Source: Nemertoderma westbladi (taxonomy: Eukaryota; Animalia; Xenacoelomorpha). Taken from it: a stretch of 64,000 nt of DNA. The position numbers and the translations under genes are program-made. The notes beneath the pieces were generated by a model. That model saw nothing but the letters and a program-made list of their open reading frames with translations, did no database searches and was not told where the DNA came from. The stretch covers positions 1-64,000 of the forward strand of contig JAUCBJ010000517.1 of assembly GCA_032718475.1 (NCBI GenBank). Reading direction: 5' to 3'. The stretch's first letter is position 1. The number at the start of each line of letters is the position of its first letter. Shown here in pieces: positions 1 to 64,000 of the stretch.

Positions 1-1376
1 AATTTTCTCAATGAGACAATCTGCTTTGTTATCATATACAATATTCTGGATTGTTATAATTTTCTCAATGAGACAATCTGCTTTGTTATCATATACAATA
101 TTCTGGATTGTTATAATTTTCTCAATGAGACAATCTGCTTTGTTATCATATACAATATTCTGGATTGTTATAATTTTCTCAATGAGACAATCTGCTTTGT
201 TATCATATACAATATTCTGGATTGTTATAATTTTCTCAATGAGACAATCTGCTTTGTTATCATATACAATATTCTGGATTGTTATAATTTTCTCAATGAG
301 ACAATCTGCTTTGTTATCATATACAATATTCTGGATTGTTATAATTTTCTCAATGAGACAATCTGCTTTGTTATCATATACAATATTCTGGATTGTTATA
401 ATTTTCTCAATGAGACAATCTGCTTTGTTATCATATACAATATTCTGGATTGTTATAATTTTCTCAATGAGACAATCTGCTTTGTTATCATATACAATAT
501 TCTGGATTGTTATAATTTTCTCAATGAGACAATCTGCTTTGTTATCATATACAATATTCTGGATTGTTATAATTTTCTCAATGAGACAATCTGCTTTGTT
601 ATCATATACAATATTCTGGATTGTTATAATTTTCTCACTGAGACAATCTGCTTTGTTATCACATACAATATTCTGGATTGTTATAATTTTCTCAATGAGA
701 CAATCTGCTTTGTTATCATATACAATATTCTGGATTGTTATAATTTTCTCAATGAGACAATCTGCTTTGTTATCATATACAATATTCTGGATTGTTATAA
801 TTTTCTCAATGAGACAATCTGCTTTGTTATCATATACAATATTCTGGATTGTTATAATTTTCTCAATGAGACAATCTGCTTTGTTATCATATACAATATT
901 CTGGATTGTTATAATTTTCTCAATGAGACAATCTGCTTTGTTATCATATACAATATTCTGGATTGTTATAATTTTCTCAATGAGACAATCTGCTTTGTTA
1001 TCATATACAATATTCTGGATTGTTATAATTTTCTCAATGAGACAATCTGCTTTGTTATCATATACAATATTCTGGATTGTTATAATTTTCTCAATGAGAC
1101 AATCTGCTTTGTTATCATATACAATATTCTGGATTGTTATAATTTTCTCAATGAGACAATCTGCTTTGTTATCATATACAATATTCTGGATTGTTATAAT
1201 TTTCTCAATGAGACAATCTGCTTTGTTATCATATACAATATTCTGGATTGTTATAATTTTCTCAATGAGACAATCTGCTTTGTTATCATATACAATATTC
1301 TGGATTGTTATAATTTTCTCAATGAGACAATCTGCTTTGTTATCATATACAATATTCTGGATTGTTATAATTTTCT
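1..1376. repeat. 57-bp tandem minisatellite (~24 near-identical copies, runs off the window start), intronic
   Basis: Unit aattttctcaatgagacaatctgctttgttatcatatacaatattctggattgttat; ends ~20 bp before the acceptor at 1394-1395. Confidence 0.97.
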
Positions 1377-1395
1377 TAATAATTTATAATCGCAG

Positions 1396-2072
1396 GTAAT
1401 TGCGATTCTATCGCAAACCAACACTTCTGGCCACTAACATCGATTTATGCAGCAAACGACACATATGGAAATCTGAACGGAGTTGTCAATGGCGTCAATT
1501 GGCCTCTACCTAATCCATTCAACGCAGCGTATTTTTCGAATAACGGCTACATAACCGTCGATATAGACGGAGCCTCTAAGATGCTCTCACCAACCTACAC
1601 TGTAATCGCACTCATAAAAAAGAATATTCCTAATAGCCCAGGTCCAATTTGGGAATTCTCTCACAATAGTGATATCGGGTCACGGTTGCGAGTCGTTCGG
1701 ATGGATGATTCAGGCGATTCAACCAAATACAATACATTCCAGTTTGACACGGAAGGTGGTGGTGGTGAGTTCAACCCTCTCCCAAGCATTCAGGTTCGAT
1801 GGTACATGGTAGTCGCATCTGTGAGTGCTACAAACGGGAAGAAGTATTTGTACAGTCGTGTCAGGAAGGGAGACGATGAATTCGCTTATTCTGAGGAACG
1901 TATCGAAACTGCAACGCGTTCACCTTCTACATCGTTTGTAATTGGTCGAGGGAAGTATTATGGTGAAGTCCGCTTCTTCCCCGGCTATATCACTCACGTC
2001 CGTTACTACAACTGCCATCTAACCAACCAAAAGCTCACACATATTTTCATCGACATGATGCAACCGGGTTAA
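1396..2072 (+). CDS. Exon encoding a Laminin-G/concanavalin-A-like (LamG_3-type) domain; upstream exons lie outside the window
   Basis: Acceptor ataatcgcag|G. The frame is open from 1398 (NCDSIANQHFWPLTSIYAANDTYGNLNGVVNG...) into ORF 1581-2072. HFWPL, WYMVVAS, FVIGRG and FPGYITHVRYYN..LT resemble LamG/pentraxin folds. In-frame stop just upstream at 1380-1382. Confidence 0.7.
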
Positions 2073-4555
2073 GTAGGAAATCTTTATACTATGGCTAAAA
2101 TATTGTCCTCTGACACACACACACCCGCCACACACCAACGCAGACTTTTCAAAAACAGCCATAGTGTAATATTTCCGTTTGCCGAAGGCTCGCAGTTGTG
2201 ACTACGCCCCACATTTCCAACTGGTTTCTCGAGTATTTTATGTGTTACTTACTTACGCGCATGGCTGATTAATGTGGATATGAACTTATTTGTTAGATTT
2301 ACAATACAATATGATTAATTTATTCGATTAGAGTTAATGTAGTACAATCAATGTGTATTTATAAACATTTGTGGTTCACATTTCAGAAAATTAACAATCC
2401 GTAATTTGTACGCAGCCCTTAGAGGTTATGAACCTCGTTTAGTTTAATTTAACGGAGATGTCCAGTAACTCATTATTTTTTGACTGTATAATGTAATACA
2501 GGCTCCAGCCTGTGACCCCATAGGAATTTTATACATTACTGAGATACCCCACATACTGTAGATGTTTAGTACTGATATGGGACATAAAAAATTTGTGTAG
2601 ACTTCACCAAACGGTTGCGCTGGTTTTTTTAGACATAGCAACGGAGGAAATTGCCATAGCAACAGCTCTTATAGTAGATATGACTAGTTAAAATATTTAG
2701 AAGATTACTATTTTGGATATGAAGAATTTAATGGCCGACTTTATTTAATTTAATGACCTGGACGTCATTGCCGACTTTGCAAAAGCCGCACTCAACAAAA
2801 AGTTATAAGAATTTAATGGCACATTTATTTTTTTTTGAAAATACCATAGCAACCAAGTGAAAACGACCTCTATAGTTAGCAGCATTGACAATGTCCTTAG
2901 CAACGGGCTTTAAACGGGCGTAATGCATTTGCGGTGGTCGAAGCGTCATCGGATCAGCGTCTACCACCAATATATCAAGTCTAAGGAACAATATGCACTA
3001 TTTTTAAGTTTCTAGTTGCGATGGCAACGGGTAACTTTGGCTACGTAGAAACGGGCTATACTGTATATTAGCCGTAGCGTCATTAAATCAACCTCCACTC
3101 TCACTATATCGAGTTATAAGGAAAAATATGCAATATGTTTCAGTTTATAATTGCCATGGCAACCCGTCAGAATTGTTGACAAAGTGTTTTTCATATCAAT
3201 TAGCTGTTTACATGATATAAGAGCGCCTATTGAAAGATAGTGAGGTTGACATACAGTACTAGGCCTACGTATATTTAATATATATTACATTTGTAATCAC
3301 TTAGGCCCCACAACATTATTAAATAAGTGAAATTAAATTGTATCAAGCATCGCAATTACGACAGTAATCACACCGTTAGGCCTACAAGAACAAGAAAAGT
3401 TCGTCTGTCAGCCGCTAGGGGACTACATGTCTAAAGATTAAATATCCTTCTATTTCTTTGGAATTAATCCATTCTAGATGAAACGTTTCAGACAATCAGC
3501 TTTCAGACAATCAGCTGTATATTGCAAGGGAGACTAATCCGTCTGCAGTTATCAAGTCTACCGCTAGAGGGCGAAATGTTTAATAGTGAATTCCTTCTCC
3601 CATTAAGTTATTTATAATCAATTCAGGTTGAAACTTGTGAGATATGTACTGTTTTTAGAAGTACTAAAGTGCTAACAAACAGCAGTCCTGCAATGGTAAA
3701 GTGCTAACTGTTTTAAAGTGCTAACCTAAAGTGCTAACACTCCCTGAAAAAATTTGTTAAGACAAGTTGACTACAATTCCAGGTTCCGATTGGCTCATTT
3801 CGAAGTGTTAGCAGTTTGACCCCTTTGCAAGCACAAATTAAAAACGTCAAATAGCAACAAATTTTAACAACTGCCCCCTAGCGACCAGATTCAGAATTAT
3901 TGAAAAAGGTAAAGTGCTAACTGTTAGCACTATAGAGTTTCTCCATAAGACATATTCTAAATGTTAGCTCTTTAAGGCTAATTTTGTTGTATAATTATTG
4001 CATAGCAAGCCAGACCAGATGTTAGCGTTTTATAACTAAAATTGAAATAAATTGATTATTAATCAAGCAGAGATCACAAGAGGTGATTATGAGTTTCTGA
4101 AATGAATAATACCGGCCAACAGAAAGCATAAAGTGCTAACATTAGACCTATTCAATTCATATATTAAACGTCTATGTCTTTGCAACTACTGTAGTTCGTG
4201 GATTTCTTAAAAGCATTCAATAATATGGCACATAATCACAACCATTAATTAATTTGTTCTCATAATTATATATTATTCTAAATCCTTAATCCTTGCAATA
4301 CGTTTCCTTTTCCAGAAAATAGAAAGGTCATTCCCCAATGTATGTCAAATTTCGTGCAATCTCAAATTTTATTTTGTACATATACTGCTATAACGTAAAT
4401 TGCTACAAGCATTTTGAAAATGTGTCACCAATTTCTTACCCATTATTGCACACTGCTGCTATTCTTGGTCTTTTCGAGGTCAAAACTTTAAACCTCTGTA
4501 AATACATACATAAAACCATTAAGCCATGTCCCGGAATGCAGTGTCTTTAATTCAA

Positions 4556-4751
4556 TGGCAGGGTATTGCCCGATAACTTTAAAGAAGTAAAAGTGTTCTG
4601 AGTCTGTACTCCCAGATATTCCCATCATTCCATTATATTCCCCAGATTACCTAGTGTTGGTCTTTTTATTAACTCCAAAAATGACCAAAATTTTGACAGT
4701 TAACTATGAAAGTCATCAGCAAGTCACTGACCGGATTAGCATAAGCTCAAA
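4556..4751 (+). pseudogene. Older internally deleted copy of the same RTE, left part
   Basis: 4556-4625 matches 5333-5401; 4651-4751 matches 6253-6351. Confidence 0.85.
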
Positions 4752-6985
4752 GTGGCCAAGGTAAGACTTAGTCTGCGTGCTAGCAGAACAACGAAATCTG
4801 CCTTGCCGCGGCATGACTGGTCCTCTCTGTTGCAACAGCCAAGTGTGAGATCCAGCTTCACACTACAGCTGAGCAACAGGTATGAGGCTCTTGCCTCTGA
4901 GGCGGCAGATCACTGTGAGGGCTATACTGCCTTTACAGAAGCAGTTAAGTTAGCAGCTGCAGAAACAGTTCCTGTATACCCTCGAAACAGGAAAAGGGCC
5001 CCCTGGACCGACAACAAAATTCAGAAGTGCCGAAATGACCTTCATAAGGCGCAGAAAGAGTCCCGACTCAAACAGACTACAGCGGCCAAGAATGCAGTTA
5101 ATGCTGCATCTAGGTCCCTGAACAGGCAGTACTCTGCTAATCTACAGGAGCTAATAAACCAACAGGTTGATGCCATCAATGATGCTGACGACAGCAGGCA
5201 ATCATCCCAGACATGGAAATCGATCAATCTGCTTACTGGGCGGAAAAGCCAACCAACCACCAAGGTTAAGGCTGAATCACCAGCCGATCGCCTCAATGGT
5301 TGGAAAGCCCACTTTGAAAGGCTCCTCAATAATGACAGGGTATTGCCTGATAACTTTATAGAAGTAAAAGTGTCTGAGTCTGTACTCCCAGATATTCCCA
5401 TTGGCGATATCTCCTTTGCAGAAGTGAAGGCTGCTGCAAAGAGCATTAAGACCAATCGTGCCAGTGGAGTAGATGGTGTCCCCCCTGAGGTCTTTAAAAT
5501 ACCTGAGTGTTTAAAGCTCATCTATCCCATCATAGTAGACATGTACCGAACAACAAGAGTCCCACAAGAAATGAAAACAAATAAGTTGGTGCCAGTTCCC
5601 AAGAAGGGCAACCTAACACTCTATGGTTCTTTTCGGGGAATCTCATTGATCTCGATTGCTGCAAAGCTATACAATAGGATTCTATTAAATCGCATCAGGG
5701 ATCCCATTGAGAGACTGCTCCGTGGAAATCAGAATGGGTTCCGTAAAGGTCGTGGGACCATGGAGCCCATTTTGGCACTTAGAAGGATAATTGAAGAGTT
5801 ATCAAAAAAGAAAGACAGGCATCTGGCTGTTATCTTTGTTGACTTCTTCAAGGCCTTTGATTCAGTCTCTCGCTCACGTATGTTCAGCATACTTTCATTA
5901 TATGGGATTCCTGATGAAATTATTGCAGCAATCAGATCAGTATACGATGGTTCGACAACATTTGTGTCTACTGTTGACGGTGACACAGAACCATTTGAAG
6001 TGTTATGGGGCGTCCTCCAAGGAGACACACTTGCACCATTCTTGTTCATTATTGTGGTTGACTATGTTCTACGCATGTCCTTAGATCATTATAATGATGA
6101 TGGGGTGATGATAACTCCACCTACTGGCTCCAGAAGTCGAGGAAATCCTGCCAAGTACCTAACTGATCTAGACTGTGCTGATGACTTAGGAGTACTCTCA
6201 GAATCATTAGAGGGAGCCCAACGGCTCCTCAGCTCATTAGAACATGCTGCTTCTAGTGTTGGTCTTTTTATTAACTCCAGAAAGACCAAAATTCTGACAG
6301 TTAACTTTGAAAGTCCTCAGCAAGTCTCTGATCGGATGAGCATAAGCTCAAAGGATGGTATGCTTGAGCATGTGGACGACTTCTGTTACCTGGGATCATG
6401 GATCCGGAAGTCAGGTGAGGACCTTCGAATACGTAAGGGAAAGGCATGGGCAGCCTTGAATAGGCTTTCCAGGATTTGGAATTCACCGAGAATTAATCGA
6501 AAACTTAAGGTCCGATTATTTAGAGCAGCAGTAGTTCCAGTACTCCTCTACGGGAGTCCATGCTGGGCTCTAACTGCTGAGGACACCAAATCTCTGGATG
6601 GCACATTCACAAGAATGCTACGCCGGGTTCATTGTGTCAAGTACAATGCACACATCTCCAACCAGACACTATATAACATTGGAGGTGTCTCATTGGTTCC
6701 CCCAAGCTTGACACTAGAACAAAATCGCCTCCGCTTTGCAGGACATTGCTTTCGCCGTGAGGACCAGCCAGTGCATAATCTTGTACTTTGGCAGCCTCAT
6801 GGAGTGAATAAGCATGGTGGACAGCCCATGACTTTCTTGAGACGTATCTTAAAGGACACTGGCCTTAAAGATGCGGATGATCTAGCAAATGTCATGGGTG
6901 ATAGGGAGTTGTGGCGGTGCAATTTTGTTGACAAGCCGGCACAGCATTCTTAAAAATGCAGCTGCAATGCAGCATGCCGATCCTA
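4752..6985 (+). mobile_element. 5'-truncated RTE-like non-LTR retrotransposon with an uninterrupted 733-codon RT ORF (endonuclease missing)
   Basis: RT motifs QNGFRKGR, FVDFFKAFDSV, GVLQGDTLAPFLF, DLDCADD (Y/F to C), FCYLGS; RTE-type C-terminus RLRFAGHCFR; no ATG start. Confidence 0.92.
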
Positions 6986-7580
6986 GTAGTATGCTTGAGC
7001 ATATGGACGACTTATGTCACATGGGTTCATGGATCCGGAGGTCAGGTGAGACCTTCGAATACGCAAGGGAAAGGCATGGGCAGCCATGAATAGGCTTTCC
7101 AGGATTTGGAAGTCACATAGAATTAATTGGAAACTTAAGTTACGATTATTTAGAGCAGCAGTAGTTCCAGTACTCCTCTATGGGAGTCCATGCTGGGCTC
7201 TAACTGCTGAGGACACCAAATCTCTGGATGGCACATTCACAAGAATGCTACGCCGGGTTCACTGTGTCAAGTACAATCCACACATCTCCAACCAGACACT
7301 ATATAACATTGGAGGTGTCTCATTGGTTCCCCCAAGCTTAACACTAGAACAAAATCGCCTCCGCTTTGCAGGACATTTCTTTCGCCGTGTGGACCAGTCA
7401 GTGCATAATCTTGTTCTTTGACAGCCTCATGCAGTGAATAAGCATGGTGGACAGCCCATGACTTTCTTGCGGCGCATCTTAAAGGACACTGGCCTTGAAG
7501 ATTCGGATGATCTAGCAAATGTCATGGGTGATAGGGAGTTGTGGTGGCTCAATTTTGTCGTCAAGCCTGCACAGCATTCT
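6986..7580 (+). pseudogene. Older copy of the same RTE, right part (degenerate 3' end)
   Basis: Diverged copy of 6357-6950 with frameshift and stop (ORFs 7086-7421 and 7434-7640 repeat the RT C-terminus). Confidence 0.9.
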
Positions 7581-8832
7581 ATTTATTGCGTTTATTGTGT
7601 TTATTGCTTTTTAATCAACCATAGATCACAATATAGATGACAATGTGTTTCAGAAATAAATAATTCAGTCAGCAGAAATCATATAGTGGTAACATACATC
7701 CATAAATACGAGCATTCATTGTCTTATATGCGCATTAAGGTTCTGATCCCCTTTGCTTTGGTAGCCTGAGAAATCAACGATTGGAAATGCAGAAATGTAT
7801 GTTCTATTGTTTAAAAAGGAGAACATTTTTTTAGGATTCTCTATTTTATTTTGAAAATGAAAAATATAGAACGTTATAAAATATTTTAATTGAATATATT
7901 TTATATGTTTGAGAACATTTTCACAAATGAAATTAGCAAAAACTATTTAGTATAAAATTTGGTGTAAACCCCCCCCACCCCCCCAATTCAGTTTCTAATT
8001 ATTTTGAAACGTTGAAATAATGTTACCAACCAATTTGTAACGTTCAAATAATGTAATTTAAATTTATTCTGAACATCTTGATTTTCAAACAATCAATAAC
8101 ATTATAAGAAACATTAGAAAAACTATGTTCTGTAATGTTACATAAATTTTAATATAAATATTTTGATTCTATTGACGTTGTTGAAACTAAATAAATATTG
8201 ATATTTTTGAAACAAATGATTAAATATTTAATATTATAATATATTCAATATCCTTTCACATCCCAAAGAACGAATAATGAGTTAGCATTTTATGATGTGT
8301 GGTGTCTTGAAATATTCAACACAAAAACACCTAATCATTATCTTTCAAGATTTACAGATACCATCACTTCAAACTCCTAACTTTGCTAATATTACTATTG
8401 TTATTGGTGTTTTTAGTAAGTTAGCACTTTAGAACACTTGAGCCCTCTTGCGGGTGGTGCAGAATTGGTGTTGCTAAATGTTGCTAAAGTCTGTTACTGA
8501 GTTAGCACATTGGTACTTTCAGAAATCACTGGAATGGTGTCACTTTACCAAGGAAATCCCGCGTTAGCACTTACAGACTTACGTGGTGCATGTACCTTCC
8601 TTACCCCCTTGGAACTTTATCGCCCCTGGGTCTTTATCGCCCCCGAGTCTTTATCGCCACTGGTCCTTTATCGCCCCTGTCATTATATATAGGCTACATT
8701 TCCTTAACTTTCCCACTTCCTCTGAGTCACATATTTTAGTTATAGTTTACATTTATAATTATATTCAAATAGTTTCAGTTAGAGCATATTAAATTAAATA
8801 TGCAAATTTTGCATATTTAATTTATAGACTAA

Positions 8833-8985
8833 GGAGACACTTGGTCTAGTGGTAACAACTTGTGTTTTCTTTGAAGACGGACGAAGCAGGACTGTTTGGC
8901 CATGGGACCTTTAAAGCTGTAGACTAGCTCTACCCAGGCTTTCATCCTTCACTGGTCGATAAATGGGAACCAATGTAACTTGGGA
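8833..8985 (+). mobile_element. Possible tRNA-derived SINE head and core leading into the minisatellite
   Basis: A-box-like TGGTCTAGTGG; core ctttcatccttc..ggtcgataaatggg..acc recalls conserved central domains (Deu/Nin-type) of metazoan SINEs; no clear B-box. Confidence 0.4.
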
Positions 8986-11960
8986 AACAGAGTAGAAGGG
9001 TCTACCGTGGAAGATAACCAACCCATGGTGGTGAACAGGCATTCCTTTAGGAAACAGAGTGGAAGGGTTTACTGCGGAAGATCACAAATGGTGGTGAACA
9101 GGCATTCCTTTAGGAAACAGAGTGGAAGGATTTACAGTGGAAGATAACCAACCCATGGTGGTGAACAGGCATTCCTTTGAGAAACAGAGTGGAAGGGTTT
9201 ACAGTGGAAGATAACCAACCCATGGTGGTGAACAGGCATTCCTTTAGGAAACAGAGTGGAAGGGTTTACAGTGGAAGATAGCCCATGGTGGTGAACAGGC
9301 ATTCCTTTAGGAAACAGAGTGGAAGGATTTACAGTGGAAGATAACCAACCCATGGTGGTGAACAGGCATTCCTTTGGGAAACAGAGTGGAAGGGTTTACT
9401 GCGGAAGATCACAAATGGTGGTGAACAGGCATTCCTTTAGGAAACAGAGTGGAAGGGTTTACTGTGGAATATCACCCATGGTGGTGAACAGGCAGTCATT
9501 TGGGAAACGGAGTGGAATGGTTTACTGAGAAAGATCACCCATGGTGGTGAACAGGCAGTCATTTGGGAAACGGAGTGGAATGGTTTACTGTGGAAGATAA
9601 CCAACCCATGGTGGTGAACAGGCATTCGTTTGGGAAACAGAGTGGAAGGGTTTACAGTGGAAGATCACCTATGGTTGTGAACAGGCATTCCTTTGGGAAA
9701 CAGAGTGGAAGGGTTTACATTGGAAGATAACCAACCCATGGTGGTGAACAGGCATTCCTTTGGGAAACAGAGTCGAAGGGTTTACAGTGGAAGATAGCCC
9801 ATGGTGGTGAACAGGCATTCCTTTATGAAACAGAGTAGAAGGGTTTACTGTGGAAGATAACCAACCCATGGTGGTGAACAGGCATTCGTTTGGGAAACAG
9901 AGTGGAAGGGTTTACAGTGGAAGATACCCAACCCATGGTGGTGAACATGCATTCCTTTGGGAAACAGAGTGGAAGGGTTTACAGTGGAAGACAACCAACC
10001 CATGGTGGTGAACAGGCATTCCTTTGGGAAACAGAGTGGAAGGGTTTACTGCGGAAGATCACAAATGGTGGTGAACAGGCATTCCTTTAGGAAACAGAGT
10101 GGAAGGGTTTACTGTGGAATATCACCCATGGTGGTGAACAGGCAGTCATTTGGGAAACGGAGTGGAATGGTTTACTGAGGAAGATCACCCATGGTGGTGA
10201 ACAGGCAGTCATTTGGGAAACGGAGTGGAATGGTTTACTGTGGAAGACAACCAACCCATGGTGGTGAACAGGCATTCCTTTGGGAAACAGAGTGGAAGGG
10301 TTTACTGCGGAAGATCACAAATGGTGGTGAACAGGCATTCCTTTAGGAAACAGAGTGGAAGGGTTTACTGTGGAATATCACCCATGGTGAACAGGCAGTC
10401 ATTTGGGAAACGGAGTGGAATGGTTTACTGAGGAAGATCACCCATGGTGGTGAACAGGCAGTCATTTGGGAAACGGAGTGGAATGGTTTACTGTGGAAGA
10501 TAACCAACCCATGGTGGTGAACAGGCATTCGTTTGGGAAACAGAGTGGAAGGGTTTACAGTGGAAGATCACCTATGGTTGTGAACAGGCATTCCTTTGGG
10601 AAACAGAGTGGAAGGGTTTACATTGGAAGATAACCAACCCATGGTGGTGAACAGGCATTCCTTTGGGAAACAGAGTGGAAGGGTTTACAGTGGAAGATAG
10701 CCCATGGTGGTGAACAGGCATTCCTTTATGAAACAGAGTAGAAGGGTTTACAGTGGAAGATAACCAACCCATGGTGGTGAACAGGCATTCGTTTGGGAAA
10801 CAGAGTGGAAGGGTTTACAGTGGAAGATACCCAACCCATGGTGGTGAACATGCATTCCTTTGGGAAACAGAGTAGAAGGGTTTACAGTGGAAGATAACCA
10901 ACCCATGGTGGTGAACAGGCATTCCTTTAGGAAACAGAGTAGAAGGGTTTACTGTGGAAGATAACCAACCCATGGTGGTGAACAGGCATTCGTTTGGGAA
11001 ACAGAGTGGAAGGGTTTACAGTGGAAGATCACCTATGGTGGTGAACAGGCATTCCTTTAGGAAACAGAGTGGAAGGGTTTACAGTGGAAGATAACCAACC
11101 CATGGTGGTGAACATGCATTCCTTTGGGAAACAGAGTGGAAGGGTTTACAGTGGAAGATAACCAACCCATGGTGGTGAACAGGCATTCCTTTAGGAAACA
11201 GAGTAGAAGGGTTTACTGTGGAAGATAACTAACCCATGGTGGTGAACAGGCATTCCTTTGGGAAACAGAGTGGAAGGGTTTACAGTGGAAGATAGCCCAT
11301 GGTGGTGAACAGGCATTCCTTTAGGAAACAGAGTAGAAGGGTTTACTGTGGAAGATAACCAACCCATGGTGGTGAACAGGCATTCCTTTGGGAAACAGAG
11401 TGGAAGGGTTTACAGTGGAAGATAACCAACCCATGGTGGTGAACAGGCATTCCTTTAGGAAACAGAGTAGAAGGGTTTACTGTGGAAGATAACTAACCCA
11501 TGGTGGTGAACAGGCATTCCTTTAGGAAACAGAGTGGAAGGGTTTACAGTGGAAGATAACCAACCCATGGTGGTGAACAGGCATTCGTTAGGGAAACAGA
11601 GTGGACGGGTTTACAGTGGAAGATCAATCATGGTGGTAAACAGGAATTCATTTAGGAAACAGAGTGGAAGGGTTTACTGTGGAAGATCACCCATGATGGT
11701 GAACAGGCATTCCTTTGGGAAACAGAGTGGAAGGGTTTACAGCGGAAGATAGCCCATGGTGGTGAACAGACATTCCTTTAGGAAACAGAGTAGAAGGGTT
11801 TACTGTGGAAGATAACCAACCCATGGTGGTGAACAGGCATTCGTTTGGGAAACAGAGTGGAAGGGTTTACAGTGGAAGATCAACCATGGTGGTGAACAGG
11901 AATTCATTTAGGAAACAGAGTGGAAAGTTAATGCGGAATATGTTGGTGGTGGACATGCAT
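8980..11960. repeat. ~3-kb minisatellite of 63/67-bp units with higher-order block duplications
   Basis: Unit gggaaacagagtggaagggtttacagtggaagataaccaacccatggtggtgaacaggcattccttt; variant blocks recur at +650 and +903 bp. Confidence 0.95.
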
Positions 11961-12970
11961 TCCATGGCTTACTAAACCTAAACGTTTCTCCCATTTAAAA
12001 TTATTATTTGTCACAGTGGCGGTAAGGTACCAGGCCCTACAATCGCGGCTTAATGTACCTATGATTGTTAACGGCCACTGCCATTATACAGCAGACAATC
12101 AACATAGTGGGCAGCCATTGCAATTGCTAAAACCTGCATAAATTCCTACTGTAGTCTTAAAGCAGATAGATCAGTGCGGAGATATTCCGTAGCGATGACC
12201 ATTATCGACATTACAGTAAGTCAAGTAAGTTAACATATGTTATTCTAAACATTCCGCAGACGCTGTGCTGAAGAGTATTGAAGAACATTGTTGTGTTTGT
12301 TTACTAAGGAACAACTTATGTAGATCTAAGGTACTTTATTAGCTCTACTTGATTTATGATTGAATCATGGTAGTTTGCAACCAAGGTTACGCAGTGAGTG
12401 ACTCCCTCCCAGAGAGCACTGCTACACACAGCAACCATATGTTCGTAACATAGTAACATGTAATAATCACTGTACTTCATTTATTATTACGCAGTACTAA
12501 ATAGAAAAATCTCATAGAATTCTCACATTTTACTTACTAAGTTATAACTAACTATCAAAAATACAGAAATGTATAAATTATGTCAGATTCTTATCCTGCC
12601 GGTTTTGGTGGTTATGGTTGAAGATGTGAGAGGTGACACGGGAGATAATGTTCCAGTGGAATATGGAGACATTTATGGAAAAACAGTGTAAACAATTAAT
12701 TAAGTTAATTTTTATTATTCATTTAATTTCACTTCGTACGTTTGTTCAAATTAAAAATTAATATAAAAAAGTACAAGAAGCACAAAAAAAATATCGCAGT
12801 TATAAAAAACACACGATCACTGATTCTCTTACATTCATTAACCAGCAACAGTGTCAACAGTCTCACATCTTATTCATTAAAATTAATAGATATCTATTTA
12901 TAAATACTGACGGCATTGGTTGGATAAACATTTGTGGAATATTATAGCAATTTTGTTTGTTTTGTTGTAG

Positions 12971-13079
12971 GTTGGACCAGACTCCACTCATACATTATTA
13001 CGATAAACAACCACCAGCAAATATTATCGACCCGGATACTTTGCTGGCAGACGAAGTTAAGATTGCAGCGTGGCCAGAG
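12971..13079 (+). CDS. Candidate internal exon (LDQTPLIHYYDKQPPANIIDPDTLLADEVKIAAWPE), probably of the Kazal gene
   Basis: Acceptor ttttgttgtag|G, donor AG|GTATTA; ends in phase 0, compatible with the phase-0 exon at 26020. Confidence 0.45.
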
Positions 13080-14460
13080 GTATTAAGGGGGGGGGGGGGG
13101 GGGGGGGTTGTCGAATTTCGTGAAAAAAACAAGTTTTTTTTTATTATTTCATAAAGACCGAAATTTGACGGATATTTCAAATATTTACGCGGTTTTGCAA
13201 TATCATCTTTAGTTTTCGAGATATTGGGCTTTTTTCACTGCTTGGACTTTTCGTACCGGTACGTAACAAAATTTCAAAATTCCAGTGATGTGTCTAATTA
13301 CGCCAATTTTAATTCTTGTGGAGGTTTTTGATGTCGGTGAATCCGATGGTAACACTTTAATAAATCTGACCTTTTGCAGCACTTGCACTTTTCGCTCTAT
13401 ATCAAAATTTCAAAGTGATGGACAAACAGACAGACACAAAGCCTGGATTCCGCCAAACACAAAAAATCAGAAATTAAATCTCCGCCCCAGAAAATCCCCA
13501 AAACAGATATTTTAGCGAGGCAGCGTGATTTATTATAATTTAAGGACAACTAGCAGACAGACAGGCTGACAAACAGCCTTGATTCCACCAAAAATAAAAA
13601 TTGACATCGGGAATCAAATCTCCCCCCAGTACACCCCCATAACTGAAAGTTTAGATAGGCGGTGTGATTTATTATAATTAGACGGACAACTAAAATACAG
13701 ACAGACAGACAGCATAGATTCCACCAAACATAAAAATTGACATCGGAAATGAAAGTTCGTTTATCATCATACTTTCTGTCGGACATTATTTAACTAACAT
13801 TCTTTTATATTACAGTTTGCGCGGGAAGGTTCAAAAAATGACAGTGTGTTATTCTCATTTACTCCTATTTCATTTTGTGGTCACTTTTAGTCACTAAAAA
13901 TGTATCTCCTCCTTTAATCTTTATCCGATTTGCTTAATTTTTTTTTCGTTTGAAAGCCCAGTCTCTCCTGAACAGATTCCTTAGATTAATTTCTGAAATT
14001 CGCTCTACGTAGTTCTCGAGAAAAGTTAGAATAAAGCCTGTGTATTCAATAAAAATGAAAATTTCACGACTTCATGTCACAAAAAGTGCAATAAAATAAT
14101 TTTGAAAAAGAAATTCAAAAATTTATCTAGGGATTCTATAAAGGGATAGTCAGTGCACCTACTCACCAATTTACAGAACAGACTCAAAATTGTAGGAAGA
14201 TTGTTAATTTAAGAACGGACCAATCAAAATTTCGTGAAATTGGCCATTAGTCAATCAGAAGCGAGTATTTTAGGTGTGTGGCCACGGAAATGGAAAGCCC
14301 GCCCAATTACCTTACAGTAAGGATAATGCGTTATTTAATAATACATAAAATATAGGCTTAGTTATGGTGGCCCAGAACGGCCAAGAAACTTTTTAAATGT
14401 GAAAGTGTACTTTTCAGTGCTAAAGTGTTCTTTTCAGTGTGAAAATTATCTTTTCATTGT

Positions 14461-14832
14461 GAAAGTGTAAATTTGAAAGTGCGAAAGTGTAAATTTGAAA
14501 GTGCGAAAGTGTAAATTTGAAAGTGCGAAAGTGTAAATTTGAAAGTGCGAAAGTGTAAATTTGAAAGTGCGAAAGTGTAAATTTGAAAGTGCGAAAGTGT
14601 AAATTTGAAAGTGCGAAAGTGTAAATTTGAAAGTGCGAAAGTGTAAATTTGAAAGTGCGAAAGTGTAAATTTGAAAGTGCGAAAGTGTAAATTTGAAAGT
14701 GTAAATTGGAAAGTGGGAAAGTGTAAATTTGAAAGTGAGAAAGTGTAAATTTGAAGGTGAGAAAGTGTAAATTTGAAATTGAGAAAGTGTAAATTTGAAA
14801 GTGTAAATTTGAAAGTGGGAAAGTGTAAATTT
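14461..14832. repeat. 22-bp tandem array inside the left TIR; inverted array at ~25694-25890 and a third at ~24859-24972
   Basis: Unit gaaagtgtaaatttgaaagtgc. Confidence 0.95.
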
Positions 14833-15060
14833 AAATACGAATTATGGCGGGAAATTTAAATTCAGATGGGTAGGCCAGACCATGTGCTGTAAAGTATACA
14901 TAGAGAGGCCTATCCACTGTACCGGTACATTTGGCAGTTAGTAATACAGAACATAAAACAGTAATATTATTGACATGTCAGCAGAATGCATCCGTACTAA
15001 TGCGCTGTTGTGGTCTATTCTGTCATGGTTACCAGTGGGATTGAATAGAGCGATAAAGTT

Positions 15061-16948
15061 CACAAGTCCCTAAAAGGTGCCACCCAGCTCCATAGCGCGG
15101 GAAATTCAAATGATTGTAAGACATGTAATTTGTACTGGAAAGGGTGACAGACAAGGTGTACTAAATTTATTATTACTAAAATTATGTACTAAGTTATTTA
15201 GTACACCTTGGTGGCAGATCAGATCTGCCACCTATATTTTGGCGGTAAATTCAAATCTGTTTTAACATTGAATATATGAATAGAGTATGACTAATGTAAT
15301 TCATTGAATCAGAATAAATTATTTCTTATCGGTTTAACTCACTCATCCGTTATTGTTGTTGTTTTATCTATTCTGGGACTTCCAGCAGCACGTGAATAAA
15401 TAAACCAGCACGTTAACTAGTCTGGGGCTTCGAGCAGCACGTGAACAACTAAGCTGACTGGTTAACTAGTCTGGGACTTCGAGCAGCACGTGAACAACTA
15501 AGCTGACTGGTTAACTAGTCCGGGACTTCGAGCAGCACGTGAACAACTAAGCTGACTGGTTAACTAGTCTGGGGCTTCGAGCAGCACGTGAACAACTAAG
15601 CTGACTGGTTAACTAGTCTGGGACTTCGAGCAGCACGTGAACAACTAAGCTGATTGGTTATCTAGTCTGGGGCTTCGAGCAGCACGTGAACAACTAAGCA
15701 GACTGGTTAACTGGTCTGGGACTTCGAGCAGCACGTGAACAACTAAGCTGACTGGTTAACTAGTCCGGGACTTCGAGCACCACGTGAACAACTAAGCTGA
15801 CTGGTTAACTAGTCCGGGACTTCGAGCACCACGTGAACAACTAAGCTGACTGGTTAACTAGTCTGGGGGTTCGAGCACCACGTGAACAACTAAGCTGACT
15901 GGTTAACTAGTCCGGGACTTCGAGCAGCACGAGAACAACTAAGCTGACTGGTTAACTAAACTTGGGCTTCGAGCAGTACGAGACCATTTGAATTTGAATT
16001 GATATATTTTTGGCGGTTAATGCTAATTACAGAATTATAATATATTAATTACCATTACAAACTGTACACAGTGTGCTGCAGTATGTACATGGGTACGTAC
16101 TAAAAGGTCAAGGAGCTAGAGCAGTAGACTTCATACTGTAAACTTCTTACTGTAGTGTAGTAGCTACTGCTACTGCATGTGCAGTAGGCCTACAGACATA
16201 TTATCTTATTTAGGTCTACTAAGAAATATTGTGTAGTGTAATTTCATAAGAAATATATACAGCTGTACAGCAGGGAATTGATAGTAAAATATATCGCAGG
16301 TAGGCGGCCTACTGTAATAGCAATGTGTATAATGCCTCTGCCTATACTGCTATATTTGTCTATGACATATAATATGATAAAATATTATTATGAATGAACA
16401 TTATTATTCTTAGTAACTCGTGACAAAATACAATGCGCTACTAACTCAGAAACTGTAATCCTAAATGCGGAACTTAAACCGAAACAGGGAATAGTACTAG
16501 TACAATGTGGACTTCGTAGTGACACATTTGGCAGTCAGTGCGATATAATTTCTCATGTACAAGCAAATCACGGTATTGCATGTTCAGTACAAACGGTAAT
16601 TCGGTTATTCAACAATTAACAAACGGTTATTCAACGTCCATGTTTAGTTATTAGCGTGACGGTAATACAAATTACGCAAAGTGAACCTTTACTACATTCA
16701 CAATTTTCTATTCATTCACTAACTATAACGAAAATTGAACGTGCATTTAATCCATGGTACGTTCAGTTAACTATATTTGCTACCTGGGTTACTCTATTCA
16801 TATATTCAATGTTAAAACAGATTTGAATTTACCGCCAAAATATAGGTGGCAGATCTGATCTGCACCCTTTCCAGTACAAATTGCATGTCTTTCAATCATT
16901 TGAATTTCCCGCGCTATGGAGCAGGGTGGCACCTTTTAGGGACTTGTG
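15061..16948. mobile_element. Non-autonomous TIR element (CAC...GTG ends) inserted near the transposase 3' end
   Basis: 15061-15146 and 15214-15287 are inverted copies of 16863-16948 and 16790-16863; TSD not clear. Confidence 0.8.
15372..15982. repeat. 49-bp tandem repeat (~12 copies)
   Basis: Unit ctagtctgggacttcgagcagcacgtgaacaactaagctgactggttaa. Confidence 0.95.
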
Positions 16949-17535
16949 TAATGATTCTACCCAAGTTATGGTTTTCTCAAGTGTAAGCAGGTCCGCACAT
17001 AGTCACAATATTCATACATATCTTCATCAGTAGGCCTAGGTACTGGTATTTGATTCAAAGAAGTACGCACAGTTTGGAGCGTATCATTATTGACACGAAG
17101 GTTAAGGTTCTCCTCACCGCCGTTACAGGAAGGATTGAAATAGTTACATACAGGCTTCCCTGATATTGTGTTAAAGCGCGACTTACGAATATATGATTAT
17201 TACAGTCCTCGGCAATATCATCGAGTTCTAACTGTATGGTATCAGCAAAACAGTACCACATAATAGGTCTATGTCTACTATTATTTGTGTCGTATTCATT
17301 ACTATCAATTAATTCATTAAAAAATGTAATCCACCACTGAGTCCAAGCCTTCCTCAAGTAGGCCCACCACGATTTTATTCGCTGATTGTGGGGTGAACCA
17401 ACGTATTTATGGGCCCCCCAATGATTGACGAAAGAAACATTGAGCCCCGGCCATAACCCCATTCTCAGTGCCCCGAGCCGTATCAAGTCTCAATGGACAT
17501 CCATGTAATACTACAGTAGGTAAATAATCTCATAT
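16949..17535 (-). pseudogene. IS3EU transposase, 3' half (frameshifted); the last codons appear to lie at 15060-15029
   Basis: GCPLRLDTARGTENGVMA..AHKYVGSPHNQRIKSWWAYLRK..WWITFF..DEDMYEYCDY..WVESL; positions expected to be catalytic D and E read A and K. Confidence 0.88.
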
Positions 17536-19154
17536 CAATAATATCATTTAAGGAGGTACTGTTTCTAACATTAGTGTTTCGAGAAATCACTGGGCAATAG
17601 TTAGCAATTTGTCCAAGGAGTAGTTCCAAAACAGCAACTTTTTGGGCTGCTGTTTGTCGCTGAGCTGGAAGTACTTCATTCTACCACTTAACCACCCCAG
17701 CGGAGGGAACGGAGTGACCGGAGCGCCAGTACTTTCTTTCATTATTATGAAGTAATAAGGGCGGTGGGTGGGGTAGGTGGTGAACACTATTTATAGGGTG
17801 GAGGGAGGGTCTAGTATATTACTTTAGGATATTTGATATCTTTGCAATATAGTTTAGCTGCCTCAGTCTTATTTGTAATATGTTATACATTATACCAAAT
17901 TATATCAAGTTTTAACATACTACATTGTCTACCTGTAGGAGAAATATACAATGTAGGGCTCATAATATATTTATAAATAGATTTAGTATATTTACATTGT
18001 ATAACAGAGTAAATTGATACTATTACGGTATTATACTAAAGACGCCGCTTTGATATATCTGATCAAATGGCAATTTCTTGTATATTATCTATTTCAGTAT
18101 CTTGGGTATATCATTCAATTTCTAAAACTATAATAATAAACATTTACTTCACTTCTTGTTTACTCGCATGGATATATTGATATAAAACACTTCAGTATAA
18201 TATCTTATAGGGCCAAACGCAGATTAATCAGAATAATATGTTTAATTATTATTACAATTGGCACATTGAAGTAAGTAGTACATGAGTTTGATAAAATAAT
18301 TATGAATCTGTATCTTATTCTACTTTGTCTATATGGTTATGTTATATAATAATGTTACTTTATCACTTTAGTTTAAACCGATCTCCTTTACTATTACTTA
18401 CTACTTATACTACTACTACTACTACTATTACTACTATTGCTACTGACTACTACAGAGTTATATATTATAAGAGGAGGGGGTTCGTGATTATTAGTTATTA
18501 TACAAGTGCCCCTCGGCTATAGAGAGTCCACCCTCGGTTGCTTACTGGATCAAGCACTTAAGATAAATTAAAGATACAAGTTAAATTAAGTTATCAGAGA
18601 ACGTGAGCTAGAAACACCGGCATGAGGCATGAATAAGATGATTAATAAGATTATAGGTCCTCAATATTTGCGCCCATCAATGTTTGTTTCCCTCAATATG
18701 TTTGTGTTTTGAACTGAATATTGCGGGGCATCCCCCCCCCCCCCCCCCCCCCTTAGGGATATATGCATATTATACATAATTATACATATTTATTTTAGTT
18801 AAATTAACCATCTGAATAAACACTTCAAATACTGCGTACTGCAGGTCTACTGTATGTTTTGAATGACTACAATTAGAGCTAAACACCTTAAAAAAAATAA
18901 AATAAATTAAATAAAATATCATGAATATACTGTATAAGAAAAAAATTGGACCGGGGTTTTAGGACCGGGTTTTAGACATTTTCACTTTAGAACAGAACAA
19001 ACTATTTATTACTTTTTTTAAATTCGTATTTATATCAATGAACTAAATGAACACTTAACAAAGATCGTCTACAGTTCTACATAGGTATAGCATATACATC
19101 AGCTGATTCATCCAATACTTTTGGATCACTTTACCATCATCTTGGACTTGCGCA

Positions 19155-20189
19155 CTAAAGGCATAGCGCTTCAAGCCACTCCCGTTGCTTCTCTTTATTA
19201 TGAAACCAGATGCGGCAGCCTTCGGGTTGGTGGTCCGTCTGTTTAACCTCGATAGATGGCAGATAGAACTTCGAATCCTTTGTGGAATTTTTTGTGATTT
19301 TTATGCCAAATCGGCATCGATTTTCGTGTAGAACTTCTTCAAATGAATACTTTTCCAGATTGAAGACTTTCTCTACATTTCTTAATTTATTTGTCGTGTT
19401 CTCCTCTTTTGGCAGACATATGAGGTTCCGAAAGCGTAGCAATATCAATTCCGGAGGTTCATTTTCAAGGTTTAATTGTCCCCAAAACGATTTGTCGTTT
19501 TCCATATCCGGACATTTGTATATTATTCCTTCTAATTCAAACTTCCTGATAGTTATTGTAGATCCACAATATCTTTTGAAATTTTCCATAGTCCTCAACA
19601 GATGAAAGATATCATTATTTGATGCTTGTATGATCATTCGGTTTCTTGGATCGTGGATATTTTCGCCAAAATACATTATCATTCCCATTCCAGCTTTCAT
19701 TTTTTCATATTCGTGATCTATCAACTTCATTTGATCCCATCTGAATTGATTTTCTGAATCATAATTTATTAAACAAAATTCATACTGAAGTTGATTTGAA
19801 AAATAAATTGCTCGCAAACTGTCCCATCTCGAATCTGACGTTAACCAATTAACGAATTCTATTTTTTCAGTAAAGCTGTATATCGCAACGGCTTTATTTT
19901 TTCTAAATTTTTTGTTTGACAGTAAATTCGAGCGATCCAACTTTTTATATCCAGGCCTGTTAATCAACGATTCATATAATGAGTAATCAATAACCCAAAT
20001 ACTTCGGCTTTCTAAGTGGTCCTCCTTAAGAAGATGCTTGAATAGCATTTCTTCTCGTGAACGTTTAGTTAGAGAATTGGTTTTATCAGTGTCCGACTCG
20101 AATACGATATCCGATCCAATCGAACTCTGTGATGGGGAATAAAAATCAGACAATGTCGGTGCTGGTGTGGAAATCGATTCTTTATACAT
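19155..20189 (-). CDS. Intronless 344-aa protein of unknown function; C-terminal region PH-domain-like
   Basis: Long uninterrupted ORF in AT-rich DNA. Ends WFHNKEKQREWLEAL (PH terminal-helix pattern); CPDM..LLRFRNLICLPK..FGIKI loosely recalls Grb7/MRL-family PH domains. Confidence 0.6.
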   Translation of the reverse strand: MYKESISTPAPTLSDFYSPSQSSIGSDIVFESDTDKTNSLTKRSREEMLFKHLLKEDHLESRSIWVIDYSLYESLINRPGYKKLDRSNLLSNKKFRKNKAVAIYSFTEKIEFVNWLTSDSRWDSLRAIYFSNQLQYEFCLINYDSENQFRWDQMKLIDHEYEKMKAGMGMIMYFGENIHDPRNRMIIQASNNDIFHLLRTMENFKRYCGSTITIRKFELEGIIYKCPDMENDKSFWGQLNLENEPPELILLRFRNLICLPKEENTTNKLRNVEKVFNLEKYSFEEVLHENRCRFGIKITKNSTKDSKFYLPSIEVKQTDHQPEGCRIWFHNKEKQREWLEALCL

Positions 20190-20564
20190 ACCGTCAATTG
20201 TTTACTATATTATTAGTTTCAGTTTTATTTCAAGTTTAATATTGTATGTACGTAGTACATGTACACACATGTTACAGAGTATTTACTATAGGCCTACTAC
20301 ATACAGTATTACGTTGTTCATAATACAGTACTGTATAATTTATTTTATTTAAATAATTCATAAAATGAATTGTTCTTATTGAAAGATTATTATCTCGGTC
20401 ACTTTAAGACCGAGACCGGGTTTTAGTCATTTCATTTTTGGGACCGCGAGTTTATGGACCGGGTTTTAGGAATTATTGGGACCGGGTTTTAGTAATTTTC
20501 ACGTGGACCAGGCAAAAATTGGACCGACTGGGATTTAGGTTCAGTGGACCGAGACCGGGACCGA

Positions 20565-21507
20565 TGTAACAGGAAAATATGCCCCCCCGGGAAATGTGCC
20601 CGGGGGGGCATATTTTCCTAGGAAAAAATGCCCCCCCGGGCAAATTTCCCTAGGAAAAAATGCCCCCCCTTAGGAAATTATGCCTCCCCTGAATTATACA
20701 ATAAACAAAACTTATTATTACTACTAAAACTTACAAAAATTATACAAAACAATAAACAGTCATTTTACCAAATGAAGGAAAGGAGCAGGTTACAGAGGCA
20801 GGCCTTTCTAACCAAAACAATAAACGATCATTTAACTAATTGAGGGAAAGGAGCAGGTTACAGAGGCGGGATTTTCTAACCAAAACAATAAACAGTCACT
20901 TTAGCAAATCAGGGAAAGGAGCAGGTTACAGAGACGGGATTTTCTAACCAAAACAATAAACGATAACATTACCAATTGAGAGAAAGGAGCAGGTTACAGA
21001 GGCGGGATTTTCTAACCAAAACAATAAACAATCACTTTACCAAATCAGGGAAAGGAGCAGGTTACAGACTTAAAAAAGCTTGGCTGCTTGGAGCTGCTCG
21101 GCGCCCACACAACACCACACACTCGCACTGCTGTTATCAGGTTATACCACGTACTTACTACAGTAGCCTACTGACTTAGATACTTCAGTATGCTGTTCTA
21201 CATCCCTTACTGCCTTACCTGCTTACCTACCGGCAGACCGGTAGGCCTACCGTACTATTCTTCCAACTATTACAAGTTCTGCAGTTGGTAGATTAAAAGT
21301 GGCTACCAGCAGACCGGTATCGTACCAGTTTTCAGACTTTTGAGGGGGGCTAATTTTCGTAAGGCTGTAAGGGGAGGCATTATTTCCTAAGGAGAAAATA
21401 CCCCCCCGGGCTAAATTTCCTAGGAAAAATTGCCCGGGGGGACATAATATCCTAGGAAATAATGCCCCGGGGGGCATATTATAGGGGGGGCTGATTTCCT
21501 TGTGACA
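20565..21507. mobile_element. Ginger1-like MITE
   Basis: TGTAACAGGAAA and TTTCCTTGTGACA termini, flanks CCGA and CCGG (Ginger1 targets CCGG/CCGT), ~130-bp imperfect G/C-run TIRs, internal ~68-bp tandem repeat at ~20745-21068. Confidence 0.75.
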
Positions 21508-21615
21508 CCGGCCCGGGTTTTAGATAGTCCCGTAGTACTGTGGTACTGTAGTAGGCTACCGGTACGACTTCGACATACTGACTGTCTGTCCGTACCGTAG
21601 GTGATTACCGCAACC

Positions 21616-23214
21616 ATGGATATAGTGAATAACGCAGTAGTTATTCCCAACTCGGATGGCCGTATCTTAACATTACAGGAAATATGTTATACAGGTGTCA
21701 CGCGGACATTATCAAAGGTAATTGTAACCGCCGAATATCAGAAAAAATCTCTCGATATTACTGAAGTCTGTCACTGGCTAGCGTTGGCTGCACCCAGACT
21801 TCGTATGGTCATGAGAAAATATATACTGCGTTCCTATCTATTGGCATTTAATCAACTGGAACTTCTCTATAATGAACAACCTCCGCCGCCCGCCCAACCC
21901 TCCCTAATGCCTCGCAACCAACAAGAAATAACTTTGTACTACATTATGGAATCCTATAAAGACATATTCTTTGATCAATGTTTCTTTCCCCTAGATATCA
22001 TAGTTAAACTATGCTATGGTACCGGTATTGGTGAAGTGTTTGGCGAGAAATTTCCTGAAGATTTAATTATCAATCTTTTACGATGGGTCCCATTAGGCCC
22101 AATGTCTCATGGGTTGAGAGAGATGGAGGGGGATACTTGGATATTTGGTAAAGGTCAATTCCCCCAACTCAACACACTAAAGATGAAAACCTTGGCCGTA
22201 AATGATGACACAGTCAATGCTATAGCACAATCCTGTCCCAACCTGGTATCCTTGTGCTCTCCTCCAGTATGCGATGTCACCTCTGCGGGACTTAGTTATC
22301 TTTACCAACTAGGAAGTTTGCGAACTTTAGACTTAAGTGGATGTCGTAAAATGTCAGTAGACGATCTGATATATTTACAGAAAGTATTAGGCCTACGCCG
22401 CCTACCTCGGGTTTCTATCGTTATAGATACAGATATTACAATGAAGCTACTAAAGGGTTTTATTAAACGTGAAATAAATCCATCCGATACGAACTTCAAT
22501 TTCAGTGATTTCACTTTCGCATTGATTGACTATTCTGTTGTTTCAGAACCTACTGAATCTATCTATGGCCATCTTAAAGACGTTCTCTATCACTGCAAAG
22601 ATACAGTTGAGCGTTTAAATTTCGATTTAGGACGGGAATTGCAAATTTATAAGTCTTTTGTTGAAGAGCCACTATTAGCACCGCTACAAGAATTTGGACA
22701 TTTAAAGTTTTTGCGTTTTCGACAACTCGATGTTGATCAATTCATTTCGGATGCTGTTAACAGAGGAGTTACTTTACCTCAGGTCGAACATGTTGTATTG
22801 GAGTGCTGCAAACTTTCATTGGTTGATTTAGATCGGATGTTCCCGAACGTAAAGGAATTATCTCTACTGTTCACCGATGTAGGAAACTTCCTTCCACTAA
22901 TGAACTCTGTAAAGGCCCTTGTTATCGGTTGGGCGACTTACAGGCATCTTATAACAGCCCTGCGTAGCTTCCCTAATTTGAGTAAGCTATGGATTGATTG
23001 CCTGTTTGGTGAACCGGAAGTGACCAAAGAAGAGGTTCTAGTCGATCTTTATGATGTATTTTCTTCGGGAAATCTCGTTGAAGGGCTAAAGAACTTAAAC
23101 ATAAGTTATCGAAATACGCCTCATTTTATGTGTTTCTCGAAAATTGACACTGATCTCTCGGAATTTATTCGTAATACACTTTTGCATCGATGTAAAAACT
23201 TAATGATAGAGTAA
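21616..23214 (+). CDS. Intronless leucine-rich-repeat protein (cysteine-containing FBXL/AMN1-type LRRs) with a putative N-terminal BC-box
   Basis: First ATG at 21616; LTLQEICYTGV (BC-box-like); VNDDTVNAIAQSCPNLVSL..DVTSAGLSYL..LRTLDLSGC; FPNVKELSL; FPNLSKLWI. Confidence 0.75.
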   Translation: MDIVNNAVVIPNSDGRILTLQEICYTGVTRTLSKVIVTAEYQKKSLDITEVCHWLALAAPRLRMVMRKYILRSYLLAFNQLELLYNEQPPPPAQPSLMPRNQQEITLYYIMESYKDIFFDQCFFPLDIIVKLCYGTGIGEVFGEKFPEDLIINLLRWVPLGPMSHGLREMEGDTWIFGKGQFPQLNTLKMKTLAVNDDTVNAIAQSCPNLVSLCSPPVCDVTSAGLSYLYQLGSLRTLDLSGCRKMSVDDLIYLQKVLGLRRLPRVSIVIDTDITMKLLKGFIKREINPSDTNFNFSDFTFALIDYSVVSEPTESIYGHLKDVLYHCKDTVERLNFDLGRELQIYKSFVEEPLLAPLQEFGHLKFLRFRQLDVDQFISDAVNRGVTLPQVEHVVLECCKLSLVDLDRMFPNVKELSLLFTDVGNFLPLMNSVKALVIGWATYRHLITALRSFPNLSKLWIDCLFGEPEVTKEEVLVDLYDVFSSGNLVEGLKNLNISYRNTPHFMCFSKIDTDLSEFIRNTLLHRCKNLMIE

Positions 23215-23293
23215 TGATCTTTTAATGGTATGAGGAGCTACCAAAACTAACTATCTTCATTATTTGAAATTTAACTCAATATTTGATAAAATC

Positions 23294-23569
23294 GCCCGTG
23301 AAGAATACCAGGTTTTCACTTTTATGTCGAATTAAAATTTTATTTGAATTTTATATATGATGAATTTGTATTTTTTTTTTAATTTATCCTTATTAAGTAT
23401 TTTATTGTGCGTTTATTGTTTTAATTCGCTTATTGTAACTTTGGTTATAGATTCAGCTCTTCTGTAATCTGGGTTCTTTGTGAAAACCTGATATTTTTCA
23501 CATGTGGATGGGGGTAAACTGCAAGGTGAAATATAAAGCAGAAAGTCTGGTCTACTACAACACATGGGC
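23294..23569. mobile_element. ~280-bp MITE, copy 1
   Basis: Homologous along its length to 48932-49208. Confidence 0.8.
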
Positions 23570-23638
23570 CGATTCAATTAATTGACTATTTGCTTCCTTA
23601 ATGTTTCTATAATCTTTAATCCTCTAATGTCTATAATT

Positions 23639-24603
23639 AACTAGAAAGCCAGCAAGCTGGCTGGAAGGAGCCCGGGGGAAGAATCATAGCCAAGACTATT
23701 ACAAATGAACAATGTCAGTCACAGCGGTAAGTAAACTAAACAATTGTCTAAACTGTAAGGCGTGTGATGCTAGCTGACTTTGTGGCTCGTCCCACATAAT
23801 AAAAAATGAAACTTTGCTATGACAACACACCCGGTTCTTTTAAATTTGCGTGATTTGAGTTTTATGCTCGCACCACTATTTGTAAGAAATGTTAAAACTT
23901 ATCTTACAGTATGCCAATGTTGTAATGGTATTAAAATATAATAATTAAATTTATTTACACTATTAATGCTTCAGCTAAAAAATGATGCTGATCCTATGTA
24001 ATAAAAAAAATAAGAATATTATTTTTAAGAACCTTCTACATATATCCTATACAAAATAATCAGCCCAAGGATTCGTGGAATAATAATACAATCCTACTGC
24101 AGTGGTATAATTTATTTTGTTTATTGACAACTCAACTATTTTCTTGTCTATCCCTGAGAGCTGATAAAGGATGTGTAGACTCAGCCAGCAGCCAGCAGCA
24201 GGAGGGGTGTAGTCAAGGAATTCTGTCTTGATGGAATTCTATCTCAGGCAGCCCTGCACTCAACTGTTCCTACACAGCTAGCTGCTGCAGCTCAGGCAGG
24301 AGTTGTTACTCTACCATTGCTTTTAATTTCGCGACAAAATAATTTCAAAAAATGAAATATATCGAATACCACACATAGAATCGATCTGATATTTTGTAAC
24401 GCGATTATGAACCAACAAAGCAATTTTGACCCATTGAAACCAACCACCAATCCACCAAAAATTTCATCAAAATCACGAGGCAGGAAGTGCCTGAACCTAG
24501 ATATTTATCAGTTAGTCAGTCAGTGTTATATATCCTGAGATTTTTACAGTAAGTATCCTGCAGATTTTTACAGTAAGTATCCCGCTGTCGAGCGGGCTCC
24601 TAA
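23639..24603. mobile_element. Helentron/DINE-like non-autonomous element (tentative)
   Basis: aactagaaag..aggagcccg start; end cccgctgtcgagcggg hairpin plus cgggctcct subterminal IR; gtca microsatellite. Confidence 0.45.
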
Positions 24604-24994
24604 TTAATCGTGCTGTAATTTTATCACATTATATTTATGTAACATTGTAATTGTGAGTTGAATATAGTAATTGTAATTGAACCACGAAGTAAGGTTAACC
24701 TTAGCGTGGCGGTTCTAGGGTTCTTATTGATACACAGAATTAGTATGTCTAATACGGTGGCCCAGACTGCCAGAACGGCCAAGAAACTTTTTAAATGTGA
24801 AAGTGTACTTTTCAGTGCTAAAGTGTTCTTTTCAGTGTGAAAATTATCTTTTCATTGTGAAAGTGTAAATTTGAAAGTGCTAAAGTGTAAATTTGAAAGT
24901 GTAAATTTGAAAGTGCGAAAGTGTAAATTTGAAAGTGTAAATTTGAAAGTGGGAAAGTGTAAATTTGAAAGTGTCGAAGGTTTCGAAGGATGTG

Positions 24995-25494
24995 ACTTTG
25001 CTGGGTACGGCAAACCTTCAACCATAATACAAATCGGGATCACCCATCTAATACACCCATGTCTTGGGAACCCATATGGTTTCAACTTGTCGTACCCATC
25101 TGTATGCCATGCTGCATTCGGACCACGGTTGGAATACATCCTTCGTTTAAGTTTCCGTTTTTGGCGTAATGCAGTAGCTTCTGGGTTCAAGAGTTTTAGC
25201 AGTTGTTGTACAGTAGAACGCGTTACAGGAAACCCTTTCTTATTAAGATAGCGCCACATATGACGGTAACCCCAACTGGACCCCGAACCACGAATAATGT
25301 TTCTCATCACTGCTTTGATCTGGTCAATGTCAATGTTACGGTTTCTGCGTACTAAATGTAAGTCTTTAAGACGTCTTCTTATCGTACGTGCACTGATTTG
25401 GACATTTTCTCTAACCCGCATAATCTTTACAATCTCCACATGTCAAACCCTGACGGAAATAATTTTTTAGTTTGATTTCGTCATATCCCGCCAT
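24995..25494 (-). pseudogene. IS3EU transposase, 5' half (frameshifted)
   Basis: MAGYDEIKLKNYFRQG..ISARTIRRRL..GYRHMWRYL..RRMYSNRGPNAAWHTDGYDKLKPYGFPRHGCI(DG*SRFVLWLKV). Confidence 0.9.
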
Positions 25495-26019
25495 GACAGA
25501 ATAGACCACAACAGCGCATTAGTACGGATGCATTCTGCTGACATGTCAATAATGCAGTAATATTACTGTTTTATGTTCTGTATTACTAACTGCCAAATGT
25601 ACCGGTACAGTGGATAGGCCTCTATGTATACTTTACAGCACATGGTCTGGCCTACCTATCTGAATTTAAATTTCCCGCCATAATTCGGATTTAAATTTAC
25701 ACTTTCAAATTTACACTTTCTCACTTTCAAATTTACACTTTCTCACTTTCAAATTTACACTTTCGCACTTTCAAATTTACACTTTCTCACTTTCAAATTT
25801 ACACTTTCTCACTTTCAAATTTACACTTTCGCACTTTCAAATTTACACTTTCGCACTTTCAAATTTACTCTTTCAGATTTACACTTTCACAATGAAAAGA
25901 TCATTTTCACACTAAAAAGAACACCTTTGTAGCACTGAAAAGGACACTTTCACATTTCAAAAGTTGCTTGGCCGTTCTGGGCCACCGTACTTAGTGTTTC
26001 TAATTTCATAATTTTCCAG

Positions 26020-26202
26020 ACGGACTGCGATGAATACTTTGAAGATGGTGCGGTTGGTTGTTCTGATCTGGAGGGACATGAAAAGGACCCAGTTTGCACC
26101 GTTCGGGGTGTAACGTACAACAATAAGTGCACCATCTGCCATATGACCCCTCCCATAGAAAAAATCGCACATAACGGCCCGTGTTTGGGAGTAAACCATG
26201 AA
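26020..26202 (+). CDS. Kazal-type protease inhibitor domain exon (phase 0-0), not in the ORF track
   Basis: ttttccag|TDCDEYFEDGAVGCSDLEGHEKDPVCTVRGVTYNNKCTICHMTPPIEKIAHNGPCLGVNHE|gtaagt; six Cys in Kazal spacing. Confidence 0.85.
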
Positions 26203-26924
26203 GTAAGTATAGAGTTTGTTTTCACATACTTTATTGAGAGGGGAATTTGCATTTCATAACTATTTATTACAAAAACAAAGAACAAAAACATTTTCCCCTA
26301 TTATTCCGAGATGTATAATTAGATGAGTGTTAGAGATCGACGTTAAATATAATGCATCAGGGGTCACTTTGATCTTTGATGTAATGATTGTTTTGACTCT
26401 TAGCCCTCTTAGCCTTTTTCACGCGGACGTACATTAGTATTTTGTCTATCGGTTAATGTACCGTCATTTTACTATTGTCCGTATTTGATCATTGTTTCAA
26501 CATTCAGACTGTGGTTATTTTGTTCCGTTGTTTCCCGTTGTTACTTCTATTCTTTTTTTCATTTGCTTGTGGCTATTTACTGGTAATTTTTTATCGCCAA
26601 TTAAATTATAATAATATAATAATAATGCACTTTTATTCAAATATTGAAACATTTATTTACTCTCTCATTTTCTACAGCGTCATAAAAAAGTTTAACTTTA
26701 ATGTCACACTCACACTAATACATTAAGTGAAGCAAGGTACCGGTACCTGTAGGTATACCAGCTATTGTCAAATTTTAGTTTCACATTCCTATATTATTTA
26801 CTGTGCTGTTGTACTGGTCTAGCAGTATTGGAAATAAACACTGTATGGTACCGGTAATATCAGTATGTATATGTATGGTACCGGTAATATCAGTATGTAT
26901 GTATGATTTTATTGTTGCTCGCAG

Positions 26925-27066
26925 TAAACCATTTCACCGGTAAAGGATACCGTTGGCATCACAAAATTTTAATTTCGCGATTTATATCATTGTCTCAACG
27001 GGAGGGAGTATAATTTGAAGAGATTGCATACGGAGGACGTCCTCCGTTAGAAGAAGGTCCTCGGTT
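26925..27066 (+). pseudogene. Degenerate Kazal pseudo-exon
   Basis: ctcgcag acceptor and gtatga donor; DTVGITKF*FRDLYH aligns to GTDGRTYYSECALCKH, and EIAYGG follows after a frameshift. Confidence 0.5.
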
Positions 27067-27171
27067 GGTATGAAGGTATTTTTGTTGTGTCTTCGAAAGT
27101 TTATGTTTACACGAACACTCCAACCATATGGACCATATGTACCATACCATACCATATGTACATATCTACAG

Positions 27172-28722
27172 CCCAGGTAGCACAAATACGTAAATTTACG
27201 GTAAATTTACGTTCATTATTCGTCCAGACGTTCTGGATTTATGTTCATATGACGTTGTATTTCTCCCATAAGATGCTATTGATGCTAAACGTTCAATAGT
27301 TCAAAGTTGGCCGTCAGAAGTACCGTAATATGAACGGGCAATTGAACGTAAAAGAGACCACAGGCAATCTATGTTCAAATGACGTGTTCACTAGACGTTC
27401 ATTTCTGGTGTGTTATAGGTCCATATTAGGTTGAATAAACGTAAAAATTTAACGTGAGACCAACCAATCACTGTTTGTTGGTGCATGTTCTGTGTAGAGA
27501 GGGGAGGGGGGGGGGGGGGGGGGGTTAGCCTACCTTATCCAATCCCTACACCCTATCCTACGGCCCTACACCTACAATACCCTATACATTTAGAGAAGGA
27601 AGCATCAGAGTATATATGAAATTATTTAATCGATAGTGATATAAGAGTATCCATGATATATTATGGTGATGATCCACAAATTCACATTGGATTAGTTAGA
27701 TTTCTGTATTTTATCTTATTTCCAGCCAAAATAGATTATTCATATTGATGAATCTTAAAAAAATTAATTAATTTTATGACCTTATAATTGATATTTTAAA
27801 TTTTGTATCTATGCAATAAGGCAATAATACATACAAAAAGCAATTGAAACGTAAGAAAGGTTTATATAATATGATAAATTTGTAAAATAATAAATAATGT
27901 TTTGCGATTAAAAAAATTACCCTACGCATGATAGAAGTTTGAACATTCCAACGCCCATATATCCGATTTATCTCAACAAAATGTAATGGTATTTGGTCAG
28001 TTGGTATCAAAATAGACAAACTTTTGCGGTTTTCTTTGTTTGATATTTTCTTGGTTCAAAAGGCCTAATATATTCTAATAATTTTATTACAATTTTTCGT
28101 GACATAGTACTAGTGTATTAGCTTTAGTAATCAGTAGAATCACCTTTGTCTAATTTTGATGTTATTTGTTGTTTAAAATGTTTAAAAATGCGTCAGCATT
28201 GTATTGGTTATCAATGTTTTGTTGTGTGAATAATTTTTCGATTACTTAAAGTAATTGTTTTGTATTGAGAATGAACCATTAGTCCAGATATAACTAAGCG
28301 GAACCACACCAACCATACAAGGAGTAGGCTAACCAACATAAAAAATAATTGCACAATAATAAATAGTCAGATAATTGTATCACGAACAAGTTTGAACATG
28401 CCATTGACATAACAAGTTAAAGTAAATTATGTTTGAACGTTCATAAACGTTCAAACAACGTACATATTTAGGTACAAAGAAATGAACGCATAACTGGACG
28501 CAATTTGAACGTTCAATATTCGTTTGTTTTGGTTCATATTCAATTTCTTTAAAGTTAGGACGTTAAATTACCTAATGTGAACGTCACAATTTGGTAAATT
28601 ACTCACAACGTCAGCAATTTTTACCTATTTTGAACAATATTTCATTGATGTTCAGATTCGCATAAAAAAAGTACCAAATATGAACGTTCAATTTCTTTCG
28701 TGGACGTCCTGTGCTACCTGGG
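27172..28722. mobile_element. Non-autonomous TIR element (CMC/EnSpm-like) in the Kazal intron
   Basis: TIR CCCAGGTAGCACA / TGTGCTACCTGGG, 2-bp AG on both flanks, many subterminal aacgt/gacgtt motifs. Confidence 0.75.
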
Positions 28723-28867
28723 AGTATGTGGTGTGTATGATCAGTATGAGGTCTAAAATACCAAAAATATAACGAATTACGGTAACATTTTTAGAACAAT
28801 AAGTACCTTTATTTCACTTCCACGTATTTGTCGAAATAATGTTAAATTTTTTACAGTAGGTCTAATG

Positions 28868-29480
28868 TGGGGCGAGACACGTAGTCGGCGAGCCTTGGCA
28901 TACGGTTCATATAGGGCAAATGGGGCATGTCCGTCTGTCTGTCTGTCTGTCCGTCCGTCTGTCTGGTAGATGTTTGAACGCGAATTTCTCGGCATCGCTC
29001 ATTCGGAATTGAACCAAACTTAGTAGGTAAGTAGTAGAGAGAAAGTTTGTAAAGTTTGGTGAAAAATCATGCAGTCTGACGTCAGCTACGACAGATTATG
29101 TGGTTTTTAGAAAATGTTAAATTTCTCGAGAAGGCCTCATTTTCCTGAGCTGAAATTTTGGTGGCCTGTAGAGAATCATGAAGTCTATCTTTTACGAAAT
29201 TGAAAAGTTAAGACATTTAATTGGGGATCCGCTAGAGACTCAGAAGTAATGACATAGGCCTACCGGTACGGTACTGCTGTACAGTGCTGCACTGGTAAGT
29301 ACGAAATTGCAGAATAACAATTTGACACCACCTAGCGGATTAACATATGATTGTATGTCGAATGAATACATTTATAGCATGGGATATTGGGTCCAAACTA
29401 GACATGCCCCATTTGCTCTATATGAACCGTATGCCAAGGCTTGCCGACTACGTGCTGCGCGAAGTCCCCACGAACGTGTA
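28868..29480. mobile_element. Helentron/DINE-1-like element
   Basis: ~50-bp inverted repeat (28881-28931 and 29401-29453), (GTCY)n microsatellite; end motif recurs inverted at ~45223-45250. Confidence 0.65.
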
Positions 29481-29603
29481 TTGATCGGTTAAAAAACCTA
29501 TTTTGTGGAATAAATATAATTTCGTAAATCTTCATAGAATATGGCCTTCTTTAAATCACAGAACTCACTAACATTACTGTGTAACAATTTACCAATGTTA
29601 CAG

Positions 29604-29864
29604 CCGAATTGTCGTCCGTTTGCTAACCAACCATGTCCGCCGACATGCAATAACATAAGGCGGCTGAGATACGATGGTCGGAATGGCCCGTGCAGTCGGC
29701 ATAGTCACGACCAACTGTGCGGTACGGATGGTAGAACATATTACTCAGAGTGCGCTCTTTGTAAACACCGAGACGTCGCGGTTGGTCCCTGCAGGAATGT
29801 TAATATCGCTTACGGGATGCCATGTGGAGTATCAGAGGAACTTATTGATTATCTCAATCTATAG
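29604..29864 (+). CDS. Terminal exon with a Kazal domain
   Basis: gttacag|PNCRPF..CSRHSHDQLCGTDGRTYYSECALCKH..IAYGMPC..stop; phase 0 matches exon 26020-26202. Confidence 0.85.
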   Translation, partial: PNCRPFANQPCPPTCNNIRRLRYDGRNGPCSRHSHDQLCGTDGRTYYSECALCKHRDVAVGPCRNVNIAYGMPCGVSEELIDYLNL

Positions 29865-31570
29865 TAATAGATCTACTAAATACTGTTACAAGGTTAAACT
29901 ATGTTTATTTAGATGCGAAATACACAGGTATAGTAGGCTGGTGAATGTACCTAATTTAAATTGTATCATGATGATATGCCACTTCAATATTTAATCTTGC
30001 TTGTTGAGGGGTAACGTACAGTAATAACGGTTCTTACCTGTACTTAATACATCATACCCTGGAAGGGGAGGTGGGGGTGTGGTGGTGTCATTGAATTACG
30101 ATATTATTCCAGAAGATAGTGTACAGTATGTAAGATGGAATCAGTTCTCATTCTGCACTCAAGGTGTACTAAACAACTGTTTGAAATTGATCAGAAGCCC
30201 TTGATTGTATTGCCGGAGCGAACTGACACGGTCAATAGATTTAAAGCTGTCGAGTTGAAAATTTGTAGGCAACAACAATAATCCAGGACATGGTGAAATA
30301 TAGTGTACAGTAATGTTCTCCACACGGACCCCCTGTTTCTTAAGCCTTTGAAAAGTATCGTATCGCGGCCATTCTTCACATTAGTCGTGATTTTTATGTA
30401 TCACTAGAAAGCTTCCGTTATAAGGATTCCAAATGTCAACTAGTCTTGAGTTTCGCTGCGAAACCAACAACAGATATTGGCGTTCAAAGATTCTATTTAT
30501 TAATTAATACACAATATTCTAGAACACTATATTTTTTATATATATATATATATTTTATATTTTCTTACAACAGAGCTCCGGAAATATTGGCCAATTTTCT
30601 GGCTCCGGGCAAATTAACCCGGAGCCAATCCGGGGCTTATGTTGTTGAAATTCGAATTAAAACAATAAGTTTTTTGATGTATGAAATATTAACTAATTAT
30701 TATTTACAGTCCGGACCTAATAGTATGTTATGTTATTGGTGAACCTGTGCAAAACGTAATTCATGTATTATTTTATTATGGTCGATAAATATATAATAAT
30801 ATGAATAATGTACCTAAATATCATAGTAATGAACATAATCAATTGTGGGTGTATACTGATTGGTTACAGACTGTTTTTCTTAGGTTTCCTTTAAGTAACA
30901 GATTAATTTTATACTAGTAATCTGGAGCCGGTTCATAAGGGGGGGGGGGGGGGGGGAAGGGGGGTGGATCAACTGAGAAGTCTAAAACATAAGATTATAT
31001 TTTAGCCAAATGAACACCCGATTGGGTCTTTGACGCAATCAAATTTCATCCCTCTCTAGGGGAAAATCGACGCAAATAACAGCTGATACTCTTTAATGAC
31101 TGTAACCGGTTCTATTGAATTTGGTTTATTGTTTTAGTTAGAATAACATGCCACTGTAAACTGCTCATTTCCCTTAATTGATAATTTAACATTGAGGCGA
31201 GATATTAATTCGACGAGAGAGAATTTGTGTCAAATCCCCCCCCCCCCCCCCCCCTTTCATTCATGTGAACAAACAGTTTAAAATTAAACAGTCAAATTGA
31301 TATGATCATCCGAAAAATCATATAATAATATACAGTAGTGGACAAAATAGATTTATTGAATGGAAAGCATCTGCAAAATGAAATAAATATTATTTCTGAT
31401 TCCAATGTGTACACCATATCATATATAAAAGCTGTACCTAACTATCTTAATTTAAAAACAAATAAATACTTCGGGGGATTTTAAAAGTTACCACCAAATC
31501 ATGCTGATATAGAAATACCAAAACCAAAGAAAGTATTGATAATTTCAGTTCTATGCGCGTCGATAATTAT

Positions 31571-34500
31571 CTAAAAAGGAAGAAACTTTGGCGGGTAGCG
31601 ATTAGGAATGAGACGTTCCTCATAATGATCAGCAATATGATTGTATCCCAACTGGAGGAGCATATCTTTAATCCGATTATCGCCATCTTTACTCGTCTTA
31701 CCATCGCTGTCCTGCTGACGAAGTAGACCCGCAATAGCTTTTGCATAGAAACCTTTCACTCGACAATATCTAATAAAGAAGGTAACAACCTGAGGCTTAT
31801 TATCTGCTTCTACGTCAACCCATTCACTGAGAGATTCGTAAAGCGGATCTATCTCATTGGTAGGAACAGAAACCTCGCCACCATCCAGACCATCTAGGAT
31901 CTTATCAGCAAGAGCGCAACCCTTGCGACACAAGCTGTCAATTAAATGACCCTTCATGGAATCAATATCTTTCTTAACATCACTGTCGACTTGACGCACC
32001 GCAACTTGAGCGCGAAACTCTTTTGTATTAATGCGCTCAATAATCTTATTGCTAATATCCATAATTTTATCGAGGATATATGTGTTCCTATTCTTCACGC
32101 CATCTAAACACACCAACCGTGCACACATTAATGGCAGATGATCCGGATACTGAACCAGAAGTTTCTCATAAGTTTCATCGTTATCTAGAGTCTTATGGTA
32201 AACGTTGATAACCCCGTCCCGAATTGTCTCCTCTACGGATTTATCGCTTTTCGTTTCACTCGCTTTATTACTTTTGTTCGGCGAAGGTCCGATTATATAC
32301 TTGGCATTATACGTGATGGCCTTCTTGACGGGGTCGCTAGCTGCCACCGAGATCGATCCTTGAAGGAACGAACCAACGGAAGAATATGACTTGAGAAACC
32401 TTTCCGCGGGTATGGGGCATGTGAACACCGTGGTTGACTGTCCAGGACGCAATGCGATAGCTGTGGTAGCCCGCAGTAGTTCGGCTCTGATAGCAGCGAG
32501 AGGCGTAGCATAGAAATACAGATTGACAATCTGCGATAAACCGAATTTATTCTCCAAAACAAACATTGTATCTTTGCATTTCTCTAGCAATTCGTAATTT
32601 GGATGACAAATTTGAAATCGAATTGTATAATCTCCTTTTTCTAATCTGAAAGCGTATTTATAAGGAAAGGCATCCCCAGCAGCAATGAACTGTTTGTTAA
32701 TGTCATACATCAACCAAAGCTGACTCTCAAAGTCACTTTCATAGAGAAACTCACAAAATGTCGGAAATTGAGGTATGACCTCCATCTCTCTACTCTGATG
32801 GAAGTTGTAAGTTAAGATAAGTTGGTAACTCAACTTATTATTCACCATGGCATCCCGCTCCATTGATAGGGGAGATATTTTATAGTCAGTTGGCCTATAC
32901 TGAGTTTTGCAACTTCTAAATGAACCCGAGATAACAGCCTCTTCCACACAATGACCCATTGTGTTGGCTACTGTTAGACGACTAACACCATCACTGGATG
33001 ACAGGCACACATCTTGATGATCCAACTTTAAGCCATGGAATTCCACATTATAACTCAAATGAGCCTCAAATAGGCTTTCAATACGCCAGTCCCTGGCAAT
33101 ACACACTTCTAATGTATAATCTTCTTCCACTTTGAAATAAAAATACTTTGTCACATTGCTGTTCAAAATAAATACCTTACACATTTCAGTGGTGCGGAAA
33201 GCTTGCAAGGTTTTTAGGTAAATACAATGAATCCAGAAAACCTCTTTGGCATTGGCGTCTTCTAGATTAATACTAACCTTGCACCAACTAGAACCTTTTG
33301 GAACAGCAATAAAACGTCGAACAATATCTGATTGCCGAAATACAATGTCATTGCCGGACAAGCTGGAATCGGTTGATGGGACAATAATCGTTATAGGAAG
33401 CCGGAAGAGTGGCCCCGCATCTATTCTATTAAGATCGTATCCATATATGCAACTGAAATGAGCACCTTCTTTGAGAACGCTGATATCAAGAGATATGTTA
33501 AAATAATGGCTACTGTTGCACATGGTTAAGAATTTTGGATGCCTCACCCAAGGTTCCTCACATGTCATCAGTATGGGCACGGAAAAGGCGACTTTATCAC
33601 CATTGGAAACAGACTCGTGAAACTCAACTGATATGACGGTTCGATATAGATGTGGCGAATTAATTTGGTGCAGATCCCGTATATATAAACCACGACCCCC
33701 ATTCACTGACACTATAATATTAGCCATATTCACAGGATGTGGTATTTCATGTGCTAACAAATGATTAAAGGCTTTCTCTACTTGTAATAAACCCATTCCT
33801 AGGCTAAGGTGGTCTTTCTGATGACCTGCACTGTTCTCAATGGCTCGACGCACGCTATGTGAAGTGTATCTGTGTCCTGCAGCCTTTATTCCACTCAGTA
33901 CCAAAGCAATACCCCCACAGGCATTTGGAGAAGCCATACTAGTACCGTTCATCAGTTGTGTGTTCTTCAGTGTATAGGTTGGCACGCTGGTTATGGCAGC
34001 ACCCGGGGCACTTATGCAGACACCATTACGACCTTCGGGAGTCGGACCCCTCGAAGTAAACATGTAGGGTGCCGATTTACCCTGTCCATACATTGAATAC
34101 AAGGCCTTCATCATCTCTGGGGTAATGTAAGCACCAACACCAATGATATCGCTGGATGAAATCTGCGGCGCATCAATGGTGCTTAAACCAGGACCATCGT
34201 TCCCAGCAGAAGTAACAAATATAATACCATGTTTATTGACAGCCTCTATAATAGTCTCCACTATTTTTCCAGATCCATTCCAATTCGAAGCCTCTCCAAA
34301 GGAAAAGTTAATTAAATCAACTTTATTCTTAATGCAATGGTTGACTGCCCTTATAATTGATGTTCCTGTCTCCATCTCCCTGCCGAGTCGTGAATCCGCT
34401 ATCTTAATAGATACTATTTGTGCACCGGGCGCAATGCCATTCCGCTCTGGTTCCTGTGGAAAGTTTGCCGCTGCAATAGCAGCCACATGGGTTCCATGCG

Positions 34501-35314
34501 CACCCCCATTTGTCACTATACACAAAACATTGCCGTTTTCATATATATTAACTGAGTAGGTGAGGTTATCAGCCTCTGAAATTTTTCCAAATTGCAGTTT
34601 AACTTTGTAGTCCTCGAGAACCAGGCTAGTGGATAGGTCACCATGGCTGCTGGTGTCTACAATACTCAACCATTGGTTACCATCGTGCCAAACAATACAG
34701 TCCATAACGGGACCTGGGTCCTTGTATTTCTTATCAAAACTGGTTAGCATCTCGCGCCTCTCAATATACTCATCTTTCTGCAACTTATTTTTCAATGCTA
34801 CTGTAGGATTACCGGTAGTCTGTAGACTAGCATTTTCACTCTGAAGTTTTTCGAAAGCCATTATCTGATGGGCTGCCTCAGCTAGTTTCTCTTTGTGGCT
34901 CAAATCCCAGACTTTTTCTCTTCTCTCTTTAACGACCCGCTCCTTCAACAGTTTTGGGTACAACCGATACAAAGAAACTATTCCGACATGCCAGTCCCCG
35001 GAAGGGTTTGTCCAACTCTCTGATATTCGAAGTTTCCTTCCAGACAACCCGGTTATCATCATTGTCTCATCGGCTTTTACTATAGTAGACGTGTCTATGT
35101 CTCCACCTCCACTGGTGTCTATAATATCGATTATTTTTGGTCGTCCGTCGCTGGTCACCTGCATTCCAGGTGAGGCGGGGTCGACTCCAGTGTCCAAAAT
35201 TGCTATGGTAACCCGTCGTCCATCCCAATCCGGATGTTTATCAATAAAGGTTTTTGCTTCGATATCCGACTTGGGAAGTAAGGAATGTATGGGGAAGTTT
35301 TCGTCGGCCATCAT
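31571..35314 (-). CDS. TPP2: Tripeptidyl-peptidase 2 (subtilisin S8 family), full-length and intronless
   Basis: FPIHSLLPK N-terminus, catalytic ILDTGVDP, GAHGTHVA and LMNGTSMASPN, oxyanion SAGNDGP, C-terminus RYPPKFLPF; first ATG at 35314. Confidence 0.97.
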   Translation of the reverse strand: MMADENFPIHSLLPKSDIEAKTFIDKHPDWDGRRVTIAILDTGVDPASPGMQVTSDGRPKIIDIIDTSGGGDIDTSTIVKADETMMITGLSGRKLRISESWTNPSGDWHVGIVSLYRLYPKLLKERVVKERREKVWDLSHKEKLAEAAHQIMAFEKLQSENASLQTTGNPTVALKNKLQKDEYIERREMLTSFDKKYKDPGPVMDCIVWHDGNQWLSIVDTSSHGDLSTSLVLEDYKVKLQFGKISEADNLTYSVNIYENGNVLCIVTNGGAHGTHVAAIAAANFPQEPERNGIAPGAQIVSIKIADSRLGREMETGTSIIRAVNHCIKNKVDLINFSFGEASNWNGSGKIVETIIEAVNKHGIIFVTSAGNDGPGLSTIDAPQISSSDIIGVGAYITPEMMKALYSMYGQGKSAPYMFTSRGPTPEGRNGVCISAPGAAITSVPTYTLKNTQLMNGTSMASPNACGGIALVLSGIKAAGHRYTSHSVRRAIENSAGHQKDHLSLGMGLLQVEKAFNHLLAHEIPHPVNMANIIVSVNGGRGLYIRDLHQINSPHLYRTVISVEFHESVSNGDKVAFSVPILMTCEEPWVRHPKFLTMCNSSHYFNISLDISVLKEGAHFSCIYGYDLNRIDAGPLFRLPITIIVPSTDSSLSGNDIVFRQSDIVRRFIAVPKGSSWCKVSINLEDANAKEVFWIHCIYLKTLQAFRTTEMCKVFILNSNVTKYFYFKVEEDYTLEVCIARDWRIESLFEAHLSYNVEFHGLKLDHQDVCLSSSDGVSRLTVANTMGHCVEEAVISGSFRSCKTQYRPTDYKISPLSMERDAMVNNKLSYQLILTYNFHQSREMEVIPQFPTFCEFLYESDFESQLWLMYDINKQFIAAGDAFPYKYAFRLEKGDYTIRFQICHPNYELLEKCKDTMFVLENKFGLSQIVNLYFYATPLAAIRAELLRATTAIALRPGQSTTVFTCPIPAERFLKSYSSVGSFLQGSISVAASDPVKKAITYNAKYIIGPSPNKSNKASETKSDKSVEETIRDGVINVYHKTLDNDETYEKLLVQYPDHLPLMCARLVCLDGVKNRNTYILDKIMDISNKIIERINTKEFRAQVAVRQVDSDVKKDIDSMKGHLIDSLCRKGCALADKILDGLDGGEVSVPTNEIDPLYESLSEWVDVEADNKPQVVTFFIRYCRVKGFYAKAIAGLLRQQDSDGKTSKDGDNRIKDMLLQLGYNHIADHYEERLIPNRYPPKFLPF

Positions 35315-37391
35315 CAATTAACGGAATTAATATTGCTGTAGTGAATTTTATACTCCCAAAATATCGGCAGATGATGTTAAAAAAACCTACAATAAATCAG
35401 GCTATGTTCAATGTTGTCTGGTTGTCTCGTAGGGTAGGCCTATCGGTAATAATAATTTAATAGGCATGATTACATTAAAAAATTAATTAATAAGCCTAAA
35501 TATACAGGTGTAACTTTTCGCCGTATCCGTATGCATTTTTTGGCGTATGTGCCTATGTAATGCTGTAATGGTTTCCTATGGAGAATTGCCGTATGTCAGG
35601 TATGTGATTTTAAAGATGAGGCATTCCGCATTATTGGCAGCAAAACTGGGATCTATCACACTACACACTTATATGGAAAACATACAGCGTTATTTTACTT
35701 GGTTGACTTGGGTTACCGGTACTTAATGACTTATGGACTTGGTTTATGGGATGTTTTGTAGGTACAGACTGGGATATTCAGATATTCTGATATTGGTTTG
35801 TTATTTCAGTATTTAGGTTACCGTTGTGTTCTGTTGGTCAGGCACGGACCATAATTAAAGCAGTACCGGTAATTTAACCCTAACCCTACAGCCCTAAGTC
35901 ATGAGGCTCTAATCTACTAATCAGTTAAATTACTGCTTTAATTAGGGTTTGTTTGGGCCGCCACTCTTGAAAACTGCGAGGCCCGTGAGAAGAAAACCTC
36001 AAAAAAGTGGCGCATCGCGCATCTACTGATCTAGGGTGATTGGGATATCCCCCTAAAACTGTGCTGCACACATCAGCACATGCAGACAACGAGACAGGTA
36101 GGCCTACTTCAGTACTGAAAACCTATTTGCCTATAGGATTTAAAGAGTGAGGCAGCCAATCCTGCAGTCAGCTCAAATTATTAGCTGATTAGTACCGGTT
36201 TCCCTAAGTGCACTATATTGCTGTATTGTGCATAGTCAAATTGTACACTAAGAAAGCCAGAAAGCAATAAGCCTATTAAAATATTCGACAAGCAGACAGG
36301 CAGACAAGATGAGTAAGTGCACCATTGCTTGTGCATTGTAATTGTACATGCTTAATATACTTGTTAATAATATATTATGTTTAATGTTTAATGTTTAATA
36401 GTTTGGGTATAAGAAAGCTAATGCTTATGGAACCCGTACACACCAAAAGAAAGTCCAACTGAAAGTAATTATAACAGTACCGGTAAGTAATTAAGTATTG
36501 CGACCAATACCGACCATGTTTACGAAACAATGACAAAAACATATATAAAACAATTGGAACATAAAAGGACGCAGTTAAATTAAAATAGTGTTCTTATAAA
36601 AATGGTTACTAATAAAATGTCTTGCTTGCTAAAGGGTTAAAGTGACGTCTGTAAAATCACGAGTATACACAGCAAATTACATAACAGTCGATAAAGTCAG
36701 ATACATACACTAAAAATTACAAATATACATTAGAATTACTAAACAAATTCAATAAAATGACAGTCTATATAGTATCACGAGTATACACAGAAAGTTACAT
36801 ATCAGTCGATAAAATCGGATACAAGTATATCGGTTAGGGCTAATATCGATAGTTTAAGGGTTGGAAATAAAATATAAAATTAATTTAAAATATCAGATAA
36901 TCCATAGCTATAAAAACAGTACGGTATGTAAAATAGATCAAGACATTTGAACACTTAAATTTACATGGATTAGCTAACACTACACGATGAGAAAATAAGT
37001 ACTACACAGTTTAAGCTTTAAGGGTTAAAATAAAATATAAAATAAAATTAAAATATTCGATAAAATCGTTGTATAGAAACAGTTTGGTATGTAGAACTGA
37101 TGGATTTAATTAAAATAAAATATTGCATATGAATTGGATTATTTAAGAAATAACAAATAACAGTTGCACCATTTGGGTCTATTTAAAAATACGAACGATT
37201 GGTAAGAGATTATACTGTAAGTTACATAAAAATAAGTAGATCAAGTGAAAAATAAGTAGATAAGTAAAATAAGATAAAATGGAATGAAAGTTGGTGTTGT
37301 AATTAAAAAAAATTTTAAAATATATGATAGATAAAACAACGTTAATGTGATGAAAAAAAGTTGGTGATTATTAATGCAGGTAATAAGTGGA

Positions 37392-38231
37392 TTATGTGAG
37401 GTTCCACCACGAGGGGGTGAATTTCAGGGGTAAATGTTTATAATGAGTGTTCAGCCTGGATTTGAAGGTGTTTAGCGAGGGTGAGGTGACTATATTATCG
37501 GTCAGTGCATTCCATGGGTCAATGACCCGGAAGTGGAAGGTAGAGTTCCGTTGGAGTAATCTCGCACGTGGTTTCTGGAGTTTTAGGGAATGGCCGCGAG
37601 TACTGCTGGAGGAGAGAGTAAATAGATGGTCGACTGACTCCAGACCCGACAGATACCGATAGACCTGGACGAGGTCAGCGCGGTGGCGACGATACTCGAG
37701 GGTCGGGAGGCCCAGTTGCCGCAAACGAAGAGGGTACGGTGTGTCTCGCAGGTTGGCTACTAACCGAGTAGCTCGCCGTTGGACTGATTCAATCAGCCGT
37801 GTCTCTCCGATCCGATGTGGCGACCAGACAGTGGAGGCATACTCCAGTGTTGGTCGTACGAGGGCTTTGTAGAGATTGATGAAGATATCCCCATCCAGGT
37901 GCTTGAATGTCCGATATATTAATCCAAGAGTTCGGTTTGCTTTTTTCACGATCGTTGCAATATGGTGGCCGAATGAAAGGTCATTTTGAAATATAACACC
38001 AAGGTCTTTTTCTTTGGATGTCCGTTCTAGAATGTGATCACCAAGTTGATATGGAAGGCAAGGGTTGTCGTATCCTATATGCATAATTTTACATTTTGTA
38101 AAGTTGAAACTCAACTGCCACGTCAAACTCCAGTTGTAAAGAATATCTAAGTCCGATTGTAAGGGGCCAATCGCAGGGCATGGGTGTGCATTAAAAACTA
38201 CTGAGTCCTTAGTGTCGTCCGCAAATAAATA
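37392..38231 (-). mobile_element. 5'-truncated CR1-clade LINE (RT C-terminus)
   Basis: LFADDTK..LQSDLD..W..WQLSFNFTKCKIMHIG..EKDLGV..VRPTLEYASTVWSP..TRGHSLKL. Confidence 0.92.
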
Positions 38232-38359
38232 AATTAAAAATATATTATTAATATTATATTAATAGTACATTAATAATTGTAATATTATATTAAGAATCCA
38301 ACATGTAAGTACCGGTACAGTTAAGTTAAGTTTATAATATAAAAATAGTTCATACTTAC

Positions 38360-39615
38360 CAAGGCCTACTAGAGAAACAGGCCTGGAATCCGAGATCAAG
38401 CCAATTCTATTGAAGGCCTAATAATCCAATGTGTGTGTGTGTGTGACCGGAGCTCTACAGCCCGCATTTCTAAACCAATCTGATCGAGTAAGGTATCAAA
38501 CGAAGCGGAATTGTCATACGATGCTCACCACACAAAAACATTTTGGTATTCTAGAACATTATTTAGCTATTAATAGCTATTATTGTAAATTGCAATTTTT
38601 CATGTGTAAACCATAGGCTATTATATACTACTACTTCTACTTGGGACTACGTTAGGAGGACAAGCTGGCCGCCGCTAGCGCTATTCTAGAACATAGATAA
38701 ATAAAGGTAATAGGATTTATTAATTATATAAATATAATAATAATAAACTGGAATATAATTTTTTTGATGAAATGGATGAACCCACCGCAAAAATCGGTCG
38801 GTCTGCATGTTAGTAATTGATGTCCTGTTGTAATTTCACAAGAACTCTTAAGTAATATAATAATAATATGTACTGCTTAAGAATTACACTCAAGAGTTAA
38901 AAAAATATTAAATATAGTTATAGTATAGGTTTATAGCATTCACTTCATTGTCGGTCAACGTGATGTCAACACACGAGGAACACTTGTGCTTCCCAAGTTC
39001 ACTTGAACATTCAACCTCCAGTTGAGCGTGGAGGAGCTGGAGGCGTTGGGATGGAGAGCAGAGGAACATTTGGGAATACCGACGGCGGTTCCGCCGGCAC
39101 TGGGTATCTCCCGGAATGATGTTTCGTTGTCATCTCTTCGGGCCAGTGCTTCCGACAAACTCCCATGAAACTCGTAACCTTGCACGGATATACGATATTC
39201 GGAAGTTGCCGCAACCACGTTTGCAATTCCACAGGATCTTTCGGAAACGCGTAGACCGTAATCGGTGAGGAATTCTCCTCCCCGTCGTCCATACCGGTCA
39301 GTTTATCCTTCGCGTTCGCATAACCAGTTCTGCAACCGCCGACGGAATACTTCCTTCCCATCGAGTTAACGGTCGTACAGTCGTATCAGGTTGTCACTTT
39401 GGTAGTTTATTCGGGTAGACACTCGTGTATTCAGGTAAACACTCGAGCAGTCAGGTAGGAAGAGTAAACGATAACATTAATTCAGTGCAGTAGGTAGTTC
39501 AAGATTTGTAAACTATAGCAGTATAGGCTTACAGTATACCGGTATCGGAATTCTAGGCCTTCAATAATGAAGGCCTGTAGGCTGGCTGCCAGGCCTGTTT
39601 CTCTAGTAGGCCTTG
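38360..39615 (-). mobile_element. P-element-like deletion derivative retaining the THAP domain
   Basis: 27-bp perfect TIR CAAGGCCTACTAGAGAAACAGGCCTGG, perfect 8-bp TSD ATACTTAC. Confidence 0.9.
39011..39361 (-). CDS. THAP zinc-finger ORF (transposase N-terminus); first Cys replaced by Tyr
   Basis: MGRKYSVGGC..FPKDP..W..VCRKHW..PSVF. Confidence 0.75.
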   Translation of the reverse strand: MGRKYSVGGCRTGYANAKDKLTGMDDGEENSSPITVYAFPKDPVELQTWLRQLPNIVYPCKVTSFMGVCRKHWPEEMTTKHHSGRYPVPAEPPSVFPNVPLLSIPTPPAPPRSTGG

Positions 39616-40249
39616 ATACTTACATAGGCAGATAGGGGAGGTGCCCTTAAAATTACTAGAATGACACATTTTTCCAGATTGGTTTTAAACCGGGTACCTA
39701 GCAAGTAGCAACGCCATCAGCTGTTTTCAAAAAGCCATATTAATTGCCGGTAGCAGAGGCCTTTAAAAATACTAGAAGAACTACTGTATTTCAGGAGCCC
39801 TTAAAACAACTACACCCTATAAACACTATTTCATATCAGGATGCAGTTAACCCCCTACAGTACACAAACACCGGTCAGCCGGTAGATTACACATTTGTAT
39901 AACGCTCAGATTGAAATTCACTTTCTCTTTATTAATACATAACCTACCTACAGTCCTACAGCAACCGTTTACTCTTACTGTAGTTCAGTTTCATTGTACT
40001 AAATCGATGCCTAGTCGCCTGTACTTGTATACAGTTGTACTGTATATTGTATTGTGAATTGGAAATTAAAGTGACCTTCCTCTGCAACGCTGTAAGTTTA
40101 TGTAATATTCTTAAATCAAAAAATTAAATACTAGTGGTAAAATTGTTAACGCCCCCTAGCGGCCGATGCTGATATTCTGGGCAGTGCCGTATTCTGGGGA
40201 CCCGCCTCTACAGTATATCATTCTACTCTAGGTGCAAGTGATCACCTAC

Positions 40250-40786
40250 TGTAGTACTCCATGTCAGTTTCAAACTCATGTCTAAATCATTACCGACACG
40301 ATCAAAACCAATTTTTGAAAGGACAGATTTTTCATCAATCAATCTTGAATTACAGTACAAGAGAAACTAACTGCCGAGTCCCTACATCAACTTGATGTAC
40401 ATAGGTCATAGGTCAAAGATATATTCCAACTTCATGGATTCTTGCAAAATACACATTCCACATTCAAAAGTCGGCAAGCGATCTAAGAAACGGAAGTGGT
40501 TGTCTACAAATATATGTCAGTTGATCAATTCCAAACGGAAATTATGGGACTCTTAAAGGAAAGCACCATCAGCAATATCATTGACGAATACAAGTCAGTA
40601 CGTAATAGATGCCCCTTAAATGTCCGCAAGGCACAATATATTTACGAGAAAACAACAGCTGCAAATGCCGCACGAAATCAAAAAGAGTTCTGGAAATATA
40701 TCCACTCAAAGAGATCTATAAAGCCATCTGTACATAACCTCATTGATATGGATGGCAATCTGGTTACAAACAGAAAAGATAAAAGT
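40250..40786 (+). pseudogene. Degenerate CR1/L2-like LINE ORF2 fragment
   Basis: NQKEFWKYIHSKRSIKPSVHNLIDMDGNLVT..DK, the linker typically found between endonuclease and RT. Confidence 0.65.
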
Positions 40787-41939
40787 AGTAGGGGTTTGTT
40801 CCTTTCTGCGACAGTTAGACCTAACTGACACCCATTGGGTGTCATATGACACCCAATTATCACCCTATGGGTGTCATTGGCGCCAGACTGTCTGGGTGAC
40901 ACCTCCTAATTAGGCTAATTAGATCCTAATTGACAGGTGTCTTCAATTAATTAGTACAATTAAACCCTAATAGGTGTCCTATTAGGGTTTAATTGATTCC
41001 TCCCCTCCTTTTAAATCACAATCTCCCTTATTTTATTTACAGTTCCAGTGCGTTTTTAATCACGATTGGCGATCTAATTTATTTTATTCGTATTTTTTAA
41101 AAATACTTACATACAGTATATTATTTTTTTTACATAGAATTAATAATAATTAGTGCAGTTCTCAAGACTCGTAATTACCGGTATCACCATTTAAGTATCA
41201 ACATTTAATTATTACCCATAAACAGTTATAAACACTTATTGTACTGTAACTTCATCTAGTATATCATGTAAATTGTCTACTGTATATCAAAGTTTTTAGT
41301 TAAATTGTTAATTTACTTGTACAGGTACAACAAGCATTAGCTTTCTATACCTTACATTAAACTTAAACATAGAGTTCATATTTATTTAATGAACTACTTA
41401 CTGTACAGTACAGTATACTGTATATACAGTATTTACAATTACAGTATTTAAAAAACACGTTTCCGAGCTTTGCGGTTGGCAAATTCGTCTATAAAACTAG
41501 TTAGATCGATCGATACTAAAATCGTTTAATGTATTATGATTAACGTCGTTATACATTTAAGTATCGAAAATAAACGTTGAGCCAATTCAGAATTTTTTGT
41601 AAAGTCTGTGTTTGTCGCCGTGATAACTTTGGATTAGACGCTGTGAGGATTTTATTATTTCTGTACTATCAAATAAATATTAAACAAGTTTTAAAAATTC
41701 ACAGGGCCGCTGTCTGAGCAGGGCCGCGGGGTTCACAAGAATACACCATCCTACTGTACAGTATATATTTGGGGGCTCCAAACCTGTGAAAAACAATTTT
41801 ACATTGGAAAGTCTAACCTTTTATAAGGAAGAAATACCCCAGTAACCTCATTAAACAAGCAGTACTTAAAACTTGATAATTATGACTCCTTATTCGAGTT
41901 TTTTTGTAATTTTTTTTCCAATTTAATTTTTGTCTTAAT

Positions 41940-43500
41940 AATTACATCATTGTGTGCAAAGTAGCACTTTGCAACGTTATGACCCGAGTTTATTTATGTA
42001 CCGAGCGAGCGCAGCGAGGGAGTTTTTCATAAATAAACAAGGGTCTTTAACGCTGAAAAGTGACATTTCCAAGCAATTATGTATGTAATTTTGTTACATT
42101 ATTTCAACTTATCAGCGTTCGGTATTGTGAAGAAAGGATGTTATGGATACTCATTTAAACATTTTAATCATGTACTATTTCAAATATACGTGAAATTTCT
42201 TAACTAACGGGTACACAGTATTAATTAAACATTTATATCAAATTAAAGTTTATTGTTGTTATCTCATGGTTATCTCTTGGGTGTGATACAGTAAATCATG
42301 AGATCCATCGTCGACTGAGTCACCGTCTGTGTCCGTTCAGTTTTGCTGAACACTGTCGCCATATTTTCTTTGCTCATTTTCTCTAAAAAGTCTTCTATAG
42401 GACGTATGGACTACAGTTTTACACGTTAAACAATTATTTACATACAGTAGCTAGTCCGTTACTTCAAACTGGATGGACGCATTATGCAAACACGTGCTGC
42501 TTTATTGAATAAAGCAGCATTAATACAATTGGAAACAATACATTCTGGAATACGGTAATTGAAGTTGATTCCATGTCATTGATTACTTTGCAGCGTTACG
42601 AGTAATTCACCAGAACCCTGTTAACACGTTAGCTGCGGCTCTGAAACCACTGGTTCTTTGTTACTGCGGATTGTGCACCGGTGAACATTCCTGTGCAGTT
42701 CCTCAACTACGGATTGTGCACCGGTGCTCAAATTTACTATCATTGTATTTATAAAACAATGGAGATCCACCATGGAAGAAACCGCATCTCAATACCTCCT
42801 TCCAGGCCAGAGATAGCGGTTTGAATGTCATCAAAATGTTATACATTTTTTTATGATTTTACTCTTACAGGATTAACAATTTTCAAAACCAATAATTATC
42901 CCATCATATTTGTAAATGACTTTTGGCCACTTCCAAAATTTCAGGGGGTAGCCCCATAGCATCCACTCCCCTGGGTCCGTGCCTGTGTATGGGCGTAGTA
43001 GATAATGACTGGAGTTTAACGACCTCCCATCAATCATTTGGGTTTTAAAAACATTTAGAAAGTAAAACAATATAAACTAACATTGTTATTGTTACAGCAC
43101 ATTTGGTCATTATGCAATATATATTAACACATGAAAAGTAAACAGTAAACAGTTATTGCTTAACTAACAATCAACTAAATCAAATTGGCCTAATAGCTGT
43201 TGCTAAAGCATTTTAAAAATCCCTCCATATTTATATATGTGGAAATATTGAGCACCGGCGCTCAAGACAACAGCTAATGTATTTGAGCACCGGTGCTCAA
43301 CTTATAGCCTCCGCACTAAGGGCTAACCAAGCCAAAATAGCTCCGCACTACAGGGTTGCACAAGTCGTGTTCACCGGTGCACAATACGCAGTGAGAAGTT
43401 GACAGGGAGTAAAACCTGCAGCAGTAAAGTTAAAACACGAATTGTGCACCGGTGCTGAATCCGCAGCTAACGTGTTAAGTTGACATAATGTAACAAAATA
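41940..43500. mobile_element. Non-autonomous element with asymmetric inverted repeat; related end at ~51030-51160
   Basis: attttgttacattatttcaactta (~42087) inverted at ~43476-43499; tatgtaccgagcgagcgcagcgagggag shared with ~51049. Confidence 0.5.
42625..43474. mobile_element. piggyBac-like MITE
   Basis: TTAA on both flanks, 14-bp TIR CACGTTAGCTGCGG, internal gcaccggtg motifs. Confidence 0.85.
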
Positions 43501-43827
43501 TATTGTTTACAATATAATACAAACAAGTGAAGATGTTATAATATGGTTTAATTGGAAATTTCCACTACTTTCAGCCACCCATTTAACCCAACACGACACA
43601 CTAGACCCATTTGCCCATCCCCTTTCTTTCTTAAAATTGTAAAGTTTGGGTATGTTCTCGAGAATTTCGTTGCAATATTGTAAAATTATATTTTAAAACA
43701 TTATATATTTTACATTAATTAGCAAGGTATATTTGTATTTTTAGTCTGGTGCGTTCTTTCAGCTCTCCGTGGTTAATTTCTTAACCAAAAAATTATTACA
43801 ATTACACTCCAATCTAAATTGGGCCAC

Positions 43828-45063
43828 TTATCTCTTCAAAAATTTCTCTAAATCAGCTCCGGTTCTCTGTATCGAGTTAATCCTCCGCTTCAACCGGTTC
43901 TCCATCGAGGTATCGCTGGTCAACTGGAACCCGTTCCGCACGGCCGCCTCCTCCCGGTTGTACAGCGTCCGATGTTCCGTCGCCTCCATCTCCTCACAAC
44001 CCCTACTCCTCGCGTGCAGCTCCTGTCGCTTAGCGTTGTGTCGCTTCGCGTCCATCTGCATCTCGGCGCGTTTCCGCTCCAAATCCTCGGCCGTAAGACG
44101 AGACCCACACCCGTGTCTGTCGCGTGGTCGCTTCTCTGTGACGTCATTATGTAGTCTGTCGTGTGGTCGCTTCTCTGTGACGTCATTATGTAGTCTATCG
44201 CGTGGTCGCTTCTCTGTGACGTCATTATGTTGTCTGTCGTGTGGTCGCTTCTCTGTGACGTCATTATGTAGTCTGTCGTGTGGTCGCTTCTCTGTGACGT
44301 CATTATGTAGTCTATCGCGTGGGCGCTTCTCTGTGACGTCATTGTGTAGTCTATTGCGTTTATCGGTGGCTCTGGCGTCACTGTGACGCCGTCGTCTATC
44401 GCTATCATAATCACGTGACCGTGTATCAATAACGTCTTCATGCATGTCAAGTGTGTCACGTGATCTCTTATCCGCCGTGACGTCACCGGTTAGTCTACCA
44501 CGCTCGCCGCGGCTTCTAGAATCCTCGCGTTTTCGTTTACCGTCGCTCAAAGACAAAACATTCCGGCTAGATGATCCCGATTTAGTTTCTCTTCCCAAAT
44601 CGTGGGAAAGAAGTTTATGTAATTGTAACAAGCGACTGTCGTCCGAATGTCGGTCTTTCCTTTCATGTCGGGATTTGTGTTTGTGGCGCCGATGGGTATC
44701 TCGATCTTCCTTTAGAGATTTGACTCTCCTTTCTTCACGTAGTCGCTTTAACGTAATCGGATTCGAAGTAATTAATCTCTTCGCCATCTCCTCGCGTTTC
44801 TTTATCGCGAACAACGGGTCTTCGTTCAGTTTATGGGCGATATCAACGGCGTTGTTGACTAAATCACGGGGATCGAGCTTAGAGAACGATATGGAATCCC
44901 TCGATGAGGCCGGTGTAGGGACGTCCAGTCTGTAGGATCGCCGACCCATCGCTGCGTCGACTATCGTATCGTCGACTTTCTTTCCCAGAAGGTAATCCTC
45001 CGGATCCAACTTGGCTCCCTCGTACATCCAGCCTATACCGCCACTACCAACCGAATCCGCCAT
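43828..45063 (-). CDS. CWC25: Pre-mRNA splicing factor CWC25-like, intronless in this span
   Basis: GWMYEG..EDYLLGK..KLNEDPLFAIKKRE, Arg/Asp/His-rich middle, C-terminal L..KRAEM..A and RRINSIQR; likely ATG at 45063. Confidence 0.85.
   Translation of the reverse strand: MADSVGSGGIGWMYEGAKLDPEDYLLGKKVDDTIVDAAMGRRSYRLDVPTPASSRDSISFSKLDPRDLVNNAVDIAHKLNEDPLFAIKKREEMAKRLITSNPITLKRLREERRVKSLKEDRDTHRRHKHKSRHERKDRHSDDSRLLQLHKLLSHDLGRETKSGSSSRNVLSLSDGKRKREDSRSRGERGRLTGDVTADKRSRDTLDMHEDVIDTRSRDYDSDRRRRHSDARATDKRNRLHNDVTEKRPRDRLHNDVTEKRPHDRLHNDVTEKRPHDRQHNDVTEKRPRDRLHNDVTEKRPHDRLHNDVTEKRPRDRHGCGSRLTAEDLERKRAEMQMDAKRHNAKRQELHARSRGCEEMEATEHRTLYNREEAAVRNGFQLTSDTSMENRLKRRINSIQRTGADLEKFLKR
44116..44352 (-). 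repeat. Coding 39-bp tandem repeat (13 aa x ~6) in CWC25
   Basis: (R/H)DRLHNDVTEKRP repeats. Confidence 0.95.
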
Positions 45064-47299
45064 TTTTAAATAGGCCTTGAACTGTTGAACGAACAGTTTG
45101 TTGAACCAGTGAACTGTTGAATAAAATGTTACTGTACTACTGCAGTACTGCATGTACTGTACTAGGTGCTAGGTACTGAGGTATTACCTGTACCTGGATA
45201 CTGGATTATTGCAACTGGTACAACACGTTCGTGAGGCCTTCGCGCAGCACGAGGCCCAGTTATGAGATACAAATTAAAATTGAGCAACTGTATCACAAAA
45301 TGAGTATTTGAGAAATTCACCCACACCACCAATCTATCAAAGAAAGGGGGACAGTAGGTGTTCAGTCCTTTTAATCTGCACCCCCCCCCCCCCCTTCCCA
45401 CCCACCAATAGATAACCGCGACATCTAATAAAAATACCCATGGTGTATCAAGTACGGCTAACTTCTCGGATAGGACAAAGTTTTGACTCGCCCAATATCT
45501 GGAATGATGAAGCCCTTTCTCTTACCGGGGGTGGCGCTGGGTGAGATGGTCGATACTGAATATCTTCCCTGATTGTGTTCAGATTAAAATTAATACCTTC
45601 AGTTCCACATCTTCAAGAATATCTATTTCAGATGCAGGTGAAAAGAAATCAGTTACTTTCCTCTTTTTCGCTTGATTTGATGGATCCATAACACAGTAAC
45701 AGCCGTGCCGTACCACAGCATGCAATGCAGATATGTGCAATACAATTTTAGACTACTATTGTAATTTTAAAAAATGTTTGAATAACTATTTGAACGCAAA
45801 CTGTAGTTTATAATTTACACACACAATAGGGAATACTACAGTACTATTGTAGTAATGATGCAGCATCCTTGCATATTATTATATTGGCCAAATTTATATT
45901 TAGAGCTGTATAGCACCATTTGATGTTAAGTTCCTTGACCTGTTGTTGACCAATCATCTTCGAGCTATCTTCTGATTACTCATGGCATTAAACCTGTCTG
46001 GCTGCAGTACACATTACTATCTGCATAGTTCCTTGTGACCAGGCCAGTCCAGTGCCAGGAGGCCACAGCCTCCTGTGTGTGGGTTAGTTGGCTGTCTAAT
46101 TTCTTGGGAAGACTTTATAGTATTTCTGGGAATTCCATTCCACAGCAGATAATTGGTTTTACATGCTGGGACGGCCTAAGCTAAGAGCCATTACACATGC
46201 TATTCTATACCTTTACTTTGTTAGTGGTATGTCGCTGTCAGAATACAAGGCACCCCAAGCTAATATACAGCAAATAGCACAGAGCCTACTGACTCCTTTA
46301 CTCCATATGACATACTGTACTGTTAAAATTAGTTGTACCTCGAATCAATTACTTCTCCTTACAAGAGAGCAATGTATTTCCCATTTGTGGCCAGCCAGAA
46401 GGCCACAATTGATATAATACTACCAAGGGATATTTTCATATTACCCCCCCCCCCCCCCCCCCATCCCCCAAGGATCTTGGCCCTAGCTCTTAGCCAGCCA
46501 GGTTGCAATGCGAAGCTTTCAGTTTAGAAAAATGTCTTTGTTTCAGAAAATTTGAAATGTGGATCTTGAATATTTTATTATTTATTTTTCCACTTCAAAT
46601 GGAAGGGGTTTTTCAGTATGCTTTCTCATTTTCCTAAGGGGTGGCTAATGCCACATGGCCACCACCCTCGGTACGCTAGTGCTTACAGTCATAGTTCAAC
46701 AATTGCCGGGGGGGCATGTGCCACCCCCCCCCCCCCCTGGATCCGCCCCTGTAAAGACACATTTATTAAAGCAAATCACTTGAACTAATTAAAAACTATA
46801 ATAGAATGGGGTATGTGGATTACATCTGTATAATTTTTAAGTATAATTATTTAAATCTTATACTGTAAAATAATTAATTTCCTTTAAAAGGCAGGTTGAA
46901 AAAGCTGTTTTTACCGTAATAAATTTAATTAACTAATTAACTGCTATTATCTGAGCTTCTCGAAGGCCACACGGAAATTCATCTTCTTCAAAATTTCTAA
47001 ACTTTTGCCAAACAACATGTGTACCAAGTTTGGTTAGATTTCATCGAAGATTGGACGAGTTATTAACGTTCAAAATTGAACACTGCAAAAAAAAGCGACA
47101 GAACGACAGATCAACAGAACGACAGCTTGATTAATGGCACCCCTACGCTAAGACTCACTCACTTCGTGGCTCGCCCCACAGAACGACAGGTTGATTAATG
47201 GTACCCCTACGCTAAGGCTCACTCACTTCGTGGCTCGCCCCACAGTGTTGTAGTAGTACTGTACTGTGTAGTAGTGCAGTAGTGAGTAGCAGTAGAAAG

Positions 47300-47575
47300 T
47301 AGAAACCGCCTCTGCTTCCCAGAAGGACATTGTTTTCAAATTGAGGACCAGCCAGCAGCCTGTGTACAATCTTGTGCTTTCAGCTTTGGCAGAGGCAGCC
47401 TATCCGATAAGCAAGGTGGACTGGACAGGACAGCCCATAACTTCCATCATAAGAAAGACGCCTCTTAGAGGACACAACACACAGGCTTTGAAGATGCGGA
47501 TAATCTCGCGAAAGTCACAGGATAGTTGAGTTGTGGAGGTGCAATTTTGCTGACAAAGTCGGCATAGCATTCTTA
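47300..47575 (+). pseudogene. Degenerate 3' end of the same RTE family
   Basis: ggacattg..gaggaccagcc..ggacagccc..gatgcggat..gagttgtgg.ggtgcaatttt..gcattcttaa matches 6741-6953. Confidence 0.75.
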
Positions 47576-47589
47576 ATGCATGCTACATT

Positions 47590-50016
47590 CATAGCCTCTT
47601 TTAAGAATTTTTTACTGGGCGGCACAGTCACTCGCCATGGCAAATTGTATGAGTGGGGGGGGGGGGGGGGGGGGGGGTGAATTTGATACACATTTTTAAT
47701 GTGTGTGAACGAAAAACTATTAAGCATACTGTAATATATTGTTTATTGACAATAATGGATATAATTTCTATAAGAAGCAACAACTAATTTTACAAAACTT
47801 AATTAAATCATTATTTTACATAAATATTAAATTATAATAGAAAATGTGGCACCTATACCGGAAATTCAGAGGTGGTTAAAACAGGTTTGATAACAAAATT
47901 AATAATTATACAATTATTTCCGAATATTTTTAACAATAAGGCCAGCTAGAAAGAAAATAATAACATTAGATTACATTACACTAAAAATTAAATGAAACCA
48001 ATAATAATTCAATTTATTGCATCATAAAATATAGCCATTTATATTTCAATATAATAGATGTAACATTAAATATACATTAATTCAATTACATGTACATACT
48101 GTATTACATTTACAATTTATATTTAATAGGTGAGAAAATGCCATACACAGCCCAATCAAAAATTAATTAATTATCTATAAGGTAAGAAATAAAATTTAAT
48201 AATTATATACTATTTGAAAAAACTGCTTTCTCTCTAAAAGTTTTACAAATTTATTAGTGAAATAAAGTAACTTGTTTTCATTAAATTGCAAAATTATTGA
48301 AAATAAGTGTCTGATACCATTTGAAGGAAAGGAGCAGATTACAGAGGCTGCCGGCTTTTCTAACCAAAACAATAAACGATATTTCGATAACGGAACAAGC
48401 TATGAACAAACAGACTTCAGATTTGGAATTCTGATGAAATGTTGCTCTAGATGAAATGAAAAAAAAATCGGTATTAAGGATCGGGAGATTAAAATCGGTG
48501 GTAAGGTTATTAATGTGTAGAAAATAGGAGGTACCTGTAGTATGCACCAAATTTATTTGAGCCGGAAATTGTAATATTATAAAGCCAGATAGGGGGGGGG
48601 GGGGGGGGGGGGGAACTGGATGCAATAAAAATTCATCCCTCTCCAGGGGAAATTCGACGCAAATAACAGCTGATTACTCTCAAAAATAAAACTGTAAACT
48701 GTTTTGTTTAGTTTATTGTTTTGGTTAAAATAACATGCCACTGTAACCTGCTCCTTTCCCTAAATTGATAATTTAACTGAGGCGGGATATTAATTCGCCA
48801 AGATGGGATTTGCGTCCACTTCCCCTGTCTATATAAAGCTGTAAAAGTGCTAGATTATAAGACTTGAATTTAATCTTATAATAATTATTTCTTTAATAAA
48901 TAATTAAATTATTGTCGGCCAAAATATACTCGCCCATGTGAAGAATTCCAGGATTTCACTTTTCGGTCGACTTTTTATTGGAATTTTATATATGAAGATT
49001 TTGTATTTTTTTTAATTTATCTTTATTAAGTGTTTTATAGCGCTAATTTCTGTCTTATAAGCTGTACATATACTAATTCGTTTATTGTTTTGGTTAGATT
49101 CAACCCGTCTGTAACCTGTGTTTTTTTGTGAAAACCTGATATTCTTCACATGGGGGTAACTGCAAAGTGAAATATAACGGCAGAAAGTCTGGTATTCTTC
49201 ACATGGGCCTAAATATACTTATTAAAAATAATATAATTAAATTTATAAGAAAAATAATATCAGTATCATAAATAAATAAATAAATATACAGTATCATAAA
49301 AATCATTATTAAAACTTAATAAATTATTATTAATAAAATAATAATAGTATTATTATAATTATATCAAATTATTAATAAATGTACATAGACGAACCCTAAT
49401 TAAGTAGTTAAACACTTAATTTTCAAAACCAATTTATTACATAATAAAGCAATGATGCAATGTAAGCCCTGCCGTCTCGGGGTAGTTTATAATGACTAAT
49501 AAACTTCTAAATCTCTCCTGAATACTAATAGTAACATATACTGAAAACTGACTACTCTTAACAGGGGTAGGGGGTTAAAGGTGCCAGACAGGTAAGTATG
49601 GTGATAGCAAGCAGCCTTGGAAGTTGGAACTATCCAATATCCATCTGAGGCACCAATTAACTGCAGTAAGCCTATCAGGAATCTATAGACATCTACACAA
49701 TGATTGGACCAAAGGCGCGACCTTTACTAACATTAGTAAAGGTCGCATTGGGTTGGACACTGACTCATCCCTCCACTACTACTACTACTACTGTACTATG
49801 GCTATCACCCATTGAAGTCTCTGTGCTGTCAATCACTTATTCCTTTAGAAGTTTATGTAGGTACTTTACTGGGATTGATACATATTAGATTGGTCGCTGG
49901 CTGAGGCTAGTCCAGATATAATATATTAGGAAGGCACTCTGGCTGTGACTGGGCGGCAAATTGATTCAACTGGGCGGCACTTGTGCCGCCTAGTGGCAAA
50001 GTTAAACGAGGCTATG
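47590..50016. mobile_element. Non-autonomous hAT/P-like element containing nested MITEs
   Basis: TIR CATAGCCTC(t/g)TTTAA, perfect 8-bp TSD GCTACATT (47582-47589 and 50017-50024), subterminal ctgggcggca motifs. Confidence 0.85.
48932..49208. mobile_element. ~280-bp MITE, copy 2
   Basis: TIR GCCCATGTGAAGAAT(t/a)CCAG / CTGGTATTCTTCACATGGGC. Confidence 0.85.
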
Positions 50017-51999
50017 GCTACATTACTGTACAGCAAGCCAATTGTTACGGTGGCCCACAACTCTTCACTACAAAAGACTACTAACGGCAAGATAAAGAAT
50101 AGAAAACTTAGCTAACTTTGCAGACTGCAGCTGCAATGTAACAGGCCGATTACTGAAGATACTGTAGATTAAGAGAACAAGGTACTGTAGTACTGTAATT
50201 ATTTCATTGAGTATCTCAGTGATATTATTGTATCATAATTTCTACATTATTGAGTAGTTCTATGTACTAAATGTATATCCCCACTGACGTTGATGATAAC
50301 TGTGGTCCAGAGTTTCGTCAGTCCTTTCTTCTAAGCTTTATTGAATCATCAGTTACTTGAGATTCCCCAATCATCATTTAAAAAATACATGGTTTGAAAT
50401 TGAGTAAGCATTCATTAAAATAGTTTTCAAGTGGGATAATATGGTGTCGGTTTGTTGGAACTCAAGACTTTCTAGCCTGTTCTATCAGCGGGACCGATGT
50501 AAAAAACATTACTGTACATTTGTGAGCAGCAATTGTTAATTGCCAATATCTGCTCAACTTTTCGAACTCGATAGAGCACTAGACAGAGGAAGTTACTATG
50601 GGAACTTCTAACATGTAGCTTTACCTTATCAGGATTACAATGGCAGCTGAGTAGCTCAGGTGTTATATAAAACCAAAACAATAAACTTAATTCAATATCA
50701 TTGGTTACAGTTTAATTTTTCTTGAAATCAGCTACCATAGCGATAGCATCATAATTACAGATTAATTAGTTTGAATTATATAACATAGATACTGTACATA
50801 TGAACTGCTGCGCGTGGCATTATTATAAAGTTCAAAAGCAATATTCACAGAAATCAAACAGAATACTGTAGCATACCGATTACTGTAAATAGTTTTACAG
50901 GATGAAAAACTAATAGATGGAAAAACGCTGTAATTTAAATCGAAACAACCTCTGAGTGAGCAAAATCTTATGAAAAGTAATAGACCCCTAGATCCCTTCC
51001 TATAATAAATGAAAAGTTACACTTCTCAACATTATGACCCCAGTGAATTATGTACCAAGCGAGCACAGCGAGGGAGGTTTACTTAAATAATAGAGGATCT
51101 TTATAACGCTGAATTGTGCACTTTCCATCAATAATATAGGTTATTTTGTTACGTTATACCGTATCACCTTAGTTGTGGTTCAGAAAGTGCATATCACGCT
51201 CGAGGAGATTCACTACGCTCGAGGTCCCGACGGATTTATCCGACGCGCACTCACTCTTTTACTTCGCATCTGGTGCTACGTCCCCTCTTAGTCATCTCAC
51301 ACATTTTCCATACCATTTTCACTTTCTTCTCTCACTTTCCTTTCCCTTGCACACTCCCTGAGTCGAATCCACATTTATTCACCTTTCGCTCTCCACTCAG
51401 CACTCACTCCTCCTCACAGACTCTTATTCCTGCGTGCAGACGCTGTGCACTCTGGCATTGTCATGCATGCATTCATTAATTATGATTATTTTATTATTTT
51501 GTGGTCTCGCCCGGTGTTGTTGTTAGTCCAGTGTCTGGTCTCCTCTTCCCATTCGTTACTTGACAAAATAAATTTGAAATTTACTTCGTAGTTATGTATC
51601 TATTCTGAACCTACTTCGATTATTAAGTAACTTATTGCACTTTCAGAATTACAGTATAATCAATTATTTACAGTATGTATCCTGCACTGTATATAGTCCA
51701 TATATTAAATAGGCCAACTATATTATCTCAAATTACTTAATTATTACTTGTTGCGGTATCCACCACCAACCCCATACCGATTTACAAATCAATTCATCGT
51801 CCATTGCCCACGCAATGCGCAGCAAACCAAAAACTGAAGCGTTGTCTAATTTAATAATGAAAAGCTGCGAAGTCTAAACTACAGTATGTAGCGTCATATG
51901 CTTTTACTATCCAAACGCATGGATATAATTTCGTCTGTAGTAGGTGTACAGTATTAGATTCCCACTAACATGCAGAAATACTGTATCAGGTGGACTTAC

Positions 52000-52402
52000 C
52001 ATGCATTGTTTCGAAGAATGTTGGTAAAAGCATCCCCCAATACATCTATGATCGCAACATTGTTTTGATTTGTGTTCCGTTAAGTTAGTCGCAAAGTCGG
52101 CACACCTTTCGTCACAAATACTCTGATCGCAAGATAGATAGTTAAACGTCTGGCAACTTGTCTCATCTGGACCAAAGCAGTGTTCACAGGAAGAGTGGCA
52201 TTGGGCAGCTTCATCTGCAAATAAACCTCGTTGTTGAGATTTGATGTTATTCAAATTCCCCGCCACTTTCTTGGTAATGCTGGCGACACAGTATACCGGT
52301 AGCTGCTTCATCACGAAACAATAAATTAGGACGACATAAATTAGGTGACATAAGGACAAGGGGTAATAAAATTTCGAGTAATTGTGGATAATTCTTCCAC
52401 AT
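52000..52402 (-). CDS. First two exons (52402-52297, 52214-52000) of a probably secreted protein with an EGFR/insulin-receptor-type furin-like Cys-rich module
   Basis: MWKNYPQLLEILLPLVLMSPNLC signal-like; phase-1 82-bp intron gtatac..tttgcag; CHSSCEHCFGP..CQ..C..C..RC..CCDHRCIGGC..C; donor ATG|gtaagt. Confidence 0.65.
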
Positions 52403-53085
52403 CGCTTCGGGTAAATCGCAAGTTTTGCATTTTGCGAAAGGCAATTTAACTCAAAACGATTCGCTGAATTTTCAAAGAAATAAGGTACCGGTAGGGCCTA
52501 TTTATTAAAAAGTTTCCTAATATTTCTTGTTAATACTGTAATACAGTAAATAGTCCTACAAGCTGAATCGCGGATAAAACAATAAGCAACTTTCTAAGAA
52601 CACGTCGAAAATCATATCAGATATTATTTAATCAAATTTAGATACAGTATACCAGATGTACGTATTATAATTAGTTTTGTCGCAACAGTAAGCTTTTTGT
52701 AGGCCCATTTTAAGAATTGTATAATGTTTTTTTTTCTCTACTGTATGTATATTGTTTGTTTGTTTAAACTGGTGTCTGAAATAATGGGATCCTCCGTGCA
52801 GGCACCAGCCACGCAAATCTAATTCAATTATTTTAAATTCACAATGTAATTAAATACTATATTATTAATAATAATAGCTTGTTTCTATCAGTTCATATTA
52901 TTGTGTTGTGCATGCATTATTATATCATTTAATATCAATATTTGTGTGGGAATAGTTTAATAAAAGTTAAAAGTTAAAGTTACTGTATATTTATTTATTT
53001 TTACATATTTGAAAAATTTATTATTATTTATGTTGAGTTGAAAGTCCGGTGCTAACGCCTGTACAATCTTCGGTACTGTCTGACT

Positions 53086-54687
53086 ATGGCACGTCTTCAG
53101 GAATGGTTGAAAATCATTACAGAGATATTAATTATGTTGCGAATTTCCCACTCTCTCGATATTATTCAACAATCCGACTTGATCGATCTCACTAAATCTG
53201 GTTGCCTGGTAACCTGCACCGATACAGACATGATAACGGAAGTCTGCGCCACTCATCTATCGAGATTGGAGACAATATTCGCCGGTTCCAATCCTCGGGT
53301 AAACTTCGGCGTCCTTTCCGGGGAATCACCCGTCCGCTCGGATGGATTCACCTCCTCTCACTCAGTGTATTCCCAACTCGCTAACGACTCACCGTTGCAC
53401 CAGCACACACCGGTGGTTCTTTACCAACGCTACGTGGCCGACCGAACTTGCCTCCACCCGGCACTTTCGCAACACCGTCAACCATTCCCTTACACCGGGA
53501 AACTCGAAACGACCGATCTATTGCACTTCATCAACTCATATTGTTTCACTTTTATTAACGAAACGGGAAACTTAACGGCAGCGGGACAACGTAAGAGAGA
53601 TATAGTTGCTAATTTATTTTCCGTTTCGCAAATATCCAATGTAACTACGGGGTCGTTGCGAAATATACAGAGTAGTTGTCTAGGCGACGTTGCGTGCAGC
53701 GAGACCGTTGATATGGCAACGCCAGAATGCGAGAGGGTATCTGCAAACGAGATGACGTCATCGGAGTTCCTCCACCGCTATTTATCCAAGAGTAAACCGT
53801 TTATACTGACCAACGGGACTTTCGACTGGCCAGCTAACACGCGATGGGTAACCGAATATTTTCTCCGTAACTACGGCAATAAGTCGACGCATGTTAAACT
53901 GGCACCGGGCGGGATATTCGAGGGGGTAGATAAAGCGTCAGACTGGGACGACTTTATTTCCTTCTCCATTCCGGACACCGTGAGGGAGCAGCTGCCCCAT
54001 CCCGACCTAGTAGTCGTGCGTCCCGCCACTCTCGACATTCCATTCTCGGAGTTTCTCGCGATGATTTCGGACGGATACGGGCCCAAATACAACGTATCCG
54101 CCTACCTCGAATACTCGTCGATACTGGAACACTTTCCGAAACTGCGAGCGGATATTCGGGATATTGAAGTCGCGCGAAACCTACTCGATATCGAGGATGT
54201 TAACATCTGGTTGAGCGATGGGAATACCTTGGGGAAACTACATTTCGACCCATTCGATAACTTTCTGTGTCAAATTAAAGGTGAGAAAGAGTTAATCCTG
54301 TTTGAACCGCACCGCAATAGCAACTTGTACGAGGGCCATATCCCAGAATCGAAACTTTCCTACAACACGAAGACCAAAGCTTTTAGGAAGAGGTCGCTAT
54401 TGGACAGTACAGCCATGGTAATGTCTCCCGTGGATATAGTGAACCCGGACTTGGAGAGGTTCCCACTGTTCGCAGACACCCACCCAATACGATGTCGTAT
54501 AAAGGAAGGTGATTCTCTTTATCTCCCGGCCTTTTGGTGGCATGAAGTCCAATCGTTTCCAAACCCCAAGGAGAAACGGAATATTGCGGTGAACTTCTGG
54601 TATAAACCGTTCCTTCATAAGGAGTTCCCTTGTGCCGAGTGTAAAATGGATGTGAATCCACATTACTTTAATTTACTACTACAATAA
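53086..54687 (+). CDS. JmjC (cupin_8, JMJD7-like) 2-oxoglutarate/Fe(II) dioxygenase with N-terminal extension, intronless
   Basis: NIWLSDGNTLGKLHFDPFDNFLCQIKGEK (HxD), GDSLYLPAFWWHEVQS (distal His), IAVNFWY; hydrophobic N-terminus. Confidence 0.92.
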   Translation: MARLQEWLKIITEILIMLRISHSLDIIQQSDLIDLTKSGCLVTCTDTDMITEVCATHLSRLETIFAGSNPRVNFGVLSGESPVRSDGFTSSHSVYSQLANDSPLHQHTPVVLYQRYVADRTCLHPALSQHRQPFPYTGKLETTDLLHFINSYCFTFINETGNLTAAGQRKRDIVANLFSVSQISNVTTGSLRNIQSSCLGDVACSETVDMATPECERVSANEMTSSEFLHRYLSKSKPFILTNGTFDWPANTRWVTEYFLRNYGNKSTHVKLAPGGIFEGVDKASDWDDFISFSIPDTVREQLPHPDLVVVRPATLDIPFSEFLAMISDGYGPKYNVSAYLEYSSILEHFPKLRADIRDIEVARNLLDIEDVNIWLSDGNTLGKLHFDPFDNFLCQIKGEKELILFEPHRNSNLYEGHIPESKLSYNTKTKAFRKRSLLDSTAMVMSPVDIVNPDLERFPLFADTHPIRCRIKEGDSLYLPAFWWHEVQSFPNPKEKRNIAVNFWYKPFLHKEFPCAECKMDVNPHYFNLLLQ

Positions 54688-57600
54688 ACTAACATTACTT
54701 ACATTTACTATACTACTACAATAAACTAACATTACTTACATTTACTATACTACTACAATAAACTAACATTACTTCCATTTACTACTACAATAAACTAACA
54801 TTACTTACATTTACTATACTACTACAATAAACTAACATTACTTCCATTTTCTACTACAATAAACTATCATTACTTACATTTACTACTACAATAAACTAAC
54901 ATTACTTACATTTACTATACTACTACAATAAACTAACATTACTTACATTTACTACTACAATAAACTAACATTACTTACATTTTCTACTACAATAAACTAA
55001 CATTACTTACATTTACTACTACAATAAACTAACATTACTTACATTTTCTACTACAATAAACTAACATTACTTACATTTACTATACTACTACAATAAACTA
55101 ACATTACTTACATTTACTACTACAATAAACTAACATACATTACTTCATTACAACATTACTTACATTTACTATACTACTACAATAAACTAACATTACTTCC
55201 ATTTTCTACTACAATAAACTATCATTACTTACATTTACTACTACAATAAACTAACATTACTTACATTTACTATACTACTACAATAAACTAACATTACTTA
55301 CATTTACTATACTGCTACAATAAACTAAGATTACTTACATTTACTACTACAATAAACTAACATTACTTCCATTTACTACTACAATAAACTAACATTACTT
55401 ACATTTACTATACTACTACAATAAACTAACATTACTTACATTTACTATACTACTACAATAAACTAACATTACTTCCATTTTCTACTACAGTGAACTAACA
55501 TTACTTCCATTTACTACTACAATAAACTAACATTACTTACATTTACTATACTACTACAATAAACTAACATTACTTACATTTACTATACTACTACAATAAA
55601 CTAACATTACTTACATTTACTATACTGCTACAATAAACTAACATTACTTACATTTACTATACTACTACAATAAACTAACATTACTTCCATTTTCTACTAC
55701 AGTGAACTAACATTACTTCCATTTACTACTACAATAAACTAACATTACTTACATTGACTATACTACTACAATAAACTAACATTACTTCCATTTTCTACTA
55801 CAATGAACTAACATTACTTCCATTTACTACTACAATAAACTAACATTACTTACATTTACTACTACAATAAACTAACATTACTTACATTTACTACTACAAT
55901 AAACTATCATTACTTCCATTTACTACTACAATAAACTAACATTACTTACATTTACTACTACAATAAACTAACATTACTTACATTTACTATACTACTACAA
56001 TAAACTATCATTACTTCCATTTACTACTACAATAAACTATCATTACTTCCATTTACTACTACAATAAACTAACATTACTTACATTTACTACTACAATAAA
56101 CTAACATTACATACATTTACTTTACTACTACAATAAACTAACATTACTTACATTTACTATACTACTACAATAAACTAACATTACTTACATTTACTACTAC
56201 AATAAACTAACATTACTTACATTTACTACTACAATAAACTAACATTACTTCCATTTTCTACTACAGTGAACTAACATTACTTCCATTTACTACTACAATA
56301 AACTAACATTACTTACATTTACTATACTACTACAATAAACTAACATTACTTACATTTACTATACTACTACAATAAACTAACATTACTTACATTTACTATA
56401 CTGCTACAATAAACTAACATTACTTACATTTACTATACTACTACAATAAACTAACATTACTTACATTGACTATACTACTACAATAAACTAACATTACTTC
56501 CATTTTCTACTACAATGAACTAACATTACTTCCATTTACTACTACAATAAACTAACATTACTTACATTTACTACTACAATAAACTAACATTACTTACATT
56601 TACTACTACAATAAACTAACATTACTTACATTTACTACTACAATAAACTAACATTACTTACATTTACTATACTACTACAATAAACTATCATTACTTCCAT
56701 TTACTACTACAATAAACTATCATTACTTCCATTTACTACTACAATAAACTAACATTACTTACATTTACTATACTACTACAATAAACTAACATTACTTACA
56801 TTTACTACTACAATAAACTATCATTACTTCCATTTACTACTACAATAAACTAACATTACTTACATTTACTATACTACTACAATAAACTAACATTACTTAC
56901 ATTTTCTACTACAATAAACTAACATTACTTACATTTACTATACTACTACAATAAACTAACATTACTTACATTTACTATACTACTACAATAAACTAACATT
57001 ACTTACATTTACTATACTACTACAATAAACTAACATTACTTACATTTACTATACTACTACAATAAACTAACATTACTTACATTTACTATACTGCTACAAT
57101 AAACTAACATTACTTACATTTACTATACTACTACAATAAACTAACATTACTTCCATTTTCTACTACAGTGAACTAACATTACTTCCATTTACTACTACAA
57201 TAAACTAACATTACTTACATTTACTATACTACTACAATAAACTAACATTACTTACATTTACTATACTACTACAATAAACTAACATTACTTACATTTACTA
57301 CTACAATAAACTAACATTACTTACATTTACTATACTATACTACTACAATAAACTAACATTACTTACATTTACTATACTGCTACAATAAACTAACATTACT
57401 TACATTTACTATACTACTACAATAAACTAACATTACTTACATTTACTACTACAATAAACTAACATTACTTACATTTACTATACAACTACAATAAACTAAC
57501 ATTACTTACATTTTCTACTACAATAAACTAACATTACTTACATTTACTACTACAATAAACTAACATTACTTACATTTACTATACTACTACAATAAACTAA

Positions 57601-59600
57601 CATTACTTACATTTACTATACTACTACAATAAACTAACATTACTTACATTTACTATACTACTACAATAAACTAACATTACTTACATTTAATATACTACTA
57701 CAATAAACTATCATTACTTACATTTACTACTACAATAAACTATCATTACTTCCATTTACTATACAACTACAATAAACTAACATTACTTACATTTACTATA
57801 CTACTACAATAAACTAACATTACTTACATTTACTATACTACTACAATAAACTAACATTACTTACATTTACTATACTACTACAATAAACTAACATTACTTA
57901 CATTTACTATACAACTACAATAAACTAACATTACTTACATTTTCTACTACAATAAACTAACATTACTTACATTTACTACTACAATAAACTAACATTACTT
58001 ACATTTACTACTACAATAAACTAACATTACTTACATTTACTATACTACTACAATAAGCTAACATTACTTACATTTACTATACTACTACAATAAACTAACA
58101 TTACTTACATTTACTATACTACTACAATAAACTAACATTACTTACATTTACTATACTACTACAATAAACTAACATTACTTACATTTACTACTACAATAAA
58201 TTATCATTACTTCCATTTACTGCTACAATAAACTAACATTACTTACATTTACTATACTACTACAATAAACTAACATTACTTACATTTTCTACTACAATAA
58301 ACTAACATTACTTCCATTTTCTACTACAATAAACTAACATTACTTACATTTACTATATTACTACAATAAACTAACATTACTTCCATTTTCTACTACAATA
58401 AACTAACATTACTTACATTTACTATACTACTACAATAAACTAACATTACTTACATTTACTACTACAATAAACTAACATACATTACTTCATTACAACATTA
58501 CAACATTACTTACATTTACTATACAACTACAATAAACTAACATTACTTACATTTACTACTACAATAAACTAACATTACTTACATTTACTATACTACTACA
58601 ATAAACTAACATTACTTACATTTACTATACTACTACAACAAACTAACATTACTTACATTTTCTACTACAATAAACTAACATTACTTACATTTACTATACT
58701 ACTACAATAAACTAACATTACTTACATTTACTACTACAATAAACTAACATACATTACTTCATTACAACATTACAACATTACTTACATTTACTATACAACT
58801 ACAATAAACTAACATTACTTCCATTTACTACTACAATAAACTAACATTACTTACATTTACTATACAACTACAATAAACTAACATACATTACTTCATTACA
58901 ACATTACAACATTACTTACATTTACTATACTACTACAATAAACTAAGATTACTTACATTTACTACTACAATAAACTAACATTACTTCCATTTACTACTAC
59001 AATAAACTAACATTACTTACATTTACTATACTACTACAATAAACTAAGATTACTTACATTTACTACTACAATAAACTAACATTACTTACATTTACTATAC
59101 TACTACAATAAACTAACATTACTTACATTTACTATACTACTACAATAAACTAACATTACTTACATTTACTATACTACTACAATAAACTAACATTACTTCC
59201 ATTTACTACTACAATAAACTATCATTACTTACATTTACTATACTACTACAATAAACTAACATTACTTACATTTACTATACTACTACAATAAACTAACATT
59301 ACTTACATTTACTATACTACTACAATAAACTAACATTACTTACATTTACTATACTACTACAATAAACTAACATTACTTACATTTACTATACTACTACAAT
59401 AAACTAACATTACTTACATTTACTATACTACTACAATAAACTAACATTACTTACATTTACTATACTACTACAATAAACTAACATTACTTACATTTACTAT
59501 ACAACTACAATAAACTAACATTACTTCCATTTACTACTACAATAAACTATCATTACTTACATTTACTACTACAATAAACTAACATTACTTACATTTTACT
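54661..59600. repeat. ~4.9-kb minisatellite of 32/37-bp units starting at the JmjC stop codon
   Basis: Unit cattacttacatttacta(tacta)ctacaataaactaa; almost G-free on the + strand. Confidence 0.97.
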
Positions 59601-60109
59601 AACCCACAATAGAATTCCCCGCACTGTAAAATAAACCTACATTACTTCCCCTTTCTTCAATAAACCCACATCAATAAAGTAACATTACGTACTTCCATAA
59701 CTGTGCAATAAGTACTGACTTCCCTTATACTAAATGTAAACCTTTATCGTCTGTGGTCTTATTGTATCGAATCTGCGGGCAAAAATTAATTAAGGTGCTA
59801 AAATCATTTTTTGGATATTTAAGAAACCCTACTTAGCATCAGTGTATCAGTGCTGATCGTTAATAAATTAAACTGCATTAGTGTAGGCTGGGAGGGTGTA
59901 GAACCATATACATACCATATTACCTGAGCCACATCATTCTCACACACCCATAACAACCCCTGAGTTGCTTATATTTATAGAGGCTGTGTCGTGAAAAAAA
60001 TTTCTGACCAACGTCGTTTCCATGATGACGGCTTGCACTGAGGTGCAGTGCTGGCGAACCCAGCGCAACATAGCGCCCCCTACTGGCGGACACAGCAATA
60101 TAGCGCCCC

Positions 60110-60570
60110 TAGATCTCAAGGTCAGTTATACGCTTTACTAGTTCACTATTCTCTAGTTCTGTGTCCGTGAGTATAGGCGCGTTAGAGGGAAGGAAAGTCT
60201 TTGGTTGTCCACCACGGCTAATATGACCTAACGGCTGCCACAGCTCATTATTGTACCCGCAAAAACTGTGTCCAGCATGCTTCGACGCTTCTGCATGGTG
60301 ATGTTGGGTCTCGGCAACATGTTGCAATATAACACCTAATTTCTTATGTATCATACAGGCATTTGTGCACTTTGCTTAGCATCCTGTTATATGTAGTATG
60401 TACCATCCAGAACCTGAGGTGTCTTCTGCAGTTAGAGCCCAGCATGGGCTGCCATGGTGCAGCATAGGCTCGAGTTCTGCACGGATAAGGCATACCTTTA
60501 AAGAGCAGAGACCAGGCTATCTCATTGTGAATTCGGAAATCTTCACCAAACCTGTGAACCCATGCGCCAT
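60110..60570 (-). pseudogene. Highly degenerate RTE 3' fragment
   Basis: Reverse complement contains ccatgctgggctctaactgcagaagacac (cf. ~6558-6586) and encodes AGHSF..LWQPLG..GGQPKTFL. Confidence 0.75.
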
Positions 60571-62406
60571 TGTTTCCAAGGTAACGGATAATAATGAAGA
60601 AACTATTTTTCTATTTCAGTCATCAGATAAAAATTCCGTGTACTTACGAATTGGGCTCAGTTAATATTTGTCGTTTCAACTATGTTGTGACGTAAGCAGA
60701 CGCAAATGGCCTTGTCATTGCGCGCACCGTTTGAACTAAAATAATGTTACCTAATTGAACGTAAACAATCATATTTCCCATAAAAGCAATAGATGTAGGG
60801 GAGCGGCAATCATGGTGTCTAGTCATGGAAACGCCTAAACGAAGCCGTCAGCAGTAAATGCAATCTTCCTCACTTAACATACAGTAACATTATTCCTGTG
60901 ATACTTTTACATCAACTGTTAGACTTTAATTACGTGCCTCTAGACTACAACGTGTATTATTATTAATAATGTTAATTGTGTCTTATTTGGGTTTTTTTAT
61001 TTGAGTTTTGTGTGCTAAAGGTATTTATTCAGAAGTGTAGAAGACTTGTGAAAAAATATCATTGTCCATTGGATAGTTTATGTGCTAAATGTTGTTTAAC
61101 GGCAAACGGTTTCATATTATTTAAATATATTATTTTTGTATTACTTTCTTCATTTGCAATCGATAGTAAATGTTTTTAAAGAACAATCAATCTTGTTAGA
61201 TATTGGTGTTACTAATAACATACTGCACAGTTGGGTTGGTGCGTCATAAAGTGTTTTGGTGAAAACATACCAATTATTTAACCATTAGAATACGATATCA
61301 ACAAAAGTAAACAATTTCCTATTAATTAATATTGTATTAACACAGCTGGACCCTGAACTTCTATTAATAATTTACATATTCAAAATAATATTAGTCTAAA
61401 CACAACACATAATTTAATTTAAGAAAACAACGTCATAAAAGAAAAGTTCAAATTATTGAAGGTAGGGGGGTGGGGGGCGCCATCTCAGCTTCATTCCCCT
61501 GGGAGCCGGAAGGGCTCTCGCTACTCCTCTAAATCGCAATGCGATAAAAAAAAACAAATCAATAATAATGCAATATAATCCGCTAGTTTCACGCAGCGAG
61601 TAATATTATTAAAATCATGACGTATACTTTACTAAACTAAAGGCACAAATTGTGACGTCATGTACGCGACTACCCCAACTCCTCCCTGTCTCAGGAATTT
61701 AAATCTCGGGGGACTTAATATCCCGAATGGAACCGTAGATCCCACTTCAATATAGTTTGGTATCGGTAACAGTTACATTTAGACAGCTATATTTCTAGAT
61801 AATGACCGGGTTTATTAGGGTTAAGGTTCCATAGTATAAAACTTTTTGTAATATTTTATGTTTAATTGTCCTTATTTTTTTTAGAATATGTTGGTTTTAT
61901 CTAAACTCTTCTGTGGCAGTAGCGTCTCCACCCTAATAATATAATATAATTTGGGACTGACTTAGTAACTTACCGGAACACGCTGTTGTATTTCGCATAA
62001 GAATAAACTCTCCATCTTTGTTATTTTTACCAAAAACTTCCTCCCAATTGACTCGATTGAAGTAGCAATCAGTATCTTGTCCATAAACGAAAACATTGCC
62101 TTTTTCGATAGCTGCACAAATATAATATTATGGAGAGAAGGGAGATTAAAATCCATTAATAATAATATAGTCGTAATAATAGTTGGATTGGAGGGGGGTT
62201 GTTATTTTAGAATAATGTAATAAGTAAAAATAATTATTTATTACATGGGGAAAAAAGTAGAACTTTTTTTCACTATTCTCGAGGCATTTTATTTAATTTA
62301 CTGAGAGAGAATATTGAAAAAAAAGTTACGTTTTTTCCCCCACGTAATTTTATTCTTAAATTGGTACTTTTTTGTTGCTTAATTCTTTAATAAAACGTAC
62401 AGCGTA

Positions 62407-63079
62407 CACCATGTCGTGGAATATACAGTAGTGTCGTTATTCAGGTACCTGCCCCCCCCCCCCTCCCCCCAAATATTTCTACAAATCTTAATGAGATTTG
62501 AAATAGAGATAGTTCCACCTCCCTCCTCCTCCGTGGGTGAGCCAGAATTTTTATTTTCGCTTTCATTCTTTAGCTACAAGCGTTTAAAAAAGGTGACTTC
62601 AGTGGTATTTCACCAATTACACCGTAGTTATTTTTCAACCTTATAGTGATTTGTTTGTACTGATGGAAAGCTGGCTATGCAAGGATTCCAAATATGTAAC
62701 AATCTGAATTTCGTTGAAAACTAGCTGAGATATGATATGAGCGTTCAAATGTTGCATGGTTTTGCATCTGCATGAGGCTATTTTATTCTATTAAATAAAC
62801 ATACCATATTCTAGAACATTTTGTTCATTTATGAATAGCTACGTAATAGTGACAAATGATATTATTATTTATAGCCGCTGGGGGCGTTAGCCCAGATGTT
62901 CAATCAATCAATAATTAAAGAGGTATTGGATTGTTGCCTAGCTACGTATGAAATAAACAAAATGTTCGATAATATGGTACACTATCTCTGTTTCAAATTT
63001 ATTTCAATCTCATTAAGATTTGTAGAAAAATTTGGGGGGCAGGTACCTGAATAATGACACCTTATTCCAGGACATGGTG
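62407..63079. mobile_element. Tc1/mariner-like MITE; related fragment at ~30280-30540
   Basis: TA on both flanks; ~48-bp imperfect TIR CACCATGTC..GTGTC.TTATTCAGGTACCTGCCCCCC. Confidence 0.8.
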
Positions 63080-63295
63080 TATGATGGTACTTTTACCACC
63101 AAATATATTTTATTTTACTTTTTCGCCGGGAAAAAAAGTAAAATCAATGCAATCCTACGGGTTACTTTTTTCCCTAGAGAAAAAATAGCAACTTTTTTCG
63201 CGCGATTTTTGTCTTCGAGCGAAAAAGTAACAATTTAAGAATAAAAAATAATTATTAACATTAAAAATCCATAGCCCTTGAAATAAACGTTGAGA

Positions 63296-64000
63296 GTGAA
63301 CAGTACCAGTAGGACTCACTTACATTGGGGTAGTGAACGGTAGCACTTAGGACTCACTTACATTGGGGTAGTGAACAGTAGCAATAGGACTCACTTACAT
63401 TGGGGTAGTGAACGGTAGCACTTAGGACTCACTTACATTGGGGTAGTGAACGGTAGCAGTAGGACTCACTTACATTGTGGTAGTGAACAGTACCAGTAGG
63501 ACTCACTTACATTGGGGTAGTGAACGGTAGCAGTAGGACTCACTTACATTGGGGTAGTTAACAGTAGCAGTAGGACTCACTTACATTGGGGTAGTGAACG
63601 GTAGCAGTAGGACTCACTTACATTGGGGTAGCGAACGGTAGCACTTAGGACTCACTTACATTGTGGTAGTGAACAGTACCAGTAGGACTCACTTACATTG
63701 GGGTAGTGAACGGTAGCAGTAGGACTCACTTACATTGGGGTAGTGAACGGTAGCACTTAGGACTCACTTACATTGGGGTAGTGAACGGTAGCAGTAGGAC
63801 TCACTTACATTGGGGTAGTGAACGGTAGCAGTAGGACTCACTTACTTTGGGGTAGTGAACGGTAGCAGTAGGACTCACTTACATTGGGGTAGTGAACAGT
63901 AGCAGTAGGACTCACTTACATTGGGGTAGTGAACAGTAGCAGTAGGACTCACTTACATTGGGGTAGTGAACAGTAGCAGTAGGACTCACTTACATTGGGG
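63296..64000. repeat. 37/38-bp tandem minisatellite running off the window end
   Basis: Unit gtgaacggtagcagtaggactcacttacattggggta. Confidence 0.97.

What the first reader, a model, noticed from the sequence alone, without database searches (positions are those of the whole stretch)
14357..25995. 11.6-kb IS3EU-type transposon enclosing two intact non-transposase genes
Seen: TAYGG termini, ~500-670-bp inverted ends and a perfect 6-bp TSD CTTAGT bound the unit. The integrase-core transposase is broken by frameshifts and substitutions and split by a ~7.4-kb insert (~17540-24990). That insert holds two uninterrupted, divergent, intronless ORFs (344 aa PH-like; 532 aa BC-box/LRR-like). Known: IS3EU elements have TAY..RTA ends, 6-bp TSDs and this transposase type. 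Inference: either a cargo-carrying (Pack-type) IS3EU that moves signalling/ubiquitin-ligase-like genes, or a dead element that later received a gene-bearing insert. Intact cargo within a decayed transposase implies the cargo is younger or under selection.
Basis: partly seen in the sequence, partly recalled or inferred. Interest (0 to 1): 0.85.

Follow-up and report, generated by a model that had tools for sequence, protein, structure and literature searches.

The report
Dead transposon holding two copied genes
A broken 2.3-kb jumping gene of the known IS3EU type in an animal genome has a 7.5-kb block with two intact genes and a third element end lodged in its transposase, likely pasted in by DNA break repair from beside another copy of the same element, so it is probably a one-off gene duplication of a known kind rather than a transposon that spreads these genes.

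Summary
In detail: TAYGG ends, 666- and 499-nt inverted repeats, a perfect CTTAGT duplication, and two open frames (344 and 532 aa) inside a broken IS3EU-type transposase.

(1) The transposase runs from one repeat's inner edge to the other's, so the native element is about 2.3 kb with no room for a second gene. (2) The 7.5-kb insert ends in a third, left-type element end with a different flank. It has no duplication footprint and replaces about 10 codons. (3) A contig from another sample crosses both breakpoints uninterrupted and keeps the two catalytic residues this copy lost.

Both ORFs have diverged relatives in the read data; window-like copies sit at roughly 1-3 copies. Other genes in the window are also single long ORFs, so 'intronless' means little.

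Best reading (0.55): a dead element that later received DNA copied from beside a sister copy, i.e. a single-copy Pack-TIR. Capture followed by one jump as a unit stays open (0.25). A spreading cargo family is unlikely (0.07). No genome was held. The scan noted other IS3EU cargo elements elsewhere, but not this sequence.

The parts
14357..14362 (+). left copy of 6-bp target site duplication CTTAGT
14363..15028 (+). left terminal inverted repeat (666 nt, starts TATGG, holds a 22-nt tandem array)
15029..15060 (-). likely last ~10 codons and stop of the transposase (LYRSIQSHW*), directly at the inner edge of the left repeat
   Evidence: by eye, continues the W-x-E-A/S-L-x-L-Y ending of 4 relatives; no HMM score on so short a piece
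15061..16948 (.). nested non-autonomous element with its own inverted ends (CAC...GTG) and a 49-nt tandem array; very high depth; superfamily not established
16949..17527 (-). transposase C-half, frameshifted; second and third catalytic residues read A and K here, D and E in contigs of runs X1-X3
17528..24752 (.). inserted genomic segment (7.2 kb): two ORFs amid high-copy repeats
   Evidence: record 18 of X3 skips it; depth profile
17528..17680 (-). 53-codon open stretch at the left edge of the insert; resembles an LTR-retrotransposon gag piece (recalled, not confirmed)
   Evidence: no Pfam or PHROGs hit
19155..20189 (-). ORF1, 344 aa, no detected homologue outside this species; possible C-terminal PH-like domain (lead only)
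20565..21507 (.). Ginger1-like non-autonomous element (TGTNR ends, CCGA/CCGG flanks), depth 10^4-10^6
21616..23214 (+). ORF2, 532 aa, leucine-rich-repeat protein with a BC-box-like motif at residues 19-28
24753..24974 (+). third, truncated terminal repeat, same orientation as the left one and left-type in sequence; its outer flank is the inserted segment, not CTTAGT
24975..25004 (.). 30 nt of junction sequence that the uninterrupted contig does not match (likely filler, part may be altered transposase)
25005..25494 (-). transposase N-half; likely start ATG overlaps the inner edge of the right repeat; HTH plus first catalytic D (WHTDGYDKLK)
25491..25989 (-). right terminal inverted repeat (499 nt, ends CCGTA)
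25990..25995 (+). right copy of target site duplication CTTAGT
26020..26259 (+). Kazal-domain frame behind a splice-acceptor-like TTTCCAG, 30 nt from the element end: likely a host exon, so the element likely lies in an intron

Best explanation
A simple 2.3-kb IS3EU/GingerRoot-type DNA transposon inserted here by transposition and decayed, and a break inside its transposase gene was likely repaired later by pasting in a 7.5-kb stretch copied from beside another left end of the same family, bringing two whole genes along. Shown: the ends, the 6-bp duplication, the colinear broken transposase, the third end with a foreign flank, about 10 missing codons and no duplication at the insert, and uninterrupted copies elsewhere. 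Inferred: the broken end paired with a sister copy, synthesis slipped into that copy's left-end repeat array, ran outward through the end into 7.2 kb of its flank, and was rejoined to the other half of the transposase. Also inferred: capture came after the element had settled here. The unit has no working transposase of its own and would move only if a sister copy supplied one. ORF2 likely works as an LRR substrate receptor of a cullin-type ubiquitin ligase; ORF1's function is unsupported beyond a PH-like lead.
For:: X3 record 18 (1566 nt, depth 86) maps 1-535 to 25538-25005 and 566-1147 to 17527-16947. The 30 nt between are in frame and equal the 10 residues between RT and YL in IS3EU-1_HM1p and in the profile of relatives (positions 193 to 203-204). 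X2 record 16 also runs 42 letters past 25005 on unlike sequence; the longest direct match between the two junction neighbourhoods is 5 nt, so no transposition footprint; the inner end equals the left repeat at 87 of 87 bases after its 8-nt duplication and differs from the right repeat at 6 positions plus a 3-nt gap; its array has the GAAAGTGG unit found in the left array, not the right; one contig in each of X1, X2 and X3 (3 of 3 DNA-like runs, 2 samples) starts 28 nt inside the right end and continues into the flank at single-copy depth (43, 30.5, 15.3) with 10-11 differences in about 630 nt, so the element at this site looks older than those haplotypes (28 nt is under the tool's 31-letter bridging rule); the segment 18990-19251 is near single-copy depth in X2 (20.5) and X3 (12.6, 0 differences in 262 nt), as expected if those samples hold one copy; both frames staying open under the transposase's decay rate has probability 1e-3 to 1e-5, which a late arrival explains without selection. 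Literature (passages): most single-copy animal Pack-TIRs form by transposition-independent gap filling, with internal breakpoints and small lost TE segments (PMC8277862); gene capture in GingerRoot usually goes with transposase loss (PMC6839031).
Against: PMC8277862 reports a cis bias (57% of donors within 15 kb) that is not met here, and a median captured size of 224 bp against 7.5 kb. No listed contig shows this site's element without the insert or with it, so the order of events is not shown. Window-like cargo reaches 2-4 times single-copy depth at some sites, which allows two or three near-identical copies. The tool warns that contig depth is no copy number, and X1's own calibration spans 43-95. 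The BC-box has no Pfam support and only 2 of 150 LRR hits carry such a motif near their N-terminus; both structure predictions failed.
Confidence: 0.55

Rival explanations
1. Capture first, then one jump. At an earlier site the element copied its own left end and left flank into its transposase, and the composite was then moved as a unit into this site by a transposase supplied from a sister copy (FoSTeST-like).
For: The insert has the same orientation as the native left end and is left-type, as a copy from the element's own neighbourhood would be; this fits the cis bias in PMC8277862. The outer ends and duplication are intact. Sister copies with both catalytic residues exist. A contig 1 base different in 271 from ORF2 has depth 413 in X4, a run that behaves like RNA, so selection could have kept the frame open.
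Against: The element at this site appears shared by two other samples, so they should hold donor plus cargo, two copies; the best-resolved segment shows about one in X2 and X3. The cargo would have had to stay open while the transposase beside it gained at least 3 frameshifts; 3 of 14 listed differences are synonymous, near the neutral share, though the list is a biased 40 of 743 rows.
Confidence: 0.25
2. A cargo-carrying IS3EU family that spreads the LRR and PH-like genes around the genome, like multi-copy Pack-MULEs or IS3EU elements with a native second gene.
For: Both ORFs are multi-copy at 85% likeness or more (roughly 2-12 and 2-29 times single-copy depth). Fungal IS3EU families carry TET/JBP and alpha-kinase genes (PMC12730594, passages).
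Against: The longest listed relatives differ by 10-14% and their contigs leave the window sequence outside the coding parts, as old paralogues do. The majority transposase form is uninterrupted. The transposase fills the space between the repeats. None of 23 related transposase loci encodes a match to either ORF.
Confidence: 0.07
3. Assembly chimera: a separate gene-bearing region was joined into the element at the tandem arrays of the ends.
For: One junction lies at a tandem array. No listed contig bridges either insert junction (the table was cut).
Against: Neither junction joins like to like: array to transposase through 30 unmatched nt, and transposase to unrelated DNA. The two junctions return to within 30 nt of each other in the transposase, which a repeat-driven misjoin would not do.
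Confidence: 0.05
4. Composite insertion from alternative (reversed-ends) transposition with re-replication, as in maize Ac: the outer ends come from two elements and the middle is re-replicated flank fused at a break.
For: The product type, transposon ends around duplicated flank with a target duplication, is described in PMC4270019 (abstract and section 6), and a third end inside is expected there.
Against: That model fuses two broken ends at one junction and keeps one element whole. Here there are two junctions that leave and re-enter the same transposase 30 nt apart, and the inner element is cut after 222 nt.
Confidence: 0.05

Closest known systems
IS3EU/GingerRoot superfamily (PMC10045372, passages and two supplement passages; PMC6839031, passages)
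   Same: TA..TA ends (TAYGG..CCRTA as in fungal IS3EU, PMC12730594), 6-bp duplication, integrase-type core with WHxDGYDKLKP, GCIDGxSR, DxGTEN, NQRIE motifs; capture of host DNA with loss of transposase function.
   Different: GingerRoot captures in Selaginella were 84-1654 bp and all fragments; here 7.5 kb with two whole frames and a third element end. Fungal IS3EU keep their extra genes beside a transposase in a conserved order; here the genes sit inside it.
Single-copy animal Pack-TIRs formed by gap filling (PMC8277862, passages)
   Same: Non-TE DNA between TIRs, internal breakpoint, small loss of TE sequence, apparently low copy.
   Different: About 30 times the median size (224 bp), two whole genes, no donor within the window, and the filler includes an end of the same family. 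Microhomology could not be scored without the donor.
Drosophila Ssk-FB4 (multi-copy Pack-TIR, FoSTeST model; PMC8277862, passages)
   Same: Nearly whole gene inside an element with long, internally repetitive TIRs; a de novo insertion at one breakpoint.
   Different: Ssk-FB4 has three sites with different duplications; only one site is seen here.
Maize Ac composite insertions (PMC4270019, abstract and section 6)
   Same: Ends flanking duplicated flank DNA, with an inner element end.
   Different: One fusion junction and a whole Ac there; two junctions within one transposase here.

Membership tests
IS3EU/GingerRoot | TA..TA termini (TAYGG..CCRTA) | tested here: met
   TATGG at 14363, CCGTA at 25989; definition
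IS3EU/GingerRoot | 6-bp target site duplication | tested here: met
   CTTAGT both sides
IS3EU/GingerRoot | integrase-type DDE core with IS3EU motifs, no HHCC domain upstream | tested here: met
   Pfam rva_4 and HTH_21; motifs match IS3EU-1_HM1p, _DR1p and _CGi rows by eye; two catalytic residues altered in this copy, present in other contigs
IS3EU/GingerRoot | transposase groups with Repbase IS3EU entries in a tree | not tested
   no named reference sequences were held as data; comparison was by eye only
Pack-TIR (single-copy, gap filling) | non-TE host sequence between the TIRs of one element | tested here: met
   two ORFs without transposon domains, with paralogues in the read data
Pack-TIR (single-copy, gap filling) | parental (donor) copy elsewhere in the genome | not testable with these tools
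   no genome held; none in the window
Pack-TIR (single-copy, gap filling) | element without the filler exists | tested here: met
   uninterrupted contig in X3, and past one junction in X2; whether it is this site's allele is not known
Multi-copy Pack element (Pack-MULE, Ssk-FB4 type) | same cargo between the same ends at several sites with different duplications | tested here: inconclusive
   window-like cargo at about 0.5-3.8 times single-copy depth; no second site seen; end-motif scans empty
IS3EU with native second gene | extra gene beside an intact transposase in a conserved position | tested here: not met
   transposase spans repeat to repeat and the ORFs interrupt it
BC-box LRR cullin-RING substrate receptors (PRAME/ZYG11-like; family features recalled) | leucine-rich repeats | tested here: met
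BC-box LRR cullin-RING substrate receptors (PRAME/ZYG11-like; family features recalled) | N-terminal BC-box that binds Elongin C | tested here: inconclusive
   TLQEICYTGV at 19-28 fits the recalled pattern; 1.2% of shuffles give one in the first 60 aa; no Pfam box hit; binding not testable
PH domain proteins | PH fold or profile match | tested here: inconclusive
   Atlas 0.82-0.85, no Pfam PH, no PDB hit, model pLDDT 33

The most novel reading that the evidence does not exclude
An IS3EU element copied its own left end and 7.2 kb of flanking DNA into its transposase, then travelled as a three-ended composite, planting a whole, expressed LRR ubiquitin-ligase receptor gene and an orphan PH-like gene in a new intron. 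The inner end would be a preserved record of the previous insertion site, and this route would help expand these two gene families.
Probability: 0.25. Interest if true: 0.55.

Novelty: new member of a known kind. Interest (0 to 1): 0.3.

Why it matters
If the best reading holds, this is an unusually large single-copy Pack-TIR: whole genes rather than the few hundred bases typical in animals. The captured third end makes the mechanism testable, because it names the donor (wherever the 7.2-kb segment abuts a left end). That is a useful case for how repair at transposon copies duplicates genes, but the class is described. It would matter more if the composite were found at a second site, since that would show an IS3EU moving whole host genes in an animal.

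Tried and rejected
Whole genome: none held. Homologue searches for ORF2 and ORF1 found none at near lengths. The profile-free search of representatives gave 247 hits for ORF2, best stretches in the LRR part; 150 were listed. ORF1: no PDB, PHROGs or viral-contig relative. Single-sequence structure predictions failed (pLDDT 33 and 34), so no fold search was run. End-motif scans of metagenome and prokaryote contigs were empty. No RNA holder was listed; X4's RNA-like nature is my inference from depth 559 on TPP2 and 0 on unique non-coding bins. The bin holding 17528-17619 leaves little depth for that stretch in X3, and X4 does not cover 17367-17619; holes in contigs prove nothing, so I did not use this. 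The Kazal frame has no cover in X4, so its splicing is untested. An X4 joint skipping the Ginger-like element (20559 to 21507, depth 546) has only 26 letters on one side and is weak. The short unit 24753-25989 as a separate deletion element was rejected: its left flank is GTCTAA, not CTTAGT. A second transposon around ORF1, suggested by GGACCGGGTTTTAG repeats on both sides, has no inverted partner end in the window. 'Intronless, hence retrocopied' was rejected (no A-tail seen). One identity count (32 of 87) was out of register and is disregarded; the alignment stands. Paper searches; I make no claim that such a structure is absent from print.
Full report
Observation. The unit runs from 14363 to 25989 with CTTAGT on both sides (chance about 3e-4 for a given 6-mer). 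Inverted repeats are 14363-15028 and 25491-25989; each holds a 22-nt array, and their inner parts match at 203 of 205 bases. Both cargo frames are open.

The native element. A profile built from three of 23 related metagenome loci (the three with an open frame of 300 aa or more holding the core motif) plus P0151 maps the transposase colinearly on the minus strand: 25451-25050, 25057-24998, 17529-17425, 17414-17181 and 17199-17047, in shifting frames. The likely start codon overlaps the inner edge of the right repeat, and a short piece at 15029-15060 continues the relatives' C-terminal pattern and ends in a stop at the inner edge of the left repeat (by eye). Removing two inserts leaves about 2.3 kb: repeat, one gene, repeat. 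Motifs match the IS3EU rows of the supplement of PMC10045372 by eye; that paper gives TA..TA ends and 6-bp duplications as family features, and PMC12730594 gives TAYGG..CCRTA. This copy has A and K at the second and third catalytic positions; contigs of X1-X3 read D and E there.

The insert. In run X3 one 1566-nt contig maps its letters 1-535 to 25538-25005 and 566-1147 to 17527-16947. The 30 letters between are in frame and match the 10 residues expected between RT and YL. So the insert is 17528-25004, up to 30 nt of transposase were replaced, and no direct repeat longer than 5 nt links the junctions. It did not arrive by ordinary transposition. Its right end is a third terminal repeat (24753-24974) in the orientation of the left one: identical to it at 87 of 87 bases after an 8-nt duplication, and different from the right one at 6 bases and a 3-nt gap. 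The gap is absent from the high-depth end contigs of X1-X3 and may be private to this copy, so the left-type call rests on the substitutions and on the array units. The flank of this inner end is the cargo segment, not the present left flank, so the segment-to-end junction was made at another insertion site. The segment looks like ordinary genome: depth 10^4-10^6 over 17620-18590, 20536-21507 and 23128-24747, and mostly a few hundred over the two ORFs. It holds a 943-nt element with TGTNR ends and CCGA/CCGG flanks, the Ginger1 pattern of PMC2836005 (passages).

The cargo genes. ORF2 is an LRR protein (Pfam E 9.8e-9; Atlas 0.96 to unnamed arthropod LRR clusters; weak FBXL17/SKP2 hits) with a BC-box-like motif at 19-28 that is suggestive only. 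ORF1 has no homologue in any search; PH is a lead at 0.82-0.85. Both have relatives 10-14% different in the runs, whose contigs leave the window sequence outside the coding parts; some ORF1 relatives carry a stop at codon 289. TPP2 (1247 aa), CWC25 and a JmjC gene in the window are also single long ORFs, and one X2 and one X3 contig of over 4 kb start at TPP2's 3' side, so lack of introns is normal for some genes here.

Copy number, roughly. Single-copy depth from unique flank and TPP2 is 43-95 in X1, 28-30 in X2 and 14-19 in X3. Relative to that: transposase 2-6, one terminal-repeat contig 4-17, ORF1 family 2-12, ORF2 family 2-29, and window-like cargo pieces 0.5-3.8 (from values). The tool warns that these depths are no copy numbers, and only 40 of 743 difference rows and 32 pieces were shown. 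They point to a small element family, mostly uninterrupted where visible, and one to three near-identical cargo copies.

Age and order. All three DNA-like runs (two samples) have a contig that starts 28 nt inside the right end and runs into the flank at single-copy depth with 10-11 differences in about 630 nt. This is just under the tool's bridging rule, but suggests the element has long been at this site. The window's transposase differs from the X3 contig by 17 substitutions and 6 gap letters in 1115 nt. At that rate both ORFs would stay open with probability 1e-3 to 1e-5. Either the cargo came late or it was selected. Only 3 of 14 listed differences in the ORFs are synonymous (a biased list), and X3 holds a 262-nt piece identical to the cargo at single-copy depth, which fits a recent copy. 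In favour of function, X4, which behaves like an RNA library (559 on TPP2, 0 on unique non-coding bins; listed as 'DNA?'), has a contig one base off ORF2 in 271 nt at depth 413 and a 410-nt contig identical to this copy's transposase C-half at depth 27. These cannot be assigned to this locus rather than a donor or another allele.

Mechanism. PMC8277862 (passages) describes this route for most single-copy animal Pack-TIRs, with a median size of 224 bp; PMC6839031 (passages) reports gene fragments of 84-1654 bp in 22 of 77 GingerRoot elements, usually with transposase loss. Capture from the element's own earlier flank followed by one jump (0.25) explains the inner end equally well and fits the reported cis bias, but predicts two copies in samples that share this site. 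A spreading cargo family (0.07), a maize-type composite insertion (0.05; PMC4270019, abstract and section 6) and misassembly (0.05) fit less well. None of the 23 related loci encodes either ORF.

Context. A Kazal domain frame (Pfam E 1.4e-5, above cut-off) begins behind an acceptor-like TTTCCAG 30 nt from the right end; the 3 differences I classified in it are all synonymous. A candidate signal-peptide exon lies at 12569-12625 (by eye). The element likely sits in an intron of a small protease-inhibitor gene.

Verdict. Real and correctly described, but best read as a large new member of a known kind. Interest 0.3. Earlier scan notes report IS3EU elements with a native ligase or kinase gene in other genomes; this case differs in that the genes interrupt the transposase.

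Noticed in passing
window 26020-26259 (+) and 12569-12625 (+): Likely two-exon Kazal-type protease inhibitor gene whose ~13-kb intron holds the element; the element ends 30 nt before the acceptor.
   Followed up: partly
window 31571-35314 (-), 43828-45153 (-), 53086-54687 (+): TPP2 (1247 aa), CWC25-like and JmjC/cupin genes are each one uninterrupted ORF, although such genes are usually intron-rich in animals (recalled). TPP2 is well covered in the RNA-like run X4.
   Followed up: partly
window 27170-28722 and 28866-29476: Two insertions absent from contigs of other samples: the first is skipped in X1, X2 and X3, the second in X3; polymorphic elements are common in this species.
   Followed up: partly
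window 15061-16948: Nested element with CAC...GTG ends and a 49-nt array of 12.6 copies; a 2-bp TT/TA duplication would restore the transposase frame, which suggests an EnSpm/CACTA-like element (inference).
   Followed up: partly
window 18943-18985 and 20400-21530: GGACCGGGTTTTAG-type repeats flank ORF1 on both sides in the same orientation and end in an end-like TTTTAGATAGTCCC; depth there is medium. ORF1 may be a passenger of another repeat.
   Followed up: partly
X3 record 18: The uninterrupted transposase contig runs 419 nt past 16947 on sequence not in the laid stretch, more than the 32 nt plus repeat edge expected; other family copies may have a longer 3' region.
   Followed up: no
window 16957-17366: The RNA-like run X4 holds a contig identical to this decayed transposase half (0 differences in 410 nt).
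   Followed up: no
window 5541-6953 (+) and 37392-38084 (-): Reverse-transcriptase frames of non-LTR retrotransposons (Pfam RVT_1 for the first; second by eye).
   Followed up: no
window 1-1380, 8980-11925, 54663-59601, 63295-64000: Long minisatellite arrays with 57-, 67-, 37- and 37-nt units; the first reads as one open frame.
   Followed up: no
window 20745-21068, 31124-31185, 48315-48384, 48711-48779: The 68-nt unit inside the Ginger-like element recurs as single copies at three other places in the window.
   Followed up: no
L002 2967-6776 (-): The large ORF beside a related intact transposase is a LINE endonuclease/reverse transcriptase, not cargo.
   Followed up: yes
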